Positions 1 through 64,000 of a stretch of DNA of 64,000 nucleotides are shown here, in pieces; within the stretch, counting starts at the first letter, position 1; the number at the start of each line of letters is the position of its first letter. The stretch is from an uncultured Candidatus Saccharibacteria bacterium (GTDB lineage Bacteria > Patescibacteriota > Minisyncoccia > Phycocordibacterales > UBA9973). Under the pieces are notes generated by a model. The model made no database searches. It was not told where the DNA came from and saw nothing but the letters and a program-made list of their open reading frames with translations. Position numbers and translations under genes: made by a program. The DNA is taken from assembly GCA_964645245.1 (NCBI GenBank), contig CAZYBS010000002.1, positions 18,161-82,160 on the forward strand. The letters run 5' to 3'.

Positions 1-1171
1 AAGATTATACGAAATCATCGATTCCCGCACTTCTTACGAGTGCCAGTATGGGCTTTTCTTGAAAGACTGTTCAAGTTGTCTTTATTGTTTTGACTGCCGA
101 GGCTGTAATAATTGCTTCATGTCTTCGAACCTTCGCAATAAAAGCTATGTTTTTCGCAACAAACAGCTTTCTCGCGAAGAACATATGAAAAAGAAGAAAG
201 AATTGGAACTTTCTTCCTTTACCAATAGAGAAGGCCTGCGCAGGGAATGGTTAGACATGATGACAAATTCGATTCACCGATATGTCAGAAGCGCAAGAAA
301 TATAAATTCCACAGGCAGTTTTATTTATGATTGTAAAAATGTAACTCGATCTTTCGAAGTAGATAAAGGAGAAGACTCGAAACATCTGTATGCTACCATT
401 GACCCTAAAAACTGCATGGACCTCTACCATGTGGGTCTAAATCTTGAACTTTGTTATGAATGTCAGGGGTGCACGCGAACTTCCAACTGCCAATTTTGCC
501 ATCTGTGTTATGACAACATGAATGTTTCTTATTCCGATACTTGCCAAAACAGTCAGAACTTATTTGGCTGTGTATCTGTGAAAAAGGGTGAATATATGAT
601 TTTTAATAAAAAATATTCAAAAGCTGAATATGAAAAATTAAAAGCAAAAATCATTGAACACATGAGAAAAATAGGGGAGTACGGCGAATTTTTCCCGCCC
701 CAAAATGCGCCGGTGTATTACAATGAAACACAGGGCGCTCTCTATGTGCCAATGGAGAAAGAAGAAGTTTTAGCTAAAGGTTGGCATTGGGAAGACAATA
801 TTCCTGGGACTTTTGGGAAAGAAACAATCTCTGGTGGAGCTATACCCGATAAAATAGAGGATGTGCCGGACTCTTTTTTGAGTGAAGTTTTTTCTTGCGC
901 CACTTGTTCAAAAAATTATAATATTACTCAGAATGAACTTCTTTTCTTGAGAAAAGAGAGTGTGCCATTTCCCAGAAAATGCCCAAATTGCCGCTACAAG
1001 CGCAGATTTGATCTGCGTCCACCGAGAAGGCTTTGGCACAGGCAATGCATGTGCGACAGAAAAGACCATGGTCACGCGGGGAAATGTGATAATGAATTTG
1101 AGACCTCATACGCTCCTGGGCGACCAGAAAAAGTTTACTGCGAGAGCTGTTACAACAAAGAAGTATACTAA
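1..1171 (+). CDS. Cysteine-rich multi-CxxC protein, paralog 1 of 5 (5'-truncated by the window edge)
   Basis: Frame 2 is open from nt 2 upstream of the listed Met, so the gene starts before the window. The C-terminal ~150 aa module is conserved with the other paralogs (GEYGEFFP...PFPRKCPNCRYKRR...HGHAGKC...FETSYAPGRPEKVYCESCYNKEVY), and it has internal CxxCxxCxxC ladders. Confidence 0.75.
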   Translation, partial: RLYEIIDSRTSYECQYGLFLKDCSSCLYCFDCRGCNNCFMSSNLRNKSYVFRNKQLSREEHMKKKKELELSSFTNREGLRREWLDMMTNSIHRYVRSARNINSTGSFIYDCKNVTRSFEVDKGEDSKHLYATIDPKNCMDLYHVGLNLELCYECQGCTRTSNCQFCHLCYDNMNVSYSDTCQNSQNLFGCVSVKKGEYMIFNKKYSKAEYEKLKAKIIEHMRKIGEYGEFFPPQNAPVYYNETQGALYVPMEKEEVLAKGWHWEDNIPGTFGKETISGGAIPDKIEDVPDSFLSEVFSCATCSKNYNITQNELLFLRKESVPFPRKCPNCRYKRRFDLRPPRRLWHRQCMCDRKDHGHAGKCDNEFETSYAPGRPEKVYCESCYNKEVY

Positions 1172-1214
1172 AATCTTATTCTAGTATTTTGCAAAAGACT
1201 GAAATAATAAAAAC

Positions 1215-2894
1215 ATGAAAAGCGAAATAAAAATGTGCCAAAACTGCAAACAAGATTTCATTATAGAAGAGGAAGACTTCAATTTCTATGAGAAGATAAA
1301 AGTACCACCGCCGACTTTTTGCCTGGAGTGCCGGCAAGTAAGAAGAATGGTTTGCGCCAACGAGCGGGTATTCTATAAAAGAAAATCTGATCTTGGCGGA
1401 GCCGATATTTTCAGCATGTATCCTCCAGATACGCCTTTTCCGGTGTACGAAACTAAGGAATTTTACTCCGACGAATGGGATCCATATCAATATGGGGCTG
1501 ATTATGATTTCTCTCGACCGTTTTTTGAGCAGTTTAAAGAGTTGTTTGACAAAGTCCCGCGCATGGCGCTGGTTCGGCAGGGTTTTTCCATTAATAGCGA
1601 ATACACCCATCGAGTGCATGACCTAAAAAATTGTTATATGGTTTTCCGCGCTTCTGATTGTGAAGATTCGCTTTATACTTATACGGCCCTAGACGCTAAA
1701 AACTGCGTAGACTGCTTTAATGTAAATCACTCCGAGCTTTGTTATGAATGCATAGACTGCAATAAGTGCTATAAAACCAGATTTTCCCAAGAATCCGCCG
1801 AGTGCCGGGATTCCCTGTTTTTATACGCTTGCCGCAACTGCTCCAATTGCGTTGGCTGTGTGAATCTAGTAAATCAAGAATATTGTATTTGGAACGCCAA
1901 ATATTCAAAAGAAGAATATTTTAAGAAGCTCATTGACCTGAAGCTTAATACCGCTTCCGGTATTTCCAAAATGGAACGCAAATTTTCTGAACTCAAGAAA
2001 AAGTTTCCTCAAAGGGCGATTATGTCCCTTAAATCCAATAAAGTTTCAGGTAATTGGTTTTTGAATTGCGAAAATGTAAAAAATTCTTTCGGCTGCGTGA
2101 ATTTGAAAGACTGCAAATATATTTATTTCGCGTTCAATGAACAGGATTGCATGGATCATTTTCAGTGGGGCGATTCTTCCGAGCTCATATATGAGTCCGC
2201 CAATTGCGGCATAAACGACTCCAGGATTTTTTTCTGTTCGCAATGCTGGTCCAGCGCTCATGACCTGTATTACTGCGATTCATGTCCGAGCTCGAGCTAC
2301 TCGTTCGGGTGCATCGGCTTGAAGAAAGGCGAATATTCAATACTTAATAAAAAATACACTAAAGGAGAATATGAGAAGTTAGTGCCGAAAATTATTGAGC
2401 ATATGAAACAGACAGGGGAGTACGGCGAGTTCTTTCCGCATACATTAAGCCCTTTTGCCTACAACGAAACAGCCGCAATTGATTTCTATCCACTTGCCAA
2501 AGAAGAAGCCATACGGAGAGGCTACAAATGGAAAGACCGGGAAAAGAGGAATTATAATATAACCAAAGAGGGAAAAGAACTTCCGGAAACCATAAGGGAG
2601 GTCGACGATTCAATACTTAAAGAAGTTATCGGCTGCGCCGAGAAAGACAAAGTTTATTCTACCGGAGCTTACCGTATTACGGAAAATGAACTCTCTTTTT
2701 ATCGGAGAATGGATTTACCTCTCCCCAGAGTATGTTTTGATGTGCGGCATACTAGACGTTTAGGGAAACGCCCGCCGATGCGTACAATAAAACGCTTCTG
2801 TTCAAAATGTAATATAGAAGTTGAAACAGCTTATGATGAAAATTACGCTCCCATAATTTACTGCGAAAAATGTTATCAGCAGGAGGTGTATTAA
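1215..2894 (+). CDS. Cysteine-rich multi-CxxC protein, paralog 2 (N-terminal Zn-ribbon-like module, CxxC ladder, C-terminal FCS/YacG-like Zn ribbon)
   Basis: 559 aa. N-terminus CQNCKQDFIIEEEDFNFYEKIKVPPPTFCLECRQVRRM is near-identical in paralogs 3-5, and the C-terminus ends ...YCEKCYQQEVY. There are about 45 Cys residues. Confidence 0.8.
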   Translation: MKSEIKMCQNCKQDFIIEEEDFNFYEKIKVPPPTFCLECRQVRRMVCANERVFYKRKSDLGGADIFSMYPPDTPFPVYETKEFYSDEWDPYQYGADYDFSRPFFEQFKELFDKVPRMALVRQGFSINSEYTHRVHDLKNCYMVFRASDCEDSLYTYTALDAKNCVDCFNVNHSELCYECIDCNKCYKTRFSQESAECRDSLFLYACRNCSNCVGCVNLVNQEYCIWNAKYSKEEYFKKLIDLKLNTASGISKMERKFSELKKKFPQRAIMSLKSNKVSGNWFLNCENVKNSFGCVNLKDCKYIYFAFNEQDCMDHFQWGDSSELIYESANCGINDSRIFFCSQCWSSAHDLYYCDSCPSSSYSFGCIGLKKGEYSILNKKYTKGEYEKLVPKIIEHMKQTGEYGEFFPHTLSPFAYNETAAIDFYPLAKEEAIRRGYKWKDREKRNYNITKEGKELPETIREVDDSILKEVIGCAEKDKVYSTGAYRITENELSFYRRMDLPLPRVCFDVRHTRRLGKRPPMRTIKRFCSKCNIEVETAYDENYAPIIYCEKCYQQEVY

Positions 2895-2968
2895 AGTAAA
2901 GAAATAAATTTGTTGTGTGTTATAATTATAAAGTCGAAAATTATTAATTTAATTTTATAAATAATTTC

Positions 2969-3445
2969 ATGTTTAGAAAAACTTTAGTGTTTTCAGGTTT
3001 GCTTTTAGCATTATCGTTGGTAGTTGCTCCAGTGTCAGCAGAGACCACAACTGGAACGACTGCTCCAGTTTCCGCTTCAGCGAAAGCAGCAGCCAAATCT
3101 GCTGACGTAGCCGCTAAAATCGCATGTGTTGCGAGCGCTGTCAGTATTCGTGAAGCAGCTATTAGTACAGCCTTTGCGGCACATTCCCAAGCTGTTTCTG
3201 CTGCATATACCACTCGTGCTAATGAACTCTTGGGTGCGTACTCTAATACAACCGCGGCCAAAGTGCAGGTGGGGGTCAAAGTTTCTTGGGCTGGTTTTAA
3301 CAAGACAGTGAAGTCTGCTACCAATACTTGGAAAACAAGTCGCAATGCTGCTTGGTCAGCATTCAGATCTGCTGTGACAGCATGTAAAGCCCCCACAGGC
3401 GTTTCTGACTCTTCTAATTCCAGCTCTGAGCCAAGTGGACAATAG
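2969..3445 (+). CDS. Small Ala-rich secreted protein (signal peptide)
   Basis: N-terminus MFRKTLVFSGLLLALSLVVAPVSA is a classic signal peptide and the rest is Ala/Ser/Thr-rich. The overlapping antisense ORF 2944..3456 is judged spurious. Confidence 0.5.
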   Translation: MFRKTLVFSGLLLALSLVVAPVSAETTTGTTAPVSASAKAAAKSADVAAKIACVASAVSIREAAISTAFAAHSQAVSAAYTTRANELLGAYSNTTAAKVQVGVKVSWAGFNKTVKSATNTWKTSRNAAWSAFRSAVTACKAPTGVSDSSNSSSEPSGQ

Positions 3446-3499
3446 GAAAAATACATTTACGAAGTTAAATAAAAAATCCTTGACACAAATAAGGATTTT

Positions 3500-4018
3500 T
3501 TATTTCCCAAACGCTTCGAACAGAATTTTTTTTGTCTCCTCGTCTATAAATTGGGTGACAATGATCATCATTTCGGTTGTGAGTCCCAAGTCCTTTTTTA
3601 TATTCGTAAATAAGTGCTCAAAGGGGTAGGGGGAAATCCAGGCGGAATTTTTCAGGCAGACAAAGCCCGCTTTTTTAAGAAGGTAGCGCAGGCCCTCCCG
3701 CTCGCCTTTTCTGTTTTCCGGCAAATCCAAAAGAATAATTCTCCAGAATCCATCCCATGTTTGAGGGACCAGGGCGTCTTCGCTCTCTAGTGTCATGGTG
3801 TTCAGCTTGGTTTTTCCGTGAGCTGTGATTTTGGCGTAATTTTGCCTTTCTGTTGCATGCATTTCAGCATATCCGCCTTCCACCAGGTTTTTAAGAGCAC
3901 GGGCCAAAGCGTAGGAGGTTTTTGCGTCTTTGTCTTTTAGTTCCTCCACAGAAACTGCCGGCTTCTCAGCCAGCTTTTTAAGTATTTTTTTACTGTATTT
4001 TTCTTTTGGACTTGACAT
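3500..4018 (-). CDS. PaaX-like regulator with a Cas2-fold C-terminal domain (putative transcription factor)
   Basis: It has the WDGFWRIILLDLPE....R..LR..L...GF..L..SAWISP pattern (WDG...SVW-type PaaX_C/Cas2-like signature). It is divergent from dnaK. Confidence 0.45.
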   Translation of the reverse strand: MSSPKEKYSKKILKKLAEKPAVSVEELKDKDAKTSYALARALKNLVEGGYAEMHATERQNYAKITAHGKTKLNTMTLESEDALVPQTWDGFWRIILLDLPENRKGEREGLRYLLKKAGFVCLKNSAWISPYPFEHLFTNIKKDLGLTTEMMIIVTQFIDEETKKILFEAFGK

Positions 4019-4138
4019 GCTTATAGCCTATCATATATACTCTCATTATACAAGTTTTTCGTGGTCGCAAATTAAATGTTAATTATTAATTTAACCTTAT
4101 GCCGCCTATGCTAAAGCTATGGCGAGCCAAAGAAATAT

Positions 4139-6049
4139 ATGAGCAAAATTATAGGAATAGATTTGGGTACGACAAATTCGGCTGTTGCCGTGATTGAAGG
4201 GGGTGCACCAAAGATTGTTGAAAATGTGGAAGGCAATCGCACTACCCCTTCAGTAGTTTCGGTTGCTAAAAATGGAGACCGGCTGGTGGGCTTACTGGCC
4301 AAGAGGCAAGCGGTGACAAACCCGGAAAATACGGTTTATGGCATTAAGCGTTTTATGGGCCATAATTTTGATGATGCCGAAGTACAGAAAGATTTGAAAA
4401 ATGCGTCGTTCAAGGTTCAGAAATCCGCAAACGGCGGAGTAGAGGTGAAAATTGGTGATAAATGGATGCGCCCGGAAGAAGTTTCCGCGATGATTTTAGG
4501 AAAAATAAAAGGGGATGTAGAAGCAAAACTGGGAGAAAAGATTACCGAAGCAGTCATCACTGTGCCGGCCTATTTCAATGATGCGCAAAGAAAAGCCACC
4601 AAAGACGCCGGAGCGATTGCCGGACTAGACGTAAAACGCATCATTAACGAACCCACGGCAGCTGCTCTTGCTTACGGCTTTAATAAAAAGAAAAACGAAA
4701 AAATAGTGGTGTATGATTTTGGCGGGGGAACTTTTGATGTCTCTATTCTGGAGATTGGAGATGATGTAGTAGAAGTTAAATCCACGGACGGGGACAGCCA
4801 CTTAGGGGGCCGTGATATTGACCATAAAATCATAAACTTCATTGCGGAAGAATTTAAAAAAACTTCCGGTGTAGATGTACGCAAAGACAAGCTGGCCCTG
4901 CAGCGTCTGGACGAAGCGGCCGAGAAAGCCAAGATAGAGCTTTCAACTGCGGTTGAAACAGAAGTCAATATTCCGTTTATTACTTCTACCGCGGCCGGCC
5001 CTCAACATTTGCTTTTGAAAATGACTCGCGCTCAATTGGAATCCATTGCCGACGAGTATATTGCCCGTGCCGTAGAAATTACCAAGCGCGCGATGGCCGC
5101 TTCCGGTTTTAAAATTGAAGACATGAATGAAGTGATAATGGTCGGCGGACAGACCCGCATGCCGAAAATTGTGGAAGAAGTGAAAAAGATTTTTAATAAG
5201 ACTCCAAACTTATCCATCAACCCTGACGAAGTCGTGGCGCTCGGCGCGGCGGTGCAGGCTGGCGTATTGCAGGGGGATGTGCGCGACGTTCTCTTGCTTG
5301 ATGTCATACCGCTTTCACTTGGTATTGAAACATTGGGCGGAGTGGCTACTAAATTAATTGAAAGAAATACGACTATTCCATCCTCTAAGTCTCAAATATT
5401 CTCAACCGCGGCTGATAACCAGACTTCAGTGGAAATCCATATTGTGCAAGGGGAGCGTCCGATGGCATCTGACAATAAATCTCTTGGCAGGTTTATTCTA
5501 GACGGCGTGCCACCAGCGCCTCGCGGCATGCCGCAGATTGAGGTGGTCTTTGATGTGGATGCGAATGGAATTTTGAATGTGACGGCGAAAGATAAAGCTT
5601 CCGGTAAAACCCAGTCAATACGGATAGAAGCGAGCTCCGGATTAAAAGAAGAAGATATTAAGAAGATGCAAGCAGATGCAGAACTTCACGCCGAAGAAGA
5701 TAAAAAGAAAAAAGAAGTTGTAGATATAAAGAATACGGCGGAAATGATTATTTACACTGCCGAAAAAGCGCTCAAAGACAATGAAGCAAAAATCCCGGCA
5801 GAATTAAAAGACAGCGTCAATGCCAAAATATCTGCGCTCAAAACTGCCAAGGACGGCACTGACTCTGATGCAATTAAAAAAGCTACAGAAGAACTTTCTG
5901 CCGAAATGTCCAAAATAGGGGAAGCTATGGCTAAGGCCGGAGCAGACAACCCTTCGGCAAGCTCAGGACAGGCCCCCGAAGAACAAAACCCAGAAGTAAA
6001 AGATGCGGAGTTTAAGGAAAAGAAAAACGGGGAAGAGCCTAAATCCTAA
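4139..6049 (+). CDS. dnaK: Molecular chaperone DnaK (Hsp70)
   Basis: Motifs [27 protein letters not shown] and IVQGER are present across the full 636 aa. Confidence 0.97.
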
Positions 6050-6054
6050 TAAAT

Positions 6055-6996
6055 ATGAAAAATAATTTAATAAAGAAGAAAAAAGTTTTCATTTTCCTTT
6101 TTATTATTTTGAGTTTATTTTACGTGAATAGGTTTTCTTATGCGCAAACAACTTTTATTGAAGTTCGAAATCAAACTAAAGACAACACCCAGCGTATACA
6201 AGATATTGAAGACAAGATGCTAGATCTTAAGGATAACTATAGATTACTTTATGATGGGGCTAAAAATCAAAATGATCAACTAGGTAATCTGATTTCTTAT
6301 TCAGGGTATATTTTGGCTATTTTGGGTATTATTCTTGCTGCATATATAAATAGTCAGTATAAAAAAATTAAAGAGTTGAAAGACATTGTTGAAACTACTA
6401 AAGAGTACATTGATAAAGATAATAAAAAATTATATGAAAATATAACAAGAGACGAGACACTAAAATTACTTAAGAGATTGAAAGAAGTTCCAGAAGATAT
6501 TACAAATATTTATCACTTATTGTTTTCGCGAGATTTATTAGAAGAAGATTATATATCCCTTAAAGAACAATATTTAAAAATCAAAAATGACAACTCTCAA
6601 AGAGAGGCGAAAGATATTTATATTATGTTATTAATGCAACATTTCCCATATCAGTCCCTAAAAGATTCAGAATTAAAGACCGAAGTAATTTCTAAAATAG
6701 ACTTAGATAGCTTAAATAGTATGTTTAGTAGAGATATTAAAAATTTTTTTGTTGAAACATTAAAATATTTAAAAGAATTTGGTATTGGACATGAGCAAGA
6801 AAAGACAATTATAAAAAATTTATTCTATTTCTATTCAAAGTCCCATTTCCAAGCTAATGTTGAACTAAATAATTACATCAAAGAATCAGTTGTAAAATCT
6901 AGTCTAAATGTTTTAGATATTCACAGTGTGGCGAAAGAACAAGCTCCCACAGATTCAACATATACAAATTGGTTAAATTCTATTTTCTCTTCCTAA
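6055..6996 (+). CDS. Hypothetical membrane-anchored coiled-coil protein (extremely AT-rich gene)
   Basis: N-terminal hydrophobic segment, a second TM near aa 80-100, and Lys/Glu/Asn-rich low complexity. Its composition is clearly lower in GC than dnaK. Confidence 0.45.
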   Translation: MKNNLIKKKKVFIFLFIILSLFYVNRFSYAQTTFIEVRNQTKDNTQRIQDIEDKMLDLKDNYRLLYDGAKNQNDQLGNLISYSGYILAILGIILAAYINSQYKKIKELKDIVETTKEYIDKDNKKLYENITRDETLKLLKRLKEVPEDITNIYHLLFSRDLLEEDYISLKEQYLKIKNDNSQREAKDIYIMLLMQHFPYQSLKDSELKTEVISKIDLDSLNSMFSRDIKNFFVETLKYLKEFGIGHEQEKTIIKNLFYFYSKSHFQANVELNNYIKESVVKSSLNVLDIHSVAKEQAPTDSTYTNWLNSIFSS

Positions 6997-7035
6997 AGCT
7001 TTTAGTTTTGGCTATTTTTTGATATAATTTTATTC

Positions 7036-7482
7036 ATGGTTGAATACAAAAAAAGTTCTGCGGTATTAGTTTTTAATGATAAAGGTGAGCTTGCGTTACA
7101 GCTACGTGCTGCGAACGATAGCTCATTTCCTTCTCATTGGGATTTTTCGGCAGGTGGTGGAATTGATGAAGGAGAAGATAATAAATATTCTGCTGAAAGG
7201 GAACTAAAAGAAGAACTCGGTATTGATGCAGAAGTAGAATTTATAATTGAAGAGCATTATACATATCCAGCTTGGAATCCATCCGTGAAAAGGGAAGTAG
7301 ATCTTTTCATTTACAAAACTTTTCACAATGGACCATTTAATCCAGATCTCAAAGAAATTGAGAAAGTGGAGTTTTTTGCACTTGATACAATTAAAAAAAT
7401 GATTAAATCCAGTCAGAAATTTCATCCGGAATTTGTTCTATCATGGAATAAAGGAATTATTTCTCAAGCCCTTATAAATTAA
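7036..7482 (+). CDS. NUDIX hydrolase
   Basis: Perfect Nudix box GGGIDEGEDNKYSAERELKEELGI (GX5EX7REUXEEXGU). Confidence 0.85.
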   Translation: MVEYKKSSAVLVFNDKGELALQLRAANDSSFPSHWDFSAGGGIDEGEDNKYSAERELKEELGIDAEVEFIIEEHYTYPAWNPSVKREVDLFIYKTFHNGPFNPDLKEIEKVEFFALDTIKKMIKSSQKFHPEFVLSWNKGIISQALIN

Positions 7483-7596
7483 GGGCTTTTTGCTTGACTT
7501 TTAACATAAAATGTGCTATACTTGTACCGTTATCAGAATTGAGTTTCTGGTAGCCTCTACGGATGTTTCGTAGAGATTGTACATTGAAAGGTTCGT

Positions 7597-7743
7597 ATGA
7601 AAAAAAGGATTGCGTTTTTTGTCGTGATCGTGGCACCGAGCGTGGTAACCATGGTGCTCAGCGGAGTTCATCCTGGGTGGATCACGGCCAATGTGCTGTG
7701 GTTTGTCCTGTTGGCTGCCGTGCACAAACTCCGGCAAGACTAG
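7597..7743 (+). CDS. Possible small hydrophobic protein (48 aa), not in the ORF track
   Basis: ATG is preceded by gaaagg. The translation MKKRIAFFVVIVAPSVVTMVLSGVHPGWITANVLWFVLLAAVHKLRQD has two hydrophobic stretches. An imperfect hairpin follows at ~7836-7872. It lies in a locally GC-richer patch that overlaps two mutually overlapping listed ORFs. Confidence 0.25.
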   Translation: MKKRIAFFVVIVAPSVVTMVLSGVHPGWITANVLWFVLLAAVHKLRQD

Positions 7744-7964
7744 CTTGCAACACAAGAGCGCAAACTCTTGATAAAAAATCTTGCCGCCAGCGTTCGAGAG
7801 TTTACAGGCGTTAAAGTCAGAACTCTCAATATCATCATCTCTCACTCATTAGAACCTTCGGGTTTTCTAATAGTGAGCAGTACAATGAAGGTTTTTGTCT
7901 AAATCTTTATTCCTCTGCTCATAACTCCTTTAATTTTTGCGAATTTCTGCTATAATTTACCCAT

Positions 7965-9941
7965 ATGGACTTGCCGGAAATACCCATAAATAAAGAAATC
8001 ACCTATCTCGGAATTACTACTTACAGGGACAAAAACCAGCTTTTTGGCATCAAGCGCAAAGACAGGCGCCAGCATGTTTATCTGTTGGGAAAGTCCGGTA
8101 CCGGTAAATCAGTGCTGATGTTCAACATGATTATCCAGAATATCCAAAATGGCGACGGGGTCTGCATGGTTGACCCGCATGGAGAAAATGTTGAAGCAAT
8201 TCTCTCCGCCATCCCGCCGCACCGCATGAAGGATGTGGTTTATTTCAATCCGGCCGATGCTGATTATCATATCGGCTTTAATGTATTGGAGCTGATTGAC
8301 CCGCAATACAAGCACTTGGTGGCTTCGGGACTGATGGGCATTTTTACTAAAATTTGGGCCAATGCCTGGAGCGCCCGAATGGAATATATTTTAAATAATG
8401 CAATTCTGGCTTTGCTGGATACGCCGGGCACGACGCTCCTGGGGATTCCTCGAATGCTGGTGGACAAAGATTATCGCCAGAAAATAATTTCCAATTTAAA
8501 GGACCCGGTCATCAAGGCTTTCTGGGTGCACGAATATGAAGCTTGGCAAGATAAATTCCGTAATGAAGCGATCGCCCCGATTCAGAATAAAGTCGGGCAG
8601 TTTCTTTCCACTTCCATCATCCGCAATGTCGTCGGTCAGTCCAAGAGCACGATTAATATCTTTGACATGATGAATGAGAGGAAAATTTTTCTGGTGAATG
8701 TTTCCAAGGGGCGCATCGGAGAGGACAACTCCGGCCTTTTGGGCGGCATGATTATTACCAAAATCCAGCTGGCCGCCATGGAACGCGTGCGTATTCCGGA
8801 AGAGTCCCGCACCGACTTTTATCTTTATGTGGATGAATTTCAGAATTTCGTGACCGATGCTTTTGCCGGCATTTTATCGGAGGCCAGAAAATACAGATTG
8901 AACCTGACGGTGGCTCACCAATATACCGCTCAACTTATTTCCGACAAAAGTTCCGCTGTACGCGATGCCGTCTTCGGTAATGTCGGTACAATGATTGTCT
9001 TTCGAACAGGCGCCGATGACGCGGAATTTCTGGAAAAAGAATTTGATCCGGAATTTACTCCGCAGGATATAGTGAACTTGCCCAACTATAAAGCTTATTT
9101 GAAATTAATGATCGATGGCGTAACATCCCGTCCTTTTTCCGCCAAAACTTTGCCACCGCTGGTAAAATCCGGCAATAAAGAGATTGAAGAAGAGGTAATA
9201 AAATCTTCTCGTATATTGTATTGTCGGCCGAGAGAGGTTGTGGAAAGGGAAATCAATGACTGGAGCGGAATGTCGCTGGGTGATGAAAATGCCCCAGGCG
9301 GTAGTATAGAAAAATTTCCAGCTGTCTGTTCAAGTTGCAAGAAAGAGACTACAGTTCCCTTCAAGCCGGAAAAAGGGCGTCCAGTTTACTGTAAAGAATG
9401 CATAGCCAGGATAAAGTCTGGTGAGATAAAAGTAGAAAAAGGGTCAGAAAATCAAATTAAACATGATGAAACTAAATTTTTCAAGCCGTTGGCTGATTTG
9501 GGTATAGAGTTTGAACAAAAAGATAGGGGTAGAATTAAAGAAGCAGAAAGATATCCCGAGAGAATTGATAAACATGGAATCATAGGGGCCGTGAAAAAAG
9601 TTTTTACCAAAAGTGAGATGCCAGTCCCAACCAAAGTCGAGATTCCTAAAAAACCCAAGGAAAATTTAGCATTAAGGGAAGTTTTAAATAAAATAAGTGA
9701 ACCAGTTTCGCTTGATACTTTAAAAAATAAGACCAAAGAAACTATATCCTCTAAGGATCGTGCCGCTAGCCCGGAAGATATGAGTAAGTTAAAAGACCTA
9801 ATTTTAGAAAAAGTTCCCGAAGCTAAAGAGGAGGAAAAGGAGGAGAAAGCCCCGACGCCCGCAGGGGTCGGGGTCCCGACTTCTAAGAGCGTCGGGACAA
9901 AAGAAGTGCCGGAAGACGTTTTGAGAAAAGTTTTGGAATAA
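7965..9941 (+). CDS. Soluble VirD4/TraG/TraD-superfamily P-loop ATPase (AAA_10 / T4CP-like) with a C-terminal Zn ribbon and Lys/Glu-rich tail, paralog A
   Basis: Walker A LLGKSGTGKS, DPHGE, Walker B FYLYVDEFQNF, and ARKYRLNLTVAHQYTAQL (TraG-D_C-like). There are no N-terminal TM helices. Residues ~455-478 read CSSCKKETTVPFKPEKGRPVYCKEC. Confidence 0.7.
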   Translation: MDLPEIPINKEITYLGITTYRDKNQLFGIKRKDRRQHVYLLGKSGTGKSVLMFNMIIQNIQNGDGVCMVDPHGENVEAILSAIPPHRMKDVVYFNPADADYHIGFNVLELIDPQYKHLVASGLMGIFTKIWANAWSARMEYILNNAILALLDTPGTTLLGIPRMLVDKDYRQKIISNLKDPVIKAFWVHEYEAWQDKFRNEAIAPIQNKVGQFLSTSIIRNVVGQSKSTINIFDMMNERKIFLVNVSKGRIGEDNSGLLGGMIITKIQLAAMERVRIPEESRTDFYLYVDEFQNFVTDAFAGILSEARKYRLNLTVAHQYTAQLISDKSSAVRDAVFGNVGTMIVFRTGADDAEFLEKEFDPEFTPQDIVNLPNYKAYLKLMIDGVTSRPFSAKTLPPLVKSGNKEIEEEVIKSSRILYCRPREVVEREINDWSGMSLGDENAPGGSIEKFPAVCSSCKKETTVPFKPEKGRPVYCKECIARIKSGEIKVEKGSENQIKHDETKFFKPLADLGIEFEQKDRGRIKEAERYPERIDKHGIIGAVKKVFTKSEMPVPTKVEIPKKPKENLALREVLNKISEPVSLDTLKNKTKETISSKDRAASPEDMSKLKDLILEKVPEAKEEEKEEKAPTPAGVGVPTSKSVGTKEVPEDVLRKVLE

Positions 9942-10010
9942 AATGCAAAGTGAAATTAGAAATTGCCCCGCCTTCGCTAAAGCTACGGACGGGCAGGCAA
10001 AATTGCAAAT

Positions 10011-11777
10011 ATGGTGAAAGATAAAGAAAAGAAAATATGCCAGAACTGCCGTGGTGAATTTACTATAGAGCCCGAGGATTTTAATTTTTATGAAAAGATA
10101 AAGGTACCGTCACCGACTTTTTGCCCGCTTTGCCGAGCGCAGAGGCGAATGGCTTTTAGAAATGAGCGGAAACTTTTTAAAGTTAAAAATCATTTTACTG
10201 GTCAAGATATTTTCTCTACATATCCGGAAGAAAGCGGAAGAAAAATTATTACCCGGGAAGAGTGGTTTGGGGACAGTTGGGATGCGATGAAGCATGGAAG
10301 TGACTATGATTTTTCAAAGCCTTTTTTAAAACAACTAAAAGAACTTGATAAAGAGGTGCTAGTTTTTAATTATAATGTTCTTAGGATGGTTAATAGTCCA
10401 TATGCATTTAACGCCTCAGGTTTAAAAAATTGTTACCTTATTGTCAACTCTAGTTATTCAGAAGATTGCATGTATGGTAATGCAATAGATTTTTGCAAAG
10501 ACTCAATAGATAACTCACATATAACTCACTCTGAGCGATGCCATGAATCTTTTTGGTTGGAAAATTGTTATCAATGTTATTTTACAATAATGTCAGCAGA
10601 TTCTCGCAATCTGTATTTTTGTAGAGATTGTGTTGGCTGTAACGATTGTTTCGGTTGTGCAAATTTACGCAAGAAATCTTATTGCATCTTTAATAAGCAA
10701 TATTCTAAACTAGATTATCAGGAAGAGCTTAAAAAAATGAATCTTCAAACTATTTCAGGCTTATCAAAGGCACACAAAAAGGCAAGAGAATTCTGGAATA
10801 CCCAACCAATTAAATGTCATCAAGGATTAAAAAATTTAAATTCAACAGGCTCCTACGTAACAAATTGTAAAAATGTGAATGATAGCTATTTAATCAGAGA
10901 AAGTGAAAATATGCGTTATTGCCAATATCAACAAATACCGGGGAACAAAGATTGTTATGATGTAACTAATTGGGGAGAGTACACAGAACTCAGTTATGAA
11001 ACAGTAGAATGTGGTGATAATTCTTATTGCGATAAGTTTTCTAAAAATTGTTGGCCTGCCTGCAGGAATAATGAATATTGCATAAACCTTTTCAGCTCAT
11101 CCGATTGTTTTGGTTGCGTAGGGCTAAAGAAAAAACAATATTGCATTTTGAATAAACAATACACTAAGGAAGAATATGAAAAAATGGTGGAAAAAATTAA
11201 GCAGCATATGGATAAAATGCCTTATGTTGACTTACAAGGCCTCGTTTATAAATACGGGGAATTTTTTCCAATAGAATTTTCTCCTTTTGGATATAATAAT
11301 ACACTTGCTATGCAACATTTCCCGTTAAGTAAAGAAGAGGTAATGAAAAAAAATTATGGATGGGTGGAAGTACCTCGCGGTGAGTATAAAATAACTAAAA
11401 AAGCGGAAGATTTACCAGATTCAATTGAAAATGTTGCAAATGAAATCCTAAAAGAAGTTTTTGAATGCGATAGTTGTAAAAATCCTTATAGAATATTAGA
11501 AAATGAATTTATATTTTATAAAAAAGAAAAACTGCCGTTACCCCGCTTGTGTAGTGAATGTAGGCACGAGCGGCGCATTAAGGACAGACTTAAATTGTTT
11601 TTATACGAAAGGACTTGCATGTGCGCAGGTATTATAGACCAGACCAATACGTATAAAAATACTATTTCCCATATTCATAAAGATTTTCCTTGTGGAGAAA
11701 GATTTAAAACCGGATATGCTCCCGGCCGACTGGAGATAGTTTACTGCGAAAAGTGTTACCAGCAAGAAGTTTATTAA
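10011..11777 (+). CDS. Cysteine-rich multi-CxxC protein, paralog 3
   Basis: 588 aa with the conserved N-terminus CQNCRGEFTIEPEDFNFYEKIKVPSPTFCPLCRAQRRM and C-terminus ...YCEKCYQQEVY. Confidence 0.8.
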   Translation: MVKDKEKKICQNCRGEFTIEPEDFNFYEKIKVPSPTFCPLCRAQRRMAFRNERKLFKVKNHFTGQDIFSTYPEESGRKIITREEWFGDSWDAMKHGSDYDFSKPFLKQLKELDKEVLVFNYNVLRMVNSPYAFNASGLKNCYLIVNSSYSEDCMYGNAIDFCKDSIDNSHITHSERCHESFWLENCYQCYFTIMSADSRNLYFCRDCVGCNDCFGCANLRKKSYCIFNKQYSKLDYQEELKKMNLQTISGLSKAHKKAREFWNTQPIKCHQGLKNLNSTGSYVTNCKNVNDSYLIRESENMRYCQYQQIPGNKDCYDVTNWGEYTELSYETVECGDNSYCDKFSKNCWPACRNNEYCINLFSSSDCFGCVGLKKKQYCILNKQYTKEEYEKMVEKIKQHMDKMPYVDLQGLVYKYGEFFPIEFSPFGYNNTLAMQHFPLSKEEVMKKNYGWVEVPRGEYKITKKAEDLPDSIENVANEILKEVFECDSCKNPYRILENEFIFYKKEKLPLPRLCSECRHERRIKDRLKLFLYERTCMCAGIIDQTNTYKNTISHIHKDFPCGERFKTGYAPGRLEIVYCEKCYQQEVY

Positions 11778-11819
11778 GTGATATCAATATCATCATACTA
11801 GTGTGCTAGTATAAAAATT

Positions 11820-13544
11820 ATGAACAGTGAAAATAAAAATTGTCAGAATTGTAAAAAAGACTTCATCATCGAGCCGGAGGATTTTAATTTTTATGAGAAA
11901 ATAAAAGTTCCGCCACCGACTTTCTGTCCGGAGTGCCGGCTTCAAAGGCGCATGGCTTGGCGCAACGAGCGCACCCTTCATAGAAATAAGTGCGCCAAAA
12001 CAGGCAAAAGTTTGATTAGCTGCTTTTCTGCCGATTCGCCATTTACCGTTTACGATAGGGATATTTGGTGGGGAGACAAGTGGGATCCTACAGCATATGG
12101 AGTGGAATATGATTTCTCAAAGTCTTTCTTTAGCCAGTTCCGCAAACTTTTAGAAAAAGTTCCTCATCCAAATCTTTTTATAGGAAAATGCGTTAATACT
12201 TTCTATGGAAATTATATTGGTGAATTTAGAAATTCATACCTTGTATCAGCATCTTGGGTCGGAGATAACATAGCTTACGCATCACGTTGCAATAACTGCA
12301 AAGATTCTGTGGATATGTTTACCGTCAATAACTGTGAATTTTCTTATGAAGATGTTTCTTCTTCTAAGTGTTACGAAACTTTTTTCTCGCACAACGCTGA
12401 TTCCTGTACCAGTTCTTATTTTCTTTATGATTGTAAAAATTGCATAAATTGTTTTGGTTGCACATCACTTCGTAATAAATCTAACTGTATGTGGAACAAG
12501 CAACTTACCAAAGAAGAGTATGATAAAAAGTTTAAGGACTTAGATATTGGAAGTTTCGAAAATTTTAAAAAAATACAACAAGAATTCGAGGGACTTAAAT
12601 TAAAAGCTATTAGAAGATTTGCTAATATTATAAATTCTACTAATGTTTCTGGGGATGATATATTTCATTCTACTAATTCTCACTATTGTTTTGCTATATC
12701 AGATGATGTGAAGGATTGTAAGTTCATAATTAATTCTCTTGATCGTCTGTATAATAGTTATGATGGATACGGAACTGGTGCCAATACGGAATTGGTTTAT
12801 GAGGGAATGGACTCTGGCGTGAACGGATCCAGACAGTTATTCGTGCTTACAGTCTGGGAGTGCATGAATACAGAATATTCAATTAATTGTCATGGGTGCA
12901 ATAATATTTTTGGTTGCGCAGGCCTCCGTAAGAAAGATTATTGCATTTTTAACAAACAATATTCAAAAGAGGAATATGAAAAAATCAGGGCTCAGATAAT
13001 TGGACAGATGAATAAAATGCCATACGTTGACAAAAAAGGTCGTTCGTATAAATACGGGGAGTATTTCCCAGTGGAAATTTCTCCATTTGGATATAATGAA
13101 ACTGTATCGCAAGACTACTTCCCGCTTTCTAGAGAAGAAATTTTGAAGAACGGCTATAACTGGGTTGAACGAGAGAAACCAGAATATAAAACCACTTGTA
13201 CATCTAAAGATTTACCAGATCACATTAAAGATACTGATGAAAGTATTTTAAGTTTAGTCATTGAATGCGAATCCTGTAAAAGACCTTATAAAATTATTGA
13301 AAACGAGTATCTTTTTTTGAAAAGATTTAGTCTGCCGATACCACGGAAATGTTTTGAATGTCGCCACCAAGAACGATTTAAAAAGGTTAATCCGCCTAAA
13401 ATTTATCATAGGCAATGCATGTGCGAAAAAGGAAATCATTCTCATGGAGCAGGGAAGTGTACGGTAGAATTTGAAACATCCTACGCTCCCGACAGGCCTG
13501 AGATTATTTACTGCGAAAAATGTTACCAGCAGGAAGTGTATTAA
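11820..13544 (+). CDS. Cysteine-rich multi-CxxC protein, paralog 4
   Basis: 574 aa with the same N- and C-terminal modules (CQNCKKDFIIEPEDFNFYEKIKVPPPTFCPECRLQRRM ... FETSYAPDRPEIIYCEKCYQQEVY). Confidence 0.8.
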   Translation: MNSENKNCQNCKKDFIIEPEDFNFYEKIKVPPPTFCPECRLQRRMAWRNERTLHRNKCAKTGKSLISCFSADSPFTVYDRDIWWGDKWDPTAYGVEYDFSKSFFSQFRKLLEKVPHPNLFIGKCVNTFYGNYIGEFRNSYLVSASWVGDNIAYASRCNNCKDSVDMFTVNNCEFSYEDVSSSKCYETFFSHNADSCTSSYFLYDCKNCINCFGCTSLRNKSNCMWNKQLTKEEYDKKFKDLDIGSFENFKKIQQEFEGLKLKAIRRFANIINSTNVSGDDIFHSTNSHYCFAISDDVKDCKFIINSLDRLYNSYDGYGTGANTELVYEGMDSGVNGSRQLFVLTVWECMNTEYSINCHGCNNIFGCAGLRKKDYCIFNKQYSKEEYEKIRAQIIGQMNKMPYVDKKGRSYKYGEYFPVEISPFGYNETVSQDYFPLSREEILKNGYNWVEREKPEYKTTCTSKDLPDHIKDTDESILSLVIECESCKRPYKIIENEYLFLKRFSLPIPRKCFECRHQERFKKVNPPKIYHRQCMCEKGNHSHGAGKCTVEFETSYAPDRPEIIYCEKCYQQEVY

Positions 13545-13589
13545 ACACAACATTTTGCAAAATGACAAAATGTTGATAAGATAAATAAC

Positions 13590-13862
13590 ATGAGTTTACC
13601 ATATAAAAAAATCGAAAAAATAGTAAAAGGATTTGCAAATCATAGGCGACTTCAAATATTGGAGCTTCTAAGTAGAGTCCCTAATTTATCAGTTGATGAC
13701 ATATCTCAAAATTTAGATGTTGGATTTTTTACTATTTCAGATCATATACGCAAAGCGACTGATGCGGGATTAATTGAAAAGAAATATAAAGGTCGTTTTG
13801 TGCTTCACAGTCTTACAAAGAGAGGGAGGCATATTTTGTTATTTTGCAAAATGTTTAAATGA
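13590..13862 (+). CDS. ArsR/SmtB-family winged-helix transcriptional regulator
   Basis: 90 aa with HRRLQILELLSRVPNLSVDDISQNLDVGFFTISDHIRKATDAGLI (HTH plus wing). Confidence 0.6.
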   Translation: MSLPYKKIEKIVKGFANHRRLQILELLSRVPNLSVDDISQNLDVGFFTISDHIRKATDAGLIEKKYKGRFVLHSLTKRGRHILLFCKMFK

Positions 13863-13871
13863 GAAATTAAT

Positions 13872-14849
13872 GTGAAAAGTGAAACGAAAACTCTAAAAAA
13901 TAAAAAAGAATTTTTCATTTTCCCGACCTTACCATTTCATTTTGACGGCACATTTCACAAACCATCACATTTTCCAGATAAACTTAGTGATTGGCAAACT
14001 GGTAAGCATTGGCAAACCATTCGTCTTGGTAAAAGACTTTTCGGATTAAAAATTGAAAATAAAGGAGAGAAGCAAAAACCAAAAATAAAAGTTTCAGTTT
14101 TTTATAATAACACGATTTCTGGCAAGGAATTAGAAGATATTAAGCAGGAAATCATCTGGCGTTTTGATTTAAACGCTGATTTAAAAGAATTTAATAAACT
14201 AGCCAGAAATGACAAGCGTTTTTATCCGATTTTCAAAAAATGGCTAGGGATGCGAAACTCAAGTGCACATAATTTATATGAACTTCTGATCATTGCAGTG
14301 CTTTTGCAAAATGCAACAGTTAGACGAACAGTCCAAATGATAGGCACGCTTCTTGATAGTTATGGTACTAGGTTGAAATTTGATAAAAAAGAAATTTTTG
14401 CCATTTGGCTTCCGGAAAGATTGAAAAATGTTTCAGAGCAGGATTTAAGGAATTTAAAAATAGGTTATCGGGCAAAATTTATCAAGCGTTTATCAAAAGA
14501 TTTTGCCGAAAGTCAAGTTGATGAGCAGAAACTCAGATTACTTAATCAAGAAAGTGCAAAGAAAGAATTACTAAAACTTTTTGGAGTTGGACCGGAAACT
14601 GCCCGTATATTGCTTTTTGAAGTTTGTCACCAATACAATACTTTTGACCATATAGCACCATGGCAACAAAAAATATATTCTCGATTGTTTTATAAAAAGC
14701 CGCTAGTCTCTGTTAATAAAATTAGAGATGATATTAAAAAACAGTATGGCGAATACTCTATGCTGGCGGTTCACTATATCTGGGAAGATATTTTTTGGAG
14801 AAGAAAAAATGAAAGAATTGACTGGCTGGAAAGAGAAATCAGGCTTTAA
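13872..14849 (+). CDS. HhH-GPD superfamily DNA glycosylase (AlkA-like)
   Basis: Helix-hairpin-helix motif LLKLFGVGPETARILLFEV followed by an Asp (NTFDHIAPW), and an N-terminal AlkA-like region. Confidence 0.5.
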   Translation: MKSETKTLKNKKEFFIFPTLPFHFDGTFHKPSHFPDKLSDWQTGKHWQTIRLGKRLFGLKIENKGEKQKPKIKVSVFYNNTISGKELEDIKQEIIWRFDLNADLKEFNKLARNDKRFYPIFKKWLGMRNSSAHNLYELLIIAVLLQNATVRRTVQMIGTLLDSYGTRLKFDKKEIFAIWLPERLKNVSEQDLRNLKIGYRAKFIKRLSKDFAESQVDEQKLRLLNQESAKKELLKLFGVGPETARILLFEVCHQYNTFDHIAPWQQKIYSRLFYKKPLVSVNKIRDDIKKQYGEYSMLAVHYIWEDIFWRRKNERIDWLEREIRL

Positions 14850-14904
14850 TTATAAGCTAAATAACTGTTGGAAAATAATCTAAAATCGTGCTAAAATAGC
14901 CCAT

Positions 14905-16407
14905 ATGCCAAAACCGGGTCGAGTGCAAATAATCAAATATGGTCCGCCGCCGCCGGAATTGCCGGTTTTTGGAAAGATAGACCCGACCGAGGTGTCTTTC
15001 ATCGGACGTACAAATTACGTTGCCGCATTAGAGGAGAAAAAGTTTATATTCGGCATCAAGCGCATAGACCGCCGCCGGCATCTTTATATTGTCGGCAAGT
15101 CCGGCGTTGGTAAAACCAAACTTCTGGAACTTCTTATCCGTCAAGATATAACCTATGGCCATGGATTATGCCTGATTGACCCGCACGGCGATGTGATGGA
15201 GGCAATACTGGACTATATACCCAAGGAACGCATAGAAGATGTTTGCATTATCAACCCGCCCGACGTTGATTTTCCGGCCTCTTTCAACCCATTGGCGAAT
15301 GTTGATCCGATGTTTAAGTTTCAATTGACTCAAGGGTTGATTGAAGTTTTCCAAAAACAATTCGGAGCCAACTGGACGCCCAGGCTGGAGCACGTTTTCC
15401 GCTTTACCTGTTTGGCCTTGCTGGATTATCCGCACGCGACGATGCGCGGCATGATTTCCATGCTGACCGACCGAAATTACCGGCAGAAGGTGGTGGAGTA
15501 TATTACCGACGATATGGTAAAAAGATTCTTCGCTATTGAATTCGCCGACTGGTCGGAGAAGTTTGACACCGATGCCATTATCCCGCTAGTTAACAAGCTC
15601 GGGCAATTCCTCTCCGACCCGCTCTTGCGCAATATCTTCGGCCAAAAGCAGAACAAGATAGACATCAGTAAGCTGATGAACGAGCAAAAGATTATTCTAA
15701 TTAATATCTCCAAAGGCCGTCTGGGAGAAGAAAATTCCTCTTTTCTTGGTTCTATCTTTCTGACTAAAATAAAACAAGCGGGTATGGAGCGCGCGGCTAT
15801 ACCAGAAAAAGACCGTACGGACTTTTATCTATACGTGGATGAGTTTCACAATGTCGTTACTCAGACCTTTGAAAACATTTTATCCGAGGCCAGAAAATAT
15901 GCTTTAAGTTTAACTATGGCCCATCAATATGTTGGTCAGGTTATTCCCCGAGTTCACCAAGCGGTACTTGGTAATTGCGGTAGTGTGATTACTTTTCGTA
16001 TTAGTGGTGAAGACGCAGTTAAAATGAAACCGGAATTTGCGCCTTTGTTTGACGTGAAGGATATGATCAATCTGGCTGTCGCGGAATTTTATATAAAAAT
16101 GACCATTGACGGTGAGTCCTATGACCCATTTTCGGCTGAAACACTTCGAGTTCTTCCCCCGACTCATCCCTCATACAGAGAAGAAATTATGGCGGCCTCT
16201 CGCCGGAAATATTCAATACCAAAAGACGACGCGGCCAAGCTTATTGCCGAGGAAGAGGCGACAATCATCCGAAGCGCCGAAGAGAAGGCAATTATCGAGA
16301 GCAAAGCTAAAAGAAAAGCAAAAGAAAAAGGAGAAGATAATGGCGAAGAAGATGAAAAAGAAAAACCTAAAGCAAAAGCTTCACAAGAAGCCGAACCCAT
16401 GATATAA
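14905..16407 (+). CDS. Soluble VirD4/TraG/TraD-superfamily P-loop ATPase, paralog B
   Basis: Walker A IVGKSGVGKT, DPHGD, Walker B FYLYVDEFHNV, and ARKYALSLTMAHQYVGQV. It is colinear with paralog A over the first ~400 aa and has a Lys/Glu-rich C-terminal tail. Confidence 0.7.
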   Translation: MPKPGRVQIIKYGPPPPELPVFGKIDPTEVSFIGRTNYVAALEEKKFIFGIKRIDRRRHLYIVGKSGVGKTKLLELLIRQDITYGHGLCLIDPHGDVMEAILDYIPKERIEDVCIINPPDVDFPASFNPLANVDPMFKFQLTQGLIEVFQKQFGANWTPRLEHVFRFTCLALLDYPHATMRGMISMLTDRNYRQKVVEYITDDMVKRFFAIEFADWSEKFDTDAIIPLVNKLGQFLSDPLLRNIFGQKQNKIDISKLMNEQKIILINISKGRLGEENSSFLGSIFLTKIKQAGMERAAIPEKDRTDFYLYVDEFHNVVTQTFENILSEARKYALSLTMAHQYVGQVIPRVHQAVLGNCGSVITFRISGEDAVKMKPEFAPLFDVKDMINLAVAEFYIKMTIDGESYDPFSAETLRVLPPTHPSYREEIMAASRRKYSIPKDDAAKLIAEEEATIIRSAEEKAIIESKAKRKAKEKGEDNGEEDEKEKPKAKASQEAEPMI

Positions 16408-16414
16408 TACTTGT

Positions 16415-17521
16415 ATGTCAAAAGATTACTACAATATATTAGGTGTTAACAAAACTTCATCCAAAGAGGAAATTAAAAAAGCCTTTTATAAGTTAGCGCA
16501 TAAATATCATCCGGACAAAAAAGGCGGCAATGAAACGAAGTTTAAGCAAGTGAATGAAGCTTACCAAGTTCTTTCAGATGACTCCAAGCGTTCAAAATAC
16601 GATCAATATGGATCTGCTTTTGAAAATATGGGGCAGCAGAGAGGTGGAGGATATCAAGGGGGTGGATTTGAAGGCTTTGACTTCAGTAATTTTTCTGGGG
16701 GTTTTCAAAACGGCAATGCGGATTTTGATTTTGGAAATCTTAACGATATTTTTAGCGATTTCTTCACAGGGGGTATGGGTGGAGGCAGAAGAGAGACAAG
16801 ACGTGGTCGGGATATTTCGACCGAAGTCCAAATTTCTTTTTCTGATTCTATTTTTGGCACTAATAGGAAAATTTTAATTACTAAAACTTCAAATTGTCTT
16901 ACCTGCAATAGCTCTGGCGCAAAAACTGGGTCTAAAATGGAAACTTGCAAGCACTGCAATGGTCAAGGTAAAATACATGAAACAAAAAGGTCATTTCTTG
17001 GCACCATTTCCAGTACAAAAGTTTGCGAAGTATGCTTGGGTAGCGGTGAGGTACCAAAAGAAATTTGTGATAAATGCAAAGGCAAAGGAGTATTGCGCCG
17101 GGAAGAAGAAGTCTCAATTGTTATTCCCGCTGGCATACGTGATGGAGAGATGATTCGGATGTCGGGCTACGGTGAGGCAATATCCAAAGGAACAGCGGGA
17201 GACCTCTATATAAAAATAAATGTGGCGCCACATGGGATATTTAAGCGAGACGGGCACGACTTAGTCATGAATTTGAATTTGAAGCTCTCCGATGCGCTTT
17301 TGGGAACAGAATATCCCATCCAAACTTTGGACGGAGAAATTAAAGTTACTATTCCAGAGGGTGTGGCCATAAATGAAATTCTTCGCGTACGGGGCAAGGG
17401 TGTGCCAATTTCCAAAAATAAACGCGGGGACCTTTTAATCAAGCTTAATATCAAACTTCCGGGAAAATTATCCCGTAAATCTCGCGAACTAATGGAGGAG
17501 CTCAAAAAAGAGGGGATATAA
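16415..17521 (+). CDS. dnaJ: Chaperone DnaJ (Hsp40)
   Basis: J-domain with HPDKK (YYNILGVNKTSSKEEIKKAFYKLAHKYHPDKK), a Gly/Phe-rich linker, and four CxxCxGxG zinc-finger repeats. Confidence 0.95.
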   Translation: MSKDYYNILGVNKTSSKEEIKKAFYKLAHKYHPDKKGGNETKFKQVNEAYQVLSDDSKRSKYDQYGSAFENMGQQRGGGYQGGGFEGFDFSNFSGGFQNGNADFDFGNLNDIFSDFFTGGMGGGRRETRRGRDISTEVQISFSDSIFGTNRKILITKTSNCLTCNSSGAKTGSKMETCKHCNGQGKIHETKRSFLGTISSTKVCEVCLGSGEVPKEICDKCKGKGVLRREEEVSIVIPAGIRDGEMIRMSGYGEAISKGTAGDLYIKINVAPHGIFKRDGHDLVMNLNLKLSDALLGTEYPIQTLDGEIKVTIPEGVAINEILRVRGKGVPISKNKRGDLLIKLNIKLPGKLSRKSRELMEELKKEGI

Positions 17522-17524
17522 TCC

Positions 17525-18130
17525 ATGTTCCCTGAATATATAATTTATATTGCGATTCCTGTCAGCTTGGCAGCCTATTTTTATTATTTTAAAAATATTT
17601 TTTACGGGCAGACCAAGCCGAATTTAGTTTCTTGGTTTCTTTGGATGTTAGCTCCATTTATCGGAGTATTTTTCCAGCTTAAAGCTGGAGGAGGTCTTGC
17701 TGCCTTACCGGTATTTTTAGCCGGTTTCGGGCCTCTTTTGGTAATACTTGCTTCTCTTTGGAATAAAAATGCTTACTGGAAAATTACCAGATTGGATATA
17801 ACTTGCGGGATACTGGCAATGCTCGCCTTAGTATTTTATATTCTGACTCATAATTTAGGAATATCAGTCCTTTTTGCTATATCAAGCGATGGTTTAGCAG
17901 CTGTCCCGACACTTGTAAAATCTTGGAAATTTCCAGAAACTGAAACAGCGACAGTTTATCTGGCAGGAATTTTCAGCAATACTTTAGGATTACTCATTAT
18001 AAAAAATTGGATTTTTTCCATTTATTCTTTCGGTATTTATTTTATAGTAATGAATATAGCGATAGTATTTTGCATATACCGCAAAAAGATTTTTAAAAGT
18101 GAGCAAGGGGAGTCCTTGCTCAAGTTTTAG
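17525..18130 (+). CDS. Hypothetical integral membrane protein
   Basis: 201 aa with 5-6 predicted TM helices. No recognisable motif. Confidence 0.45.
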   Translation: MFPEYIIYIAIPVSLAAYFYYFKNIFYGQTKPNLVSWFLWMLAPFIGVFFQLKAGGGLAALPVFLAGFGPLLVILASLWNKNAYWKITRLDITCGILAMLALVFYILTHNLGISVLFAISSDGLAAVPTLVKSWKFPETETATVYLAGIFSNTLGLLIIKNWIFSIYSFGIYFIVMNIAIVFCIYRKKIFKSEQGESLLKF

Positions 18131-18135
18131 TAAGC

Positions 18136-18163
18136 TTGTATTTTATCATTAATATGTTATAAT
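18136..18163 (+). promoter_or_regulatory. Candidate sigma70-type promoter TTGTAT-16-TATAAT for the GC-rich gene
   Basis: TTGTAT at 18136-18141 and TATAAT at 18158-18163. Confidence 0.3.
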
Positions 18164-18200
18164 ACTAGAGTAATACGTTCTTTAAAATCTTTACGAAATT

Positions 18201-18244
18201 GCCACAGCAGAAAGTATCTTAATTTTAGGATTCTTTCTGCTGTG
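18201..18244 (+). promoter_or_regulatory. Perfect 14-bp inverted repeat (GCCACAGCAGAAAG / CTTTCTGCTGTGGC) in the leader of the GC-rich gene; a GCCACATGTGGC palindrome follows at ~18271-18282
   Basis: Read directly from the sequence. No U-tract follows, so it is more likely an operator or RNA structure than a terminator. Confidence 0.4.
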
Positions 18245-18305
18245 GCGAAACCCATGTTGGGCTAGCTATACAGCATGCCACATGTGGCAGAAAGGAGGTC
18301 GAGAC

Positions 18306-18929
18306 ATGTCTCGATACCTCGAAGGCACCACTCACCAACTGTGTGAACAACTGCAGGGGGCTGGCTTTAAAGAGAACGAAGTACATGTTCTCGGAGACAG
18401 ATCCCGCCTGGATCGTATTCTTGCCGAAATTCGTACTGGTGTAGTAATCGGTTCGTCGCCGGACTTGGACTCAATCAATCCAGTTCTGGTCGTGGACCGC
18501 ACTAAGGCGCCGGTTTACCCAAGGGCCATGACTGGTGGGCTCGTGCGACCCGATCTTGAGCTCACCGGGCCTGATCGTTTCAGCATCAACCATACGTTGA
18601 CTTTTCCCTTTACGACGTCCGAACCTGCGCTGGGGCAAGAGGTCTACGATAGGTGGATGAAGGACGATACGCCTCAAAGATATATCGACGGGTACGTCTC
18701 CCTGATCGACCTGATCGCGATTCGGGCCAGGGGTCCGATCTTTTACCACCTTCATTTTAGCGGAATGAAGCTGGTCGCCATGAAGTCAGCCGGTAAGTTC
18801 CACGAGAACGGGTCCGAGTTGGTCCGTGTACCATATTTGTACGAGGCAAAGAAATGTGTTCACCGTGGGTGGAGGTGGCTTGGGCACACGTTCACTCAAG
18901 AATACAAAGCGCTTCGTATCGTGACCTAG
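18306..18929 (+). CDS. Hypothetical protein encoded in a GC-rich island (probable start at the second ATG, with AAAGGAGG SD)
   Basis: ORF 18282..18929. The internal ATG at 18306 is preceded by AAAGGAGG-N7. Codon usage is GC-rich, unlike the neighbours. No recognisable family. Confidence 0.55.
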   Translation: MSRYLEGTTHQLCEQLQGAGFKENEVHVLGDRSRLDRILAEIRTGVVIGSSPDLDSINPVLVVDRTKAPVYPRAMTGGLVRPDLELTGPDRFSINHTLTFPFTTSEPALGQEVYDRWMKDDTPQRYIDGYVSLIDLIAIRARGPIFYHLHFSGMKLVAMKSAGKFHENGSELVRVPYLYEAKKCVHRGWRWLGHTFTQEYKALRIVT

Positions 18930-18966
18930 TAGTCTATACTTGTGGGTGTAATAGTTTAAACTCTCA

Positions 18967-19000
18967 GGCCGCGCGGCGTCACTCTGTGACACGCGCGGCC
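18967..19000 (+). terminator. GC-rich hairpin after the island gene (GGCCGCGCG...CGCGCGGCC)
   Basis: 9-bp perfect GC stem extended by GTCAC/GTGAC; only a weak T-tract follows. Confidence 0.4.
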
Positions 19001-19073
19001 TTCTCAATTTAATTAAATCTTTGCCTCGCCCGTAGGTCTATGGCCGAGGGAAATTTTTTGCGCTTTTAAAAAA

Positions 19074-19871
19074 CTATTTTAAAAGAGACCAAACAAGGTA
19101 GCATAAATACAGAAATGCCAGAACTACTAGTAGTTTCCTTAAATATTCCTCTGGGATTTTTTGGACGTGCTTAGTTACGAAGTGCGCACCAATAAAGGTT
19201 CCTACCCATAAAGTTAAAACGTATGGCCAGGCCAAAAGACCAGCAAGCGCAGTCATAATTATAGAAAAAATTGTAGTGGGCACATAAATTATGTTTGTGA
19301 TGCCAATTCCCTCCACCACTTTCATTCTAAGCAAACTAGAATAAGCAATTTTCTGGAAGGTCCCTGCTCCTACACCACTAACATTCGCATAGAGGCCTAA
19401 CCCTAGCATGATACTGCCTATTAAAGGATATTGTTTGCCGTTAATGCGCATCTCTTCTAAATTTCTAGGGGCCTTATTCTTGGACACTAGTATGTGTATT
19501 ACTAGAAGTGAAAGAGCGATGATAAGCAAATAGCTCAAAAGAGTGGCAGAAATTTTTGTAAGAAAAATTGTGCCGATAATTCCACCAATTAAAAAAGGTA
19601 AGCCAAGGAGGATGATTAATTTTTTATTACCCCAAATACTTTTTGGTGAGGCACTTACCGCTCCAACGCTTGACCCCAAACACCCCGCAATGTCAGTGGC
19701 AATCACTGTTGGTAATGGTATTCCTAAAAAAAGAAGAGCAAATTGAATTAGAATTCCTCCACCTCCCAAAACTACAGCATATCCCTCAGCGATTATTCCA
19801 GCTAAAAAGATAACTGGGAGATGCCATAAATGGAAAAAAGGTGGAATAAAATTTATAAAAAAGTTATACAT
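19074..19871 (-). CDS. TauE/SafE (DUF81) family membrane exporter
   Basis: 265 aa polytopic protein with the LAGIIAEGYAVVLGGGGILIQFALLFLGIP motif typical of TauE/SafE. Confidence 0.6.
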   Translation of the reverse strand: MYNFFINFIPPFFHLWHLPVIFLAGIIAEGYAVVLGGGGILIQFALLFLGIPLPTVIATDIAGCLGSSVGAVSASPKSIWGNKKLIILLGLPFLIGGIIGTIFLTKISATLLSYLLIIALSLLVIHILVSKNKAPRNLEEMRINGKQYPLIGSIMLGLGLYANVSGVGAGTFQKIAYSSLLRMKVVEGIGITNIIYVPTTIFSIIMTALAGLLAWPYVLTLWVGTFIGAHFVTKHVQKIPEEYLRKLLVVLAFLYLCYLVWSLLK

Positions 19872-19873
19872 TT

Positions 19874-21277
19874 TTAAATCTTTGAAATTTTCTGTCCTTC
19901 ACTTGTGTCCTTAATATCGTAACCCAGAGAATTTATTTTTTTGCGAAGTTCATCGGATTTTTTGAAGTTTTTATCAAGGCGGGCTTGCTCACGTTCTTTT
20001 ATAAGTTTTTGTATTTCTTCCGGTATTTTTTCTTCTTTTAAATCTGCAAAACCAAGTCCAAGTATTTTATCAAAATCCAAAATTGTCACTTTTTTGTCGG
20101 CATCGGACATATTTTCATCTTTTATTACATCCCAAAGGAGAGACAATGCTCTGGGGGTGTCTAAATCGTCTTCCATATATTCTCTAAACTTGTTTTGATA
20201 TTCTTGATGTACATTTCCAACATCCTTGCCTAGGCTCAGATAGAGGTTATAAAGCCGTTTTAGGGCGTTTTCCGCTCCTTCCAAGGCCTCCCAGTTAAAG
20301 TTCATTTTAGTGCGATAATTAGCCATTAGAAGCCAAAAGCGATAAGTTACAGAGTTTATGTTTTTATTGGTTAAATTTTCTAATTTTAAGAAATTATTTT
20401 CTGATTTGGACATTTTTACACCACCAGTATCAACAAATTCACTATACATCCAAAATTTAACGAAGGGCTTTTTACCAGTTGCACATTCCGATTGAGCTAT
20501 CTCATTGGTATGATGGGTGGTGATAAGGTCAATGCCCCCTGTATGGATATCAAATTGCTCGCCTAAGAATTTCATACTCATGGCTGAGCATTCTATGTGC
20601 CAACCAGGAAAACCCTTACTCCAGGGAGATTCAAAACCGATTTCGGATTCTTGTCCGCCTTTGGTGGAGAATTTCCAAAGCGCAAAGTCTTCCGGATTTT
20701 TCTTCTCAGAATTCTCAATAACTCTGGCGTGATTTTCCTGCCAAATTCTTTTTCCACCCCAAAGTATCCCATAGTCCGACATTTTTGAAATATCAAAATA
20801 AATTCCGTCGTTTGTTTTATATGTATATCCTTTTTCTTCCAGTTTTTTTATTAGATCTATATCTTCTTTTATATAATCGCTGGCAAAAGGCATTTTGTCC
20901 GGTATTTTAATATTTAATTTTTTCAAATTGTCCTTAAATTTTTCTGTATAGAATTCTGCCAACTCCCGCATATTTTTTAAATTCAAAACTTTTCCTTCAC
21001 GCAACAGTCCCTTAGTCATTTTATCTTCACCGGAGTCCGCATCGCTTGTTAGGTGTCCGATATCCGTAATGTTCATTACTTGTTTTACTTTTAGTCCGCT
21101 ATATTTGAGGGTGCGGCATAGAATATCAGCAAAAACATAAGAGCGTAAATTTCCTATATGCACATAATCATATACTGTCGGTCCGCAAGTATACATTCGG
21201 ACTTCGTCTTTATCAATAGGGGAGAAGTTTTCTTTTTTGCGCGTCAGAGTGTTATACAGTAATATTTTTTTGTGCAT
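19874..21277 (-). CDS. cysS: Cysteinyl-tRNA synthetase
   Basis: HIGH motif (CGPTVYDYVHIGNLRSY) and KMSKS. The ORF extends to 21292; the start is probably at MHKKILLYNTLTRKKE by comparison with the canonical CysS N-terminus. Confidence 0.9.
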   Translation of the reverse strand: MHKKILLYNTLTRKKENFSPIDKDEVRMYTCGPTVYDYVHIGNLRSYVFADILCRTLKYSGLKVKQVMNITDIGHLTSDADSGEDKMTKGLLREGKVLNLKNMRELAEFYTEKFKDNLKKLNIKIPDKMPFASDYIKEDIDLIKKLEEKGYTYKTNDGIYFDISKMSDYGILWGGKRIWQENHARVIENSEKKNPEDFALWKFSTKGGQESEIGFESPWSKGFPGWHIECSAMSMKFLGEQFDIHTGGIDLITTHHTNEIAQSECATGKKPFVKFWMYSEFVDTGGVKMSKSENNFLKLENLTNKNINSVTYRFWLLMANYRTKMNFNWEALEGAENALKRLYNLYLSLGKDVGNVHQEYQNKFREYMEDDLDTPRALSLLWDVIKDENMSDADKKVTILDFDKILGLGFADLKEEKIPEEIQKLIKEREQARLDKNFKKSDELRKKINSLGYDIKDTSEGQKISKI

Positions 21278-22289
21278 TTTCTTTGAATTCATTTCTATAA
21301 ATTGAGATAAGGGTGTAGAGTAAGCTTACCGTCAAAGGTCCTACTAAAATACCAACTGGACCCAAGAGCGAAACTCCGCCGAGCACTGAAAACAGAATCA
21401 AGAGGGAAGGCATATTTATTTTTTTGCCGACGATCAGCGGGCTTAAGAAATTGTCAATCATTCCTACCACCACGACTGCCCAGATTAAAAGACCTATAGC
21501 AGACGTGGTATCTCCAGTAATAAAAAGGAAAATAATTGCAGGAACTGAGACTAGAGCAGTACCAAAGGTCGGAATCAGAGATAGGACGGCAGCCACTACG
21601 CCCCAAAGTGCTCCATTGGGAATATTAAAAAGCCAAAATCCAAACCCCAAAAGTACTCCTTGGATCAGAGCTATTAAAAGAGATCCTTTTATTACAGCGT
21701 TGACGGCTTGCGCCAGCTTGGTAATTATTTTTTCATCATCTTTATCTCCCAGCGGACTAAGCACAACAATAGTTTCTCTCCATTTTGCTCCGTCTTTTAA
21801 AAAATAAAAAATAATTAAGAGCATTAATATAAATGAAAAGAAAGCGGAAATAGTAGTACTGAATATATTCGCTATATTATTTGATATGTAAGAAATAAAA
21901 TCCCTGGCTTTCTCGTTTATATTAAAAACTATACCTTCAGGCAATATTTTATTTACTGTATTGTTGATTGAATCCATGAATGGTTTAGCATTTCTTTCAT
22001 TTACAACTTGATGATAAACATTCTGACTTTGTTTAAAGACCATAGCGCTAATGCCTAAAAGCGGGCCACAGATTACTAGAGCAAAAAGACCCACAGTCAG
22101 AAAGGCAGAAAGCCAACTGGGCAATTTCCTATCATTGAGCCATTCGTATATAGGATAGAGCACAATGGAAAAAGAGATTCCAAGCACCAGCACTATCCAA
22201 AAAGGGCGGAAAATTAGAAAAGTGAAAAGAAGAGTTGCCAATAAGAGCCCGAAGAAAAAATATCTTTCAATAAATTTTGTTTGCATCAT
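21252..22289 (-). CDS. AI-2E family (UPF0118/PerM-like) membrane transporter
   Basis: 345 aa with ~8 TM helices and an architecture typical of the family. Confidence 0.5.
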   Translation of the reverse strand: MMQTKFIERYFFFGLLLATLLFTFLIFRPFWIVLVLGISFSIVLYPIYEWLNDRKLPSWLSAFLTVGLFALVICGPLLGISAMVFKQSQNVYHQVVNERNAKPFMDSINNTVNKILPEGIVFNINEKARDFISYISNNIANIFSTTISAFFSFILMLLIIFYFLKDGAKWRETIVVLSPLGDKDDEKIITKLAQAVNAVIKGSLLIALIQGVLLGFGFWLFNIPNGALWGVVAAVLSLIPTFGTALVSVPAIIFLFITGDTTSAIGLLIWAVVVVGMIDNFLSPLIVGKKINMPSLLILFSVLGGVSLLGPVGILVGPLTVSLLYTLISIYRNEFKENAQKNITV

Positions 22290-22336
22290 AGAATTATTAT
22301 AGCATATATTTGCTTTTTTACAAAATTTCTTATAAT
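22281..22336 (+). promoter_or_regulatory. Candidate promoter for rplU (TTGCAT...TATATT or TTGCTT-15-TATAAT); the ATG follows ~9 nt after the -10 with no SD, so the mRNA may be leaderless
   Basis: Read directly. Confidence 0.25.
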
Positions 22337-22345
22337 ATATAATTT

Positions 22346-22684
22346 ATGGAATTCGCGGTTATACAAACAGGCGGGAAGCAATACAAGGTCTCGAAGGGGA
22401 GCCTTGTTTCTATTGAGAAAATCAAGGGACCTGCCTCGCCGGTAGGCAGGGAATATAAAAAAGGAGACAAACTTTTTTTTGATAAAGTCTTGCTCGTTGA
22501 CGATGGCAAAGACACCACTATCGGCACGCCTTATATCGTCGGCGCAAAAGTGAATGCGGAAATTGTAGAAATCGGCCGGGCCCGAAAAATTCTCGTCGTA
22601 AAATATAAGCAAAAATCCCGTTACCTGCGCCGCGCCGGCCACCGCCAGCCTTTCTTTAAAGTAAAAATTACTTCGATTAAATAA
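22346..22684 (+). CDS. rplU: 50S ribosomal protein L21
   Basis: MEFAVIQTGGKQYKVSKGSLVSIEKI...YKQKSRYLRRAGHRQPFFKVKI. Confidence 0.9.
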   Translation: MEFAVIQTGGKQYKVSKGSLVSIEKIKGPASPVGREYKKGDKLFFDKVLLVDDGKDTTIGTPYIVGAKVNAEIVEIGRARKILVVKYKQKSRYLRRAGHRQPFFKVKITSIK

Positions 22685-22709
22685 CAGTTAATTAGTTTGA
22701 TATCAAGCT

Positions 22710-23417
22710 GTGATTAAATCTACATTTAGAATATTATGGTTTACTATATTTGCCATAACCTTACTTATTGGAGGATTTGTTGGATTTTATTTTGTAAAAA
22801 ATTATATAAAAGACCAATCTACGTTAAAACGGATTCCCGCAATAGTAAATTGGGTAGAAAATTTTTATACAAAAAAAGGACACTATCCGGCCAAAGAAGA
22901 ATTCGATAATAAGTTTCCGGATTTTCGTAAAATAAGCAAGAGAGGATACACCACATATAGTGATTCAGCTCAAAAGGCGCCACAAGATTTTTCTTTACCG
23001 TATGATTTATCTAAGGAGAGAAAAAACGCCATAGGCACCCCAAGTCGGACCCTTTTCTATGACGGCTATTATAATGTTCGGCCTTGTCCTCGGTGGGGTG
23101 TATTGGGTCTTGAGTCAAAAGAAACTGTACAGTCTCTTGAGGGTGGTCTTTACGTCTATCCACCCGAGGGTATGATTTTTGCAGATTTTTATGCGGGAGA
23201 AATTTACTTTTCACACATTGAAAATCACAAATTATTAAATGGTAAAACTACATTATTGAGTGGGTTAAATAAACCACGGGGGTTTTATTTGAATACAGGT
23301 AAAGTATTAGTAACTGATGGTCCTGACGTTTTTACCTATGATTGGGTGGGTAGTGAACTTAAACTAAAAAATCCTCAAAAAATTGGACAGGTTCCAACGG
23401 GTTGCCCTGTCTCTTAG
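22710..23417 (+). CDS. Hypothetical membrane-anchored protein
   Basis: N-terminal TM (FRILWFTIFAITLLIGGFVGFYFV); the rest is unrecognised. Confidence 0.4.
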   Translation: MIKSTFRILWFTIFAITLLIGGFVGFYFVKNYIKDQSTLKRIPAIVNWVENFYTKKGHYPAKEEFDNKFPDFRKISKRGYTTYSDSAQKAPQDFSLPYDLSKERKNAIGTPSRTLFYDGYYNVRPCPRWGVLGLESKETVQSLEGGLYVYPPEGMIFADFYAGEIYFSHIENHKLLNGKTTLLSGLNKPRGFYLNTGKVLVTDGPDVFTYDWVGSELKLKNPQKIGQVPTGCPVS

Positions 23418-23480
23418 CGAGAAATTTTATTGTCTATTCCTCAATGCATTTTTGTTATATAAGTATGCTATACTCAAATT

Positions 23481-24002
23481 ATGCTATCGCGGAATTCAAG
23501 TATTGAAAATATAATTTTTAGACTCTTGTTTGAACCAACGCATCGGTATAAAGGTATGCCTGTTAGCATGCTTGGATTACCTGCCATATTTCCGTTTAAA
23601 AAGCAGTCTATAAACAATACGCTTTCCCGATTAAACAAAAATGGTTTGATACTGAAAGAAAATAATTACATATCTTTACTCCCCAGGGGAAGAAAACATG
23701 TTGAAAATAAAAAAGTTAGATTTTTAACATTTGCTTCGCCGTATAAAAAAGAATCACCCAGGAACTTGCTTGTAATGTTTGATATTCCAGAAGTCAAAAA
23801 GGCGGAAAGAGAATGGTTTCGTTTCCACTTGCGACAATTTGACTATAAAATGATCCAGAAAAGCGTTTGGGTCGGACCATCACCTCTTCCGAAAGATTTC
23901 TTGGATTATGTAAAAGAAATTAAGCTTCGAGAATGTATTAAAACATTTAAACTAGCCAAACCCTACCCTACAATACTCAAACTTAGCGATAGCAGAATTT
24001 GA
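23481..24002 (+). CDS. PaaX-like / Cas2-fold putative regulator (paralog of 3500..4018)
   Basis: LLVMFDIPEVKKAEREWFRFHLRQFDYKMIQKSVWVGPSP matches the same C-terminal signature. Confidence 0.45.
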   Translation: MLSRNSSIENIIFRLLFEPTHRYKGMPVSMLGLPAIFPFKKQSINNTLSRLNKNGLILKENNYISLLPRGRKHVENKKVRFLTFASPYKKESPRNLLVMFDIPEVKKAEREWFRFHLRQFDYKMIQKSVWVGPSPLPKDFLDYVKEIKLRECIKTFKLAKPYPTILKLSDSRI

Positions 24003-24036
24003 GTATTTGACGTTTCTTTTTGTTGTAATTCACTTA

Positions 24037-24828
24037 CTAGGACGGATGGATAAACCAGCCACGGTTCTTGGCGTGCTTGTATCCGGCGATGTAAAGAAAA
24101 ATTCCAAGTGCTAAATAAATTAAATTAAGAGTAACAATTATAATTATGGTGGGACTTTCGGGGTTTTGTCCGTGCAAAATGAGTGCTCGCAGTCCCTCAA
24201 AAATATGACTGACCGGAAAAATACCGGCTACTTTTGCTACAAGAGGAGGCAGGGTATTAAGCGGATAAAAAACTCCGCTAATCGGATAGAGGATTGCAAT
24301 GAGTGACCAGGCCAATATTTGAACTCTAGTACCGAATCGAAATATTAAAGACGAAGTAATATAGCCGAATGCCCAACCGAACACAAAAATATTTAAAATA
24401 AAAAATGTGATCGGCCAACCATAGTAGAGTAGATTAAAACCAAACAAGCCAGAAGTCAGAAATAGTAAAAACGAAACTGTTATCAATGCTTTAATAAGCG
24501 ATAAAATCAGCGTTCCGATTATGACTTCCCCGATTGATATTGGCGAAGAAAATAAATTATATAAATTTCTACTCCATGCATCTTCTAAAAGCGATACAGT
24601 AATGTCTCTTTGTATATTATAAACAAGAGTCCACAATATCAGCCCTCCCAAAATAGCCGAGGCTATCCCAGCTTGGACGTTTAACTTGTCTATATAAACA
24701 GTCAGCAAGCCAAATGCCAGAAGATCAATGGTGGGCCAGAAAATAATATCAACTTTGCGATCAATTGTCGCTACGACCTCACACCAGTGGCGATATAAAA
24801 ATCCCTTTATTCTGTGAAGTTTAATCAT
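24037..24828 (-). CDS. ABC-2 type transporter permease
   Basis: 263 aa with 6 TM helices, immediately downstream of and overlapping the ABC ATPase. Confidence 0.6.
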   Translation of the reverse strand: MIKLHRIKGFLYRHWCEVVATIDRKVDIIFWPTIDLLAFGLLTVYIDKLNVQAGIASAILGGLILWTLVYNIQRDITVSLLEDAWSRNLYNLFSSPISIGEVIIGTLILSLIKALITVSFLLFLTSGLFGFNLLYYGWPITFFILNIFVFGWAFGYITSSLIFRFGTRVQILAWSLIAILYPISGVFYPLNTLPPLVAKVAGIFPVSHIFEGLRALILHGQNPESPTIIIIVTLNLIYLALGIFLYIAGYKHAKNRGWFIHPS

Positions 24829-25573
24829 ATTCCAATTCCCCTTTAGCTAACTTCAAAAATACTTCCTCCATACTTTCAACTTCCAAAAACTTTTGCAGAT
24901 TTTGTGGCGTATCTATTTTGTAAATTTCTCCCTTGTGCAGCAGGGCAACCCGGTTGCACATTTGTTCTACTTCCGGCATATTGTGGGATGTAAAAATAAT
25001 TGTTAGTTTTCTTTGTTTTTGGATTTTAAGCAGCATATTGCGTACGTGGGCAGCGATGGCCGGATCAAGACTGGCGGTTGGTTCATCTAAAAGCAAGAAT
25101 TCCGGGTCATTGATCAAACTTTTACAGAGATTTACGCGAGTTTTTTGTCCAGCAGATAGATCATTAATTTTCTGATTGCGTAAGTCGCTAATCTGGAACT
25201 GTTCAAGTAAACTTTCTATTTTATTTCTATAATTTTTAACTCCGTATAATAGCGCAAAGACTTTTAGATTTTTGTATATGGTTAAGTTATTTGCCAAATC
25301 AGCGTAAGCTGTGGCAATATTCATTCGGTCTTTTATTTCTTCTTCATGTTCAAAAAAATTTTTACCGAAAATTTTTACTGTTCCAGAAGTAGGGGACAGC
25401 AGTCCGATTAGAATATTCAGAGTGGTGGATTTGCCAGCGCCATTAGGACCTAAGATGCCGAAAATTTCTCCCTCGGATATCTTAAAATTTATACCCTTAA
25501 GAGCAAAGATCGGTTTCTTTTTTGAGCCATAAACTTTCTTTAGATTTTCTACTTCAATAATATTTCTAGCCAT
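24821..25573 (-). CDS. ABC transporter ATP-binding protein
   Basis: Walker A GILGPNGAGKST, signature LSAGQKTRV, and Walker B LLLDEPTASLD. Confidence 0.9.
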   Translation of the reverse strand: MARNIIEVENLKKVYGSKKKPIFALKGINFKISEGEIFGILGPNGAGKSTTLNILIGLLSPTSGTVKIFGKNFFEHEEEIKDRMNIATAYADLANNLTIYKNLKVFALLYGVKNYRNKIESLLEQFQISDLRNQKINDLSAGQKTRVNLCKSLINDPEFLLLDEPTASLDPAIAAHVRNMLLKIQKQRKLTIIFTSHNMPEVEQMCNRVALLHKGEIYKIDTPQNLQKFLEVESMEEVFLKLAKGELEYD

Positions 25574-25579
25574 ATTTTT

Positions 25580-26197
25580 TTACTGCCGATTTTTTAGGGC
25601 GTTTTTGAGGGTGTCGTTGTCTGAATATTCAAGTTCCGTGCCGGTGGAAAGACCTTTGCCCAGGGAGGAGATTTTAATACCGAGTGTTTTTGCAATTTCC
25701 TTGAGCTGTTCTCGAACGTAAGAGTCAGTATGGTTGCCTTGGGGATTTAAGGAAAAAGCGAGGATTATTTCTTTTAAATTATTTTTCGCTTCACCCTTTA
25801 TCTTTTCTTTTAGTTCTTCAATTCGAACTCGGCTTTTGGTATTCTTTTCAACAATCGGCACCAGTCCGCCTAAAATAAAATACTTGCCATTATAAACTCT
25901 GCTTTTCTTTACACTTTCCAAATCAGAATCTTTTTCAACAATCATCAAGGTAGAAGAATCTATATTTGCATCAGCGCATATTTCACAAATTTTCTCTTTG
26001 CTGTTTTTTATTATAAAAAATCTAAAACATTCTTTGCATTGCGCTATTTCTTTTTTTAAATCTAAAATCAAACTAGCTAAATTATCAATATAGCTTCCAT
26101 TTCTAGACATCAAAAAATAAACAAAGCGTCTGGCTTGCCGCTCTCCGATGCCGGGAAATTCCTTAAAAATTTGACTTAGTTTTTCAATAATGTCCAT
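25580..26197 (-). CDS. recR: Recombination protein RecR
   Basis: N-terminal HhH (FPGIGERQARRFVYFLM), C4 zinc finger (CKECF...CEIC), and a Toprim domain. Confidence 0.88.
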   Translation of the reverse strand: MDIIEKLSQIFKEFPGIGERQARRFVYFLMSRNGSYIDNLASLILDLKKEIAQCKECFRFFIIKNSKEKICEICADANIDSSTLMIVEKDSDLESVKKSRVYNGKYFILGGLVPIVEKNTKSRVRIEELKEKIKGEAKNNLKEIILAFSLNPQGNHTDSYVREQLKEIAKTLGIKISSLGKGLSTGTELEYSDNDTLKNALKNRQ

Positions 26198-26214
26198 TTC
26201 CTGATTCTAGCACA

Positions 26215-27621
26215 TTAAAATTCATCTAAGTCTCCTTTTACTTTCGATGGGGCGAATTCACTGATATTGCTTTTTTCAAGGTTTAAGAAGGTCGTGGTTT
26301 TTTCATCAAAATAGAGCTCAATTTTCCCCACCGGGCCGTTGCGGTGTTTTTCAATCAAAATTTCTGCAATATTTGTTTTTTCTGATTCATCTTTTCCTTT
26401 ATCTTCCCGATGAATGAACATTACAACATCCGCATCTTGCTCTATAGACCCCGAATCGCGAAGGTCAGATAATCTTGGTTTCCCGCCCCTGGACTCTACT
26501 GCGCGGGAGAGCTGGGAGAGCGCCAGTACTGGCACGTTCAGTTCTTTTGCCAAACTCTTAAGCGACCTTGAAATTTCTGTCACTTGGCTGACCATTGAAT
26601 CGTAATTTTTTGAAGTTGTCATCAGCTGCAGGTAATCAACGACGATAAGGTCAAGCCCTTTTTCCGCCTTGAGTCTGCGGGACAAGGCTTTCATCCGGAC
26701 AATGGAATTTCCCGGCTGGTCATCAATATAAATCTGCGCCTTGGCCAATTTGTCCAGCGAGTCCCGAAGTTGGGAGAATTCTCTGTCCGAAGACAAGCGT
26801 CCGGTGCGCAAGTTCCAAGCATTGACTCGGCTCTCGGCTGAAAGCATCCTATCCACTAATTGTTGAGAAGACATTTCCAAAGAGAATATCACTACCGACT
26901 TTTCGTGTACCACTGATGTCATGCGGGCGATATCCAGAGCCAGAGTAGTCTTACCCATGCTTGGTCTGGCCGCAATAATAATCAAATCAGCTTTTTGCAA
27001 ACCGGAGAGAATAGTATCCAGATCTCGGAAGCCAGTCGGAAGTCCGCGCAGCATTCCTTTATTTTCATGAAGTTTTTCCAGGCGCTCGTAAGCTTCCGGC
27101 AAAGCATCTTTCAAATGCACATATTTTTGATTCTTCGGCGAAGAGACGACGCTAAATACTTTTTTTTCTGCCATGTCCAAAATGTCTTCCATATGGTCGT
27201 CGCCCTCTTCAAAGGCGAGCTCAGAAACATAATCCGCCGCTTCAATCAAGCTTCGCAAGACATATTTTTTTTGCACGATATCAGCATAGTGTTTGACATT
27301 AATACTTGAGGGAACGACGTTGACTATTTCCGCCAGATATTGATTGCCTCCGACTTGCTCGAGCATTTTTTTCTCGGCCAGCTTGGTAGAGAGCGAAAGC
27401 ATGTCTATCGGCTCGTTCTTGAGGGACAGGTCAAGCATTGCCTGGAAAATCTTCTTGTGCTTCTGAACATAAAAAGATTCCGGCGATACCATATCCTCCA
27501 CCTCATGCATTGCGTCCTTGCGAAGCATGATGGATCCAAGTACCGCTTGTTCTGACTCAATACTCTGGGGTGGAATGCGCAGATTACTATTCTGCTTGTT
27601 GGTTTTTAGATTTCTGACCAT
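26215..27621 (-). CDS. dnaB: Replicative DNA helicase DnaB
   Basis: N-terminal DnaB domain and a RecA-like domain with Walker A AARPSMGKTTLALDIA. Confidence 0.9.
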   Translation of the reverse strand: MVRNLKTNKQNSNLRIPPQSIESEQAVLGSIMLRKDAMHEVEDMVSPESFYVQKHKKIFQAMLDLSLKNEPIDMLSLSTKLAEKKMLEQVGGNQYLAEIVNVVPSSINVKHYADIVQKKYVLRSLIEAADYVSELAFEEGDDHMEDILDMAEKKVFSVVSSPKNQKYVHLKDALPEAYERLEKLHENKGMLRGLPTGFRDLDTILSGLQKADLIIIAARPSMGKTTLALDIARMTSVVHEKSVVIFSLEMSSQQLVDRMLSAESRVNAWNLRTGRLSSDREFSQLRDSLDKLAKAQIYIDDQPGNSIVRMKALSRRLKAEKGLDLIVVDYLQLMTTSKNYDSMVSQVTEISRSLKSLAKELNVPVLALSQLSRAVESRGGKPRLSDLRDSGSIEQDADVVMFIHREDKGKDESEKTNIAEILIEKHRNGPVGKIELYFDEKTTTFLNLEKSNISEFAPSKVKGDLDEF

Positions 27622-27728
27622 AAAGCCATTTTAGCACAGTAGAAAAATTGTCAAAATGGAAAAATGGGCAAAATGTTATTAAAATGTGGACAAATATTTA
27701 GGCTGAAATAGTTAAAATATGCTAATAT

Positions 27729-28685
27729 ATGGGCATGTTTAAAAAAGTATTATTGTCCGGCATTCAGCCTTCCGGCAAACCCCATATTGGGAACTATTTT
27801 GGCATGATGAAGCAACTTGTGAATTTACAAGACGAATATGATGTATACGCGCTGATAGTTGATTATCATGCCATGAAGTCTGTCCAAGATCCAAAGGCTA
27901 TGCGGGAAAATATTATTGCTGTTTTGATTGATTTCTTGGCAATTGGCTTAGATCCAAAAAAAGTCACTCTTTTCAAGCAAAGTGATATTTCCGAGCATAC
28001 TGAACTGGCTTGGATTTTTGAAACTCTTACCACAATGCCGTATTTGATGCGAGCACACGCTTTCAAGGACGCACAGATGAAGAATAAAGAAATAGATGTT
28101 GGCACTTTTAATTATCCGATGCTGATGGCGGCAGATATTTTGCTTTATAGCTCTGATATAGTGCCTGTCGGAGCCGACCAAAAACAGCATATTGAGATTG
28201 CGCGTGATACTGCGGAGAAATTTAATAATACCTTCGGTGAGACTTTTAAGTTGCCAGAAGTGATGATTGTGAAAGATGTGGCTGTGGTACCCGGCACAGA
28301 TGGCAGAAAAATGAGCAAAAGTTATAGCAATACCATTGCGCTTTTTGCCGAATACGAAGAAATTAAAAAATGTGTGATGAGCATAGTCACAGATTCCAGA
28401 GAGGGGATTCCTAAAAATGTCTACGCAATACACAATCTGCTTCGCCCCGCCGAGGAGCTTTTGCCTATTTATAAAAGCAAGGTAGGAAAGTATAAAGAGC
28501 TCAAAGAAATCCTGATTGAAGACTTGGAGAAATTCATCGCGCCACTTCGTGAACGTCGCAAAGTATTTGAAAAAGATATTCCAAAAGCTCTGGCAATTCT
28601 AAAAGCCGGCGGTGAAAAAGCCAAAAAAGTCGCTTCCGCTAAAATGGCCGAAGTAAGGGAAAAAGTGGGGGTAGATGTTTATTAA
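27729..28685 (+). CDS. trpS: Tryptophanyl-tRNA synthetase
   Basis: SGIQPSGKPHIGNYFG (HIGH-type motif) and KMSKS. Confidence 0.9.
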   Translation: MGMFKKVLLSGIQPSGKPHIGNYFGMMKQLVNLQDEYDVYALIVDYHAMKSVQDPKAMRENIIAVLIDFLAIGLDPKKVTLFKQSDISEHTELAWIFETLTTMPYLMRAHAFKDAQMKNKEIDVGTFNYPMLMAADILLYSSDIVPVGADQKQHIEIARDTAEKFNNTFGETFKLPEVMIVKDVAVVPGTDGRKMSKSYSNTIALFAEYEEIKKCVMSIVTDSREGIPKNVYAIHNLLRPAEELLPIYKSKVGKYKELKEILIEDLEKFIAPLRERRKVFEKDIPKALAILKAGGEKAKKVASAKMAEVREKVGVDVY

Positions 28686-28697
28686 ATTTTTTAAAAT

Positions 28698-28994
28698 ATG
28701 AAACATCTTAATAAAAAAATTCCAGAGTACAAACACGAACTAATTAAAGTTTTTTCCCAAATTTACGGTAATCAGAAATTAATGAATGAATTTCTAGTAG
28801 ATATTCTCACGCCAAATGAGTTTGAAGCTTTGGCTTTAAGGTGGCAAATAGTTAAAAAACTAAATAAAGGAGAGACCCATAGGTCTGTAGCAGGGGACTT
28901 AGGCTTAGGTATAAGTACTGTAAATCGTGGCTCTCGCGAACTTCGCAACAAAAACGGCGGTTTTCATCTAATGTTAAAGAAATTGGGTAAATAG
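28698..28994 (+). CDS. TrpR-like (YerC/YecD family) DNA-binding protein
   Basis: LTPNEFEALALRWQIVKKL...SVAGDLGLGISTVNRGSRELR, the family HTH signature. It is immediately downstream of trpS. Confidence 0.6.
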   Translation: MKHLNKKIPEYKHELIKVFSQIYGNQKLMNEFLVDILTPNEFEALALRWQIVKKLNKGETHRSVAGDLGLGISTVNRGSRELRNKNGGFHLMLKKLGK

Positions 28995-29043
28995 AGTTAT
29001 CCACAGACCATTTTTAAATGACCTTGCTTCCTCTTTTTTATAT

Positions 29044-29069
29044 GTTATCATGTACTAGTACATGATAAC
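29044..29069. promoter_or_regulatory. Perfect 26-bp palindrome GTTATCATGTACTAGTACATGATAAC with a trp-operator-like GTACTAGTAC core
   Basis: Read directly from the sequence. It is 50 bp downstream of the TrpR-like gene. Confidence 0.5.
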
Positions 29070-29104
29070 AATAGAAATCAACCAAATAGGTAAATCATGG
29101 TGGG

Positions 29105-29150
29105 GCGCAAAGCATCTAGCTTTTGCGTCGTTTTGTTGATTTCTTTTTCT
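29105..29150 (+). terminator. Rho-independent terminator after the trpS/trpR-like unit
   Basis: CGCAAAGC-ATCTA-GCTTTTGCG hairpin followed by TCGTTTTGTTGATTTCTTTTT. Confidence 0.6.
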
Positions 29151-29417
29151 ACCAAATAATAAGGAATCCATTAAGTGGCGCATGAGCGTCATTTTTTGTT
29201 CTTTGTTTTTTGGGGGATTATGAGAAAAAAAATCTTTGTCTGGCTGGAAGATTTTATCTTCTGGCTTGAACAGATCTTATTTAGAGTTCGCAAAGCTCTT
29301 TGGAAGATTGATGGCTTGGGCGGGGGTGAATAAAAAAACTTCTACCAACAAAGTTTGGGGGCGTCGCTTGTTCTACAAGCGGCGTCCATCAAATATTAAC
29401 AAAATAAAAATACGAAT

Positions 29418-29612
29418 ATGAAACATCAATTTATGTCAAGAATTAAATGCCTCATGCTCACTGGTCATAGAATGGGGAAATACCAGAGTAAAATAGTCAA
29501 TGGAGTGTACGGTAAAGTGGAGGCTCAAAAGACAAGGTGTGCAGATTGTCAATATGTTCAAAAGTATTGGGTCATAAAAGAAAAATTAAGACAATCAGTA
29601 AGATGCAATTAA
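29418..29612 (+). CDS. Small 4-Cys (putative zinc-ribbon) protein, cassette copy 1
   Basis: 64 aa with Cys at 11, 41, 44 and 63. Its paralog is at 37495..37686(-), and its stop is 1 nt from the next ATG. Confidence 0.55.
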   Translation: MKHQFMSRIKCLMLTGHRMGKYQSKIVNGVYGKVEAQKTRCADCQYVQKYWVIKEKLRQSVRCN

Positions 29613-29613
29613 G

Positions 29614-29799
29614 ATGAATTTATTAAAAGGAATTTTTGAACTATGTGTTGTATTGCCTACATTGATGCTAATTGATGGAGGTAAAAGGTGGTCAAAATAT
29701 TTAAACGAAGACGATCCATTGGAAGCTTTTCTCTGGACCTTGTTGGTAATATTAGTTTTTGCGTTGATTGTATTGTTAATAAATGGTTATGAATATTAA
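29614..29799 (+). CDS. Small 2-TM membrane protein, cassette copy 1
   Basis: 61 aa with two hydrophobic segments. Its paralog is at 37311..37493(-). Confidence 0.55.
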   Translation: MNLLKGIFELCVVLPTLMLIDGGKRWSKYLNEDDPLEAFLWTLLVILVFALIVLLINGYEY

Positions 29800-29814
29800 G
29801 TAAAATATAAATTT

Positions 29815-30504
29815 ATGAAAACATTAGGAATTATAGGTGGGCTTGGCCCTGTAACAACCTCTGAATTTTATTTGGAGTTAATTTTCTCATGTAAGAAAAT
29901 AAATAGAAAAAGTTATCCTCACATATTAATTAATAGTATTCCTCTGACTTTTGATATTGAAAGAGATGCAATTGCAGAAGGTGTAGGAGAAGAGAGATGT
30001 TTGCCTTATCTTCTTGATGCGGCGAAAAGCTTAGAAAGAGCCGGTGCTGACTTTTTAGTATTGCCATGCAATTCTTTACATGTATTTATTGGGGACATTC
30101 GAAGAACAGTTAAAATTCCTGTCATAAGTATTTTAGAAGAAACCTCTAAATTTCTTAAAAGGCAGAGGATAGATAAAGTTGGAATTATTGCAACTCCAAT
30201 AACTATTAGGAATAAATTATATGAGAAGTTTCTAAATAGAAGTGGTATTAGACAAATTATTCCCAATAACTTACAACAAGCAAAAATTGGCAAGTTGATC
30301 CATAACTTAGTGTCAGATAGATATAACAACAAAGATAGAGAGATATTGATAAAAATAATTAAAGATTTTGCTGAAGGAAAAATCAAACATATTATATTGG
30401 CTTGTACTGATCTTCAATTATTGATGCCTCAAAATAATGGAATTAAAATCTATGACACTATGAAAATTTTAGCTGATGCAACAATAAAAAATATCACTAG
30501 CTAA
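29815..30504 (+). CDS. Asp/Glu racemase family protein (aspartate racemase-like)
   Basis: N-terminal LGIIGGLGPVTTSEFY; 229 aa. Confidence 0.6.
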   Translation: MKTLGIIGGLGPVTTSEFYLELIFSCKKINRKSYPHILINSIPLTFDIERDAIAEGVGEERCLPYLLDAAKSLERAGADFLVLPCNSLHVFIGDIRRTVKIPVISILEETSKFLKRQRIDKVGIIATPITIRNKLYEKFLNRSGIRQIIPNNLQQAKIGKLIHNLVSDRYNNKDREILIKIIKDFAEGKIKHIILACTDLQLLMPQNNGIKIYDTMKILADATIKNITS

Positions 30505-30546
30505 ACTATACTGTTTTTCTTTTTTATTTTATGATAAAATGATTTC

Positions 30547-31863
30547 ATGAAAAATCGGATATATATTAAAGATTTAAAAGACAATGTCGGAAAAGAAGTA
30601 ACTATTGCCGGATGGGTAGATGTCAGGCGCGACCAGGGGAAAATGGTTTTTTTTGATATGCGGGATATGACGGGCAAGGTGCAGTGCATAGCTTTACCAA
30701 GCCGAACGGAAGTTATAGAAAGAGCGAAAGAAATAAGACCTGAGTGGGTTTTAAAAATTAGTGGTCTTGTGAACAAGCGTCCAGAAAAAAATGTAAAGGC
30801 TGGAGTTTTGAATGGCGATGTGGAACTGGAAGTGACGGGTATAGAAGTACTTAGTGAAGCAAAAGATTTACCATTTGAAAAAGATACAGAAGTTAATTTA
30901 GATACGCATTTGGATTATTTGCCATTGACCTTGCGCAGTGAGCGAGGTAAAGATATTTTCAAAGTGCAAGAGACAATAATTCAGGCATTTCGGGAGGCAC
31001 TGATAAAAGAAAATTTTACAGAATTTCAAGCGCCAGCGATTGTCGGTGGAGATGCCGAGGGAGGAGCAATGGCATTCAAGGTTAATTACTATAATGACAA
31101 AACGGCGTTTCTGGCTACCAGTCCGCAATTTTACAAACAGATTATGGCCGGCGTATACGAACGTGTATTCACTACGCCCAAAATTTTCCGCGGCGAAAAA
31201 CATGCCACGACCAGACATTTGAGCGAGATAACCCAAATGGATTTTGAAATGGCATTTATAAAAGACGAGAAAGATGTCATGGAAGTTTTGGAAAAGGTGA
31301 TAAGGTATGTAGTTGCGAAAGTTGCAGAAAGTCATTCTGAAGTTTTTTCCAGATTTAATACGGAAGTTCCTCTTGTGCCGGAAAAGTTTCCTATTTTGAC
31401 ATTGCGTGAAGCGCAAAAGATTCTGGAAGTGGCGGAGGACCCAGACTTAGAACCAGAGCAAGAACGCAATATCTGCGAGTGGGCAAAAAAAGAACACGGT
31501 TCGGATTTTGTTTTCATTACGCGTTTCCCGACCGCAAAACGAGCATTTTACACTTACGAAGAGCCTGGAGAAGCCCCATATTCTCGAGGTTTTGACCTCT
31601 TATTCCGCGGGTTTGAAATAAATAGCGGGAGCCAGCGCATACATAATTACGACACCATGATTGAAAAAATGAAAGAAAGGGGTCTAGATCCGGAAAAATT
31701 CAGTTTCTATTTGCAAACTTTCAAATACGGCATGCCACCGCACGGAGGGTGTTCTACCGGACTAGAGCGCCTGACTGCCCGGATGCTTGAACTGGCCAAT
31801 ATAAAAGAAGCGGCGCTCTTTCCTCGCGATATAAATCGTATTGACACAAGACTTTCGGAATAA
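30547..31863 (+). CDS. aspS: Aspartyl-tRNA synthetase, archaeal/type-2 class IIb (possibly non-discriminating)
   Basis: OB-fold N-terminus, TSPQFYKQ, FRGEKHATTRHLSE, C-terminal GMPPHGGCSTGLERL...FPRDINRIDTRL, and a 438 aa length. Confidence 0.8.
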   Translation: MKNRIYIKDLKDNVGKEVTIAGWVDVRRDQGKMVFFDMRDMTGKVQCIALPSRTEVIERAKEIRPEWVLKISGLVNKRPEKNVKAGVLNGDVELEVTGIEVLSEAKDLPFEKDTEVNLDTHLDYLPLTLRSERGKDIFKVQETIIQAFREALIKENFTEFQAPAIVGGDAEGGAMAFKVNYYNDKTAFLATSPQFYKQIMAGVYERVFTTPKIFRGEKHATTRHLSEITQMDFEMAFIKDEKDVMEVLEKVIRYVVAKVAESHSEVFSRFNTEVPLVPEKFPILTLREAQKILEVAEDPDLEPEQERNICEWAKKEHGSDFVFITRFPTAKRAFYTYEEPGEAPYSRGFDLLFRGFEINSGSQRIHNYDTMIEKMKERGLDPEKFSFYLQTFKYGMPPHGGCSTGLERLTARMLELANIKEAALFPRDINRIDTRLSE

Positions 31864-31871
31864 AATTTCAG

Positions 31872-32237
31872 ATGAGCTACATAATTTCTGGCAGAGTTAT
31901 CAAAGGAGATGGTTACGGAAAGGAGATTGGTTTTCCGACGATAAATATAGACAGAAAAAATTTTTTAAATTTGAAACAGAGACCAGTTTTTGGAGTATAC
32001 GCTGGTCAGGTGAAGCTATCTGGTAAAATTTACAAAGCAGGAATAATCATTGGACCATTGGATAAACGCAGATTACCCAAAGTGGAAGCTCATTTAGTTG
32101 GCTATAAAGGTAATGCTCATGGCAAAAAAGCAATTTTTGAAATAAAAAAGTTTTTAAGAAAATTTGAAAAATTCAAAACAGATAAAGAGCTTATAGCACA
32201 AATTAAAAAAGATTTAAAAAAACTTGTCCCGTACTAA
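31872..32237 (+). CDS. Riboflavin kinase (flavokinase domain only)
   Basis: GRVIKGDGYGKEIGFPTINI. Confidence 0.8.
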   Translation: MSYIISGRVIKGDGYGKEIGFPTINIDRKNFLNLKQRPVFGVYAGQVKLSGKIYKAGIIIGPLDKRRLPKVEAHLVGYKGNAHGKKAIFEIKKFLRKFEKFKTDKELIAQIKKDLKKLVPY

Positions 32238-32293
32238 ATTTTTGATTACGTGTTATTATGATAAATATTAGTAAATAAAATTTTAGTACTGGG

Positions 32294-32866
32294 ATGTTCA
32301 CAGGCATAATTTCCAAAACCGCAAAAGTAAAAAAAGTAAATGCTAAAAGGGGTAGTTTTTCCATTGAAATTATTAATAATTTAAGAAAAGTAGAATTAGG
32401 AGAAAGTATTGCTGTAAACGGCGTCTGCTCCACTGTCAAGAGGTCAGGTAAAAATATCCATTTTGAATATATGCCGGAAACTTTAAAGCTTTCCAATTTA
32501 GGTTTTCTAAAGAAAGGTGATACAGTGAACGTTGAGCGATCAATGCGTTTAGGCGATAGGCTAGATGGGCATATAGTGCTTGGACATATTGATGAGAAAG
32601 GCGAAATTCTTAATATAACAAAAGAGAGAAATTCACGAGTATTCAACATAAAAGTACCGGACAGAAAGTTCTACAAGTTTTTATTTTATAAGGGGTCAGT
32701 CACAGTAGAAGGTATTAGTTTAACAGTGGCTAAAGTTTTTAAAAATTCTTTTGTTGTGAAGATTATTCCATATACTCTCAAACATACGAATTTAAAACAA
32801 AAGAAGAAAGGTAATTATGTGAATTTAGAGTTTGATATACTTGCCAAATATGCAAATCAAAAGTAA
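32294..32866 (+). CDS. ribE: Riboflavin synthase alpha subunit
   Basis: MFTGIIS... N-terminus and two lumazine-binding repeats. Confidence 0.85.
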   Translation: MFTGIISKTAKVKKVNAKRGSFSIEIINNLRKVELGESIAVNGVCSTVKRSGKNIHFEYMPETLKLSNLGFLKKGDTVNVERSMRLGDRLDGHIVLGHIDEKGEILNITKERNSRVFNIKVPDRKFYKFLFYKGSVTVEGISLTVAKVFKNSFVVKIIPYTLKHTNLKQKKKGNYVNLEFDILAKYANQK

Positions 32867-33323
32867 AACATACAAATATTTAAATGGAGAAAAGTTGAAG
32901 GTTGGTATTGTCGTGGCTAGATGGAATAATGAAATTACGGATGAGCTTTTAAAATCTGCATTGCTGATGTTGAAGAAAAACAAACTTAGCGAAGAAAAAA
33001 TAAAAATAGTGTCTGTCGCTGGTTCAGTGGAAATTCCTTTTGCTCTGCACAAGCTTGCACAATCCAAAAAACCTGCCCGACCAGGCGGTCGTTCGGGCGG
33101 GTATGATTTTTTGGTCGCTCTTGGGTGCATTATCAAAGGCAAGACTCCACATTTTGATTACGTTGCCAAAATGGTGCAAGAGGGTGTTTTAAAAGTTATG
33201 ATTGAAGATAATATGCCCGTCGGTTTCGGAGTGCTGACTGTGGATAACACCAAACAAGCAAGAGAGAGAACTCATGTTGGCGGAGAAGCCGCTTTTGCCG
33301 CACTCGAACTTGCTTTAATATAA
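32832..33323 (+). CDS. ribH: 6,7-dimethyl-8-ribityllumazine synthase
   Basis: [24 protein letters not shown] lies 5 nt upstream of the 32832 ATG. Confidence 0.88.
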
Positions 33324-33325
33324 AT

Positions 33326-34561
33326 ATGAAAAAGAATAAAAAAACTGAATTTAAATTAAATAAAATAGAAGATACTATTTTGGACATAAAATCTGGCAAG
33401 GTTGTAATCGTCGTGGATGACGCAAATCGGGAAAATGAAGGAGATTTTGTCGCAGCCGCAAGGAGTATAACTCCCGAAATAATAAATTTTGTGACGACTT
33501 ATGGGCGGGGGCTCCTATGTGTGTCCATCACGGAAGACAGGTGTAAAGAGCTTGAGCTTCCGATGATGACTTCTAAAAATACCTCTTTTCACTCTACATC
33601 TTTTACCGTTTCCGTGGATTTACTGGGCCATGGCTGCACTACTGGTATTTCCGCTCATGATCGGGCAAAAACAGTGCAGGCCCTAATTGACCCTTCTACC
33701 AAACCTGAAGATCTTGGCCGCCCCGGGCATGTTTTTCCCATTCAGGCGATGAATGGAGGAGTTTTAAGAAGAGCCGGGCATACGGAAGCAGCGGTGGATT
33801 TGGCGCGCTTAGCGGGAGTGGAACCGGCGGGCATTTTGGTTGAAATTATGAATAAAGACGGTACGATGGCTCGTTTGCCTGATTTAATGAAAATAGCGAA
33901 AAAATTTAATTTAAAGATTGTCAGCATAGAAGACCTGATTAGCTACAGATTAAAAAACGAAACTTTAATTAAAAGAGAAGTGCAGGTAAAACTCCCGTCG
34001 GAATGGGGCGATTTTGACTTATACGCTTATAGACGCACAGATACGGACGAAGAGCATTTGGCACTGGTAAAAGGAAAATGGGACAAAGACGAGCCTGTTT
34101 TGGTGCGTGTTCATTCTTCTTGTATTACCGGAGATGTTTTTGGTTCACTTCGCTGTGATTGCGGACCTCAACTTCATAGAGCTATGGAGCTAATAAATAC
34201 TCTGGGTAAGGGCGTGATTGTGTATATGAATCAAGAAGGCAGAGGGATAGGTCTTTTAAATAAGTTAAAAGCCTACAAGCTCCAAGAAAATGGTCTGGAT
34301 ACGGTGGAGGCGAATTTAAAACTCGGCTTTAAAATGGACGAACGGGATTATGGCATCGGAGCGCAGATTTTGCGGGATTTAGGTGTCTCTAAAATGCGGC
34401 TTTTGACCAACAATCCGAAAAAGCGCGCCGGACTTGTGGGCTATGGTCTGGAAATAGTGGAAAATATTCCCATAGAAATAAAATCAAATAGACACAACGA
34501 GCGATACCTCTTGACTAAACGCGATAAAATGGGCCACTTTTTTAATTTGGATGAGCTTTAA
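33326..34561 (+). CDS. ribBA: Bifunctional DHBP synthase / GTP cyclohydrolase II
   Basis: NRENEGDFV (RibB) and [20 protein letters not shown] (RibA). Confidence 0.92.
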
Positions 34562-34573
34562 AATTCCAAATTA

Positions 34574-35620
34574 TTATCTATTCACATAAGTCTGCAATTT
34601 ATCAGACCCGATTTTTTCCACTTTGGTCGGGCGTAGATTTATAACGGGCGCCTTGACGCCAGTCTTTATTTTTTTATTGGCCGTAAAGACGCGCATCTCA
34701 TCCCATAGATTATTTTTTATAAGGCTGTTCAGAAGTTGCGCTCCGCCTTCAATCATGACGGATTGGATTTTTCTTTTATAAAGCTCATTTAAAATTTGCG
34801 GAAGTATATTTTGCTTAAAATTAATTTTTACAAATTCCAAATTATGTTCCGAAACAGCGCTCCCGACTGTAAAGATTATAGTCGGCGTGCTTTTATCCAA
34901 TAAATTAAATTGCTTCGGTATTTTCAAATCTCGGTCTATTGCGATGCGCAGCGGATTTTTTCCTTTTACTTCGCGCGTTGTCAGATGCGGATTATCCAGC
35001 AGCGCTGTATTGGTGCCGACCATAATGGCCTGTGTTTGGCTTCTCAATTTATGCGTTAATATTTTATCCTGTTGATTGCTTATTGGTATTGCTTTTTTTG
35101 CGTTGTAAATATCGCGCTTGGCGTCAATAAAATGATCAGCAGTTTGAGCCCATTTTAAAATAACGTAAGGGCGTTTTTTTTCATGATAAGTAAAAAATTC
35201 TTTATTAAGTGTTCCACATTTGTTTTGGAGCACATTTACCCTTACATCAATGCCGGCTTTTTTTAGTTTTTTGATTCCTTGTCCGTTTACTTTTGCCGAA
35301 GCATCAATACAACCGATTACGACATATGGAATTTTGTGTTTAATGATTAAATCTGCGCAAGGCGGTGTTTTTCCAAAATGGGAACATGGCTCTAAATTTA
35401 CATACAGAGTGGCCCTTTTTAATAATTTTTTATCCAAAACCGAATTAATTGCATTAACTTCCGCATGGGCGCCCCCGTATTGCCGGTGATATCCAGCACC
35501 GATTATTTTATCATCAACCACAATCACGCTGCCCACCATTGGGTTGGGAGCCACTTTCCCTAAACCCTTTATCGCCAGCTTTAGGCAGCGCTCCATGTAT
35601 TTTTCATTTTTTGACGGCAT
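34574..35620 (-). CDS. ribD: Riboflavin biosynthesis deaminase/reductase RibD
   Basis: CMP/dCMP deaminase Zn motif HAEVNAI...PCSHFGKTPPCA plus a C-terminal reductase domain. Confidence 0.9.
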   Translation of the reverse strand: MPSKNEKYMERCLKLAIKGLGKVAPNPMVGSVIVVDDKIIGAGYHRQYGGAHAEVNAINSVLDKKLLKRATLYVNLEPCSHFGKTPPCADLIIKHKIPYVVIGCIDASAKVNGQGIKKLKKAGIDVRVNVLQNKCGTLNKEFFTYHEKKRPYVILKWAQTADHFIDAKRDIYNAKKAIPISNQQDKILTHKLRSQTQAIMVGTNTALLDNPHLTTREVKGKNPLRIAIDRDLKIPKQFNLLDKSTPTIIFTVGSAVSEHNLEFVKINFKQNILPQILNELYKRKIQSVMIEGGAQLLNSLIKNNLWDEMRVFTANKKIKTGVKAPVINLRPTKVEKIGSDKLQTYVNR

Positions 35621-35692
35621 ATATTTAATGATAAATTATATCATAGCTCTAAAAATCTATGTTTTCAACGATTTTTCAGGTATAATGTGTGA

Positions 35693-36028
35693 ATGTCCAA
35701 AAACGATTTATTAAAGAAAAAATGCGTGCCATGCGAAGGGGGAGTGAAGCCCTTGAGCCTAGAAGAGGCTAAAGACTATTTAGATGAAATTCCGGGCTGG
35801 ACTCTAAATGGGGAAGGCAAAAAAATCTCCAAAACTTTCAAATTTGCCGATTTCATCGGGGCGATAAATTTTGTGGAGCGCGTGGCCGACGTGGCCGAAA
35901 TGGAAAACCATCATCCCGATATTCACATCCATTATAACAAAGTCTTGCTGGAGCTCTGGACTCATGCCATCGGCGGACTTTCCGAAAATGACTTTATTGT
36001 TGCTGCGAAAATTGATGCGCGTAAATAA
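35693..36028 (+). CDS. Pterin-4a-carbinolamine dehydratase
   Basis: EMENHHPDIHIHYNKVLLELWTH. Confidence 0.85.
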   Translation: MSKNDLLKKKCVPCEGGVKPLSLEEAKDYLDEIPGWTLNGEGKKISKTFKFADFIGAINFVERVADVAEMENHHPDIHIHYNKVLLELWTHAIGGLSENDFIVAAKIDARK

Positions 36029-36037
36029 AATTTACAT

Positions 36038-36070
36038 ATCTCTAATTCGCGCGAATAGGCGAATAGTTAT
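36038..36070. repeat. Intergenic repeat R1 (ATCTCTAATTCGCGCGAATAGGCGAATAGTTAT) containing the palindrome ATTCGCGCGAAT; copy 1 of 3
   Basis: Related copies are at 40734..40766 and 47190..47257. Confidence 0.6.
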
Positions 36071-36118
36071 CTGATTAAAGTATTCTAATATTCTATAGAA
36101 TTGTAGAATGGAAATATT

Positions 36119-36159
36119 AAAGGGACGGATTGTCGTTTGACAAATCCGTCCCTTTGCGT
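36119..36159 (-). terminator. 12-bp perfect hairpin AAAGGGACGGAT-N13-ATCCGTCCCTTT, likely the terminator of the minus-strand GNAT unit
   Basis: Read directly; on the minus strand it is followed by TTTAATATTT. Confidence 0.5.
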
Positions 36160-36189
36160 TGGCCAGCGCGATGTCGGCCTTTTATCCGT

Positions 36190-36270
36190 TTACTTCTTCG
36201 GTTTGGGTGGTTCGGGAGCCTTCGGTGGTTGTGGTTTTGTGTCCTCGTCGTCTGGGCTCATGTAATACAT
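36190..36270 (-). CDS. Possible 26-aa Pro/Lys-rich peptide (MYYMSPDDEDTKPQPPKAPEPPKPKK) with a perfect SD
   Basis: AAAGGAGA lies 7 nt upstream of the ATG on the minus strand, inside the GC-rich island between the GNAT gene and the hairpin. Confidence 0.2.
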   Translation of the reverse strand: MYYMSPDDEDTKPQPPKAPEPPKPKK

Positions 36271-36331
36271 GGCTTTTATCTCCTTTCAATCAGATCCAAT
36301 CCGAAGGTATTGGTAACGGTAGCTTTCCTTT

Positions 36332-36976
36332 TTACTTTTCTTCGGACTCTAGTGGTGGAACGAGTCTATAAGCATCACGATACAGCTTATAGAGTAGCTC
36401 AACCGAGTCGCGCCTATAGTAGATTCCATCCACGTTTGCGCGAATCGCCCCCGGCAGGATCCCGACGGAGCGGAATCCTAGCTTGTGGAACAACTTGAGT
36501 GTCACCGTGTGGAAACGAGCCACAGATACGGTGGCAAGTTCAGCGCCGGATTCCTCAGCGTAGCGATCGAGAATCTTTGTCGCCGTAGTTGCCGATAGAC
36601 GTCCCCTGAAATCCGGGTGGACTACACCTAGCGTAAAATCCACTGAGAGATTCAGAGAATCCGTGCGCAAGAGTGCAGAACCAGCGATATGCCCTTCTGA
36701 CGTTTCAAGCGCGAAAACCTCATGTCCTTCCATCGGAAGGTTGCCGTACCACTCAGGTTCCAGAAGGAACCCGAACGTACCTCGATAGAGTTCCGGGAAT
36801 CCTTTTGCCCATACGTCAGCTAGCGTTTCCGCTGTCTCCCTGCTTACGTTGTTGAGTCGCTTGATTGTAGATCCGCGCCCCAAGGATTGTGGATCGAACG
36901 TGGTCCAATTCCACCGCCCTTCCTCCCATGGTTTTACTGGCGTATTGTACAGTTTAAAGTTTCTTCCCAGTTCCAT
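36332..36976 (-). CDS. GNAT-family acetyltransferase-like protein (GC-rich island)
   Basis: VHPDFRGRLSATTATKIL...FHKLGFRSVG resembles GNAT motif A. The start is assigned to the internal Met (MELGRN...) preceded by AAAGGAGA; the ORF extends to 37045. Confidence 0.5.
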   Translation of the reverse strand: MELGRNFKLYNTPVKPWEEGRWNWTTFDPQSLGRGSTIKRLNNVSRETAETLADVWAKGFPELYRGTFGFLLEPEWYGNLPMEGHEVFALETSEGHIAGSALLRTDSLNLSVDFTLGVVHPDFRGRLSATTATKILDRYAEESGAELATVSVARFHTVTLKLFHKLGFRSVGILPGAIRANVDGIYYRRDSVELLYKLYRDAYRLVPPLESEEK

Positions 36977-37268
36977 AGCTTCTCCTTTCAAAGAACAGAT
37001 TTGTCGTCTCGGAACATCCGAGCATACATGAAAGAACAAAAACACCAGCCGAGAGGGCTGGTGTTTGAGTTGTAAGTTGAGTTTTAGTTTTTTTACAGCG
37101 CAAATATCAGCCTTCTAATGGAAAGCTGGTAATAAGCATTTAATATTGAAGTATTTCTTTGTTGTTGAATATTACTATTCATATTTCGCATACTAGCATG
37201 TTTTGATAAAAAGCGCAAGCGAATTTGTAGAAGTCATAATTCCGCTTATACTATCTACTTCACTCAAT

Positions 37269-37293
37269 TAAAGTACTTTAGTTAAGTAAAGTA
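37269..37293. promoter_or_regulatory. Repeat R2 (TAAAGTACTTTAGTTAAGTAAAGTA), same as the putative operator at 40681..40705
   Basis: 24 of 25 nt are identical to the 40681 copy, and it contains TAAAGTA/TACTTTA half-sites. Confidence 0.45.
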
Positions 37294-37310
37294 ATGGATA
37301 TAAATAATAT

Positions 37311-37493
37311 TTATCTATAGCCCATTAATAAAAGTATAATTAATACACAAACTAATATTATTAATAAGGTCCACAAAAAAGCATTCCAAGGGTCTTCTTC
37401 ATTTAAATATTTTGACCATTTCTTACTTCCATCGATTAATATCAGTATTGGTAGCTGAATACATAAAAAGAAAATTGGTTCAAAAACTCCCAT
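37311..37493 (-). CDS. Small 2-TM membrane protein, cassette copy 2
   Basis: Paralog of 29614..29799 (LPILILIDGSKKWSKYLNEEDP...). Confidence 0.55.
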   Translation of the reverse strand: MGVFEPIFFLCIQLPILILIDGSKKWSKYLNEEDPWNAFLWTLLIILVCVLIILLLMGYR

Positions 37494-37494
37494 G

Positions 37495-37686
37495 TTAGTT
37501 GCACCTTACTGGTGATCTTAGCTTTTCTTTGGCGACCCAAAATTTTTCAATATAAAAACAGTTCACGCATCTTGTTCTTTGCGCTTCGACTTTGCCATAG
37601 ACTCCGTTTACCATCTTGGTTTGGTATTTTTTCATTTTGTGGCTGGTCAATAGGCAGCATTTAATTCTTAAAATTATTTTATTCAT
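37495..37686 (-). CDS. Small 4-Cys protein, cassette copy 2
   Basis: Paralog of 29418..29612 (KMVNGVYGKVEAQRTRCVNC...VRCN). Confidence 0.55.
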   Translation of the reverse strand: MNKIILRIKCCLLTSHKMKKYQTKMVNGVYGKVEAQRTRCVNCFYIEKFWVAKEKLRSPVRCN

Positions 37687-37761
37687 GGCTTTGTAAGTAA
37701 TAAAAATTTTTGGAGGAAGGGAAGGGTGATGTGCCCAACCCTTCCGCCAATGTATCTATCT

Positions 37762-38817
37762 CTATCTACTGGCTGTGATTACCGTCAGGATGCTTTCGCG
37801 CTTACCGCACCGCTGGAGGTTCCTTGCCAGTTCTGTTGCAGCTAGAAAGTTGGCACCCGCAGAGCTTGCTCCGTCGATACCAAAGGTCTTCAGTAGCCGA
37901 ACACCTTCTCTCGCTTCTTTGTCCGTAACGATACGAACTTGTTCTACGCTTGGCAGATGGTCAAGAACAAGCCTCGTCGGATCCCCGACGCCCAAACCTT
38001 CAATACCGATAACCTTTGATACTACTCGCGGGAAGTCGATATTGATGTCGAACCAGTTCTCCGGACTTCTTTGTGGATGGCAGCTGAGCGAAACTATCAT
38101 CCCCGCAGTTTCGTATGCCCGGAGGGCTTTTTCGACAGCTCTCTTTTTGACCTCGTACTTGTCTCTGGCACGCAAGTAGGCATGCCAGAGAGTTAAGGTT
38201 GAACCCACCCCTTCAACGGCTATGATTCGGGTATGAGGATTCACTTCGCGCAACGCCAATCCAATTCCGAAGAGGGTACCACCCGTGCCGACCCCAGCCA
38301 CGAGGTGGCTAGGTGCCCCGAGTCGTTCCACGATAGCCCTCCCGAATGTTCGTTTCTGGATATCGAGGATGACCGGCTGCTCGTGCTGTTCGAGCAACAT
38401 GTATCCTCTCTTCCGGCAGAGCTTTTTTGCCGTGGTGAGGCGACCGGTTCGGCCTTCGCGACGCGGGGTTTCCATAACCACTTCAATACCCATCGTCTTG
38501 AGTTTCTCGACGACGGGCCGACTGGTTTCGACGTATACAACCGCGGTGACCCCGACTCTGACCCCGAGTTCGTCTACGGCAAGTTTTACACCTTGTACGG
38601 TGTTTCCTCCGCCGACAACGACTACGGATCGAGTTGTATCCTTGATCTTCCCGGTGTCAAGGTAGTGCGCTAGCAGGCACTTGCCGATGGAGGTTTTGAC
38701 TCCAGCCGGCAATGTGTCGGCCCGAAAGAGAACAATTTTTTGTCCATGCCTTTTGGTGGTGCACAAAGGGACAGACAAAGCCCTTTCGTACTCTCTCTGT
38801 ACTGTCTCTTTGTACAC
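37762..38817 (-). CDS. PLP-dependent cysteine synthase / CBS-like (fold type II) enzyme, GC-rich; GTG start
   Basis: GVGTGGTLFGIG glycine loop and VVVGGGNTVQG. The start codon is GTG, 5 nt after AAAGGAGG. Confidence 0.6.
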   Translation of the reverse strand: MYKETVQREYERALSVPLCTTKRHGQKIVLFRADTLPAGVKTSIGKCLLAHYLDTGKIKDTTRSVVVVGGGNTVQGVKLAVDELGVRVGVTAVVYVETSRPVVEKLKTMGIEVVMETPRREGRTGRLTTAKKLCRKRGYMLLEQHEQPVILDIQKRTFGRAIVERLGAPSHLVAGVGTGGTLFGIGLALREVNPHTRIIAVEGVGSTLTLWHAYLRARDKYEVKKRAVEKALRAYETAGMIVSLSCHPQRSPENWFDINIDFPRVVSKVIGIEGLGVGDPTRLVLDHLPSVEQVRIVTDKEAREGVRLLKTFGIDGASSAGANFLAATELARNLQRCGKRESILTVITASR

Positions 38818-39047
38818 CTTTGCCTCCTTTCAAAAGATGCTCCGTGGCGGCAATTTTACCCGCCACGGAGCAAGCCGACTCGACGAGACTACCGGACGTG
38901 CATGTGCACGTGCCGGCGCGCCTTGCGGCTTACACGGATGCGCATAAAGAACAATCCTTTCTGAGCTCCTAATAGACAAGAGGTTTCTCGTCCTAGGGCT
39001 CTTGAAATTTTCTTTTGCTTTAAAGAAAACTCGGAAGAGCCCAGCGA
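38818..39047 (-). promoter_or_regulatory. Structured GC-rich leader of the CysK-like gene
   Basis: 11-bp perfect hairpin (38840-38850/38860-38870) plus UCUUUU immediately before the RBS, and a second GC hairpin at 38896-38920. Confidence 0.35.
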
Positions 39048-40208
39048 CTACACATATCTACGATCTACTTTTTCCGGGATACGACTCAAAAACTCATAAT
39101 TATTCTGTTTTATGCTCCTGCAGATTTCTTCCAGTTTTATTTCTTTTCCTTTTTGTTTTCCTAAAATAACAACCTCGTCGCCGGCCTTGATGGTTTTTTT
39201 GCTACCGATGTTCACAAAACAATTTGTCATGTTAATTCCGCCGACCAACGGATATTTAACTCCGCCAATTATTACTTTCCCTCCATTTACAAGCCGAGAG
39301 TCAAGGCCATAGGAGTAACCAGGAAGAAGAATAGCAATTCGAGTTTTCCGTTTGGCAATAAACTTTCTTCGATAAAATATGCCCTCACCCTTTTCAAGCT
39401 CTTTAATGCAGGCAATTATGGTTTTGAAAGAAACTACAGGAAACAGGTCTATTGTGCTTTTTCGTCTAGCTTCTAGTGAGGGATAAAAGCCAAAAAGTGA
39501 AATGCCAAGACGCACCATATCGAGAAGGGATTCCGAGAAAAGAAAAGCAGCTTCACTTGAAGCGATGCTCCATAAAGGAATTTTGATTTTCTCTTTTTGA
39601 CAACTTTCTTTAATCGCTATGAAGCGTTTAAATTGGATCTTGTCGAACTTTTTTTCTTCTGTAAAACTACTCAAGACACCTTCGATTTTTATGTTTTTCG
39701 ACTGCGAAACAGCACGTATAAATTTCAAAGCATCTTGATATGGCACACCAAGACGTCCTAAGCCAGTATCAATTTTTATCCACACTCCGCTTCTCATCTT
39801 GAGTTTTCTAGATACACTCTCAAAATTTCTAAGCATGGTATAGGTAAAAATAGTAGGATTAATTTGATTTTTTACGAGCTTTTCCCCATCTTCAAAACTA
39901 TATATTCCGAGGTTCACGATTGGCTTTGTAATTCCACCTTTTCTTAAAGTTATTGCTTCCTTTATTCCCACAACACCAAATACATCTATATATTTTTGAA
40001 GGGTATTGGACACACCCAAAACCCCCAAGCCATATGCATTTGCTTTCAACACCGCCATTATTTTACTTGGTTTGGTTATTCGTTTCATTTGGGCAATGTT
40101 TTTCAACAGATTTGCCTTATTAATTTCTATCCAAACTAATGGTTTTTTAATTTTTCTTTCACTATTTACAATTCTCATTTTTTTATTTTTTAAATTTCTA
40201 ATAAACAA
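39048..40208 (-). CDS. alr: Alanine racemase
   Basis: AVLKANAYGLGV PLP-Lys motif; 386 aa. Confidence 0.85.
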   Translation of the reverse strand: MFIRNLKNKKMRIVNSERKIKKPLVWIEINKANLLKNIAQMKRITKPSKIMAVLKANAYGLGVLGVSNTLQKYIDVFGVVGIKEAITLRKGGITKPIVNLGIYSFEDGEKLVKNQINPTIFTYTMLRNFESVSRKLKMRSGVWIKIDTGLGRLGVPYQDALKFIRAVSQSKNIKIEGVLSSFTEEKKFDKIQFKRFIAIKESCQKEKIKIPLWSIASSEAAFLFSESLLDMVRLGISLFGFYPSLEARRKSTIDLFPVVSFKTIIACIKELEKGEGIFYRRKFIAKRKTRIAILLPGYSYGLDSRLVNGGKVIIGGVKYPLVGGINMTNCFVNIGSKKTIKAGDEVVILGKQKGKEIKLEEICRSIKQNNYEFLSRIPEKVDRRYV

Positions 40209-40254
40209 AAACCCCTGCCTAAACTTAGGCAGGGGTTAGCTTCAAAAAATAAAT

Positions 40255-40662
40255 TTACGAGCTTAAAGATAACCCACGCCTAAGTTTAGGTGAGTTGTGG
40301 TGATGTGAAGAGACATTAGAAAGGCGAGCGAGGATTAACCTGTACCCGCCGAGCGAGCCGTAGAGCCACTTTGCGATGCGGGCAATGGTGGCGGAAGAGA
40401 GACCGGTAGATTCACTGATTGCATTATATTGCACGTCATTGGCAAGGAGCCGGGCGGCTTCAAATCTGTTTGTGAATTCTTTGATTTCCGCCGGTGTCAT
40501 CAAATCGCGAAGAAAACGCTTGGTCTCATCGGCATTTTTGAGCTCCAAAATTCCAGCAATTAATTGCCTGTTTTCCTTAGTATTCCAGTCCATATCCGGG
40601 CCAATTTCTTGTATTAGCCGTACGGTTCTTATGGATGTATTTTTATTCATTCCTTTACTCAT
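40255..40662 (-). CDS. TrpR-like (YerC/YecD family) DNA-binding protein, paralog 2
   Basis: MTPAEIKEFTNRFEAARLL...AISESTGLSSATIARIAKWL. Confidence 0.6.
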   Translation of the reverse strand: MSKGMNKNTSIRTVRLIQEIGPDMDWNTKENRQLIAGILELKNADETKRFLRDLMTPAEIKEFTNRFEAARLLANDVQYNAISESTGLSSATIARIAKWLYGSLGGYRLILARLSNVSSHHHNSPKLRRGLSLSS

Positions 40663-40666
40663 ACAG

Positions 40667-40706
40667 CTACTTTAGCAGACTAAAGTACTTTAGTCAAGTA
40701 AAGTAG
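40667..40706. promoter_or_regulatory. Nested palindrome CTACTTTAGCAGACTAAAGTACTTTAGTCAAGTAAAGTAG (includes the 14-bp perfect palindrome CTAAAGTACTTTAG) 5 nt upstream of the TrpR-like start
   Basis: Read directly; it is made of TAAAGTA half-sites. Confidence 0.5.
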
Positions 40707-40733
40707 CTAGGGGAGGTGTGGATAACTTATTAT

Positions 40734-40766
40734 ATCCCTAATTCGCGCGAATGAGCCTATACTTAT
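40734..40766. repeat. Intergenic repeat R1 copy 2 (ATCCCTAATTCGCGCGAATGAGCCTATACTTAT)
   Basis: Shares ATC(T/C)CTAATTCGCGCGAAT with 36038..36070. Confidence 0.55.
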
Positions 40767-40781
40767 TGCAAGTAATTGATA

Positions 40782-41363
40782 TTAGGCAGGGAATTTGCCT
40801 TCAAAGATTATTTCTTCCAGGGGCTTTCGGTTGCTTGGGGTCTCGCGGGCGCGGAGGTCTTCTGGCAGGTCTTCAATTTTTCCAGGTTTGCCGACAGCAA
40901 TCATCATTTCTACATTGTAATCGTCGGGGACGCCTAGCTTTTCCTTCGCCATTTTATAATCAAATCCTTCCATACCGTGAGCAACGAGTCCCATAGTTTG
41001 CGCCTGGAGAGCCAAATTTTCCCAAGCAGATCCAGAGTCAAAGGAGTGAGTGATGGAGAATTTTCCACTAGTGCTTGTTTTTTTGGAAATCGTTACGATC
41101 AACGCTCCAGCATTTTTGCACCAATCTTTATTAAATTGCACAAGAAAGGAAAATAAATTCTCAAATTCCGGCGTATCCCGCATAGCATATATAAATCTCC
41201 ACGGCTGGGCATTGTAAGAAGACGGCGCCCAGCGGGCGGCCTCAAAAAGAGTTATCAGTTCTTCTTTGGAAATTTTTTCTCCCGACATCGCCCTCGGCGA
41301 ATGCCTTTTAAGAAACATGTCGTCAATGGGGTATTCTGTTGTCCTTCCGTTTACTGTTTTCAT
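40782..41363 (-). CDS. Nitroreductase family protein (moderately GC-rich)
   Basis: RHSPRAM and APSSYNAQPWRF. Confidence 0.8.
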   Translation of the reverse strand: MKTVNGRTTEYPIDDMFLKRHSPRAMSGEKISKEELITLFEAARWAPSSYNAQPWRFIYAMRDTPEFENLFSFLVQFNKDWCKNAGALIVTISKKTSTSGKFSITHSFDSGSAWENLALQAQTMGLVAHGMEGFDYKMAKEKLGVPDDYNVEMMIAVGKPGKIEDLPEDLRARETPSNRKPLEEIIFEGKFPA

Positions 41364-41377
41364 CTATCCAGTATACA

Positions 41378-44098
41378 CTACCTGTCAAGTAGAAATTTCT
41401 CTATTATCTTCCCATCTCTTTTGAGCCAGGCGATGTTGCCTTCTAGGCGTTCTAGGACCTGGTCTATTGCGCGCTTGGCGCCGGGGGCTTCGTGGGTGGC
41501 GAAAAATTTTTTGAAAGATTTTAGGTGTTTTTCTTCGGCGCTGCCACCGATGGTTTTGATTAAACGTGCCAAGTGATGTCCGCCTTCACCATAGCGGGAG
41601 ACGAGAGTTTTCCAATTTTTACTTATGGAAGACCACCAGATATCGCGCCCGGGGGGGTTTGAGGCTACGGAAGAGAGGATGCCGACTGTATCTTGTATGC
41701 GCACATCTTTTGAGAAGGCAAAATGGGTTACTTCGCACAACACTTTATCTTGCGTGAAGTCCCCCAATGCATTTCCGATTCGGTTTTTTTCTTCGTGGAG
41801 AGTTTCTTTTTTATACCTCGCCACAAGGGCTCGGTATTCCTTCATTCCGCCGTGTGTGGCGATGATAGAATACACGGCTCCGCGGATGTCTGGGTGAATA
41901 TGGCCTGTCCTGAATTTATTTTTTGCTTCTTTAATTATTTTTTTATCACCGGCTCTGCCGGCGCGAGAGATGGCAAGGGAACGCAAAAGGGCATCTGTAT
42001 GAGTTTCTTTTGGTTTTTTGTTCCAGCCCAATTTATGCGCAAGAGGGGAAAATAATTCAAGAATAAGCTTTTCCAGTTGTTTTCCCGCTTTCTGCGGGAC
42101 CCCGCCAACGGCGGTGGTTGCCATTATTTGTTCCAAGCGGGCAAGCCCGCTTGCGAGTTCCACCCACACGGTGTAATTGTCTTCTTTTTTATAAGCATCT
42201 AAAAATTCCAAGGCATCGGTGGTGGGAATTGTACCTGCTTCGGCCAGGGCAAAAAGGTCACGAATGATGCCGAGCCTGTCGCGAGGAGATAATATTTTCT
42301 TTTCTACTGGCATTTTTAATTTTTCTAAAAGTTTTCCGGAATAAGCCGTCCGATAAAATCCAGCTTCGCCAAAATTTATTTTTAACCAGTTTGTGCCCCT
42401 CGTTGCAGGCACACTTTTTAGAAAGCCTTGCGCAGGCGGGTAGCCGAGCAGTTCGCTCCCAAAGCTTTGGGAGATAGATTGCTTTATAAAAAGTTGTGCC
42501 AAGAAAGAGGGGCGAAATTGCGACGAGTTTTGGCTTTTTATAGATATCGGTATTTGCCAGGTAGTTTTATCCCCTCCACGGCGGGCAAGTTTGGATTTCT
42601 TCTTTGATATCGGACTGGCGAAGAATCTTTCTTGAGACAAAAGAATTTTATTATTTTTTATTTTAGCTTTTATGACCGGGTAGCCACCTTTGCTCGTCCA
42701 ATTGTGCATTATCTTGGCCACGGGTTTCTTGGAAACTTTCTCAAAAGCCTGCCAGAGATGCACCGTTTCGGTATTTCTATAACTATGCTTTTTTAAATAA
42801 TAGCGTAGTCCATCACGAAAATCTTTTTCACCCAAATAGTCGGCCAGCATACGAATAATACATGCTCCTTTGGAATATGATACTTCATCAAAAATCTCGC
42901 CAATTTCATCCGGATGATGCACAGGTATTTCTATCGGATGCGTATGGAGAAGTCCGTCTAACTGTAATGCTCTGCCAAGTTCGTTGGTAGAGAACTGCGT
43001 CCAAATATCCCACTTTGGAAAAAGTTTATCAACCGCCAAGTATTCTATGTATGAAGCAAAACCCTCATTAAGCCATAAATGCGTCCACCACTCCATCGTT
43101 ACCAAATTGCCGAACCATTGATGAGCCATCTCATGGGTGATAACTAATGCCACCCATTGTTTGTTTGAGGCGGAAGAATGCTCTTCATCCACAAGAAGCG
43201 TGCTCTCGCGGTAAGTAATTGCGCCCCAATTCTCCATCGCCCCGGAAGCAAGGTCCGGAATAGCTATCATGTCCAGAGTATTGAGTGGATAGGCAATATC
43301 AAAATATCTTTCATAAAAGTCTAGAGTCTTGACCGCGCACTCCAAGGCAAATCTTGCCTGATGTTTTTTGCCCGGGGTGGTGTAAACCCGCACCCTGACC
43401 CCCTCGCCCTTGGCACTCCCCCTTCGCAGGGGGAGAGGGAACCCTCCCCTCCTTTTTGAGGAGGGGTTTGGGGTGGTTGCTTCTATATATTCAAAGTCTC
43501 CCGCAATGAAAGCAAGAAGGTAAGTGGACATTTTTGGCGTGGGAAGGAATTTTACAATTTCAAATCCGGCTTCGTGTTCTTGCACGGATGCGGGCAAAGT
43601 ATTAGAAATAACCGTTTTGCCCTTCGGAATAACCATTGATATATGAAATATCGCTTTTTGGGCGGGCTCATCAAAGCAGGGGAAAGCCCGGCGCGCGTCG
43701 GTCGCTTCAAATTGGGTGGTTGCCATATATTGCTCTTTCCCATTAAGAAAATATTTACTCTTATAAAATCCGCGCATTTTATCATTGAGTATTCCCTTAA
43801 AGACAAGAGTTAATTTAACTTTGCTAGTTGGAATAATTTTAGGAAAAAGAAAAGTTACTGTTTCGTTTTTTTCATTATAAGAAATTTTTGCATATACTTT
43901 ATTTCTTCCAGCCATTATCTCAGCAGTTTCTATCTCAAGTTCTTTAGAGTGCAGAATCAGTATTTTCGTCTTTTTTAAGATATTTAGGGTTATTATTTCG
44001 CTACCCTCAAAAGTGAAGTTTTTTAAATCCGGGCGTAATTGGATATCGTACTTAATTGGAACAACATTTTTTGAAAGGCGGACATTTCTATTTTTCAT
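41378..44098 (-). CDS. pepN: Aminopeptidase N (M1 family)
   Basis: HEMAHQWFGNLVTMEWWTHLWLNEGFA (HExxH...E); 906 aa. Confidence 0.9.
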   Translation of the reverse strand: MKNRNVRLSKNVVPIKYDIQLRPDLKNFTFEGSEIITLNILKKTKILILHSKELEIETAEIMAGRNKVYAKISYNEKNETVTFLFPKIIPTSKVKLTLVFKGILNDKMRGFYKSKYFLNGKEQYMATTQFEATDARRAFPCFDEPAQKAIFHISMVIPKGKTVISNTLPASVQEHEAGFEIVKFLPTPKMSTYLLAFIAGDFEYIEATTPNPSSKRRGGFPLPLRRGSAKGEGVRVRVYTTPGKKHQARFALECAVKTLDFYERYFDIAYPLNTLDMIAIPDLASGAMENWGAITYRESTLLVDEEHSSASNKQWVALVITHEMAHQWFGNLVTMEWWTHLWLNEGFASYIEYLAVDKLFPKWDIWTQFSTNELGRALQLDGLLHTHPIEIPVHHPDEIGEIFDEVSYSKGACIIRMLADYLGEKDFRDGLRYYLKKHSYRNTETVHLWQAFEKVSKKPVAKIMHNWTSKGGYPVIKAKIKNNKILLSQERFFASPISKKKSKLARRGGDKTTWQIPISIKSQNSSQFRPSFLAQLFIKQSISQSFGSELLGYPPAQGFLKSVPATRGTNWLKINFGEAGFYRTAYSGKLLEKLKMPVEKKILSPRDRLGIIRDLFALAEAGTIPTTDALEFLDAYKKEDNYTVWVELASGLARLEQIMATTAVGGVPQKAGKQLEKLILELFSPLAHKLGWNKKPKETHTDALLRSLAISRAGRAGDKKIIKEAKNKFRTGHIHPDIRGAVYSIIATHGGMKEYRALVARYKKETLHEEKNRIGNALGDFTQDKVLCEVTHFAFSKDVRIQDTVGILSSVASNPPGRDIWWSSISKNWKTLVSRYGEGGHHLARLIKTIGGSAEEKHLKSFKKFFATHEAPGAKRAIDQVLERLEGNIAWLKRDGKIIEKFLLDR

Positions 44099-44120
44099 AA
44101 AGAAATGTTAGCATATAAGC

Positions 44121-44870
44121 ATGGAAACGGAAAGTTATAAAATCAAGACCAGTCTTTTTGAGGGGCCATTTGGGCTACTTTTAAATTTGGTGGAAAAAAG
44201 AAAACTCTTTATAAATGATCTTTCTCTGGCGGAGGTCACAGAAGATTACTTGAAATATATAAATAGCCTGGGAAAACTGCCTCCCGAGGAAGCGTCCAGT
44301 TTTTTGGTTGTGGCTTCCACGCTTCTTTTAATTAAATCAAAGTCGCTTTTGCCGAATCTGGACTTAACTGACGAAGAAAAAGGCGATATTCAAAATTTAG
44401 AAGAGAGATTACGTTTATATGAACTTTTTACAAAATTGGGAGGTAATATAAAAAATAGTTTTGGCAAGAAAATAATTTTTGCTCCGCTGGAGCGGAAAAA
44501 CGATGTCTTGATATTTTTGCCAGATGAACAGATTACACAAAAATCCATGATGACTTTCGCCCGGAGCGCGCTGGGAGCAATGCCGAAAAAAGTAATGCTC
44601 CCGAAAGTGGAGGTGAAAAAAGTAATCAGCATAGAAGAGATGCTGGATAGACTAGTGAGCAGAATAAAAGACACTCTCAAGATGAGCTTTAGGGAATTCG
44701 CGGGCCATGGCAGAGGCGGCAAAGAAGAGAAAGTGGTTATGATTGTCGGCTTTCTGGCAATGCTGGAGCTTGTCCGGCAGGGAATAATTCACGCTATGCA
44801 AGAGAGTGATTCCGGAGACATTTTTCTTGAAAAAGTGGAAGAGAATTACGAATTAAAAATTACGAATTAG
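44121..44870 (+). CDS. scpA: Segregation and condensation protein A
   Basis: LFEGPFGLLLNLVEKRKL. Confidence 0.8.
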   Translation: METESYKIKTSLFEGPFGLLLNLVEKRKLFINDLSLAEVTEDYLKYINSLGKLPPEEASSFLVVASTLLLIKSKSLLPNLDLTDEEKGDIQNLEERLRLYELFTKLGGNIKNSFGKKIIFAPLERKNDVLIFLPDEQITQKSMMTFARSALGAMPKKVMLPKVEVKKVISIEEMLDRLVSRIKDTLKMSFREFAGHGRGGKEEKVVMIVGFLAMLELVRQGIIHAMQESDSGDIFLEKVEENYELKITN

Positions 44871-44872
44871 AA

Positions 44873-45424
44873 ATGGAAATAGAAAAGCAGATAGAAGCAA
44901 TATTATTTTGGAAAGGAGAGCCGATTTCACGAAAAAAACTCGGAGAAATTTTAAAAGTGGGCCAGACCGAAATAAATGATGGTATTGAAAAGCTTAAGGA
45001 AAATTTGAAAGAGAGAGGAATAGTGCTGATAGAAAAAGAAAACGAGATTGCGCTCGGTACCGCTCCGGAGCATTCTCGTCTGATAGAGCATTTACAAAAA
45101 GAAGAATTAAATAAAGAGCTTTCAAAGGCCAGCTTGGAAACATTATCTATTGTTCTTTACAAAAACGGGGCGAACAGAGCAGAAATTGATTACATTAGGG
45201 GAGTAAACTCTAGTTTCACTTTGCGTGCGTTATCTGTGCGTGGACTGATAGAAAAAATTCTGGACCCGAAAGACGCGAGACGCTATATCTATAAACCAAG
45301 TTTTGAGCTTTTGTCTTATATGGGCATAAAATCCATAGAGGAGTTGCCGGATTACGGCGAGGTTAGTGACTCTATTGATATTGCGGCACAAAATTTAGAG
45401 GAAGAAAATAAAAGAGAAAATTAA
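44873..45424 (+). CDS. scpB: Segregation and condensation protein B
   Basis: IEAILFWKGEPISRKKLGEIL and tandem winged-helix domains. Confidence 0.8.
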   Translation: MEIEKQIEAILFWKGEPISRKKLGEILKVGQTEINDGIEKLKENLKERGIVLIEKENEIALGTAPEHSRLIEHLQKEELNKELSKASLETLSIVLYKNGANRAEIDYIRGVNSSFTLRALSVRGLIEKILDPKDARRYIYKPSFELLSYMGIKSIEELPDYGEVSDSIDIAAQNLEEENKREN

Positions 45425-45463
45425 TTAATGTTCCAAAGTTCGTTAGAACATTAGAATAAAGAT

Positions 45464-47188
45464 ATGAGTAATATTAGCGAAAAGAGAATATGTACAAATT
45501 GTCGTGGCGAATTTATTATTGAGCCGGATGATTTTGGATTTTATCAGAAAATCAAAGTCCCTCCGCCGACTTTTTGCCCGGAATGCCGATTTCAGCGGCG
45601 ACTAATGTTTAGAAACGAGCGAAGTTTTTACAAAAGGAAATGCGATTTATGCGAAAAGGATATTATCGCATCATATCCTTCCAACACAGCTTTTCCAGTT
45701 TATTGCGTGAAGTGCTGGTGGAGCGATAAGTGGGACCCAACGGGTTATGGTAAGGATTTTAATTTCTCGCGTCCATTTTTTGGACAGTTTAAGGAACTTT
45801 TGCTTCGTGTCCCAGTGCTTTCAATAATGAATGATGATGGCGTGGGAAGCGTAAACTCCGAGTGGTCATATGATTGGGCATTTAGCAAGAATTGTTATCT
45901 TGGAGCGTGCGGCTGGCATGTGCAGAATGGCGCCTATATGTATAATGCGAATTATGATAAGGACGTGGTGGATATCTGGAGTGTAACTAATTCCGAACTT
46001 GTCTATGAGGGTGTTACTTGTGATAACTGCTACAACATAAAATACTGCACTTTGTGTTTTAACTCAAATCACTGTACGCTTGGTTTTGATCTCCGGGGAT
46101 GTTCGGATTGTACAATGTGCGTTGGGCTTCGAAGCGTAAAATATTGCATTCTCAATCAACAGTATTCAAAAGAAGAGTATGAACAAAAAGTGAAAGAATT
46201 GCATCTTGAAAGCCGAAAATCACTTGAGGCGCATATGAAAGAATTTCAAGAGTTAGTTCTTAAGATTCCACGGAAATTCGCATACAATAGTAAAACAATT
46301 AATTCAACAGGCAACAATCTTATTGAGGTGAAAATGTCCAAGGATTGTTTTTTTATCATCGGTCCGACGGAAAATTCACGATTCGTTGTTGTGAATGATA
46401 GGGCTAAAGATTGTTATGACCTTAACAATACTGGCAATACAGAACTATGTTATGAATCAGTTACGCCAGATAACTCGCGCGGAAATAAAAGCACAATATT
46501 TTGCTGGAAATGTGTTGAGGCGGAATATTCAAATAATTGCCATTCCTGTATAAGTGTATTTGGTTCCAGCGGCCTCAAGCACACTTCATATGCAATTCTC
46601 AATAAGCGATATTCCAAAGAAGACTATGTTTCACTTCGCGCGCGTATAATTGAGCACATGAAAACGACGGGTGAATGGGGCGAGTTTTTCCCTCATACAA
46701 TAAGCCCCTTTGCCTACAACGAAACAGCGGCGCTTGAGTGGTTTCCATTGACCAAAGAGAAAGCAATAGCCAAGGGATATTGTTGGAAAGATAACGAAAA
46801 AAGAAACTACATCCCAACCAAAACTATTTCTAATCTTCCAGACACTATTCAAGGGGTTGATGATAATTTTTTAAATGAGATTTTTGAGTGTGCACATAAA
46901 GGTAAATGTGATGAAAGGTGTACTGAAGCATTTCGAATTATTCCCCGGGAACTTCAATTTTACCGTAGAATGAATATTCCTCTTCCTGTGTTGTGCCCTA
47001 ACTGCCGGCATTATCAAAGATTTAAGATTAAAAATCCACCACGACTCTGGCACAGGCAATGTATGTGCGACAAAGAAAATCATTTTCACGGGGCCGGGAA
47101 GTGTCAAGTAGAATTTGAAACAAGCTATGCACCAGACCGGCCGGAGATTGTGTATTGCGAGAAATGCTACCAGCAAGAAGTGTACTGA
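45464..47188 (+). CDS. Cysteine-rich multi-CxxC protein, paralog 5 (singleton)
   Basis: 574 aa with CTNCRGEFIIEPDDFGFYQKIKVPPPTFCPECRFQRRL ... FETSYAPDRPEIVYCEKCYQQEVY. Confidence 0.8.
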   Translation: MSNISEKRICTNCRGEFIIEPDDFGFYQKIKVPPPTFCPECRFQRRLMFRNERSFYKRKCDLCEKDIIASYPSNTAFPVYCVKCWWSDKWDPTGYGKDFNFSRPFFGQFKELLLRVPVLSIMNDDGVGSVNSEWSYDWAFSKNCYLGACGWHVQNGAYMYNANYDKDVVDIWSVTNSELVYEGVTCDNCYNIKYCTLCFNSNHCTLGFDLRGCSDCTMCVGLRSVKYCILNQQYSKEEYEQKVKELHLESRKSLEAHMKEFQELVLKIPRKFAYNSKTINSTGNNLIEVKMSKDCFFIIGPTENSRFVVVNDRAKDCYDLNNTGNTELCYESVTPDNSRGNKSTIFCWKCVEAEYSNNCHSCISVFGSSGLKHTSYAILNKRYSKEDYVSLRARIIEHMKTTGEWGEFFPHTISPFAYNETAALEWFPLTKEKAIAKGYCWKDNEKRNYIPTKTISNLPDTIQGVDDNFLNEIFECAHKGKCDERCTEAFRIIPRELQFYRRMNIPLPVLCPNCRHYQRFKIKNPPRLWHRQCMCDKENHFHGAGKCQVEFETSYAPDRPEIVYCEKCYQQEVY

Positions 47189-47189
47189 T

Positions 47190-47257
47190 ATCTCTAATTC
47201 CTGCCAGAGGCAGGCAAACGCGCCTGTCCGCCTTTGGTGGAAATAGGCGAATGGTTA
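47190..47257. repeat. Intergenic repeat R1 copy 3, carrying a 43-bp GC-rich hairpin insert (CCTGCCAGAGGCAGG...)
   Basis: ATCTCTAATTC ... AATAGGCGAATGGTTAT matches the ends of copy 1, with foreign sequence in place of the central GCGCG. Confidence 0.5.
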
Positions 47258-47297
47258 TATATGTATAAGATTTCTGCATATGCGGATTTTCTGTACA

Positions 47298-48119
47298 CTA
47301 CAAACAAGCTGGGTTGATGGCTAAAACATAGCCATTGATTAGATTAAGAGAGGGCACATAGGCATCCCCCAAGAAACCTTTGATGTCTTCATCTTTTATC
47401 AAAGTTTTATATTCTTCCATAAAAACTCTCGCGAGCGGCAAGTAGGACCAATGCCATTTTTCTTCATTGTAGCCGGTCGGTCTGATACTACCTTTTAAGT
47501 TATAAGTCTGGCAAAAGCCGAAACGGTAAGCATTTTGAGCGAGCCATTCATATTCCTTTTCACCTTTTTCCGAATCAAAGTATGAAAGATTTGCATCGTT
47601 GATATCTATCTCGGTGCCCCAGTGATGTCTGGATGTGCCCGGCACGGCGCTGTATTCTAATATTTTTTTGAATCTTTCCTGTCCATCAGGAATTTCAATA
47701 CTTAGATTTTGTCCATCAACAAATGTGGCTCCAGACCACTTGTTATCCCAAATGTTTTTTTGATAAATAAAGTTTCTGGTGGCGGAAGCGATTTTTAAAT
47801 CTATATTGTCAAGGTCTGCAGCGCTTCGCATTTGCAAATATGCTTCATACGTTTCTTTTCTTAAGTACATTTTATTCTTTTCCTGTCCGCCCACTGCATA
47901 TTGCGGCGGGATCAAAACAAAATCTTCCCTTTGTGCCGGGTCAAATTTGCCCGTCAAATAAATTTTTTCTTTTTCATTTAAATATTTCTGATAATTTTCT
48001 TCATTCTCTTTTTTCTGTCTCAGGTTCAAGAAATCCGAAGTAAAGTAAGGTGTGAATATAAGAAATACTAAAGAGAAAGTTGCCAGAGATAATGTAATTT
48101 TTGAAATGTACTTTTCCAC
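47298..48119 (-). CDS. VanY-like M15B D,D-carboxypeptidase family protein (membrane anchored)
   Basis: SAVPGTSRHHWGTEIDIN (SxHxxGxAxD-like) and an N-terminal TM. Confidence 0.6.
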   Translation of the reverse strand: MEKYISKITLSLATFSLVFLIFTPYFTSDFLNLRQKKENEENYQKYLNEKEKIYLTGKFDPAQREDFVLIPPQYAVGGQEKNKMYLRKETYEAYLQMRSAADLDNIDLKIASATRNFIYQKNIWDNKWSGATFVDGQNLSIEIPDGQERFKKILEYSAVPGTSRHHWGTEIDINDANLSYFDSEKGEKEYEWLAQNAYRFGFCQTYNLKGSIRPTGYNEEKWHWSYLPLARVFMEEYKTLIKDEDIKGFLGDAYVPSLNLINGYVLAINPACL

Positions 48120-48173
48120 TTAAAAACAATAACATATTGACACATTTTAATCAAAAAATGCTATAGTTTATAG

Positions 48174-49226
48174 ATGTATTTGGACTTAGTTAAGATTTTT
48201 GTGCCGACTGCTCTAGCCTTTTTTCTCGGCCTTTTATTTACGCCAATTGCGACCCATTTTTTCTATAAATATAAAATGTGGAAAAAGTATTCTAGAAACG
48301 CCGATACTGTTGCAGATTTCACAAAAATACACAATGAAAAAGAAGAACTCCGGACGCCGCGCGTCGGCGGGATGATAATCTGGATTTCCGTCCTTTCAAC
48401 GACACTTATTTTTTATTTAATATCAGTTTTATTTCCCTCGGCCAACAGTGCTAAAATGAATTTCCTAAGCCGAAATCAGACCCTGATACCCCTTTTTACG
48501 CTTCTGGTCGGGTCACTTATCGGACTTTGGGACGATTTTATTCAAATTTATGGGACAAGCAAATTTGCCCGCGATGATGCTTCTTGGCGCAAATGGAAAG
48601 CTTTTCTAGTGGCATTGATGTCTCTTTTGATCGGTCTTTGGTTTTTTTATAAATTAGGCATGACCTCGTTGCATGTTCCATTTATCGGAGAAATGTATTT
48701 AGGTATTTTAATTATTCCATTTTTTATAATGGTTGCGCTGGCGACTTTCTCCGGAGGAGTGATTGATGGAATAGATGGGCTCTCCGGAGGAGTTCTAGCT
48801 TCCATTTTTGCCGCCTACTCGGCTATCGCCTATGCCAACAATCAAATAGACCTTGCCGCCTTTTCGGGAGTTATCACCGGAGCGAGCCTGGCATTTCTTT
48901 GGTTTAATATTCCGCCGGCCAGGTTTTACATGGGTGAGACGGGCATCATGGGACTGACCATTACTCTAGCGACCCTGGCATTTTTAACTGATTCAGTTTT
49001 AATTCTTCCGATTGTCGCATTGCCTCTGGTCCTAACATCCGGCTCAGTTATTTTACAAATGTTTTCAAAAAAATTAAGAGGAGGCAAAAGATTATTTAAA
49101 CTCTCTCCGATCCATCACCACTTTGAGGCAATTGGCTGGTCATCTTATAAAGTTACCATGCGTTTTTGGGTTTTATCAGTCGTCTTTGCCATTATTGGTA
49201 TAATTTTAGCAATTATAAGCAGATGA
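48174..49226 (+). CDS. mraY: Phospho-N-acetylmuramoyl-pentapeptide transferase
   Basis: DD motif GLWDDFIQI and VIDGIDGLSGG (NxxNxxDGxDGL) within a 10-TM architecture; it sits next to ftsW and murG. Confidence 0.85.
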   Translation: MYLDLVKIFVPTALAFFLGLLFTPIATHFFYKYKMWKKYSRNADTVADFTKIHNEKEELRTPRVGGMIIWISVLSTTLIFYLISVLFPSANSAKMNFLSRNQTLIPLFTLLVGSLIGLWDDFIQIYGTSKFARDDASWRKWKAFLVALMSLLIGLWFFYKLGMTSLHVPFIGEMYLGILIIPFFIMVALATFSGGVIDGIDGLSGGVLASIFAAYSAIAYANNQIDLAAFSGVITGASLAFLWFNIPPARFYMGETGIMGLTITLATLAFLTDSVLILPIVALPLVLTSGSVILQMFSKKLRGGKRLFKLSPIHHHFEAIGWSSYKVTMRFWVLSVVFAIIGIILAIISR

Positions 49227-49269
49227 CCCTTCGACATGAACTCAGGGTCATGGTGAGTAACATCGAACC

Positions 49270-50373
49270 ATGAAAGAAAAAAAGATAGACAGATTTTTTT
49301 TAATAATCGTCGGCCTTCTTATTACTCTTGGAATTGCCATGTTTGTTTCCGCCTCCTTGGGAATTTTAGCCAAAAATGAAAAGATTTTTTATTCAGTGCT
49401 TTTTAGCCAGTTAGTTCTGGGTCTGGGTGCAGGACTGCTTGGCCTGTATATTTGTTTAAAAATAAGCTACAAGTTCTGGCGCAAATATGCTTTTTTTATT
49501 TTCTTGGGAGCAATATTGCTGACGGCGTCGGTTTTTATTCCTGATTTAGGCTGGAGTCATGGGGGAGCATTAAGATGGATAAAACTCGGACCAGTATCTT
49601 TTCAGCCAGTGGAAATTTTAAAATTTGGCTTTATTATTTATTTTGCCGCCTGGTTGTCTTGGGCTAAAAACAGAGTGCAGGATTTTAAATTCGGAATTTT
49701 ACCACTTTGCGTAATGCTGGCAATTATCGCTGTAATTTTGCTTAAACAGCCTGATACTAAAAGTTTTATTTTAATTGCCCTGACTGGAATCTCCATGCTT
49801 TTTATTTCCGGTGTTCCGATGAAATATATTTTAGGCGTCGGAGCCGTGGGTCTGCTGATTCTAATATCTCTGGTATTTTTTACGCCGTATCTTCAAGAAC
49901 GGGTAAAAACTTTCATTGATCCGTCACAAGATCCGCGAGGGTCTTCTTACCAAATTCAGCAGTCGCTCATTGCCCTGGGGTCGGGCGGAGTATTCGGGCG
50001 GGGGTTTGGGCAAAGTATTCAAAAATTCAGTTATCTTCCGGAGCCGCAAGGGGATTCTATTTTTGCCGTTTTGGGCGAGGAGCTCGGTTTCGTCGGGGCG
50101 GTAGGGACAATCATGCTTTACCTATTGTTTGCCTTGCGCGGATTTCGCGTTGCTAATAATTCCCCGGACCTCTTCGGTAGACTTTTGGTCTCCGGAATTG
50201 TTATACTGATTACCGTGCAGTCATTTATGCATATTGCTGCTATTACCGGAGTTTTTCCGCTAACGGGAGTGCCTTTAGTTTTTATGAGCCATGGAGGTAC
50301 TTCACTGATGGTATATCTGGCGGTGATGGGTATCGTGCTACAAGTATCAAAATATAACAAAAATCAATCATGA
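49270..50373 (+). CDS. ftsW: SEDS-family peptidoglycan glycosyltransferase FtsW/RodA
   Basis: 367 aa polytopic protein with a SEDS pattern, located between mraY and murG. Confidence 0.8.
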   Translation: MKEKKIDRFFLIIVGLLITLGIAMFVSASLGILAKNEKIFYSVLFSQLVLGLGAGLLGLYICLKISYKFWRKYAFFIFLGAILLTASVFIPDLGWSHGGALRWIKLGPVSFQPVEILKFGFIIYFAAWLSWAKNRVQDFKFGILPLCVMLAIIAVILLKQPDTKSFILIALTGISMLFISGVPMKYILGVGAVGLLILISLVFFTPYLQERVKTFIDPSQDPRGSSYQIQQSLIALGSGGVFGRGFGQSIQKFSYLPEPQGDSIFAVLGEELGFVGAVGTIMLYLLFALRGFRVANNSPDLFGRLLVSGIVILITVQSFMHIAAITGVFPLTGVPLVFMSHGGTSLMVYLAVMGIVLQVSKYNKNQS

Positions 50374-51500
50374 AAATAGTTTTTACAGGCGGAGGGACAG
50401 GCGGGCACTTTTATCCGATTATCGCTGTCGCTCAAAAAGTCAATCAAATAATAGACCATGAAAATATACTAGGAGCCAAGCTTTATTATATTTCCGACAG
50501 CCCCTATGACAAGGAAATGCTTTTTGAGAATGGGCTTTTATATGAAGAAATAAATACCGGCAAAATGCGCACTTATTTTTCCCTGAAAAATTTTTCCGAT
50601 ATTTTAAAAGTTTTTTTTGGCGTTATCAACGCGCTTTTCAAAATGTTCTCAATTTATCCGGATGTTGTTTTCGGCAAAGGCGGATATGCTTCATTTCCAA
50701 CAATTTTTGCCGCCAGAATTTTACGTATTCCCGTGGTAATTCACGAATCAGATTCCGCTCCCGGCCGAGTAAATAAGTGGGCTGGTCATTTTGCTAAAAA
50801 AGTCGCTGTTTCTTTTATAGAAACGGCGGATTATTTTCCGAAAAAAAATGTTGCTTGGATGGGTCAACCTATCAGAACGGAAATAGAAAATCCCGCTTTA
50901 CGCAAGGAAGCGCTTGAATATTTTAAACTAGAGTCAGACCCGCCGGTTATATTAGTTTTAGGAGGTTCTCAAGGCGCCGAACTTATCAATAACACCACTT
51001 TAGACGCGCTGCCCAGACTGGTTAAAAATTATCAGATTATTCATCAAACGGGCGTCAGAAATTTTAAAATGGTTACGGACAGAGCCGAAGTTGCACTAAC
51101 TGACAATCAACATAAATTAAGATATTTATCTGTGCCTTTTCTCAGTCCTCTGCCTCTGAAAATGGCTGCCGGCGCGGCAGCTATCATCATTTCCAGAGCC
51201 GGTTCAATGTTATTTGAAATAGCTTCTTGGGGCGTGCCATCTATTTTAGTGCCGATAACAAATACAAATATGGACCATCAAAAAAAGAATGCTTTTAATT
51301 ATGCTCGGGCGGGAGCTTGCAGTGTAGTTGAGGAGATGAATATGACGGCTAATATTTTAAGTTCAGAGATTGAAAGAATAATAGAAGACAAAGCGGGCTA
51401 CAAACAAATGGCGCTAAACGCGAAAGCCTTCAATAAACCTGACGCTGCTATGAAAATTGCCCGCGCCTTAGTAAATATGGCTTTGAGCCACGAGAAATAA
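50370..51500 (+). CDS. murG: UDP-GlcNAc:undecaprenyl-PP-MurNAc-pentapeptide GlcNAc transferase
   Basis: MKIVFTGGGTGGHFYP and a GT28 architecture. Confidence 0.9.
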   Translation: MKIVFTGGGTGGHFYPIIAVAQKVNQIIDHENILGAKLYYISDSPYDKEMLFENGLLYEEINTGKMRTYFSLKNFSDILKVFFGVINALFKMFSIYPDVVFGKGGYASFPTIFAARILRIPVVIHESDSAPGRVNKWAGHFAKKVAVSFIETADYFPKKNVAWMGQPIRTEIENPALRKEALEYFKLESDPPVILVLGGSQGAELINNTTLDALPRLVKNYQIIHQTGVRNFKMVTDRAEVALTDNQHKLRYLSVPFLSPLPLKMAAGAAAIIISRAGSMLFEIASWGVPSILVPITNTNMDHQKKNAFNYARAGACSVVEEMNMTANILSSEIERIIEDKAGYKQMALNAKAFNKPDAAMKIARALVNMALSHEK

Positions 51501-51516
51501 ATGCTAAAATGGTTTT

Positions 51517-52845
51517 ATGCGGGAAAAAGTTACAGAGAAAGTTGTTACCCGGATGCCGCCATCGCCGACCGGATTGTTTCATATTGGGTCTGTCAGGACC
51601 GCTCTATATAATTATTTATATGCCAGGCAGAATGGTGGGAAATTTATATTGAGAATAGAAGACACAGACAGAGAAAGATCAAAAAAAGAGTTTGAAGATA
51701 ATATTGTTGAGTCTTTTAAATGGTTGAAAATGCCGTATCAAGAATTTTACCGGCAATCGGAAAGAACGGAAATTTATAAAGAATATTTAAAAAAATTAAT
51801 TGAGCAAAATTTGGCTTATATCTCTAAAGAAGAGCCAAAAGACGAGGGCGAGAGGGGAGAGGTCATAAGATTTAAGAACCCGAATAAAAAAATAAAATTT
51901 AGTGATTTGGTTTTGGGTGAAATTGAATTTAACACGACTGATCTTAAAGATTTTGTTCTGGCGAAAGATTTGGATACTCCGCTTTATCATTTTGCGGTAG
52001 TGGTGGACGATATGGAGATGGGAGTAACTCATGTGATCCGCGGACAGGACCTTATTTCCAGCACCCCAAGGCAGATTTTAATACTAGAAGCCCTGGGCGG
52101 GGAGAGACCTCAATATGCGCACATTCCTCTTATCCTTTCTCCCGACAAGTCCAAGCTTTCCAAGAGGCATGGAGCTTTGTCAGCCTTGGAATATAAGGAA
52201 ATAGGATATCTACCAGAAGCTATATTAAATTTTGTTGCTTTGATTGGCTGGAATCCAGGCACTCCCAAAGAAATTTTTACCTTAGAAGAGTTAACGAAGG
52301 AATTTAGTATAGAAAAGATACACAAGAGCGGGGGAGTATTCAATATTGAAAAATTAAACTGGCTCAACAAAGAACACATCAAATTGCTTCCACCAGAAGA
52401 AATAGAAAAGAATATTCTTAAGTATTTGCCGGACAATATGCGCAATCCTAAACTTGTCCCTATTATTTTTGAACGGATTTCAAAATGGGGCGATATAAAA
52501 GAAATGGTTCAAAGAGGGGAGTTGGATTTCTTTTTTAAACAACCGGAATATGGCAAGGAAGAATTTAGGGAAAAGCTTGTTTATAAGAATTCAGGAATGG
52601 AGAAAACTGTTCATAATTTAAAAATAGCGATTAAAGCACTGGAAAACTTAGATGAAGGAAACTTTACCGCCGAGAATATAAAGAACACTTTAATGTTAAT
52701 AGCCGACGCGCAGGCTAATCGAGGCGAATTATTGCATCCGGTGCGTTTTGCTCTCTCTGGAAAGGAAAAATCGCCTGATCCGTTCATAATAGCTTCTATA
52801 ATAGGAAAAAATGAAACTTTATCACGCTTACAAAAAGCAATTTAG
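51517..52845 (+). CDS. gltX: Glutamyl-tRNA synthetase
   Basis: HIGH-type motif PSPTGLFHIGSVRTALYNY and KLSKR. Confidence 0.9.
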   Translation: MREKVTEKVVTRMPPSPTGLFHIGSVRTALYNYLYARQNGGKFILRIEDTDRERSKKEFEDNIVESFKWLKMPYQEFYRQSERTEIYKEYLKKLIEQNLAYISKEEPKDEGERGEVIRFKNPNKKIKFSDLVLGEIEFNTTDLKDFVLAKDLDTPLYHFAVVVDDMEMGVTHVIRGQDLISSTPRQILILEALGGERPQYAHIPLILSPDKSKLSKRHGALSALEYKEIGYLPEAILNFVALIGWNPGTPKEIFTLEELTKEFSIEKIHKSGGVFNIEKLNWLNKEHIKLLPPEEIEKNILKYLPDNMRNPKLVPIIFERISKWGDIKEMVQRGELDFFFKQPEYGKEEFREKLVYKNSGMEKTVHNLKIAIKALENLDEGNFTAENIKNTLMLIADAQANRGELLHPVRFALSGKEKSPDPFIIASIIGKNETLSRLQKAI

Positions 52846-54094
52846 CATAATAGTTTTGATAATTCTCCTGATAGCTCCGACTGTTTTTACTTATGCGCAA
52901 ACGGCCCTGGATCTGCAAAATAAAATAAGCCAAAAAGATGCCGATATAGCCAAGCTGGAAGAAGAAATAAAAGCCTATCAAATAGAACTTGATAATTTAG
53001 AAAAACAAAAAAGTTCTCTGTCCGGCTCGATTAAGCAACTTGATTTAATTAGAAAAAAATTAGTAGCTGATATAAACGTAACTCAAAAAAAAATTGATAA
53101 AACAAATCTTAAAATACAAAATTTAAGCTCCAACATAAGTAATAAACAGGATATTATAACCAACCACCTAGAATCTATTAAGTTGGAGATTCGAAAAACC
53201 AATGAATTTGAACTTGAATCTATATTGGAAACTATACTGTCGGAAAATGATTTTACAATAATTTGGAACGATCTAGACAACATAGTTACTGTTCGGGAAA
53301 AAATTAGAAAAGATATAATTAAATTAAAGCAGATAAAAGGTGAGTTGGAAGACACTAGAAAAGAAACTGTTAATGCCAAAAATGAACTTACCAGGCTTAA
53401 GTCCAAGCTTTCGGATCAACAAAAAATAGTAATACAAAATACCAATGAGAAGAATAGACTTCTGAAACAGACAAAAAACAATGAAACCAATTATCAAAAA
53501 CTACTCAAAGACCGAATCGCCAAAAGGGATGCGTTTGAGCAAGAATTGCGCGATTATGAAGCGCAACTGCAATTTATTCTGGATCCGTCCAAGCTGCCTT
53601 CCGGCGGGGTTTTAAGCTGGCCATTAGAAAAGATATTTATAACTCAGCTTTTTGGCAAAACGGTCGATTCTAAGCGCCTTTACGCTTCTGGCACGCACAA
53701 TGGCGTGGACTTTCGTGCGTCTTTTGCTACTCCGGTTATGGCTATGGCAGATGGCCTGGTCTTGGGTACAGGGGACACAGATTTAACTTGTTCCGGAGCC
53801 TCTTTTGGAAAATTTATTTTTATTAAATACAATAATGGACTTTCCAGTACCTTTGGTCATCTTTCGCTGATAAAAATGGGTGAGGGAGATCAGGTAAAAA
53901 GAGGGGAGATAGTGGCTTATAGTGGCAATACGGGTCACACGACGGGCCCGCATCTGCACGTTTCTTTATACGCATCGGAAGCGGTTAAAATGGAGTCTAG
54001 GCCAAGTAAAGCTTGTGATGGGCGTGTTTATAGATTGCCGGTTGCGGCGGTGAACGCTTATCTGGACGCGCTGTACTATTTACCTCGTTTATAG
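52811..54094 (+). CDS. M23 peptidase with an N-terminal coiled coil (EnvC/NlpD-like)
   Basis: Signal peptide, long coiled coil, HNGVDF...GNTGHTTGPHLHVSLY. Confidence 0.8.
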   Translation: MKLYHAYKKQFSIIVLIILLIAPTVFTYAQTALDLQNKISQKDADIAKLEEEIKAYQIELDNLEKQKSSLSGSIKQLDLIRKKLVADINVTQKKIDKTNLKIQNLSSNISNKQDIITNHLESIKLEIRKTNEFELESILETILSENDFTIIWNDLDNIVTVREKIRKDIIKLKQIKGELEDTRKETVNAKNELTRLKSKLSDQQKIVIQNTNEKNRLLKQTKNNETNYQKLLKDRIAKRDAFEQELRDYEAQLQFILDPSKLPSGGVLSWPLEKIFITQLFGKTVDSKRLYASGTHNGVDFRASFATPVMAMADGLVLGTGDTDLTCSGASFGKFIFIKYNNGLSSTFGHLSLIKMGEGDQVKRGEIVAYSGNTGHTTGPHLHVSLYASEAVKMESRPSKACDGRVYRLPVAAVNAYLDALYYLPRL

Positions 54095-54109
54095 TATAAT
54101 CCATAGATT

Positions 54110-54277
54110 ATGAAAAATATTATGAGAAATAAGAAAGGGGGTTTTTTACAATTAATAATAATTATCGTTGTCGCTTTTCTTTTATTGCGTTATTTTAATA
54201 TTACCGTAGCTCAAATTTTAGGTTACGTATCTCAAGCGATTGATTGGCTCAAGGGTCTGTTTAATAGTGTTCAATAA
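54110..54277 (+). CDS. Possible small membrane protein (55 aa), not in the ORF track
   Basis: MKNIMRNKKGGFLQLIIIIVVAFLLLRYFNITVAQILGYVSQAIDWLKGLFNSVQ; a ~15-bp inverted repeat (54290-54330) follows. Confidence 0.3.
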   Translation: MKNIMRNKKGGFLQLIIIIVVAFLLLRYFNITVAQILGYVSQAIDWLKGLFNSVQ

Positions 54278-54345
54278 ATAGCCTACCGGAATATGTTTTA
54301 GGTCGTATAACGACCCAAAACATATATTGTGCGACGTGGTATATT

Positions 54346-54702
54346 CTATCTGCAGGAGCTGGAAAGCTCATACCCTGCCCGCTCGGCTTCTTCTCTAGTT
54401 GCAAAATAAATTTTGTTTTCTTGTTTAATTATTTTACCGGCCGAGCAGCCGATGGAATAATATTTGCTTCCCCTGTTTGAGGCGAAAAAAGTTTTGCCGG
54501 TTGAAGATGAAAGAATATTCGCTTCTTGTTCGCTATTTTGTAATAAGTATTCTTTGGGATATTCTATTTTTATACCCGGGTTTTCATTCCCCTTAGATAG
54601 TCTGCCTAGCCCGAATGAGCCCAAACCGACTAAAATTACGATGATAACGATTAAAATGTCTTTCCCCTTCTCGCTTTCCAAAAATAACTTGATTTTTTCC
54701 AT
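54346..54702 (-). CDS. Hypothetical membrane-anchored protein with a Cys-containing C-terminal domain
   Basis: N-terminal TM and C-terminal YYSIGCSAGKIIKQENKIYFATREEAERAGYELSSSC. Confidence 0.45.
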   Translation of the reverse strand: MEKIKLFLESEKGKDILIVIIVILVGLGSFGLGRLSKGNENPGIKIEYPKEYLLQNSEQEANILSSSTGKTFFASNRGSKYYSIGCSAGKIIKQENKIYFATREEAERAGYELSSSCR

Positions 54703-54768
54703 AGAATTGTTATACTCTTAATTGTTTTTATTATAAACTAGAACCTAGAACCTAACAACTAATTTACC

Positions 54769-55041
54769 ATGGCACATAGAAAAGCCGGCGGAACGGCCAA
54801 AAACTTAAGAGATTCAAATCCCAAATACCTCGGTATTAAGCTGGCGGATGGCCAAAAGGCCCAATCTGGCTCTATTATCGTCCGCCAGCGCGGTACGGTC
54901 GTTATGGCGGGCAATAACGTCTCTATAGGCCGTGATCATACCCTTTTCGCTCTCAAGCCCGGCACCGTCAAATTCGGCTCTCGTCGCAAGATTTCCTTCA
55001 ACGGCAGAATGATAGTAAAAAAAGTGGTGAATGTAGTATAA
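54769..55041 (+). CDS. rpmA: 50S ribosomal protein L27
   Basis: [24 protein letters not shown]...IIVRQRGT...GRDHTLFAL. Confidence 0.92.
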
Positions 55042-55104
55042 TACTAGCAACCCGCCTTAGTTCGTTCGTTTCCTTTCCGGGCCTAATTGTGAGGGAATCG
55101 GATG

Positions 55105-55200
55105 GATTTCCTTACTCTGGTAGTCCCCTTTGCCCTGCTCCCTAGTCTCCTGACTAGATTCGAGCGGGGCTTCCTTTTTATACAAATTATTTTCCACTTT
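55105..55200 (+). terminator. Nested hairpin (GCCCTGCTC[CTAGTC-TCCT-GACTAG]...GAGCGGGGC) plus a T-run after rpmA
   Basis: Read directly. Confidence 0.35.
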
Positions 55201-55246
55201 AGTTTAATAAAGTCGTTAGACTGGAACTTCTTGATCAAAAGGTAAA

Positions 55247-55789
55247 TTAATTGATTTCTTTTAATAATTCAGGTATCGTATCAACCTTTTTACCAAAGTG
55301 TCCTCTATCATCAAATTCTAAGAATTTTGCATTTAAACCTTGGGCATTTTCCTCCCCTGCCTTAAATGGTACCCATTCATCGTCACGCGAATGAAGAACA
55401 ACAAAATTATCGCAATGCGATTTTATTTTTTTGAAATTATATCCCTCCTTTGTAAAAAAGCCCTTACTGTTTTCCGTCTCGTTCATCTTTTCTGAATTTC
55501 CTGAATTGGTTCCAATTAAAATAACTTTATGGACTTTTCTATTTGTAGGAAGTTTTTCCAACCATCTTAGAATAGCAACACCTCCGCGAGAGTGTCCAAC
55601 TAGAATTGTATCCTTATCTGGGTTTGTTTTTTCTAATATTGAAATCCATTTATCAATATTTGGATCATGAGGATCGGGTAATATGGGAGAACTAAAATCC
55701 ATTCCTAGATTTTTAATTTCTTTTGCAAACCACGGATACCATTTCTGGTTTGGATCTGTATCTTTGCCATGCATTAAAGTTACTTTCAT
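55247..55789 (-). CDS. Alpha/beta hydrolase, RBBP9/YdeN-like serine esterase
   Basis: GHSRGG nucleophile elbow; 180 aa. Confidence 0.6.
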   Translation of the reverse strand: MKVTLMHGKDTDPNQKWYPWFAKEIKNLGMDFSSPILPDPHDPNIDKWISILEKTNPDKDTILVGHSRGGVAILRWLEKLPTNRKVHKVILIGTNSGNSEKMNETENSKGFFTKEGYNFKKIKSHCDNFVVLHSRDDEWVPFKAGEENAQGLNAKFLEFDDRGHFGKKVDTIPELLKEIN

Positions 55790-55792
55790 AAT

Positions 55793-56236
55793 TTAAATTC
55801 CTTCCACTACTAGCCTAAACGAAGATTTTTTGTCTTTAATGGAAATCGGAATTTCGAACTCCCCTACTGCTTTAATCGGTTTTTCTAGAACGATAAATTC
55901 TTCGCTAATGTCCGCATGATGCTCAGCGTGCATGGCTTCCATGATTTCTTTTTTATGAATTGCGGAAAAGAGATGCCCTTGTTCATTGGCTTTGCCTTTG
56001 ATGGTAATAGTTTTGCCTTTTATTTCCTCTAAATTTTTCATTAAAAGATCTTCTTGCACTTCCCTTTCCAGTATGATTTCCTTCTGGCGCATTTCCAGCT
56101 CGGCTATGGCTCTCGGCGTGGCATTTTGCGCCAATTTTCTGGGCAATAAAAAATTCATGGCATAACCGTCATTTACTTCTTTGATATCATACTTTTTCCC
56201 TACCCTGGGCACGTCTTTTAAAAATATTACTCGCAT
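55793..56236 (-). CDS. rplI: 50S ribosomal protein L9
   Basis: MRVIFLKDVPRVGKKYDIKEVNDGYAMNFLLPRKLA. Confidence 0.9.
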   Translation of the reverse strand: MRVIFLKDVPRVGKKYDIKEVNDGYAMNFLLPRKLAQNATPRAIAELEMRQKEIILEREVQEDLLMKNLEEIKGKTITIKGKANEQGHLFSAIHKKEIMEAMHAEHHADISEEFIVLEKPIKAVGEFEIPISIKDKKSSFRLVVEGI

Positions 56237-56252
56237 AATTAGGTTCTAGGTT

Positions 56253-57476
56253 CTAGTGACTAGGTTCTAGTAATAATTGAACTGCTTTATCCATCTGCGG
56301 GTCCTTTTTACTTTCTAAATCCTTTTTATTTATTTCCACGAGGAAATCCGGAGTCAATCCTTCTTCGGCAATCAAATTTCCATTCGGCGTAAGCCATTTG
56401 GCCACCGTAATTTTCAAAAGGGTATCCGGAGTGACTTTCACCGTTTCTTGTACCGAGCCTTTGCCAAAACTTTTATCACCCACTAATTTGGCGCGTCCGT
56501 GGTCTTGCATTGCGCCGGCGACAATTTCCGATGCCGAAGCGGACCCGCTGTTTATCAAAATAACAAACTTCAACTTATCATTGAATATATTATAACCTCT
56601 GCTCCTGAATATTTCCGGTTTTTTGTCATCGCCATAGTCTTCGGTCACAATGGTTTTCCCTCCCGGCAGGAACCAGCTTGATATATCAACAGCCGCGTCC
56701 AAATACCCGCCCGGATTTCCTCGCAAATCCAGTATTAGCTTGTCGGTTCCGGACCGGGCAAAGTTTTGAATTGCATTACGGAAAAGATTGGCCGAATTAG
56801 CCGAAAAACTATAAAGCTTGAGTACAAAAATGCCATCTGGCCGGAGTTCCGTATCCAGAGTCGGTATGTTGATAATATCTCTGACAATTTTTATTTCTAT
56901 CGGGTCCTTGTCTCCTTCGCGAAAAATCGTGAGCATGACCGTCGTGCCTTTTTCTCCGCGAATTAATTTAATTGCCTTTTCAATGCTCAAGCCGGCAGTG
57001 ACTGTTTTATCAATTTTCAGAATTTTATCACCCGGCTTGATATTTGCCCGATAAGCGGGGGTGTCTTTAAGCGGAGCGATAACGGTCAGTACTTTATCTT
57101 TTATACCAACTTCCATGCCGACCCCGGTAAAATTACCGGCTATTTCGTCTTCAAATGATTTTGCCTCGTCCGGATTGAAAAAGACGCTGTATGGGTCATC
57201 TAAAGAGCCCACCAGGCCCGAAATAGCCCCATAAATTCGGTTCTGATCATTTATTTTGCCAGCTTTTGGATATTTTTCGTTAATGGTATTCCAAACTTTC
57301 CAAAAAGGAGAAAAGTCTGCCTTGGTTGCGACTTCCGTCTGCTTATTGGAGAGACCCATAACTTTATCTATTTCGGGACGGTTATGGTTGCCGATATAAA
57401 CGCCCCCCAAAAAAGTAAGAAAAAATAGAGCGACGGACAGAGTGACATTAGTGATGTGTCTTGTTTTATCCAGCAT
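56253..57476 (-). CDS. C-terminal processing peptidase (S41, Ctp)
   Basis: PDZ and S41 domains with GNPGGYLDAAV and SGSASASEIVAGAMQD. Confidence 0.85.
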   Translation of the reverse strand: MLDKTRHITNVTLSVALFFLTFLGGVYIGNHNRPEIDKVMGLSNKQTEVATKADFSPFWKVWNTINEKYPKAGKINDQNRIYGAISGLVGSLDDPYSVFFNPDEAKSFEDEIAGNFTGVGMEVGIKDKVLTVIAPLKDTPAYRANIKPGDKILKIDKTVTAGLSIEKAIKLIRGEKGTTVMLTIFREGDKDPIEIKIVRDIINIPTLDTELRPDGIFVLKLYSFSANSANLFRNAIQNFARSGTDKLILDLRGNPGGYLDAAVDISSWFLPGGKTIVTEDYGDDKKPEIFRSRGYNIFNDKLKFVILINSGSASASEIVAGAMQDHGRAKLVGDKSFGKGSVQETVKVTPDTLLKITVAKWLTPNGNLIAEEGLTPDFLVEINKKDLESKKDPQMDKAVQLLLEPSH

Positions 57477-57485
57477 AATTAGATG

Positions 57486-57689
57486 TTATATATTTTCTGA
57501 AAAATTATCAAAAGTTTTCTCTTCTTTAATTTCCTCTGTTTTAGATTCTTGATATAGCATGTAGCTGAAATAAATGAGCCCGAGTCCGGAGAGAGTGAAT
57601 AAGATATCTTTCCAAGCATAGGGAAAACCCAAGTACGGCAAAACTGCCACCCAAATGCCTAAAATTAAAAGTATCCGCGCTTTGCTCAT
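57486..57689 (-). CDS. Small 2-TM membrane protein
   Basis: 67 aa, hydrophobic; its start overlaps the stop of the upstream gene. Confidence 0.4.
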   Translation of the reverse strand: MSKARILLILGIWVAVLPYLGFPYAWKDILFTLSGLGLIYFSYMLYQESKTEEIKEEKTFDNFSENI

Positions 57690-59113
57690 AAAATTTTAAG
57701 AGTAAATGTCTCCCAGATCCAAGCCGCAATTCGGTCGGCGGCGACCCAGCGTCCCCCACCGCTTTCTGCTACTACAAAGTTAATTCCATTCCAGGTACGG
57801 ATAGAAATCTGACTACCGTTAACGATAGTCGGATAACCCTGAATATTTTGAACAGTAAATGTTTCCCACGGACCAAGCGCCCGAGCGGTGGCATCCATGG
57901 TGGACCCGCCTCCGCCCTCGGCTCTGAAATAATAGCCCGAGTCCGTGCTAAACCCAACCGAATCACCGCTGATAAGCTGCCCTCCGTTAAGGTCGGTCAT
58001 TGTGAATGTCTCCCAGGCATAAGCATTATTCCTGTTCGCATTGATAATCCCTCCTCCGTTCAATTCCGCCACGACATACTGGCCGTTATTAGCCTGCAAG
58101 TTGACTGTATAGGTCGCCGGAGGCAAAGGAGTCGGGGCGGGAACCACGCAGTAGGGGTCTCCCAGCATCTGACAACCGATTGATTTTTGGTGATAAACAA
58201 GATCGGGATAGCTTCTGACTCCTATGAAGCCACTGGTATTAGCGTAAATAAACCACAAGAAAGATTGTATATTGTATTTTCCGCTTAAAGCTAGGTCTGA
58301 ATACCATTGCATCTGACACTTAGATAGCATCTTCCACGGACCACCGACAAAAGAAGGAGCAACCATCATCATCGGCTTATTATATTTCACGGCAGCATCA
58401 AAATATAGCAACACTTCCTGATTAAATTTAGTTTTCTGATCCGAACTGCAATATTCATGGTCGGGTATGTAGTAAGCATCAATACCAAGAACGTCAACGT
58501 TAGACGGTGGAGTTGGATAAGGCAAAATATTTTCAACAATAACCGTTGGGATGCCAGGAAATGTATTCTTAACATCACTGATTATCTTTTCCAGATATGA
58601 CTTGGCGATGGCAAACTTTTGTTCTTTGGTTTTGCCTTGAAATATTGGCCATTTATCGTAGTACCCCTGACTAATAAGCACATACCATTCCTCATAAATG
58701 GCTATGTAGGCAAGGGATGACATAAAGTTAGTATTTACCATGTCCTGCTTGATTTTATTTAAATAGGCACGCCTGGCTGTCGCATTAACAAATAATGTCT
58801 GGTCTGTATCTGTTCCGAAAGGCACTTGCAGCATTGCTTTAACTCCGGCGTTTCTTATCCGGCTTGCGGCTGTCGGATCCCAACTATTATTGGAGCCATT
58901 GTCGTATCGTACATTGATGATATTGATCGAGCCCTTGACCTCGTTAATATACGCCTGGTTCTTTGCCGGATCTTCAACGAAATAATAACCGTAATATTTG
59001 GGGGCGCTGGCTTGAGAAAAAGAAAAAGGACCCCACAAAGACAGGGTCACAGCGACCACAAATGAAATAGCAAAAATAAAGATTAAGTGTCCGCGTTTAA
59101 TGTGTTTTCTCAT
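57686..59113 (-). CDS. Secreted protein with a glycoside-hydrolase-like N-terminal domain and three C-terminal beta-trefoil (fascin-like) repeats
   Basis: Signal/TM at the N-terminus; three repeats of ..GGG...A.R....WETF.. at the C-terminus. Confidence 0.5.
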   Translation of the reverse strand: MRKHIKRGHLIFIFAISFVVAVTLSLWGPFSFSQASAPKYYGYYFVEDPAKNQAYINEVKGSINIINVRYDNGSNNSWDPTAASRIRNAGVKAMLQVPFGTDTDQTLFVNATARRAYLNKIKQDMVNTNFMSSLAYIAIYEEWYVLISQGYYDKWPIFQGKTKEQKFAIAKSYLEKIISDVKNTFPGIPTVIVENILPYPTPPSNVDVLGIDAYYIPDHEYCSSDQKTKFNQEVLLYFDAAVKYNKPMMMVAPSFVGGPWKMLSKCQMQWYSDLALSGKYNIQSFLWFIYANTSGFIGVRSYPDLVYHQKSIGCQMLGDPYCVVPAPTPLPPATYTVNLQANNGQYVVAELNGGGIINANRNNAYAWETFTMTDLNGGQLISGDSVGFSTDSGYYFRAEGGGGSTMDATARALGPWETFTVQNIQGYPTIVNGSQISIRTWNGINFVVAESGGGRWVAADRIAAWIWETFTLKIL

Positions 59114-59191
59114 TTACATTTAATTATAGCCCCTCAGACTAAAAACACAAGCAAAAGTTTTCCACTGCTGAAATCTTATGTATTAAAGTGA

Positions 59192-60865
59192 TTACTTAAA
59201 ATATTCCGGAGTATTGATAGACATCCAGTCTAGCAGTTGGCGCATAATGGGGGGCGCGCCGGCCCCGCCGCCGGCGGGGCCGGCTTCCATCATAATTGCG
59301 AACGCGTATTTTGGATTTTCGTACGGGAAAAAACCGATGACCCAAGAGTTTACTTTATTTTTTGCGACACCCAGTTGTGCCGTACCGGTCTTGGCGGCGA
59401 CTTCTATATAAGGTACATTTAACGCTGCGGCGGTGCCGTAAGAGACCGCTTGCCTCATTCCCCTATGCACAACATCAAAATATTCTTTTTTTATATTTAT
59501 TATAGAAACTTGGTTTTCCTTTTCGGTATCACCCAATATAAAATGGGGGTTTACGAGCTTGCCATTATTCGCAATAGCTCCTACCGCGCGCGCCATTTCT
59601 ATTAAAGTAACTTGGAACCCGTACTGCCCGATAGCAGTGTGATAAGTGTCTCCAACGCGCCAGGGGTCGCCTTTGAAATTTTCCATTTTCCACTGTGGAC
59701 TGGGAACAGTGCCTCCTTTTTCATCCGGCAAATCAACTCCAGTTTTCTCTCCAACGCCGAAAAGTTTGGCATACTTCCCAATATTCACGATTCCGAGGCC
59801 TTTTTGCTCTTCAAATCCTCCTCCAATTGTATAAAAATAAACATCCGAAGAAACAGCCAGAGCTTGCGCCATATCCGTCCAACCGTGCGCCTTCCAATCT
59901 TTAAAAATATTCTTTTGATTTGGGAAATAAGGATTTGGGATTGAAATAGAGCCGGTTGAAAGAATTTTTTTATCTGGATCAATCACACCTTCCATTAAAG
60001 CGCCTAAAGCAAAAAAGGGCTTGACGATTGAACCTGGAGTATAAAGTCCGGAAACAACTCTGTCTAAAAAGAATTTTCTTTTATCAGTTATATAGTTTTT
60101 AATCTTATTTACGTCTTTGCCTAGAGATAAAATTTCTGAATTATATTCTGGAAAACTAGTAGCAGTTATAATTTCTCCATTTCGAACGTCCATTATAATT
60201 CCAGCCCCGCCGGTAAAAGAATTACTTTCCGATAGATTTTTAATAAGAGAAAACAACTGCTTTTGAATTCGTGAATCAATGCTTGTTATCAAATCGTCCC
60301 CTCGCTTTGGGGCATTTATGATGTTTTCTGAATGTATTTCTCCTAACGCGTTTATTTCTATTATCTTTGACCCGTTTTCACCTTTTATTTTATTATTGTA
60401 TTCTTTTTCGAGCCCATCTTTGCCTATAAACTCACTTTGCCAGTAGCGTCCCGCATTGTCTTTTGTCGGATAGCTCACATAGCCCAGTATGTGCGAGAAT
60501 CCCGGCGATATATAAGCACGGGTGGAAATAACAGATAAGTCCTCCATTTTCTTGTTCCAAGTTAGTTCTTTTTTATTTCTATCGTAAATTATCCCTCTTT
60601 CACTGAAAATAGTGACTTTTTCCAGGGTATTGTTCTCGCTTCTTTTTCTATAGCTATCTCCATTCGCGACTTGGAGGTATACTAGTCGAGTCCCGAATAT
60701 TAAAGTTATAGTCAGAAAAAAAATGCCCAGAAGTAGAATAGTTTTTTTAGGAATCGGTTTTTCTATCCGGCCTTCAAATTGTTGGCGGTCAAAGTTCTGC
60801 AAATTTTTAGAATCAAGAAAAATTTCATCCGGATCAACAAAAAGGTTTTTATTTTTATCAAACAT
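59192..60865 (-). CDS. Class B penicillin-binding protein (PBP2/FtsI-like transpeptidase)
   Basis: SIVKPF (SxxK), SSD(SxN-like) and KTGTA motifs, plus an N-terminal TM. Confidence 0.8.
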   Translation of the reverse strand: MFDKNKNLFVDPDEIFLDSKNLQNFDRQQFEGRIEKPIPKKTILLLGIFFLTITLIFGTRLVYLQVANGDSYRKRSENNTLEKVTIFSERGIIYDRNKKELTWNKKMEDLSVISTRAYISPGFSHILGYVSYPTKDNAGRYWQSEFIGKDGLEKEYNNKIKGENGSKIIEINALGEIHSENIINAPKRGDDLITSIDSRIQKQLFSLIKNLSESNSFTGGAGIIMDVRNGEIITATSFPEYNSEILSLGKDVNKIKNYITDKRKFFLDRVVSGLYTPGSIVKPFFALGALMEGVIDPDKKILSTGSISIPNPYFPNQKNIFKDWKAHGWTDMAQALAVSSDVYFYTIGGGFEEQKGLGIVNIGKYAKLFGVGEKTGVDLPDEKGGTVPSPQWKMENFKGDPWRVGDTYHTAIGQYGFQVTLIEMARAVGAIANNGKLVNPHFILGDTEKENQVSIINIKKEYFDVVHRGMRQAVSYGTAAALNVPYIEVAAKTGTAQLGVAKNKVNSWVIGFFPYENPKYAFAIMMEAGPAGGGAGAPPIMRQLLDWMSINTPEYFK

Positions 60866-61121
60866 AAAATTTAAGTTTCTTTTTGAAAAATTCTACTAAC
60901 ACCAGAAACAAAATAAAAATAATAGAAGAGATAAAAACCATGTCGAAAAATCTAGCCTCTTTTACCCCAAAAAGTAAATCTGATAGAAAAAGCAAAATAA
61001 CGGCTTCTAGAAAAAAAGAGAAATAGGCCATGCCGGCAAAGGCCAAAATAGCAGATACCCCAAAAGGCATAAAAAGCACTGAAAATAAAAGTATGATAGA
61101 AGCTAAAATACGAAGTGCCAT
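60858..61121 (-). CDS. Small polytopic membrane protein (MreD-like position upstream of PBP2; speculative)
   Basis: 87 aa and very hydrophobic. Confidence 0.35.
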   Translation of the reverse strand: MALRILASIILLFSVLFMPFGVSAILAFAGMAYFSFFLEAVILLFLSDLLFGVKEARFFDMVFISSIIFILFLVLVEFFKKKLKFYV

Positions 61122-61957
61122 ATATAACGTAGCAAAAAGAAAATAATAAAGGCTAAAATAATATAGAAAATGAATTTGTTGTTAAAAATAAAAGATAAAA
61201 AAGTAAAAAAGAAAAGTTCTGTATATTTAAAAGGTTTTAAAAATTTACTTGCTTCCGTGTTTTCTGTATCTCCTGAAGTTTTTGCATTATTTAAGGCTTT
61301 TATCTGGTTCTGCACTGTTTCTTTTTCTTCTTTTAAGAATGTGCCTGTATCAGAACGAAGTTTTTCAATTGTATTGGTAGTCAGAATGACAGGTTTAGTT
61401 ATAAACTCCGGTGTTTTTTCCTCTATTACTTTTTCAATATTTTTAATTGATTCGGAGCCAATGCTGCTAACACTATCTATTATTGAATCAGGATTTTCGC
61501 TTATGTTGGTGGTCTTTAAAATTATTTTTTTACTTACTGTACGTGAGCTTTTGCTTGTTTCATTCTCGGCCAGATATACTTCTTCATACTTCCCTTTGGA
61601 TACTAAAAATTTAGCATTTTCAATTTTGCCAAAAATGTTATGAGCTCCAACCGTTGCCATCCAATCTATAGATATATCTTTAACGCCTTTGGCCAGAGCG
61701 ATGAAATCTTTTTTACCTAAAAAAATATTATTGTCAAAAAAAACCACCGTCCCCGACAATTCCCTTTCGTCCGGATTGAAAATTAAAGTGTAGATTTTAA
61801 TTTTATCTCCTTCCTCAAATGGATCTATAGAATACCAAATATTTCCCGGCACAAAACCGGCGTTCGAAACCTGCGCATAGCTTTTTATTGGCAAGATGGT
61901 AAATAGTAGAAATAAAATTATTACAGTTTTTTTAGACATTATATTACTTTGAAGCAA
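61103..61957 (-). CDS. Hypothetical bitopic protein (N-terminal signal, C-terminal TM)
   Basis: 284 aa; Ser/Thr/Lys-rich middle region. Confidence 0.4.
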   Translation of the reverse strand: MLQSNIMSKKTVIILFLLFTILPIKSYAQVSNAGFVPGNIWYSIDPFEEGDKIKIYTLIFNPDERELSGTVVFFDNNIFLGKKDFIALAKGVKDISIDWMATVGAHNIFGKIENAKFLVSKGKYEEVYLAENETSKSSRTVSKKIILKTTNISENPDSIIDSVSSIGSESIKNIEKVIEEKTPEFITKPVILTTNTIEKLRSDTGTFLKEEKETVQNQIKALNNAKTSGDTENTEASKFLKPFKYTELFFFTFLSFIFNNKFIFYIILAFIIFFLLRYIWHFVF

Positions 61958-63326
61958 GTTTGGAAGCTAGTCCGGTATAATTTTGAGGGGTGATTTTTAA
62001 TAACTCTTTCTTTATCTTATCGCTAACTTCCAAAGTGCTAATAAATTTATGAATATTAAGAAGCCTAGTTTGTTTGCCGCGAGTCAGGCCTTTTAATCTT
62101 TCATATGGCATTTTTACGCCCTCGCGCCGCAGAATCGTCTGGATGGCTTCGGCTATAACTTCAGGATGTGCATTTAAAACTTCACGGACTTTATTCTCGT
62201 TTACTTTGATGTTCGCTAAACCCTTAAGAAGATATTCATACGCGATAAGTGAATGTGAAAATGCCGTGCCAATGTTGCGTGATACAGTAGAATCAGACAA
62301 ATCTCTCTGTAATCTAGAAATTGGCAATTTTCTGCCGAAAAATTCGAATAAAGCATTTGCAAGCCCCAAGTTGCCCTCGCTATTTTCGAACTTTATAGGA
62401 TTTATCTTGTGAGGCATAGTGGAAGAGCCGACATCACCAATCGGCTTTTGCACTATCCACTCATCGCTAATATAACGCCAAATGTCCTGGTTCATATCTA
62501 GAAGAATAGTGTTTATTCTTCTTAAATTATCAAAAATTTCTACATAAGAATCATGCGGCTCGATTTGAGTAGTAAATAAATTAGGAACTAGATGAAAAAT
62601 ACTAGGCGTAAAATCAGATAAGGTTTTAATAAAATGTTCTGTAAAATTTATCCAGTCCACGTCCGGAAAAGCCACTAAGTGTGCATTGTAATTGCCGGTA
62701 GCGCCGTTTAGCTTGCAAAGAATTTCTTGCTTGGATAGATGGCTTACTTGGCGTTCTAGTCGAGAAGAAAAAATCTTGAATTCTTTCCCAAAAGTGGTTG
62801 GGGTAGCACCCTGACCATGAGTTTGAGCTAGCATACTAAGATCGCTATGCTTTTTTGCTAAATGATTGATTTCTTTTACTACTTGGTCTAGTTGTTTTAA
62901 TAATAATACGATGCCGTCTCGTAGCATTAACGCATAAGCTAGGTTGATAGTATCTTCGCTGGTTAATCCAAAATGAATCCATTCTAAAGTATCCTTAAGC
63001 GAAGTTTCCACCAGTTTTTCTTTCATGAAATACTCTACTGCTTTAGTGTCATGATCAGTGGCCTTGATATTCTTGTAACCCTTTATTTCAATATCAGAAA
63101 TTATTTGCGCACCTTCGTCTGTCAAATTATAAAGGGCTCTAATTAATTTTTTTTCTTTGGTAGTTATCTTTCTTAATTTGATTTTTAATTCAGAAAGTGC
63201 AATCAAATACTCTCCTTCGACAATAATTCGATATTGCATAAATCCTTTCTCGCTAAAAATTGAGGCAAGCGCAGAAGTGATTTTTCCGTAACGTCCATCT
63301 ATTGGTGAAATTGAATTTAATGACAT
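61944..63326 (-). CDS. purB: Adenylosuccinate lyase
   Basis: SPIDGRYG and the fumarate-lyase signature GSSTMPHKINP. Confidence 0.9.
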   Translation of the reverse strand: MSLNSISPIDGRYGKITSALASIFSEKGFMQYRIIVEGEYLIALSELKIKLRKITTKEKKLIRALYNLTDEGAQIISDIEIKGYKNIKATDHDTKAVEYFMKEKLVETSLKDTLEWIHFGLTSEDTINLAYALMLRDGIVLLLKQLDQVVKEINHLAKKHSDLSMLAQTHGQGATPTTFGKEFKIFSSRLERQVSHLSKQEILCKLNGATGNYNAHLVAFPDVDWINFTEHFIKTLSDFTPSIFHLVPNLFTTQIEPHDSYVEIFDNLRRINTILLDMNQDIWRYISDEWIVQKPIGDVGSSTMPHKINPIKFENSEGNLGLANALFEFFGRKLPISRLQRDLSDSTVSRNIGTAFSHSLIAYEYLLKGLANIKVNENKVREVLNAHPEVIAEAIQTILRREGVKMPYERLKGLTRGKQTRLLNIHKFISTLEVSDKIKKELLKITPQNYTGLASKLASK

Positions 63327-63331
63327 AATAT

Positions 63332-64000
63332 TTATATTTGATAATTTCTAAGATTATTTTCTATTCTTTTGGCAATATCTCCATTTTCAACTTTGAAAGG
63401 AATGCCGGTAATTTGCTCGCAAATTTTTACATATCTTCTGGAGAGCTCAGCCACCATTTCTGCCGGAGCTTCTGGCAATTTTTCATCTTTATAAGGGTCG
63501 CAGTTGTCTTTGAACCACAAACGCAAAAATTCCTTGTCAAAATTTTCCGGTTCTAAACCATTCCTGATGCGCTCTTCATAAGTTTTTGCTTGCCAATATC
63601 TGGAAGAATCGGGAGTGTGGATTTCATCTATTAACATTATTTCCCCATTTTTCGTAAGTCCAAATTCATATTTCGTATCTACTAAAATTAGTCCTCTATC
63701 TAGGGCTATTTCTTGCCCGCGGGCAAAAAGTTTTAAAGCTATATCAGAAACTTTTTGCCAAATTGCCGGCGTCATAATTTTTTCTTCCAAAATAATTTTG
63801 CTAGTCAGAGGCCTATCGTGGGCTTCAAATTTTGTGGTGGGAGTTATGACCGGTTTTCCCAATTTTTGATTTTTATGCATGCCATCCGGCAAAATAAAAT
63901 CACCAAAATCTCTTAAGCCTTTTTGGTACAGCGTCCAGGTGGAAGTGCCAGTCACCCCGGTAATATAACCGCGCACTACCATTTCCACCGGAAGCACGGT
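63332..64000 (-). CDS. purC: SAICAR synthetase (N-terminus lies beyond the window)
   Basis: VVRGYITG...LILVDTKYEFG...DEIHTPDSSRYW. The minus-strand ORF is still open at the window edge. Confidence 0.8.
   Translation of the reverse strand, partial: TVLPVEMVVRGYITGVTGTSTWTLYQKGLRDFGDFILPDGMHKNQKLGKPVITPTTKFEAHDRPLTSKIILEEKIMTPAIWQKVSDIALKLFARGQEIALDRGLILVDTKYEFGLTKNGEIMLIDEIHTPDSSRYWQAKTYEERIRNGLEPENFDKEFLRLWFKDNCDPYKDEKLPEAPAEMVAELSRRYVKICEQITGIPFKVENGDIAKRIENNLRNYQI

Follow-up and report, generated by a model that had tools for sequence, protein, structure and literature searches.

R1, a short repeat present three times in the window (the whole 64,000-nucleotide stretch of DNA analysed here), is an element conserved across Patescibacteria and not a local oddity. 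Comparison of the loci that carry it suggests that a small cysteine-free winged-helix protein of the ArsR/SmtB family has R1 as its operator, in many cases joined to a -10 box; we put the probability of this reading at about 60%. The original prediction had offered three options: an operator, a REP/MITE-like element, or the scar of an integration event. The first of these is the best supported: R1 brackets an ArsR gene in dozens of lineages, genes picked by their protein agree, and paralogs of the regulator are flanked by other palindromes.

To our knowledge, the Patescibacteria (candidate phyla radiation), whose genomes are tiny, encode few transcription factors, and next to nothing about their regulation is known from experiment. 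A near-invariant site paired with one small regulator family would offer a concrete, testable way into gene control in these bacteria: the protein has just 86-95 aa and the site about 30 bp, which makes an in vitro binding assay possible without cultivation, and the regulon could be read from the thousands of MAGs that already exist.

Three copies of R1 in the window

The three copies that had been claimed are all present where they were placed. Their positions, together with those of two hairpins within the third, are as follows.

36036..36070, plus strand: R1 copy 1, short form, sequence ATATCTCTAATTCGCGCGAATAGGCGAATAGTTAT, 8 nt past the pcd stop codon (36026-36028)
40732..40766, plus strand: R1 copy 2, short form with a diverged right arm, sequence ATATCCCTAATTCGCGCGAATGAGCCTATACTTAT, core palindrome at 40741-40752
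47188..47258, plus strand: R1 copy 3, long form, its first base being the last base of the TGA stop of a Cys-rich gene
47201-47213: GC hairpin A of copy 3, CTGCC-AGA-GGCAG
47227-47241: GC hairpin B of copy 3, TCCGCC-TTT-GGTGGA

The repeat is not due to chance, because the R1 19-mer, with up to three mismatches allowed, gives 2 matches where 0.04 are expected; the right flank gives 2 where 0.5 are expected. No further copy was found in the window or in the 10 kb of contig that adjoin it at either end (84 kb), so that the total is three.

The 12-bp palindrome ATTCGCGCGAAT is, as had been stated, perfect in both copy 1 (36045-36056, with the dyad centre between 36050 and 36051) and copy 2 (40741-40752). 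Copy 1 sits in a convergent gap with no plus-strand gene downstream. It matches the family consensus TCTCTAATTCGC|GCGAATAGGCGAATAG perfectly and, across about 30 nt, shows no difference from sites in unrelated Patescibacteria MAGs (for example L016, L024 and L033). Copy 2 is flanked by the stop of a nitroreductase gene (40782, minus) and the start of a TrpR/YerC-like gene (40662, minus); its minus-strand reading, ..ATTCGCGCGAATTAGGGATATAAT.., is closely resembled by a site upstream of the ArsR-like gene in L075. Copy 3, again in a convergent gap without a downstream gene, keeps both flanks, the left arm (ATATCTCTAATTC, 47188-47200) and the right arm (AATAGGCGAATGGTTAT, 47242-47258), and has a GC-rich stretch (47201-47241) in place of the central GCGCG. 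It had been described as disrupted by a 43-bp GC hairpin; the flanks are indeed kept and the centre replaced, but the insert measures 41 nt and comprises two hairpins, arranged around a retained GCGC (47220-47223). Folded as RNA, copy 3 reaches -30.2 kcal/mol (z = -3.2), and copy 1, with the weak stem of the short form, -8.3 kcal/mol (z = -0.96).

Some further observations concern the surroundings. The window belongs to a 212.6-kb metagenomic contig (ENA ERZ27284378, k139_459614) whose gene content is Patescibacteria-type, and the Cys-rich gene family (about 574-575 aa) has no match in Pfam, NCBIfam or the PDB. A 16-mer of the copy 3 insert, TGTCCGCCTTTGGTGG, recurs at 20651; the match lies inside the CysRS coding sequence and was taken as coincidence or convergence.

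R1 across candidate phyla

A scan of one genome per GTDB species with the 18-mer TCYCTAATTCGCGCGAAT found the pattern in at least 119 genome stretches. All but one of the matches listed are in Patescibacteria-type MAGs, which among these matches are labelled with 16 candidate phyla: Nomura-, Zambryski-, Giovannoni-, Kaiser-, Sung-, Lipton-, Harrison-, Taylor-, Vogel-, Niyogi-, Moran-, Uhr-, Veblen-, Kerfeld- and Doudnabacteria, and Paceibacterota. The single outsider among the matches listed, a Fibrobacter MAG, is without the 3' block and looks like a chance match. The labels Saccharibacteria or Gammaproteobacteria on some R1-carrying MAGs are probably unreliable, since these MAGs carry the same lineage-specific genes. 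R1 is thus neither confined to its three places in the window nor lacking in relatives. The R1 core had no match in 2.9 million viral contigs, and the searchable literature, queried with the literal sequence included, yielded no description of the motif.

The full motif, (CTAT)TCTCTAATTCGC|GCGAAT-A-R-K-M-GAATAG (the final position also given as R, GAATAR), is quasi-palindromic, and the element measures 29-34 bp. In an alignment of 134 oriented sites, positions +6 to +15, which lie outside the search pattern, are conserved at 0.9-1.5 bits, the motif statistics being biased in that sites were chosen on an exact left arm. The conserved span runs from -12 to +16, with 17 bp between the two outer blocks. 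Perfect 24-bp palindromes occur at 14 sites and some reach 34-40 bp. Among the 134 sites, more have the asymmetric right arm AGGCGA than the symmetric one; the right arm varies (AGGCGA, GGTAGA, AAGCGA) with no compensating change in the left, and position -7:+6 is A.A in 99 of the 134.

A regulator gene between two R1 sites

Clustering of the ORFs downstream of R1 produced one dominant family of about 24 members, 86-95 aa long and of the sequence type ...LKALANRRRLAILKYLK...ASVGDIAEEIKLSFKATSKHL...REQRSLQMFY...ISLL. The family scores 63.4 bits against the NCBIfam ArsR/SmtB model NF033788 (cut-off 55) and also matches Pfam HTH_5/HTH_20; the closest solved structures are HlyU, NmtR and BigR. ArsR/SmtB proteins have their metal sites at a3N and a5. 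The ArsR-like proteins displayed, when their sequences were read, contained neither cysteine nor recognisable metal-site motifs.

A profile search of the captured loci, in which gene calls are crude, identified 37 ArsR-like genes. An R1 core lies no more than 90 nt upstream in 32 of the 37 and at or after the stop codon in 34; in 29, R1 is found on both sides. The downstream R1 often supplies the stop of the gene, by a TAA inside R1, and the exceptions to two-sided bracketing are mostly long forms or miscalled starts. Because the 37 loci had been selected through R1, the linkage was also checked from the protein side: all three ArsR-like genes picked by protein similarity alone are bracketed by R1. 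A homology search for the protein returned roughly 990 homologue clusters, and the density of R1 around ArsR-like genes is 2-3 per 20 kb.

Diverged paralogs of the ArsR-like gene keep the layout, and the flanking palindrome is a different one:

L057, diverged paralog: flanking palindrome AACATTCTTGAGAATGTT
L070, diverged paralog: flanking palindrome GGCTAATTCGTACGAATTAGCC
L094, diverged paralog: its own, different flanking palindrome
13590-13841, the ArsR-like paralog of the window: AACATTTTGCAAAATG-type arms at 13549-13571 and 13833-13855

The paralog in the window is 29% identical to the R1-type ArsR (tblastn of the window), and it is the only relative to be found: the window and 10 kb on each side (84 kb) hold no R1-type ArsR gene. 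We therefore infer the cognate protein of this genome from its relatives. In some genomes R1 itself comes in a variant of their own; in L181 the three sites share a TGTCTA arm, and in L185 both have a GAGC centre. Linkage of R1 to the ArsR-like gene, together with co-variation, is the pattern by which comparative genomics classically recognises a transcription factor with its operator.

In the mechanism that we propose, a dimer of the ArsR-like protein, or two dimers, would bind the R1 dyad and control the attached promoter, presumably by repression. The regulator gene would lie between two such sites, the first over its own promoter and the second over its stop codon, before the next gene. 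Autoregulation is implied, given that an R1 site covers the promoter of the regulator gene itself.

Hairpins nested at the dyad centre

Copy 3 is a member of a recurrent long form, in which GC hairpins are nested at the dyad centre. Metagenomes were scanned for both arms separated by 10-40 nt, and 50 loci with long-form R1 were found; homologues of the copy 3 long form occur in L114, L017, L121 and L165. The commonest long form is TCTCTAATTC-GCGCGCCTGCCCGCCTCTGGAGGG-AATAGGCGAAT. Further classes have inserts of 25 nt, of 35-38 nt or in inverted orientation, or a double hairpin like that of copy 3 (for example L165). Both arms are kept perfect and the centre alone expands, from 4 nt to about 24, 35 or 41 nt, which leaves 19-36 bp between the half-sites, a distance beyond the reach of one dimer on duplex DNA. 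Long and short forms share contexts, for instance directly upstream of ArsR-like and Cys-rich genes.

Expansion at the centre with arms preserved is the usual behaviour of a hairpin loop, and this brings in a different reading of R1. The element may act as a folded hairpin, of RNA or single-stranded DNA, placed in REP-like fashion after stop codons and between cistrons, with a role in mRNA stability, processing or translation; the ArsR-like protein or some other factor would read the stem, and the apical loop would have room for nested GC hairpins. Pairing in the nested hairpin reaches 98.7%, two of its pairs show CG-to-UA compensation, and none of 500 shuffles reaches this level. Six cells of the inner hairpin depart from Watson-Crick pairing: read on the R1-sense strand, five are U.G and the remaining one G.G, and none is A.C, the type that corresponds to a wobble on the opposite strand. 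The orientation of R1 also follows transcription, being the same as that of co-directional flanking genes in 29 cases and opposite in 2 (cleaner low-GC loci), and nine of 11 intragenic copies lie in the sense direction. A typical R1 starts 0-20 nt past a stop codon, as do copies 1 and 3.

The short form fits a hairpin poorly, however: the stem of copy 1 is weak, the right arm changes without compensation in the left, and the A.A at -7:+6 is a feature of most sites. Before ArsR-like genes, R1 is placed at the -35 region of recognisable promoters or further upstream, and so would not be transcribed from those promoters. No Rfam family matches, neither in the whole window at the gathering score nor in permissive scans around copies 1 and 3, which gave chance-level results only (E >= 0.26). 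The same family of GC hairpins is moreover found alone, outside R1, elsewhere in these genomes, so that nesting may be a mutational habit and not a selected loop. Weighing these points, we consider it unlikely that R1 works as a folded hairpin.

R1 at promoters and in genes

Where R1 precedes a gene, it stands in one of two relations to the promoter. In low-GC lineages, R1 covers the -35 region of a promoter whose canonical TGnTATAAT box comes 10-30 nt further on, a few nt short of the ATG. GC-richer lineages have TGGTAGAAT as the right arm, which by itself makes a perfect extended -10; the start codon comes 6-8 nt later, a spacing that implies leaderless mRNAs. Taking all sites together, the start codon most often falls at +20 to +27 from the dyad, with a mode of +20 for the TAGAAT variant and of +23/24 for the other variants. 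If R1 is an operator, then in some lineages its right-hand block would itself be the extended -10 and a leaderless mRNA would begin about 20 nt from the dyad centre; in other lineages the protein would act from a site that covers the -35 region, the TGnTATAAT promoter being 10-30 nt downstream.

The genes downstream of R1 are functionally diverse and no coherent regulon emerges: Pfam scans of 80 proteins encoded downstream of R1, made in search of a pathway regulon, showed no function to be enriched. R1 also occurs within genes. In the low-GC loci 13 of 61 sites (about a quarter) are intragenic, in frame and mostly read SLIRAN. Their hosts, in which R1 occupies variable loops, are MnmA, PPDK-like, GT1 and DegT genes; R1 occupies one and the same loop position in four MnmA genes, and its place is likewise shared by two PPDK-like genes.

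The geometry raises the question of whether R1 might simply be a self-contained promoter, read by a housekeeping or an alternative sigma factor (TCTCTA as -35, a 17-bp spacer, AATAGT as -10), which recurs where strong or special transcription is needed and of which the ArsR gene is merely one user. The conserved span is of promoter size, its outer blocks are suitably spaced, the distance from the centre to the ATG is consistent with leaderless starts, and R1 is co-directional with the genes downstream. TCTCTA and GAATAG nevertheless match the sigma-70 hexamers poorly, a separate canonical TGnTATAAT box comes after many of the sites, and copies 1 and 3 have nothing to transcribe. Dyad symmetry, perfect palindromes of 24-40 bp and paralog-specific palindromes fit a dimeric protein and not a sigma factor. 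A promoter of this kind is accordingly a highly improbable account of R1.

A probable working site and two orphans

Of the copies in the window, copy 2 is probably a working site, and the YerC/TrpR-like gene is its likely target. Two features bear on this.

40255..40662, minus strand: YerC/TrpR-related gene (Pfam Trp_repressor; NCBIfam TIGR02531 YerC/YecD)
40729..40734, minus strand: TATAAT hexamer, directly after the minus-strand R1 copy 2, read from the sequence

The gene scores 65.8 bits against TIGR02531 (cut-off 42.2). Its R2 palindromes (40665-40710) are inverted repeats that overlap a TTGACT-17-TAAAGT promoter found by a promoter scan, from which the mRNA is predicted to start at the ATG; copy 2 is about 85 nt upstream of this predicted leaderless start. 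The TATAAT hexamer is a possible -10 box. In the relative L128, whose pcd is 85% identical to that of the window, a site with the sequence TGTCTAATTCGTACGAATAGGAGAACAG occupies the same position upstream of the orthologous TrpR/YerC-like gene, and the genes neighbouring it differ. At its centre a symmetric change from GC to TA distinguishes it from copy 2, and the dyad is preserved.

Copies 1 and 3 are regarded as orphan sites. The relatives L128, L129 and L130 have no copy 1 after pcd, and in L130 the Cys-rich/VanY gap orthologous to that of copy 3 is without the copy. Such orphans may be what is left of modules that had their genes exchanged, or else roadblock or decoy sites. That two of the three copies in the window have no downstream gene counts against the operator reading.

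The stretch between pcd and an M1 peptidase gene is a hypervariable slot, with a different gene set in each of four genomes, and in the window it is occupied by GC-rich genes (36.2-37.1 kb, at 47-54% GC; 37.7-38.9 kb, at 52-57% GC), the first about 260 nt from copy 1. The original prediction had two copies bordering GC-rich islands and sitting next to R2-type sites. This holds in part: the islands are real, and copy 2 alone adjoins an R2 palindrome (40665-40710), copy 1 lying 1.2 kb from the other R2 (37251-37293).

On this arrangement one could build a view of R1 as a miniature mobile element or as a place of recombination or integration where foreign DNA entered, with the direct copies 1 and 2 bounding an island. 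The absence of the perfect-consensus copies 1 and 3 from orthologous positions suggests recent gain and not slow evolution in place, the in-frame copies in conserved genes recall Rickettsia palindromic elements, and a Logan contig ends inside copy 1. The slot, however, tells against it: in the three relatives examined (L128, L129 and L130) R1 is absent from the borders, and in L128 and L130 these carry R2-type palindromes instead, which led us to reject R1 as an island boundary. Neither is the picture that of an insertion. No target-site duplication was seen around copies 1 or 3, whose flanks share nothing beyond the repeat, and the 20 neighbouring proteins scanned (33-54 kb) contain no integrase or recombinase domain; a scan of the window for tRNA and tmRNA genes found none, and hence no tRNA-linked integration site. 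The same three points dispose of R1 as a MITE or att site. Three copies in 84 kb, and none in the viral contigs, are few for a mobile element, and near-identity across MAGs labelled with 16 candidate phyla among the matches listed is hard to explain by transposition. Mobility of R1 is the least probable of the alternatives weighed here, the proposed integration scar is not supported, and in annotation R1 should not serve as a marker of foreign DNA.

Several other readings were tried and set aside. A terminator was rejected on the weak fold of short R1 and on the separate terminator-like hairpin after copy 1; that hairpin, canonical in form, follows at about 36124-36155. Uptake sequences (DUS/USS) occur about once per kb, against three copies of R1 in 84 kb. 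The core sites of integron attC elements, R'' and R', have the form RYYYAAC / GTTRRRY, unlike the R1 arms TCTCTAATTC and GAATAG, and there are neither arrays nor an integrase in the region scanned. A CRISPR repeat was likewise rejected, for lack of arrays.

R1 compared with known systems

The closest known systems are the operators of ArsR/SmtB proteins (SmtB, CzrA, CadC, NolR, HlyU, BigR). As in these, the regulator would be a small winged-helix dimer; the site is an imperfect inverted repeat, about 24-30 bp long (12-0-12 in R1, the classic arrangement being 12-2-12), which at the ArsR-like genes of relatives overlaps or abuts the promoters of the regulator gene and its neighbours. It departs from them in several ways. 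The R1 proteins displayed are without cysteines or recognisable metal-site motifs; R1 is found at both gene ends, the second site lying over the stop codon; it is near-invariant across candidate phyla with no coherent target pathway; and there are copies inside ORFs and long forms with hairpins nested at the dyad. On present comparisons R1 would be filed as an ArsR/SmtB-type operator, but as a variant, marked by two-end bracketing, near-invariance, intragenic copies and recurrent long forms.

In-frame copies in genes, orientation bias, long forms and copies at both gene ends fit poorly to a simple operator, as do the conserved asymmetric right arm, the diversity of downstream genes and a regulator gene not found within 84 kb. 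Since these features are unlike those of a simple operator, they keep the hairpin or REP-like reading in play and, to a lesser degree, the promoter and mobile readings. The intragenic copies, the copies at both ends and the long forms suggest that there is more to learn about how the site spreads and is recognised.

REP sequences and BIMEs with their RAYT proteins (REPtrons) offer a second comparison. Like R1, they are short imperfect palindromes just past stop codons, with copies flanking the cognate gene; each paralog has its own palindrome family, composite or nested forms exist and orientation is biased. Unlike them, R1 flanks a winged-helix regulator and not a Y1 transposase, has few copies per tens of kb and not hundreds per genome, and is conserved across phyla and not species-specific; its flanking copies are direct, not inverted. 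A REP/RAYT system as such was rejected: the flanked gene encodes an ArsR-family HTH protein of 86-95 aa in place of a Y1 (IS200/IS605-like) transposase, and high-copy, strictly extragenic elements do not match three copies in 84 kb and the 13 intragenic sites among 61 in low-GC loci. The REP/MITE-like option of the original prediction amounts to no more than a resemblance. The position of short imperfect palindromes just past stops, the flanking of a cognate gene and the nested hairpins agree with it; low copy number, the target-site duplications not seen and the nature of the flanked gene, a winged-helix regulator, do not.

These likenesses leave room for a bolder version of the operator reading, which we regard as speculative and rather doubtful. 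R1 and the ArsR-like protein might form a Patescibacteria-wide partnership, in which R1 is a portable palindromic operator-promoter cassette, recognised at least in part as a hairpin. Such a cassette, able to accommodate nested GC hairpins, would have reached a large number of promoters and gene ends and even, in frame, the inside of conserved ORFs; the pair would resemble a REPtron, an element with its protein, built on a winged-helix regulator. If true, it would constitute a global regulator or a chromosome-marking system in bacteria thought to be almost without regulation.

Two more distant systems share single features with R1. Rickettsia palindromic elements, about 100-150 nt in size, lie in frame inside conserved protein genes, as some R1 copies do; R1, in contrast, has 29-34 nt, is mostly intergenic and promoter-associated, and shows no evidence of recent proliferation. 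The RTP protein of Bacillus subtilis is a small winged-helix dimer that regulates its own gene, which lies beside asymmetric, bipartite and orientation-dependent Ter sites. R1 may resemble this system in that the gene of a small winged-helix dimer adjoins sites of the same asymmetric, bipartite and orientation-dependent kind; it differs in showing no evidence of clustering at the terminus and in having its sites at the promoters of many genes.

R1 elements within protein genes

Whole copies of R1, the quasi-palindromic motif of about 30 bp that is common across Patescibacteria, lie in frame within conserved protein genes, where their translation is usually SLIRAN.

Loci from other genomes and contigs with an intragenic, in-frame R1
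MnmA: L009, L028, L106, L122
PPDK-like: L035, L071
Further loci: L006, L015, L044, L070, L081, L120

In MnmA the element occupies a variable loop with 5 aa more than its counterpart in the S. pneumoniae structure. The codons around intragenic elements are far less conserved than R1 itself.

A hypervariable slot after pcd

The interval from pcd, the gene just before R1 copy 1, to the M1 peptidase gene (36070-41377) is a hypervariable slot, in which no two of four related genomes have the same gene set; the synteny around it is conserved, with pcd on one side and M1 peptidase-ScpA-ScpB-Cys-rich-VanY on the other. The window's slot holds two GC-rich genes, one GNAT-like (47-54% GC) and one encoding a PLP enzyme (52-57% GC), in a genome of ~39% GC; both were probably acquired. 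Logan contig SRR8863434_119300 (L002), which represents the same organism and was assembled independently, ends exactly within R1 copy 1 (window ~36064); the break would fit either a repeat or strain variation there.

The GC-rich hairpin

The insert of copy 3, the long form of R1, belongs to a family of GC-rich hairpins (CCTG[C/T]CCGCC-loop-GG.GG or GCCTGCCTGCCGGCAGGCAGG). Many AT-rich Patescibacteria genomes carry members of this family, some standing alone and others nested in the middle of R1.

Members of the hairpin family
Window: 47201-47241
Other loci: L011, L055, L106, L114, L140, L165 and others

The family may represent a terminator or a small mobile hairpin. One 16-mer of the insert, TGTCCGCCTTTGGTGG, recurs exactly at 20651-20666, flanked by GGATTC and GAATTT, within the gene for cysteinyl-tRNA synthetase (19874-21292, minus strand); this second occurrence is possibly a coincidence.

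Neighbouring genes and other palindromes

Second in frequency among the neighbours of R1 in other Patescibacteria are genes for Cys-rich (zinc-ribbon-like) proteins, often in tandem with R1 in between. In the window and L124 the paralogs number at least seven, of ~560-590 aa, and the family has no match in Pfam, NCBIfam or PDB.

Cys-rich paralog genes
59-1171
1215-2894
10011-11777
11820-13544
45464-47188
L124, 6542-9957

The window also encodes a second small ArsR-family protein (13590-13841, 84 aa), with 29% identity to the R1-type regulators, the winged-helix proteins whose genes are bracketed by R1 in relatives. Inverted palindrome arms, AACATTTTGCAAAATGACAAAAT, stand on either side of the gene (13549-13571 and 13833-13855), the latter running over its stop codon. 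The layout of bracketing sites is shared with the R1 regulators; the site sequence differs.

The R2 palindromes, of TACTTTAGT.AAGTAAAGTA type, are similar to Trp-repressor operators.

R2 palindromes
37251-37293
40665-40710, overlapping a TTGACT-17-TAAAGT promoter

From this predicted promoter the YerC/TrpR-like mRNA would begin at the ATG, and so be leaderless. R2-type sites also lie immediately 3' of pcd in two relatives (L128 and L130).

Biosynthetic gene clusters

A near-complete purine biosynthesis cluster (PurL/Q/F, a PurN-PurD fusion, PurE, PurM, PurC and PurB) occupies 61944-63997 and continues past the window end (L126, 1-10000); a riboflavin operon lies at 31872-35620. Both are unusual in Patescibacteria, a group generally thought to be without such pathways.

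Follow-up and report, generated by a model that had tools for sequence, protein, structure and literature searches.

The region analysed here is best read as three unrelated units: a native PLP-enzyme module gated by a structured leader, a separate cassette encoding a GNAT-superfamily protein, and an ordinary nitroreductase gene. We assign this reading a probability of roughly 0.6. The units lie within a 64,000-nucleotide stretch of DNA (the window) from an uncultured Candidatus Saccharibacteria bacterium, and their features are listed in Table 1. The leader of the PLP gene contains a His-rich mini-gene and a hairpin that had previously gone unnoticed. The initial annotation had instead grouped the three genes as recent gains that had kept the composition and Shine-Dalgarno (SD) sites of a GC-rich donor, perhaps a symbiont's host.

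Table 1. Features of the region, in window coordinates
Feature	Position	Strand	Remarks
Terminator-type hairpin closing the GNAT unit	36119..36155	-	Arms 36119-36131 and 36143-36155; 11-nt loop; then TTTAATATTT (minus strand)
Micro-ORF, 26 codons, MYYMSPDDEDTKPQPPKAPEPPKPKK	36190..36270	-	SD AAAGGAG at 36280-36286
GNAT-superfamily protein, 214 aa	36332..36976	-	SD AAAGGAG at 36982-36988
GNAT leader	36977..37160	-	Hairpin 1 at 37108-37128, ~45-nt linker, intrinsic terminator at 37040-37066 and T-run
Membrane protein, 60 aa	37311-37493	-	AT-rich 'spacer'
Cys-rich protein, 63 aa	37495-37686	-	AT-rich 'spacer'
Terminator hairpin of PLP gene	37712..37748	-	GGCGGAAGGGTT...ACCCTTCCCTTCCTCC, then AAAAATTTTT; kept in closest relative (L007)
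PLP enzyme, 351 aa, fold-type-II, CysK/CBS superfamily	37762..38817	-	GTG start; SD AAAGGAGG at 38823-38830
GC hairpin, very stable	38839..38871	-	GCUCCGUGGCGG...CCGCCACGGAGC, then AUCUUUUG, then directly the PLP-gene SD
Upstream ORF (mini-ORF), 18 codons, MRIRVSRKARRHVHMHVR	38889..38945	-	SD AAAGGA at 38955-38960
Long imperfect hairpin	38991..39047	-	Begins just past alr stop codon; kept in 11 loci
Alanine racemase (alr)	39048..40178	-	Invariable upstream neighbour of leader and PLP gene
Terminator-like hairpin	40210-40237		Between TrpR-like gene and alr
TrpR-like protein (PF01371)	40255..40662	-	Upstream of alr in every locus reaching that far
Nitroreductase	40782..41363	-	Native CPR gene without SD; ordinary composition

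The GC-rich patches are real. Mean GC is 0.393 for the window, and 400-nt windows rise to 0.51-0.55 at 36200-37000 (island 2, the GNAT cassette) and to 0.52-0.57 at 37800-39000 (island 3, the PLP gene and its leader). Against a mean gene GC of 0.395 (sd 0.055, n = 60 window genes), the GNAT gene reaches 0.521 (GC3 0.517) and the PLP gene 0.538 (GC3 0.571), or about 2.3 and 2.6 standard deviations above the mean, and their AT-richer flanks include alr (0.353) and ribD (0.386). SD sequences of the form AAAGGAG(G/A) are located 7-9 nt upstream of both genes and of a 26-aa ORF. Even with start-codon choice favouring SD sites, only three of the 60 window genes have a match of at least 7 nt: these two and a GC-rich gene at 18306-18929 (island 1). 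An assembly chimera is excluded because in another sample an independent contig (L002) encodes identical proteins in the same order. The gene coordinates originally given, and the GTG start of the PLP gene, are borne out by the ORF list, by independent gene calls and by the N-termini of homologues. For these two genes, the description as atypical accessory genes with patchy distribution, unusual composition and unusual translation signals is upheld.

The nitroreductase does not share these properties. Its GC content of 0.452 is about one standard deviation above the mean and resembles that of the neighbouring TrpR-like (0.456) and aminopeptidase N (0.437) genes, and the 30 nt preceding its start codon (ATG at 41363) lack an SD. 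More than 120 database matches have at least 70% identity (range 70-88%), and the named ones are all Patescibacteria (Nomurabacteria, Paceibacterota). It is an ordinary conserved CPR gene, and the claim that it is a GC-rich import fails on composition, on the missing SD and on its conservation across the CPR.

Island 3 is a native module that is inherited vertically in a small clade of Patescibacteria (CPR). Approximately 29 sequences of the PLP-enzyme family are present among 5.8 billion searched, and every placed member belongs to a CPR MAG with a Magasanikbacteria, 'Parcubacteria' or 'Saccharibacteria' label. Identity falls from 50% to 27-29% for the next relatives, and nothing above 29% was found outside the family, including any non-CPR sequence. 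The order TrpR-like gene, alr, leader, PLP gene occurs in 13 of 13 loci. The PLP enzyme and alr diverge in step, with correlated pairwise identities (r = 0.67, Mantel p = 1e-4), and the PLP genes of the window and its nearest relative (L007) are separated by a dS of ~1. A recent gain of the PLP gene from a GC-rich donor or host fails on these observations.

The base composition of the PLP gene can be traced to other sources. Its GC12 is above the locus median in all 11 loci and its GC3 is above the alr value in 10 of 11, with the GC3 excess missing in L008 and L010. The GC excess recurs in lineages with saturated synonymous sites, and is thus a maintained property of the gene rather than a fading import signal. 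One source is a family-conserved protein composition rich in Gly, Ala, Arg, Val and Thr and poor in Lys, Asn, Ile and Phe. Compared with native genes, the enzyme has more G (9.7 vs 6.5%), R (9.1 vs 4.6%) and V (12 vs 5.7%), and less N (1.7 vs 5.3%) and K (6.3 vs 9.1%). The second source is the raised GC3, maintained in most lineages, and the structured GC-rich leader is the third.

Acquisition from a GC-rich donor is therefore very improbable as an account of all three genes. It draws on the outlying GC and GC3 and strong SD sites of the GNAT and PLP genes, on the rarity and patchiness of both protein families, and on the indel that the GNAT unit forms relative to the nearest genome. However, homologues with context or names are all from CPR/Patescibacteria, the lineage of the housekeeping genes, and this grouping is the outcome that the initial annotation had said would count against it. 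Phylogeny and synteny already refute it for two of the three. The expectation that the genes would be absent from related genomes is borne out by the GNAT unit, which L007 lacks, but not by the PLP gene or by the nitroreductase, whose L007 ortholog is 78.5% identical. Only the GNAT unit resembles an insertion, since the PLP gene has long resided beside alr, behind its leader.

From its retained catalytic residues, the PLP enzyme is predicted to be active and most likely catalyses beta-replacement or beta-elimination on a substrate of the serine or cysteine type. It matches Pfam PALP (PF00291) with E = 5.9e-29 and 101.8 bits (cut-off 35), and an AF2 model (pLDDT 93) has the fold of CysK/CysM, CBS, beta-cyanoalanine synthase, SbnA and Fn1220, with CysK, CBS, beta-cyanoalanine synthase and Fn1220 among the top structural matches (TM ~0.7). 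K41 (in GVKTSIG) aligns with the PLP Schiff-base lysine of CysK (SVKDR). This residue, the phosphate loop G177-T178-G179-G180-T181 and the pyridine-N serine S319 (SAGAN in the CysK group) are invariant or nearly so in 29 sequences and occupy the CysK positions; N72 and T73 of the GNT loop are also invariant.

Other features set the family apart from the CysK group. The substrate-carboxylate loop reads V-x-G-x-G-N-T-V in place of T-S-G-N-T-G, such that G-N-T is kept and Thr-Ser is replaced, and a family-specific insertion of ~45-55 residues (about 207-262) is absent from CysK. Identity to the group is 17-28%, and no CysK exceeds 28%. Assignment as a CysK or CysM ortholog was rejected, with scores of 75.2 bits against the NCBIfam equivalog cut-off of 350.95 for cysK (TIGR01139) and 42.8 against 394.2 for cysM (TIGR01138). 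The family is also distinguished by its confinement to a small CPR clade and by the alr gene and His-rich mini-ORF that always precede it.

This constant neighbourhood raises the quite improbable alternative that the enzyme makes peptidoglycan precursors together with alr, for example as a lanthionine synthase that supplies a diamino acid to a DAP-less wall, and that the leader merely tunes its level. In F. nucleatum, a CysK-like enzyme makes lanthionine for peptidoglycan (PMC11602996, PMC9600241), and the structural matches include the Fusobacterium lanthionine synthase Fn1220 (TM 0.68-0.71). However, Fn1220 is no nearer than ordinary CysK or CBS (17-18% identity), no linkage to MurE or an epimerase was seen in the loci examined, and the family occurs in a tiny fraction of CPR genomes, yet most CPR make peptidoglycan.

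Upstream of the PLP gene, the GC-rich stretch of 230 nt forms a conserved leader in three parts: a long hairpin, the mini-ORF and a GC hairpin. The long hairpin shows compensatory changes in 11 of 17 predicted pairs. All 11 distinct leaders contain a mini-ORF of 16-22 codons with an AAGGAG-type SD and 3-5 His codons, and the 11 variants yield the consensus M-[KR]-[IV]-[RKT]-[VI]-N-G-x-x-R-x-H-x-H-x-H(-x-H). The Val codons vary (GTG, GTC or GTT), as do the residues between the histidines, whereas the His positions are invariant. By manual count, 38 His codons are CAC and 3 are CAT, versus 36% CAC in native window genes. Eight Cys residues are spread over five of the 11 variants. In a six-frame search of 1.75 Mb, other H-x-H-x-H matches were scattered and none carried the N-terminal motif.

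The GC hairpin is present in all 11 loci as a stem of 13-18 bp (dG -20 to -35 kcal/mol) whose sequence is not conserved, and it ends 8-60 nt ahead of the PLP-enzyme start. A clear U-run follows it in only about four of 11 leaders; the U-rich tracts are AUCUUUUG in the window, UUCUUUAU in L007, UAAUUUCAUUUUU in L010 and CCUAUUUUUCUG in L047. A simple terminator scan of the window did not call this hairpin. The leader matched no Rfam leader, and no sigma-70-like promoter was found between alr and the PLP gene.

These elements suggest that the leader gates expression of the PLP enzyme. The module would run from the TrpR-like gene through alr, the long hairpin, the predicted strongly translated mini-ORF and the GC hairpin to the PLP gene. 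Transcripts originating at alr or at an unrecognised promoter would traverse the mini-ORF and hairpin before reaching the enzyme gene. Translation or stalling at the H-x-H-x-H mini-ORF may help to set the amount of PLP-enzyme mRNA, and the GC hairpin may act with it as a partial terminator or a stabiliser. The PLP enzyme has no obvious link to histidine, which counts against gating by this leader.

The arrangement resembles the hisL and tnaC-tnaA leaders, in which a short ORF, here predicted to be strongly translated, and then a stable stem-loop precede a metabolic gene. Richness in His codons recalls hisL, and a conserved peptide ahead of a PLP-enzyme gene recalls tnaC and tryptophanase. Classical attenuation of the his-leader type, wherein a shortage of charged tRNA-His would stall ribosomes, favour an antiterminator and turn the PLP gene on, is nevertheless improbable. 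It would account for the SD-driven ORF, its His codons, the hairpin that follows and the U-rich tracts of several loci. Unlike in such leaders, the His codons alternate with others and are not consecutive, and the controlled gene is outside the His pathway. Pairing between the upstream leader and the hairpin 5' arm was no better than in shuffled sequences (most z -1 to +1.9), and the best pairing shifts in position among loci. Between the mini-ORF stop and the GC hairpin lie 2 to 92 nt and 0-3 additional hairpins, and codon sensing alone would not need a conserved N-terminal peptide.

The mini-ORF might instead encode a functional peptide that is a substrate or partner of the PLP enzyme, forming a minimal RiPP-like pair. 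The MK(V/I)(R/K)VNG N-terminus would be a recognition element and the H-x-H-x-H core a modification site, where His imidazoles could, for example, attack the aminoacrylate intermediate of the enzyme to form histidinoalanine-type metal-chelating residues. Pyrazole, triazole and similar N-heterocycles are known nucleophiles for CysK-type enzymes. The hairpin would then be a leaky terminator that keeps the precursor in excess over the enzyme, as in many RiPP operons. In pqqA and nisA operons, too, a tiny peptide gene directly precedes an enzyme gene and a stable hairpin separates the two, and RiPP precursors likewise combine a conserved N-terminus with a repeated, variable core and invariant target residues. 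The constancy of the N-terminal motif and His positions among loci whose enzymes are only ~50% identical, the differing number of H-x repeats (3-5), the enrichment in Cys and the strict co-occurrence of peptide and enzyme at all loci would fit such a pair, as would the undetected antiterminator, the variable spacing and the enzyme's family-specific insertion.

This proposal is nonetheless unlikely, although it merits consideration. Fold-type-II PLP enzymes are not known to modify ribosomal peptides, a literature search returned no such case, and CysK-type PLP enzymes are not known from any RiPP class. Unlike RiPP operons, the PLP loci lack linkage to a transporter or protease, and no such gene or other tailoring gene is conserved downstream of the PLP gene. 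The peptides are also very short (16-22 aa). The conserved N-terminus and the Cys excess of the mini-peptides are as compatible with a functional peptide as with a regulatory one, a point that weighs against leader gating.

In addition to the leader-gated PLP module, the region carries the GNAT cassette, which comprises a two-hairpin, terminator-bearing leader, the GNAT gene, a putative 26-aa acidic, Pro-rich micro-ORF and a terminator. L007 has the same PLP-gene terminator, the two small spacer genes and the PCD gene, and has nothing matching window positions ~36080-37270. By this sequence comparison, the GNAT unit is an indel of ~1.2 kb relative to the closest genome. The two spacer genes, each ~85-87% identical to its L007 counterpart by manual comparison, are outside both islands. 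GNAT homologues elsewhere have a GC content of 0.47-0.53, in line with their own genomes, which is compatible with transfer from a CPR lineage of moderately higher GC. The cassette has probably been exchanged among CPR bacteria.

The GNAT family is rare: 1.84 billion representatives yielded seven close homologues, and ~34 clusters at E <= 1e-10. Matches to Pfam GNAT models range from below to above threshold: the window protein scores 19.2 bits (threshold 23.6), five of the seven close homologues match GNAT models (best 2e-5), and the distant members P0248 and P0266 exceed the Acetyltransf_1/_3 thresholds. The structure model is poor (pLDDT 46), with an order of secondary-structure elements that is compatible with GNAT. 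Unlike small acetyltransferases of the RimI/YpeA type, members of the family are extended at the N-terminus by ~55-80 residues and share a C-terminal motif, PGAIRAN...YRRDS..LYKLY. The window copy has a degenerate motif A, R-G-R-L-S-A versus R-x-x-G-[LI]-[LA] in homologues. The family also differs in its usual operon with prephenate dehydrogenase; TyrA-like genes are neighbours in four of seven loci. Translational coupling to this gene elsewhere in the CPR suggests a role in tyrosine- or prephenate-related metabolism.

Both hairpins of the GNAT leader are kept in five loci with compensatory changes, and the 3' arm of hairpin 1 resembles that of the terminator, which points to a possible antiterminator pairing. 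The 11-nt sequence TTGAAAGGAGA at the micro-ORF is identical to the GNAT SD region. An analogous micro-ORF in L009, MKSLHYLDPRDDEDEQDNQK, overlaps the GNAT stop codon, and these two sequences, on which the micro-ORF rests, share the motif Y-[LM]-[SD]-P-x-D-D-E-D. The perfect hairpin said to close the GNAT unit was recovered, with complementary arms of 13 nt rather than the 12 bp first reported.

The initial annotation, which picked out GC-rich genes with strong ribosome-binding sites in this region, is largely right in what it observed. The main content, instead of a set of imported genes, is a CysK-like family of PLP enzymes that is specific to the CPR (Patescibacteria) and locked to the alanine racemase gene alr behind a conserved leader, which consists of a His-rich mini-ORF and a hairpin. 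In the region there is also a second, unrelated leader that resembles an attenuator and precedes a gene of a rare GNAT family, as well as a GC3 excess that has been maintained through evolution.

Approximately 29 members of the PLP family at 50-79% identity are found among 5.8 billion proteins, and the next matches in that search fall to 27-28% identity and are ordinary CysK proteins. When GTDB is searched with one genome per species, the family occurs in only four genomes. Each of these is a CPR MAG under the label Magasanikbacteria, 'Parcubacteria' or 'Saccharibacteria', and JGI metagenomes add eight further loci. The PLP gene directly follows alr in all 13 loci that extend upstream, and a TrpR-like gene precedes alr in the 11 of these that reach that far. 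Pairwise identities between the PLP enzymes follow those of alr (r=0.67, Mantel p=1e-4). In the closest pair, the window and locus L007, the PLP gene has a dS of approximately 1.0 and alr one of 0.84. Synteny, co-divergence and a dS near 1 thus indicate that the PLP gene has travelled with alr since the origin of the clade. Taken with the restriction of the family to CPR bacteria, they refute the proposal that this enzyme was imported from a GC-rich donor or host.

The enzyme matches the Pfam PALP family (5.9e-29). It was set aside as a cysteine synthase ortholog because the cysK, cysM and SbnA models match it weakly, with scores far under their equivalog cut-offs. The best superpositions of an AlphaFold model built from 29 family members (pLDDT 93) are with CysK, CBS, beta-cyanoalanine synthase and Fn1220, the lanthionine synthase of Fusobacterium, with TM-scores of approximately 0.7 at 17-24% identity. 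The family conserves the Schiff-base lysine, G-N-T in its substrate loop, the GTGGT phosphate loop and the serine that faces the pyridine nitrogen, and it carries its own insertion at about residues 207-262. By sequence and model, the protein is a divergent and probably active member of the CysK/CBS superfamily. The family as a whole is an undescribed, CPR-restricted branch of the cysteine-synthase superfamily, and nothing relevant was found in the literature on CPR cysteine synthase together with alr. Fusobacterium makes lanthionine in a cell-wall context (PMC11602996, PMC9600241). The constant partnership with alr would allow a cell-wall-related role here, such as lanthionine synthesis, although nothing specific speaks for it.

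Features of the GC-rich units, their leaders and the compared loci (window coordinates unless a locus is named)
Feature	Position	Strand	Remarks
PLP gene (CysK-like)	37762-38817	-	
PLP leader	38818-39047	-	GC-rich, 230 nt between alr and PLP gene; three conserved modules by leader alignment
Long imperfect hairpin	38991-39047	-	begins at alr stop codon; also in 10 other loci
His-rich mini-ORF	38889-38945	-	window sequence MRIRVSRKARRHVHMHVR
GC hairpin before PLP gene	38839-38871	-	13-18 bp, dG -20 to -35 kcal/mol across loci
Terminator-like hairpin, TrpR-like/alr gap	40210-40237	-	12 bp, then TTTGTTTATT
GNAT gene	36332-36976	-	
GNAT leader	36977-37160	-	conserved upstream of GNAT-family genes in five loci
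GNAT leader counterparts	L009 7860-8000; L041 1820-1970; L103 60-240; L104 1-168		
Prephenate/arogenate-dehydrogenase-like neighbours	L041 2605-3249; L103 878-1891; L104 806-1543; JGI contig of P0125		
TyrRS context	L009 8832-9998		
Slot ORFs	L048 746-2066		
Small genes of AT-rich spacer between islands	37311-37686	-	63-aa Cys-rich (CC...C..C...C), 60-aa membrane protein
Nitroreductase	40782-41363	-	
Third GC-rich gene	18282-18929, ATG at 18306	+	207 aa, GC 0.534, GC3 0.60

The first module of the PLP leader, a long hairpin, has compensatory changes in 11 of its 17 predicted pairs. It is AU-rich with a GC clamp at its base (TCSTTG...CAAGGA) and lacks a U-tail. It may serve in processing, in protein binding or as the operator on which the TrpR-like protein acts. 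The last module is a GC-rich hairpin that ends 10-59 nt ahead of the PLP start and is conserved in structure, not in sequence. A sigma-70-like promoter is not predicted anywhere in the interval from alr to the PLP gene. The leader is without an Rfam counterpart, and none was found in the searched literature. No Rfam family matches it, and across window positions 34000-42000 (E<=1) there was no riboswitch or leader family, only a chance BsrG match. The same search of the whole of L009 and L041 (E<=0.1), and of L004 from 7600 to 12300 (E<=0.01), found no riboswitch or leader and returned only the L004 16S rRNA. The terminator-like hairpin between the TrpR-like gene and alr is the site of the chance BsrG match, and alr itself may lie behind a regulated leader.

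Between the two hairpins is the mini-ORF, which has 16-22 codons and an AAGGAG-type Shine-Dalgarno (SD) sequence upstream. Its variants in other loci are MRISVSRKARRHLHLHSK, MRIRIAQGNVHTHVHVHRH, MNVKVNGAVHTHAPRVRQHSK, MKVRVNGKSRKHVHCHVHRH, MKVKVNGKCRTHCHVHCHVHTR, MKIRVGKNVRQHVHVHQH, MRIRINGQSQIHCHAHSHS, MKITVRAKVRVHCHKHGK, MKVTVNGKCRKHCHVH and MTIRVNGNVRQHIHVHQH. The His residues and an N-terminal M-[KR]-[IV]-x-[VI]-N-G are kept, while the Val codons and the residues between the histidines vary. This pattern of persistence and variation indicates selection on translation or on the peptide. Other short H-x-H-x-H frames occur at a scattered background rate, and none has the N-terminus of the mini-ORF. 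By manual count, 38 of 41 His codons are CAC, compared to a CAC share of 36% in the native genes of the window. From the SD through the 12th codon, the window (38889-38960) and L007 (5443-5529) are approximately 92% identical in DNA sequence, and codons 6-12 show zero synonymous changes where the flanking genes have a dS of approximately 1. This hints that the 5' half of the mini-ORF is under an extra constraint at the RNA level.

The most economical reading is that the PLP gene is probably under some form of leader-dependent control, because the layout places a translated leader and a strong stem-loop before it. An arrest peptide, or another translation-dependent effect on termination or mRNA stability, could operate in the style of tnaC, which likewise controls a PLP enzyme. 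Classical attenuation of the type used by his operons is not supported. The best pairings predicted by RNAduplex between the leader and the 5' arm of the hairpin are no better than those of shuffled leaders and are inconsistently placed. Moreover, the ORF stop lies anywhere from 2 to 92 nt from the hairpin, with 0-3 extra hairpins between. In view of this lack of a consistent antiterminator signal, the classical attenuator was dropped as the lead model.

Alternatively, the mini-ORF could be an independent gene, and the hairpin would act as a leaky terminator to fix the ratio of peptide to enzyme, in the manner of RiPP operons. The H-x-H-x-H peptide of 16-22 aa would then be a dedicated substrate or partner of the CysK-like enzyme in a two-gene system, which we regard as rather unlikely. 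A functional peptide would fit three features: the N-terminus is conserved, the H-x repeats vary in number, and Cys is enriched. However, no conserved transporter, protease or second enzyme is found downstream, as would be expected for a classical secreted RiPP, and no precedent for a PLP or cysteine-synthase RiPP enzyme was found in the literature. It is improbable that this fold-type-II PLP enzyme alkylates the His (or Cys) residues of the peptide by way of an aminoacrylate. That the product is a histidinoalanine-type metal-binding micropeptide of these ultra-small CPR bacteria is likewise doubtful. If true, such a system would bring a new chemistry to RiPPs, and its enzyme would be the first of the PLP beta-replacement type to act on a peptide. 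The regulatory reading is preferred over the peptide-substrate reading and serves as the lead. Literature searches on His-rich leader peptides in Patescibacteria found nothing relevant.

The composition of these genes can be read separately from their origin. GC content is 0.51-0.55 over 36200-37000 and 0.52-0.57 over 37800-39000 in sliding windows, compared to an average of 0.393. Against 60 ORF-derived genes (mean 0.395, sd 0.055), the GNAT ORF (0.521) and the GTG-initiated PLP ORF (0.538) stand approximately 2.3 and 2.6 standard deviations above the mean. Both are GC outliers, as had been claimed; the nitroreductase, placed in the same group, reaches only 0.452 (about +1), similar to its neighbours. 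The claim of strong SD sites divides in the same way. Start codons in the 60-gene survey were picked to favour SD matches, yet only three genes have a match of at least 7 nt to AAAGGAGGT, namely those for GNAT and the PLP enzyme and a third, likewise GC-rich, at 18306-18929. No SD precedes the nitroreductase ATG, and 38 of the 60 genes match over 4 nt or less despite the biased choice of starts. The three GC-rich genes and the micro-ORF that follows GNAT have perfect SD sequences of 7-9 nt, and the His-rich mini-ORF has a 6-nt AAAGGA. These differences suggest two classes of translation initiation within one genome. The arrangement is not a chimeric assembly, as an independent contig from another sample (L002) carries identical proteins in identical order.

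GC at codon positions 1+2 of the PLP gene exceeds the locus median in all 11 loci, by 0.04-0.13. The protein is richer in G, R, V and T and poorer in N, K, I and F than native proteins, and amino-acid composition accounts for part of the excess. PLP-gene GC3 is above that of alr in 10 of 11 loci and is the highest or second highest of the locus in seven of 11. A residue of recent import is ruled out as its cause, since the excess is maintained across lineages with saturated synonymous sites. The persistence of such an excess in a single gene bears on selection at synonymous sites and is unexplained. As a caution for such analyses, genes that are GC-rich and strongly SD-driven can be old residents of a CPR genome that is AT-rich and SD-poor, and composition alone would have wrongly called horizontal transfer from a host.

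The GNAT unit has a different history. Its protein is assigned to the GNAT superfamily by transitive homology: the window copy falls under Pfam thresholds, five of seven close homologues match GNAT models, and distant members pass the thresholds. The AF2 model is of low confidence (pLDDT 46) and unsuited to a fold search. The family is rare: it has seven close homologues, and approximately 34 clusters reach E<=1e-10 in a set of 1.84 billion representatives. The window and L007 have in common the PLP terminator, two small genes and the PCD gene beside the GNAT slot, and the window carries approximately 1.2 kb extra, from ~36080 to ~37270. The proteins of the two small genes are each about 85-87% identical to their L007 counterparts (manual comparison) and have no family match above threshold.

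The extra DNA contains, in order, a two-hairpin leader, the GNAT gene, a 26-codon micro-ORF and a terminator. This closing perfect hairpin, noted earlier as 12 bp, is indeed present, with 13-nt arms. The SD region of the micro-ORF is identical over 11 nt to that of GNAT, and a putative counterpart follows the L009 GNAT gene, the two having the motif Y-x-x-P-x-D-D-E-D in common; support from two sequences is thin. Its origin as a relic of a TyrA C-terminus was rejected; TyrA-like C-termini have no similarity to it. The 9-nt sequence ATTAAAGTA is found at both cassette borders (36073-36081 and 37267-37275). It was not counted as a target-site duplication because chance alone should produce exact repeats this long in 1.5 kb of AT-rich DNA, and three others are listed. 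GNAT homologues elsewhere have a GC content of 0.47-0.53, like the genes of their own genomes. The window copy is better accounted for by exchange among CPR lineages than by a host donor, and only as such an exchange does the import proposal survive for the cassette.

The GNAT leader has a TTATTA box, hairpin 1, a linker of ~45 nt and an intrinsic terminator (37040-37066 in the window). In three loci, the linker reads AGTTTCAAGGCGCYGAARTA...ATTTCGACWCCTCCAA. An antiterminator alternative is possible, given the likeness between the 3' arms of hairpin 1 and of the terminator. This element has neither a leader ORF nor an Rfam match and could be a riboswitch or an attenuator that depends on a protein. 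A prephenate/arogenate-dehydrogenase-like gene lies 1-3 nt downstream of the GNAT gene in four of seven loci and is translationally coupled to it; the next gene in L009 is TyrRS. Such neighbours point to a possible tie between the GNAT family and tyrosine- or prephenate-related chemistry. The slot bounded by the PLP gene and PCD contains, in L048, ORFs whose N-termini resemble, by eye, Asp/Glu racemase in one and chorismate mutase in another. These loci point to a variable slot at the GNAT site, around which there is an aromatic-amino-acid theme. All mechanisms that we infer for the PLP leader, its enzyme and GNAT are read from the comparison of sequences. To our knowledge, recognisable regulators are scarce in CPR bacteria, and hardly any of their cis-regulatory RNAs or micropeptides have been characterised. 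The PLP enzyme family and both leaders, with the mini-ORF, are thus concrete, testable candidates in these organisms.

The nitroreductase gene is native and unremarkable. Over 120 relatives in the databases match it at 70-88% identity, and those that carry names are all Patescibacteria; L007 has an ortholog at a nearby position. CPR-wide relatives, no SD and no compositional anomaly refute import from a GC-rich donor or host. The strongest SD in the window, AAAGGAGGT, precedes the third GC-rich gene, for which there is no Pfam or PADLOC match; PADLOC likewise finds no defence system for the GNAT or PLP proteins. GC-rich hairpins flank this gene on both sides (18190-18250 and 18965-19005), in a style like that of the GNAT and PLP units. 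A 16S rRNA gene lies after the PLP gene in the Magasanikbacteria locus L004 (9654-11456) and also in L005 and L006. The L004 gene spans 1803 nt compared to a 1533-position model and thus carries an insertion, and in L005 a GIY-YIG ORF is called inside the 16S rRNA stretch.

Follow-up and report, generated by a model that had tools for sequence, protein, structure and literature searches.

In the 64-kb stretch of DNA analysed here (the window), a minus-strand gene row runs from a TrpR-like gene (40662–40255) through alr, which ends at 39048, and a 230-nt spacer (39047–38818) to the gene of a CysK-like PALP enzyme. Gene callers start alr at an ATG that gives a protein of 376 aa. A promoter scan returned a sole sigma70-like match on the minus strand, at 40697–40669 upstream of the TrpR-like gene, and found no such site between alr and the PALP gene. 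A TAAAAT in the loop of the terminator-like hairpin H5 was considered as part of an internal promoter and rejected, because relatives do not share it and no −35 element lies at a workable spacing. The features of the spacer and its borders are as follows, in minus-strand order.

39048–39050, minus strand: stop codon (TAG) of alr (gene 40208/40178–39048), from the ORF list and Pfam Ala_racemase_N/C.
38996–39042, minus strand: hairpin H1, directly 3′ of the alr stop, with a GC-rich base GGGCUCUU/AAGAGCCC and an AU-rich upper stem, without a U-tract (folding).
38974–38993, minus strand: H2, a short 8-bp hairpin GGACGAGA-AACC-UCUUGUCU (folding).
38955–38960, minus strand: Shine-Dalgarno sequence AAAGGA of the small ORF, 9 nt before its ATG (sequence).
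38889–38945, minus strand: small ORF (sORF) of 18 codons plus TAG, encoding MRIRVSRKARRHVHMHVR; unannotated, conserved in 18 of 18 loci.
38892–38916, minus strand: second GC hairpin CCGGCACGTGCACATGCACGTCCGG, identical with sORF codons 10–18 (R-R-H-V-H-M-H-V-R).
38838–38872, minus strand: hairpin H5, 13 perfect pairs (38872–38860 with 38850–38838) and a 9-nt loop GUAAAAUUG, dG −27.7 kcal/mol (sequence and folding).
38831–38837, minus strand: U-tract UCUUUUG after H5, 5 U in 8 nt (sequence).
38823–38830, minus strand: Shine-Dalgarno sequence AAAGGAGG of the PALP gene (sequence).
38757–38818, minus strand: hairpin H6, which sequesters the PALP GTG start codon, dG −30.6, z −6.7 (folding; in this genome only).
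37762–38817, minus strand: PALP gene, a divergent CysK-like PLP enzyme of 351 aa with a GTG start at 38817 (Pfam PF00291).

The PALP protein belongs to a subfamily of 29 proteins that share 50–100% identity over their full length, with ordinary cysteine synthases following at about 27%. An N-terminus of the form MY.E..Q.EY.RA..PL is conserved in the 29 homologues and identifies GTG 38817 as the start codon, and the subfamily shows no variation in the PLP lysine (K41), the GNT loop or the GTGGT motif. An AlphaFold (AF2) model of the protein (pLDDT 93.4) matched CysK/OASS structures at a TM of about 0.7 and about 21% identity, and the protein scored below every NCBIfam cut-off (cysKM, 75.5 bits vs 344; cysK, 75.2 vs 351). 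Named source records of the subfamily are Candidatus Magasanikbacteria, Parcubacteria and 'Saccharibacteria' MAGs. The hairpin H6 was rejected as a conserved regulator, being absent in loci L093–L095, which use ATG. As a comparison set we used 18 independent loci encoding members of the PALP subfamily, the window locus included.

The spacer had been described from the sequence as a structured leader, and folding confirmed this. A 321-nt region folds at z = −8.9 compared with dinucleotide shuffles, and of the 30 intergenic strand-regions in the window none is more structured than the spacer itself (38818–39047, minus strand; z −7.9). The terminator-like hairpin reported to abut the ribosome-binding site of the CysK-like gene is also there, with the quoted sequence exact on the minus strand. 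Its perfect stem and U-tract were correctly described; the stem, however, comprises 13 pairs instead of 11, and H5 ends 20 nt, not about 15 nt, before the PALP GTG. It begins 16 nt after the sORF stop. In the window, H5 has the features of an intrinsic terminator, namely a GC-rich stem with a short loop and a U-tract immediately 3′, and perfect hairpins with a stem of at least 9 bp are found only 13 times in the 64 kb.

An H5-type hairpin of 11–19 pairs (dG −16 to −33 kcal/mol) lies between the sORF stop and the PALP start in all 18 loci. Its sequence varies, with no conservation beyond a GC-rich composition, but the base pairs persist: among the eight loci that can be aligned, compensatory changes affect 8 of 14 pairs. 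A U-tract follows the hairpin in 8 of the 18 loci, the window and its three close relatives among them, and the loci that lack it have CA-rich, G-poor tails at this position. Because the U-tract is missing in the other ten loci, H5 may not terminate transcription everywhere. The distance from the sORF stop to the stem is 10–26 nt in 13 loci and 70–92 nt in five loci with inserted extra hairpins; in none of the 18 does the stem start less than 10 nt from the stop. The leading edge of a terminating ribosome lies about 10 nt past the stop codon, and the H5 stem always begins outside it.

The preliminary description considered this geometry typical of regulated termination. The same layout recurs in the gene row, where similar T-tract hairpins abut the next gene at 40237–40210 (before alr) and 37066–37040 (before a GNAT gene), and long hairpins beside Shine-Dalgarno sequences also occur elsewhere in the window. 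Because of this recurrence, a terminator abutting a ribosome-binding site is here a general feature of a punctuated operon and is not diagnostic of regulation.

H1 was kept in 16 loci, with compensatory changes in 7 of 12 pairs, and its covariance model matched alr-sORF junctions only in about 300 kb searched. In locus L099 the upstream gene is not alr and H1 is absent, but the sORF, the hairpin and the PALP gene are intact. On this ground H1 is assigned to alr, likely as its 3′ end, processing or stability element, and sORF, H5 and PALP travel as one unit. It had also been suggested that the hairpin before PALP could simply be the alr terminator, located unusually far downstream. This does not hold for H5, since alr has a separate conserved hairpin, H1, directly after its stop, and the sORF, which is probably translated, separates the two hairpins. 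Relatives carry a variable extra hairpin at the position of H2. A pairing of GGGCUCAG, which precedes the sORF Shine-Dalgarno sequence, with the 3′ arm of H1 was rejected because no covariation was seen in L102, whose H1 arms differ.

A search for a leader peptide, as recommended earlier, uncovered the strongly conserved 18-codon sORF just upstream of H5, which we recognised from third-base variation in an alignment with the three closest loci (74–79% protein identity). The sORF lies directly upstream of PALP and on the same strand in 18 of 18 loci, down to a PALP identity of 50%, and was not called by gene callers in any of them. Its start codon is preceded in most loci, among them the more distant ones, by AAGGAGG at 5–8 nt, and the spacing is 5–9 nt overall. 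The encoded peptides have 16–31 residues, the longest being an expansion in L100, and follow the consensus MxIRVNGKxRxHxHVHxH; examples from other loci are MKVRVNGKSRKHVHCHVHRH, MKVKVNGKCRTHCHVHCHVHTR, MKIRVGKNVRQHVHVHQH, MRIRINGQSQIHCHAHSHS and MTVTVNGGQRHTHVHSH. They are basic, with an alternating basic/hydrophobic N-terminus, a frequent N-G turn and alternating His residues, often with Cys. The N-terminal 11 residues are conserved, length included, and the first His is always residue 12. Each sORF contains 3–9 His codons, which alternate with other codons and are nowhere adjacent, and His is the only residue type that is invariant in the C-terminal half. After the last His the residues vary (none, R, K, SR, TK, RH, A and others), and TAG, TAA and TGA stops all occur.

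The sORF is thus conserved, and it is probably well translated. The conserved amphipathic pattern of the N-terminus together with its fixed length would not be expected of a mere regulatory codon run. The alternating N-terminus, the N-G turn, the fixed length and the alternating His residues, often with Cys, suit a strand-forming and possibly metal-binding product more readily than a passive series of regulatory codons. A search of both strands of 697 kb, which took in the entire window and about 80 ordinary CysK loci, found the peptide pattern at these sORF sites only; as the pattern was built from the same sORF loci, this result measures specificity and not independent discovery.

The sORF also accounts for the second GC hairpin that had been noted upstream of the terminator. 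This hairpin is present at 38916–38892, but its reading as an RNA element is not upheld, as it is a by-product of the His and Val codons of the sORF. CCGGCACGTGCACATGCACGTCCGG is self-complementary because CAC (His) and GTG (Val) codons are reverse complements of each other. In L093 and L095 the corresponding codons are CAC CTG CAC CTC CAC, which form no palindrome and retain the H-x-H-x-H pattern. Since relatives encoding H-L-H-L-H lose the palindrome and keep the peptide, selection acts on the peptide and not on the second hairpin. What looks like a 'riboswitch-like' GC hairpin can be the trace that His/Val codon repeats leave in a hidden gene.

Across the loci, codons of the sORF change at third positions with the amino acids retained. 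GC3 of the sORF ranges from 0.58 to 1.0 (0.89 in the window), compared with 0.20–0.46 for the neighbouring alr. It exceeds that of alr in 15 of 15 comparable loci, and GC3 of PALP does so in 12 of 15. As this excess over alr recurs across the compared loci, recent horizontal transfer is unlikely to lie behind the GC-rich island. His codons are 89% CAC in the sORFs (CAC:CAT 66:8), whereas the corresponding PALP genes use the two codons at 78:67 (Fisher p = 7e-8). Among 62 crude genes in the window, PALP ranks second in GC3 and ribosomal protein L27 third. These data lend weak support to the view that high GC3 reflects expression; it could also serve RNA structure rather than expression.

Database searches did not link the peptide to a known family. 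Nine peptide versions had no exact match in a collection of 15 billion protein sequences, Pfam and NCBIfam scans of four peptides gave no match at E ≤ 10, and a literature search on the peptide family found nothing. The lack of a Pfam or NCBIfam match speaks against membership of the ribosomal protein L36 family, the shared MKVR start amounting to 4–5 residues only, and likewise against membership of ThiS/CysO or His-leader families (no match at E ≤ 10). Descent of the sORF from a thiS/cysO gene, as a remnant, is neither supported nor excluded; the ordinary CysK loci most similar to PALP, L005 and L027, have no sORF-like neighbour. The genes downstream of PALP differ by locus (GNAT, ParB_N, NUDIX, DHO_dh, Pterin_4a and others), and none of the examined loci carries a transporter, protease, immunity or recognition-domain gene beside the sORF-PALP pair.

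The preliminary description had proposed an attenuator or a riboswitch expression platform and recommended Rfam and folding searches. At the gathering score, Rfam 15, with its riboswitch, T-box, S-box and leader families, returned no relevant family in the 64-kb window and only rRNA and tRNA in 17 related loci. Even at E ≤ 10, region 38600–39250 gave only chance-level matches to miRNA, snoRNA and sRNA families. A conserved multi-helix core of the riboswitch kind was absent, as the loci contain only simple hairpins that are independent of one another and conserved in neither junction nor loop sequence. Mutually exclusive terminator and antiterminator folds were looked for in all 18 loci. The RNA between the start of the sORF and the loop of the terminator was folded, and the stability gained when upstream RNA engages the 5′ arm of the stem was compared with that for 100 dinucleotide shuffles of the upstream part. 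In no locus did the natural upstream RNA stabilise more than the shuffles (z −1.25 to +1.77, mostly positive). With no such excess and a stop-to-stem distance of 10–92 nt, a stalled or terminating ribosome would not alter the H5 fold. The lack of an alternative fold and the variable spacing leave classical attenuation and a riboswitch expression platform without support, and the alr-PALP spacer is not a riboswitch leader.

Instead, the recurrence of the peptide-hairpin-enzyme unit in 18 of 18 candidate-phyla loci indicates that sORF, hairpin and PALP are a real, so far undescribed small-gene module and not a riboswitch. As for a peptide precursor and its modifying enzyme, the sORF strictly co-occurs with one enzyme family, and a hairpin lies between the two genes. 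The reading that we tentatively favour, at close to an even chance and by analogy with the microcin C operon, is that of a micropeptide gene followed by a terminator or stabiliser hairpin of its own; read-through would supply PALP, and the peptide would be a substrate, scaffold or ligand for the enzyme. Transcription would arrive from upstream, where the only sigma70-like site precedes the TrpR-like gene, and H1 would close the alr message. Most transcripts would end, or be trimmed back and protected, at H5, yielding an abundant short peptide mRNA, and a minor fraction would read through past H5 to produce the CysK-like PLP enzyme. H5 would set a high peptide-to-enzyme ratio, as in mccA-terminator-mccB, and the peptide would be a dedicated partner of PALP, most plausibly its substrate, scaffold or ligand. 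Translation of the sORF, partial termination at H5 and the relationship between peptide and enzyme are what we infer from this arrangement, rather than direct observations.

Alternatively, the sORF could control PALP through its own translation, by His sensing or by nascent-peptide attenuation; taken together, these two forms of control are possible, although we regard them as doubtful. In attenuation of the his-operon type, ribosome speed over the 3–9 His codons would decide termination at H5 before PALP. The layout is indeed hisL-like, with 16–31 codons, a basic N-terminus, a C-terminal His cluster, a stop and a terminator-shaped hairpin; the sORF has a strong Shine-Dalgarno sequence, the window and its close relatives carry a U-tract, and His is the only invariant residue type in the C-terminal half of the peptide. 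However, antiterminator pairing did not exceed that of shuffled sequences in any of the 18 loci, the stop-to-stem distance varies over 10–92 nt, and ten loci lack the U-tract. Furthermore, the His codons alternate instead of forming a run, the N-terminal 11 residues and the length are conserved, no Rfam leader matched at E ≤ 10, and the CysK-like PALP downstream has no known link to histidine synthesis, nor does the gene row contain a histidine-pathway gene. We therefore consider this form unlikely.

As a sensor of the TnaC/SpeFL type, the peptide would stall the ribosome on a small molecule or metal and thereby control PALP, for example by keeping Rho from loading onto the C-rich, G-poor tract 3′ of H5. 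In its favour, the peptide sequence itself, and not just the codon type, is conserved at fixed length, loci without a U-tract have CA-rich, G-poor tails, and both TnaC and SpeFL precede inducible PLP enzymes. Arrest peptides, however, need a precise C-terminal context, and here the C-terminal residues and the stop codon vary. Moreover, conservation at the level of a basic/hydrophobic pattern suits a folded or strand-forming peptide better than contacts with the tunnel, and the C-rich tracts are merely 20–45 nt long. Such a sensor is in our view rather improbable.

A more specific proposal is a minimal two-gene peptide-modification pathway that would be limited to CPR bacteria, in which the aminoacrylate formed by PALP would alkylate the imidazole groups (and thiols, where there are any) of the ribosomal HxHxH peptide. 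The nucleophile of CysM is carried on a protein, and N-heterocycles can serve CysK-type enzymes as nucleophiles, which makes alkylation of His or Cys in the peptide chemically conceivable, as a matter of pure inference. The proposed beta-replacement would have its parallel in the synthesis of pyrazolyl-alanine or in the reaction of CysM with CysO. The literature searched contained no PLP-dependent CysK-type enzyme acting on a ribosomal peptide, and we consider the proposal improbable and speculative. If it were true, the product would be a histidinoalanine- or lanthionine-type poly-chelating peptide, possibly a metallophore or cofactor precursor, and the terminator hairpin would set the substrate-to-enzyme ratio.

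It is very unlikely that the locus reflects ordinary operon punctuation, with H5 and H1 as generic terminators or stabilisers of a compact genome and the sORF fortuitous or non-functional. The T-tract hairpins at 40237–40210 and 37066–37040 abut the next gene likewise, and long hairpins lie next to Shine-Dalgarno sequences elsewhere in the window; against this, ORF, frame, Shine-Dalgarno sequence and peptide pattern are kept in 18 of 18 loci over about 50% protein divergence and nowhere else, codon-level selection on the sORF is strong, and H5 follows the sORF and not alr, which has H1. A novel cis-regulatory RNA (riboswitch or protein-binding leader) formed by helices H1–H5, with the ORF incidental, would agree with covariation in H1 and H5 within the most structured intergenic region of the window, but is least probable of all, as each helix is a simple hairpin on its own, without conservation in junctions or loops, H5 has no sequence conservation beyond being GC-rich, H1 tracks alr and is missing in L099, the middle part evolves as coding sequence, and neither an Rfam match nor an alternative fold was found.

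The strict partnership of micropeptide and CysK-like enzyme over about 50% protein divergence points to an unrecognised piece of metabolism. The peptide may act as substrate or scaffold, as a partner that binds metal, or in a new form of peptide-based control over a PLP enzyme. The genomes of candidate-phyla-radiation bacteria are tiny and contain many genes without an assigned function, and standard annotation misses genes as short as the sORF. The whole sORF-H5-PALP unit is compact (<1.3 kb).

Several known systems combine parts of this arrangement. The unit resembles hisL in its short ORF with a basic N-terminus and a C-terminal His cluster, followed by a GC-rich hairpin with a U-tract and then an enzyme gene. 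It differs from hisL in its HxHxH alternation, its conserved N-terminal sequence and length and its lack of an antiterminator or anti-antiterminator helix; the gene that would be regulated is not one of histidine biosynthesis, and no Rfam leader model matched. In TnaC-tnaA and SpeFL-speF, a conserved upstream peptide of about 20–34 residues precedes an inducible PLP enzyme, and the sensor motif of SpeFL, HIRRxxH, is rich in His and Arg. Both act via Rho-dependent termination and need invariant C-terminal residues, whereas the sORF has a variable C-terminus and stop codon and is followed by a stable hairpin.

CysO-CysM of Mycobacterium tuberculosis is a precedent for a small polypeptide that is encoded beside a CysK-family enzyme and serves as its nucleophile carrier. 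The N-terminus of the sORF peptide (MKV/I-x-V-NG-K) resembles the first strand and turn of ThiS/CysO-type proteins. In contrast to CysO, which has about 90 residues, the sORF peptides have 16–31 and show no beta-grasp fold, C-terminal Gly-Gly or Pfam ThiS match (E ≤ 10), and the ordinary CysK loci inspected have no sORF-like neighbour. CysK-fold structures with bound peptides were among the matches of the PALP model (PDB 3tbh, 3t4p and 5xoq). Complexes of CysK with the serine acetyltransferase tail, CdiA-CT or a transcription-factor peptide, in which the active-site cleft binds short tails, provide a structural precedent; they need a C-terminal Ile, whereas the sORF peptides end in R, K, H, S or A, with no conservation of the last residue.

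The architecture of tiny ORF, terminator and enzyme gene is already known from the microcin C operon. Neither the peptide family, nor its coupling to a CysK-like PLP enzyme, nor its confinement to candidate phyla turned up in the family libraries, protein collection or literature searched. In the microcin C operon, owing to an intergenic intrinsic terminator, the short mRNA of the peptide is abundant and the read-through transcript minor (PMC4231749). Upstream RNA weakens this terminator, and ribosome binding restores it (PMC4231749). At our locus no upstream interference was detectable, the enzyme is CysK-like and PLP-dependent rather than a ThiF-like adenylyltransferase, genes for export, immunity and processing are absent, and modification of the peptide is hypothetical. 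Nevertheless, mccA is a tiny ORF with a strong ribosome-binding site directly upstream of a peptide-using enzyme (PMC4231749), and sORF, hairpin and PALP repeat this order of a tiny ORF, a terminator-like hairpin and an enzyme gene.

The alanine racemase gene alr (39048-40208) and the region holding the unannotated 18-codon sORF and the CysK-like PALP gene (37762-38945) are separated by an abrupt change in base composition. While alr has a GC content of 0.37 and a GC3 of 0.33, PALP reaches 0.54 and 0.57, the second-highest GC3 among the 62 genes of the window, and the sORF a GC3 of 0.89. In the 15 related loci where alr could be compared, GC3 of the sORF exceeded that of alr in every case and that of PALP did so in 12. 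Because the step thus recurs across these loci, recent transfer is unlikely to be its source. The third GC3 rank in the window is held by the ribosomal protein L27 gene (54769-55041), which hints at a link between GC3 and expression in this AT-rich genome. The first rank belongs to the following gene:

18282-18929, plus strand, top-GC3 gene of the window, encoding 215 aa

Its product had no Pfam match, and the surrounding region (18080-19090) had no Rfam match. Both spacers around the gene are highly structured. In the 5' spacer (z -7.0), a terminator and a TATAAT-like box are joined by a hairpin of 22 pairs (about 18199-18248) that precedes the SD GAAAGGAGG; the 3' spacer holds a GC hairpin of 16 pairs (z -5.0). 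The gene product may be a lineage-specific protein made at high levels, with the hairpins serving as stabilisers.

RNA folding revealed a 17-pair hairpin at the start of PALP itself (38757-38818, minus strand; dG -30.6 kcal/mol, z -6.7), in which the GTG start codon occupies exactly the first position and codons 15-21 provide the pairing partner. This hairpin was not found in the three close relatives, where PALP starts with ATG and folds are weak (-7 to -12). Several substitutions at the PALP 5' end in this genome both strengthen the pairing and alter amino acids (..PLCTTK vs ..PLHTIE), and the hairpin may act as a lineage-specific translational brake.

Two further hairpins lie 2-30 nt upstream of the alr and GNAT-like gene starts, where promoters would not fit:

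40210-40237, minus strand, GC-rich hairpin and T-tract before alr
37040-37066, minus strand, GC-rich hairpin and T-tract before the GNAT-like gene

The row from the TrpR-like gene through alr, sORF, and PALP to GNAT looks like a single operon with partial terminators as punctuation. PALP is followed by a 716-nt AT-rich segment (37046-37761, GC 0.26-0.37), which extends to the GC-rich GNAT-like gene (36332-37045) and contains only two small ORFs of 60 aa, probably encoding a membrane protein, and 63 aa. Since the close relative L093 lacks both segment and GNAT gene, the segment looks like an insertion specific to the window lineage. RNA genes follow PALP in other relatives: long tRNAs (88-90 nt) closely downstream in L003 (5402-5491) and L035 (5232-5319), and in L004 (Magasanikbacteria) a 16S rRNA gene (5654-7456) starting about 580 nt 3' of PALP, which spans 1803 nt on a 1533-position model and therefore carries an insertion.

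Around the sORF, automated gene calling went wrong in several records. In L093 (4758-4988) it placed a 76-aa ORF over the sORF and the hairpins in a different frame, and the two PALP homologues P0006 and P0026 were given false N-terminal extensions through the leader (30 and about 60 residues). In L002, L035, L093, L098, and L101, 70-92 nt lie between the sORF stop and the terminator-like H5-type hairpin, with one or two additional strong hairpins inserted there; compared with the window, L093 (4855-4935) shows a clean insertion of 65 nt. In L002, L003, L035, L098, L101, and L102, no U-tract follows the H5-type hairpin; CA-rich, G-poor tails (e.g. CACACAAC) occupy the 20-45 nt 3' of it instead and resemble unstructured translation-enhancer or Rho-loading sequences.
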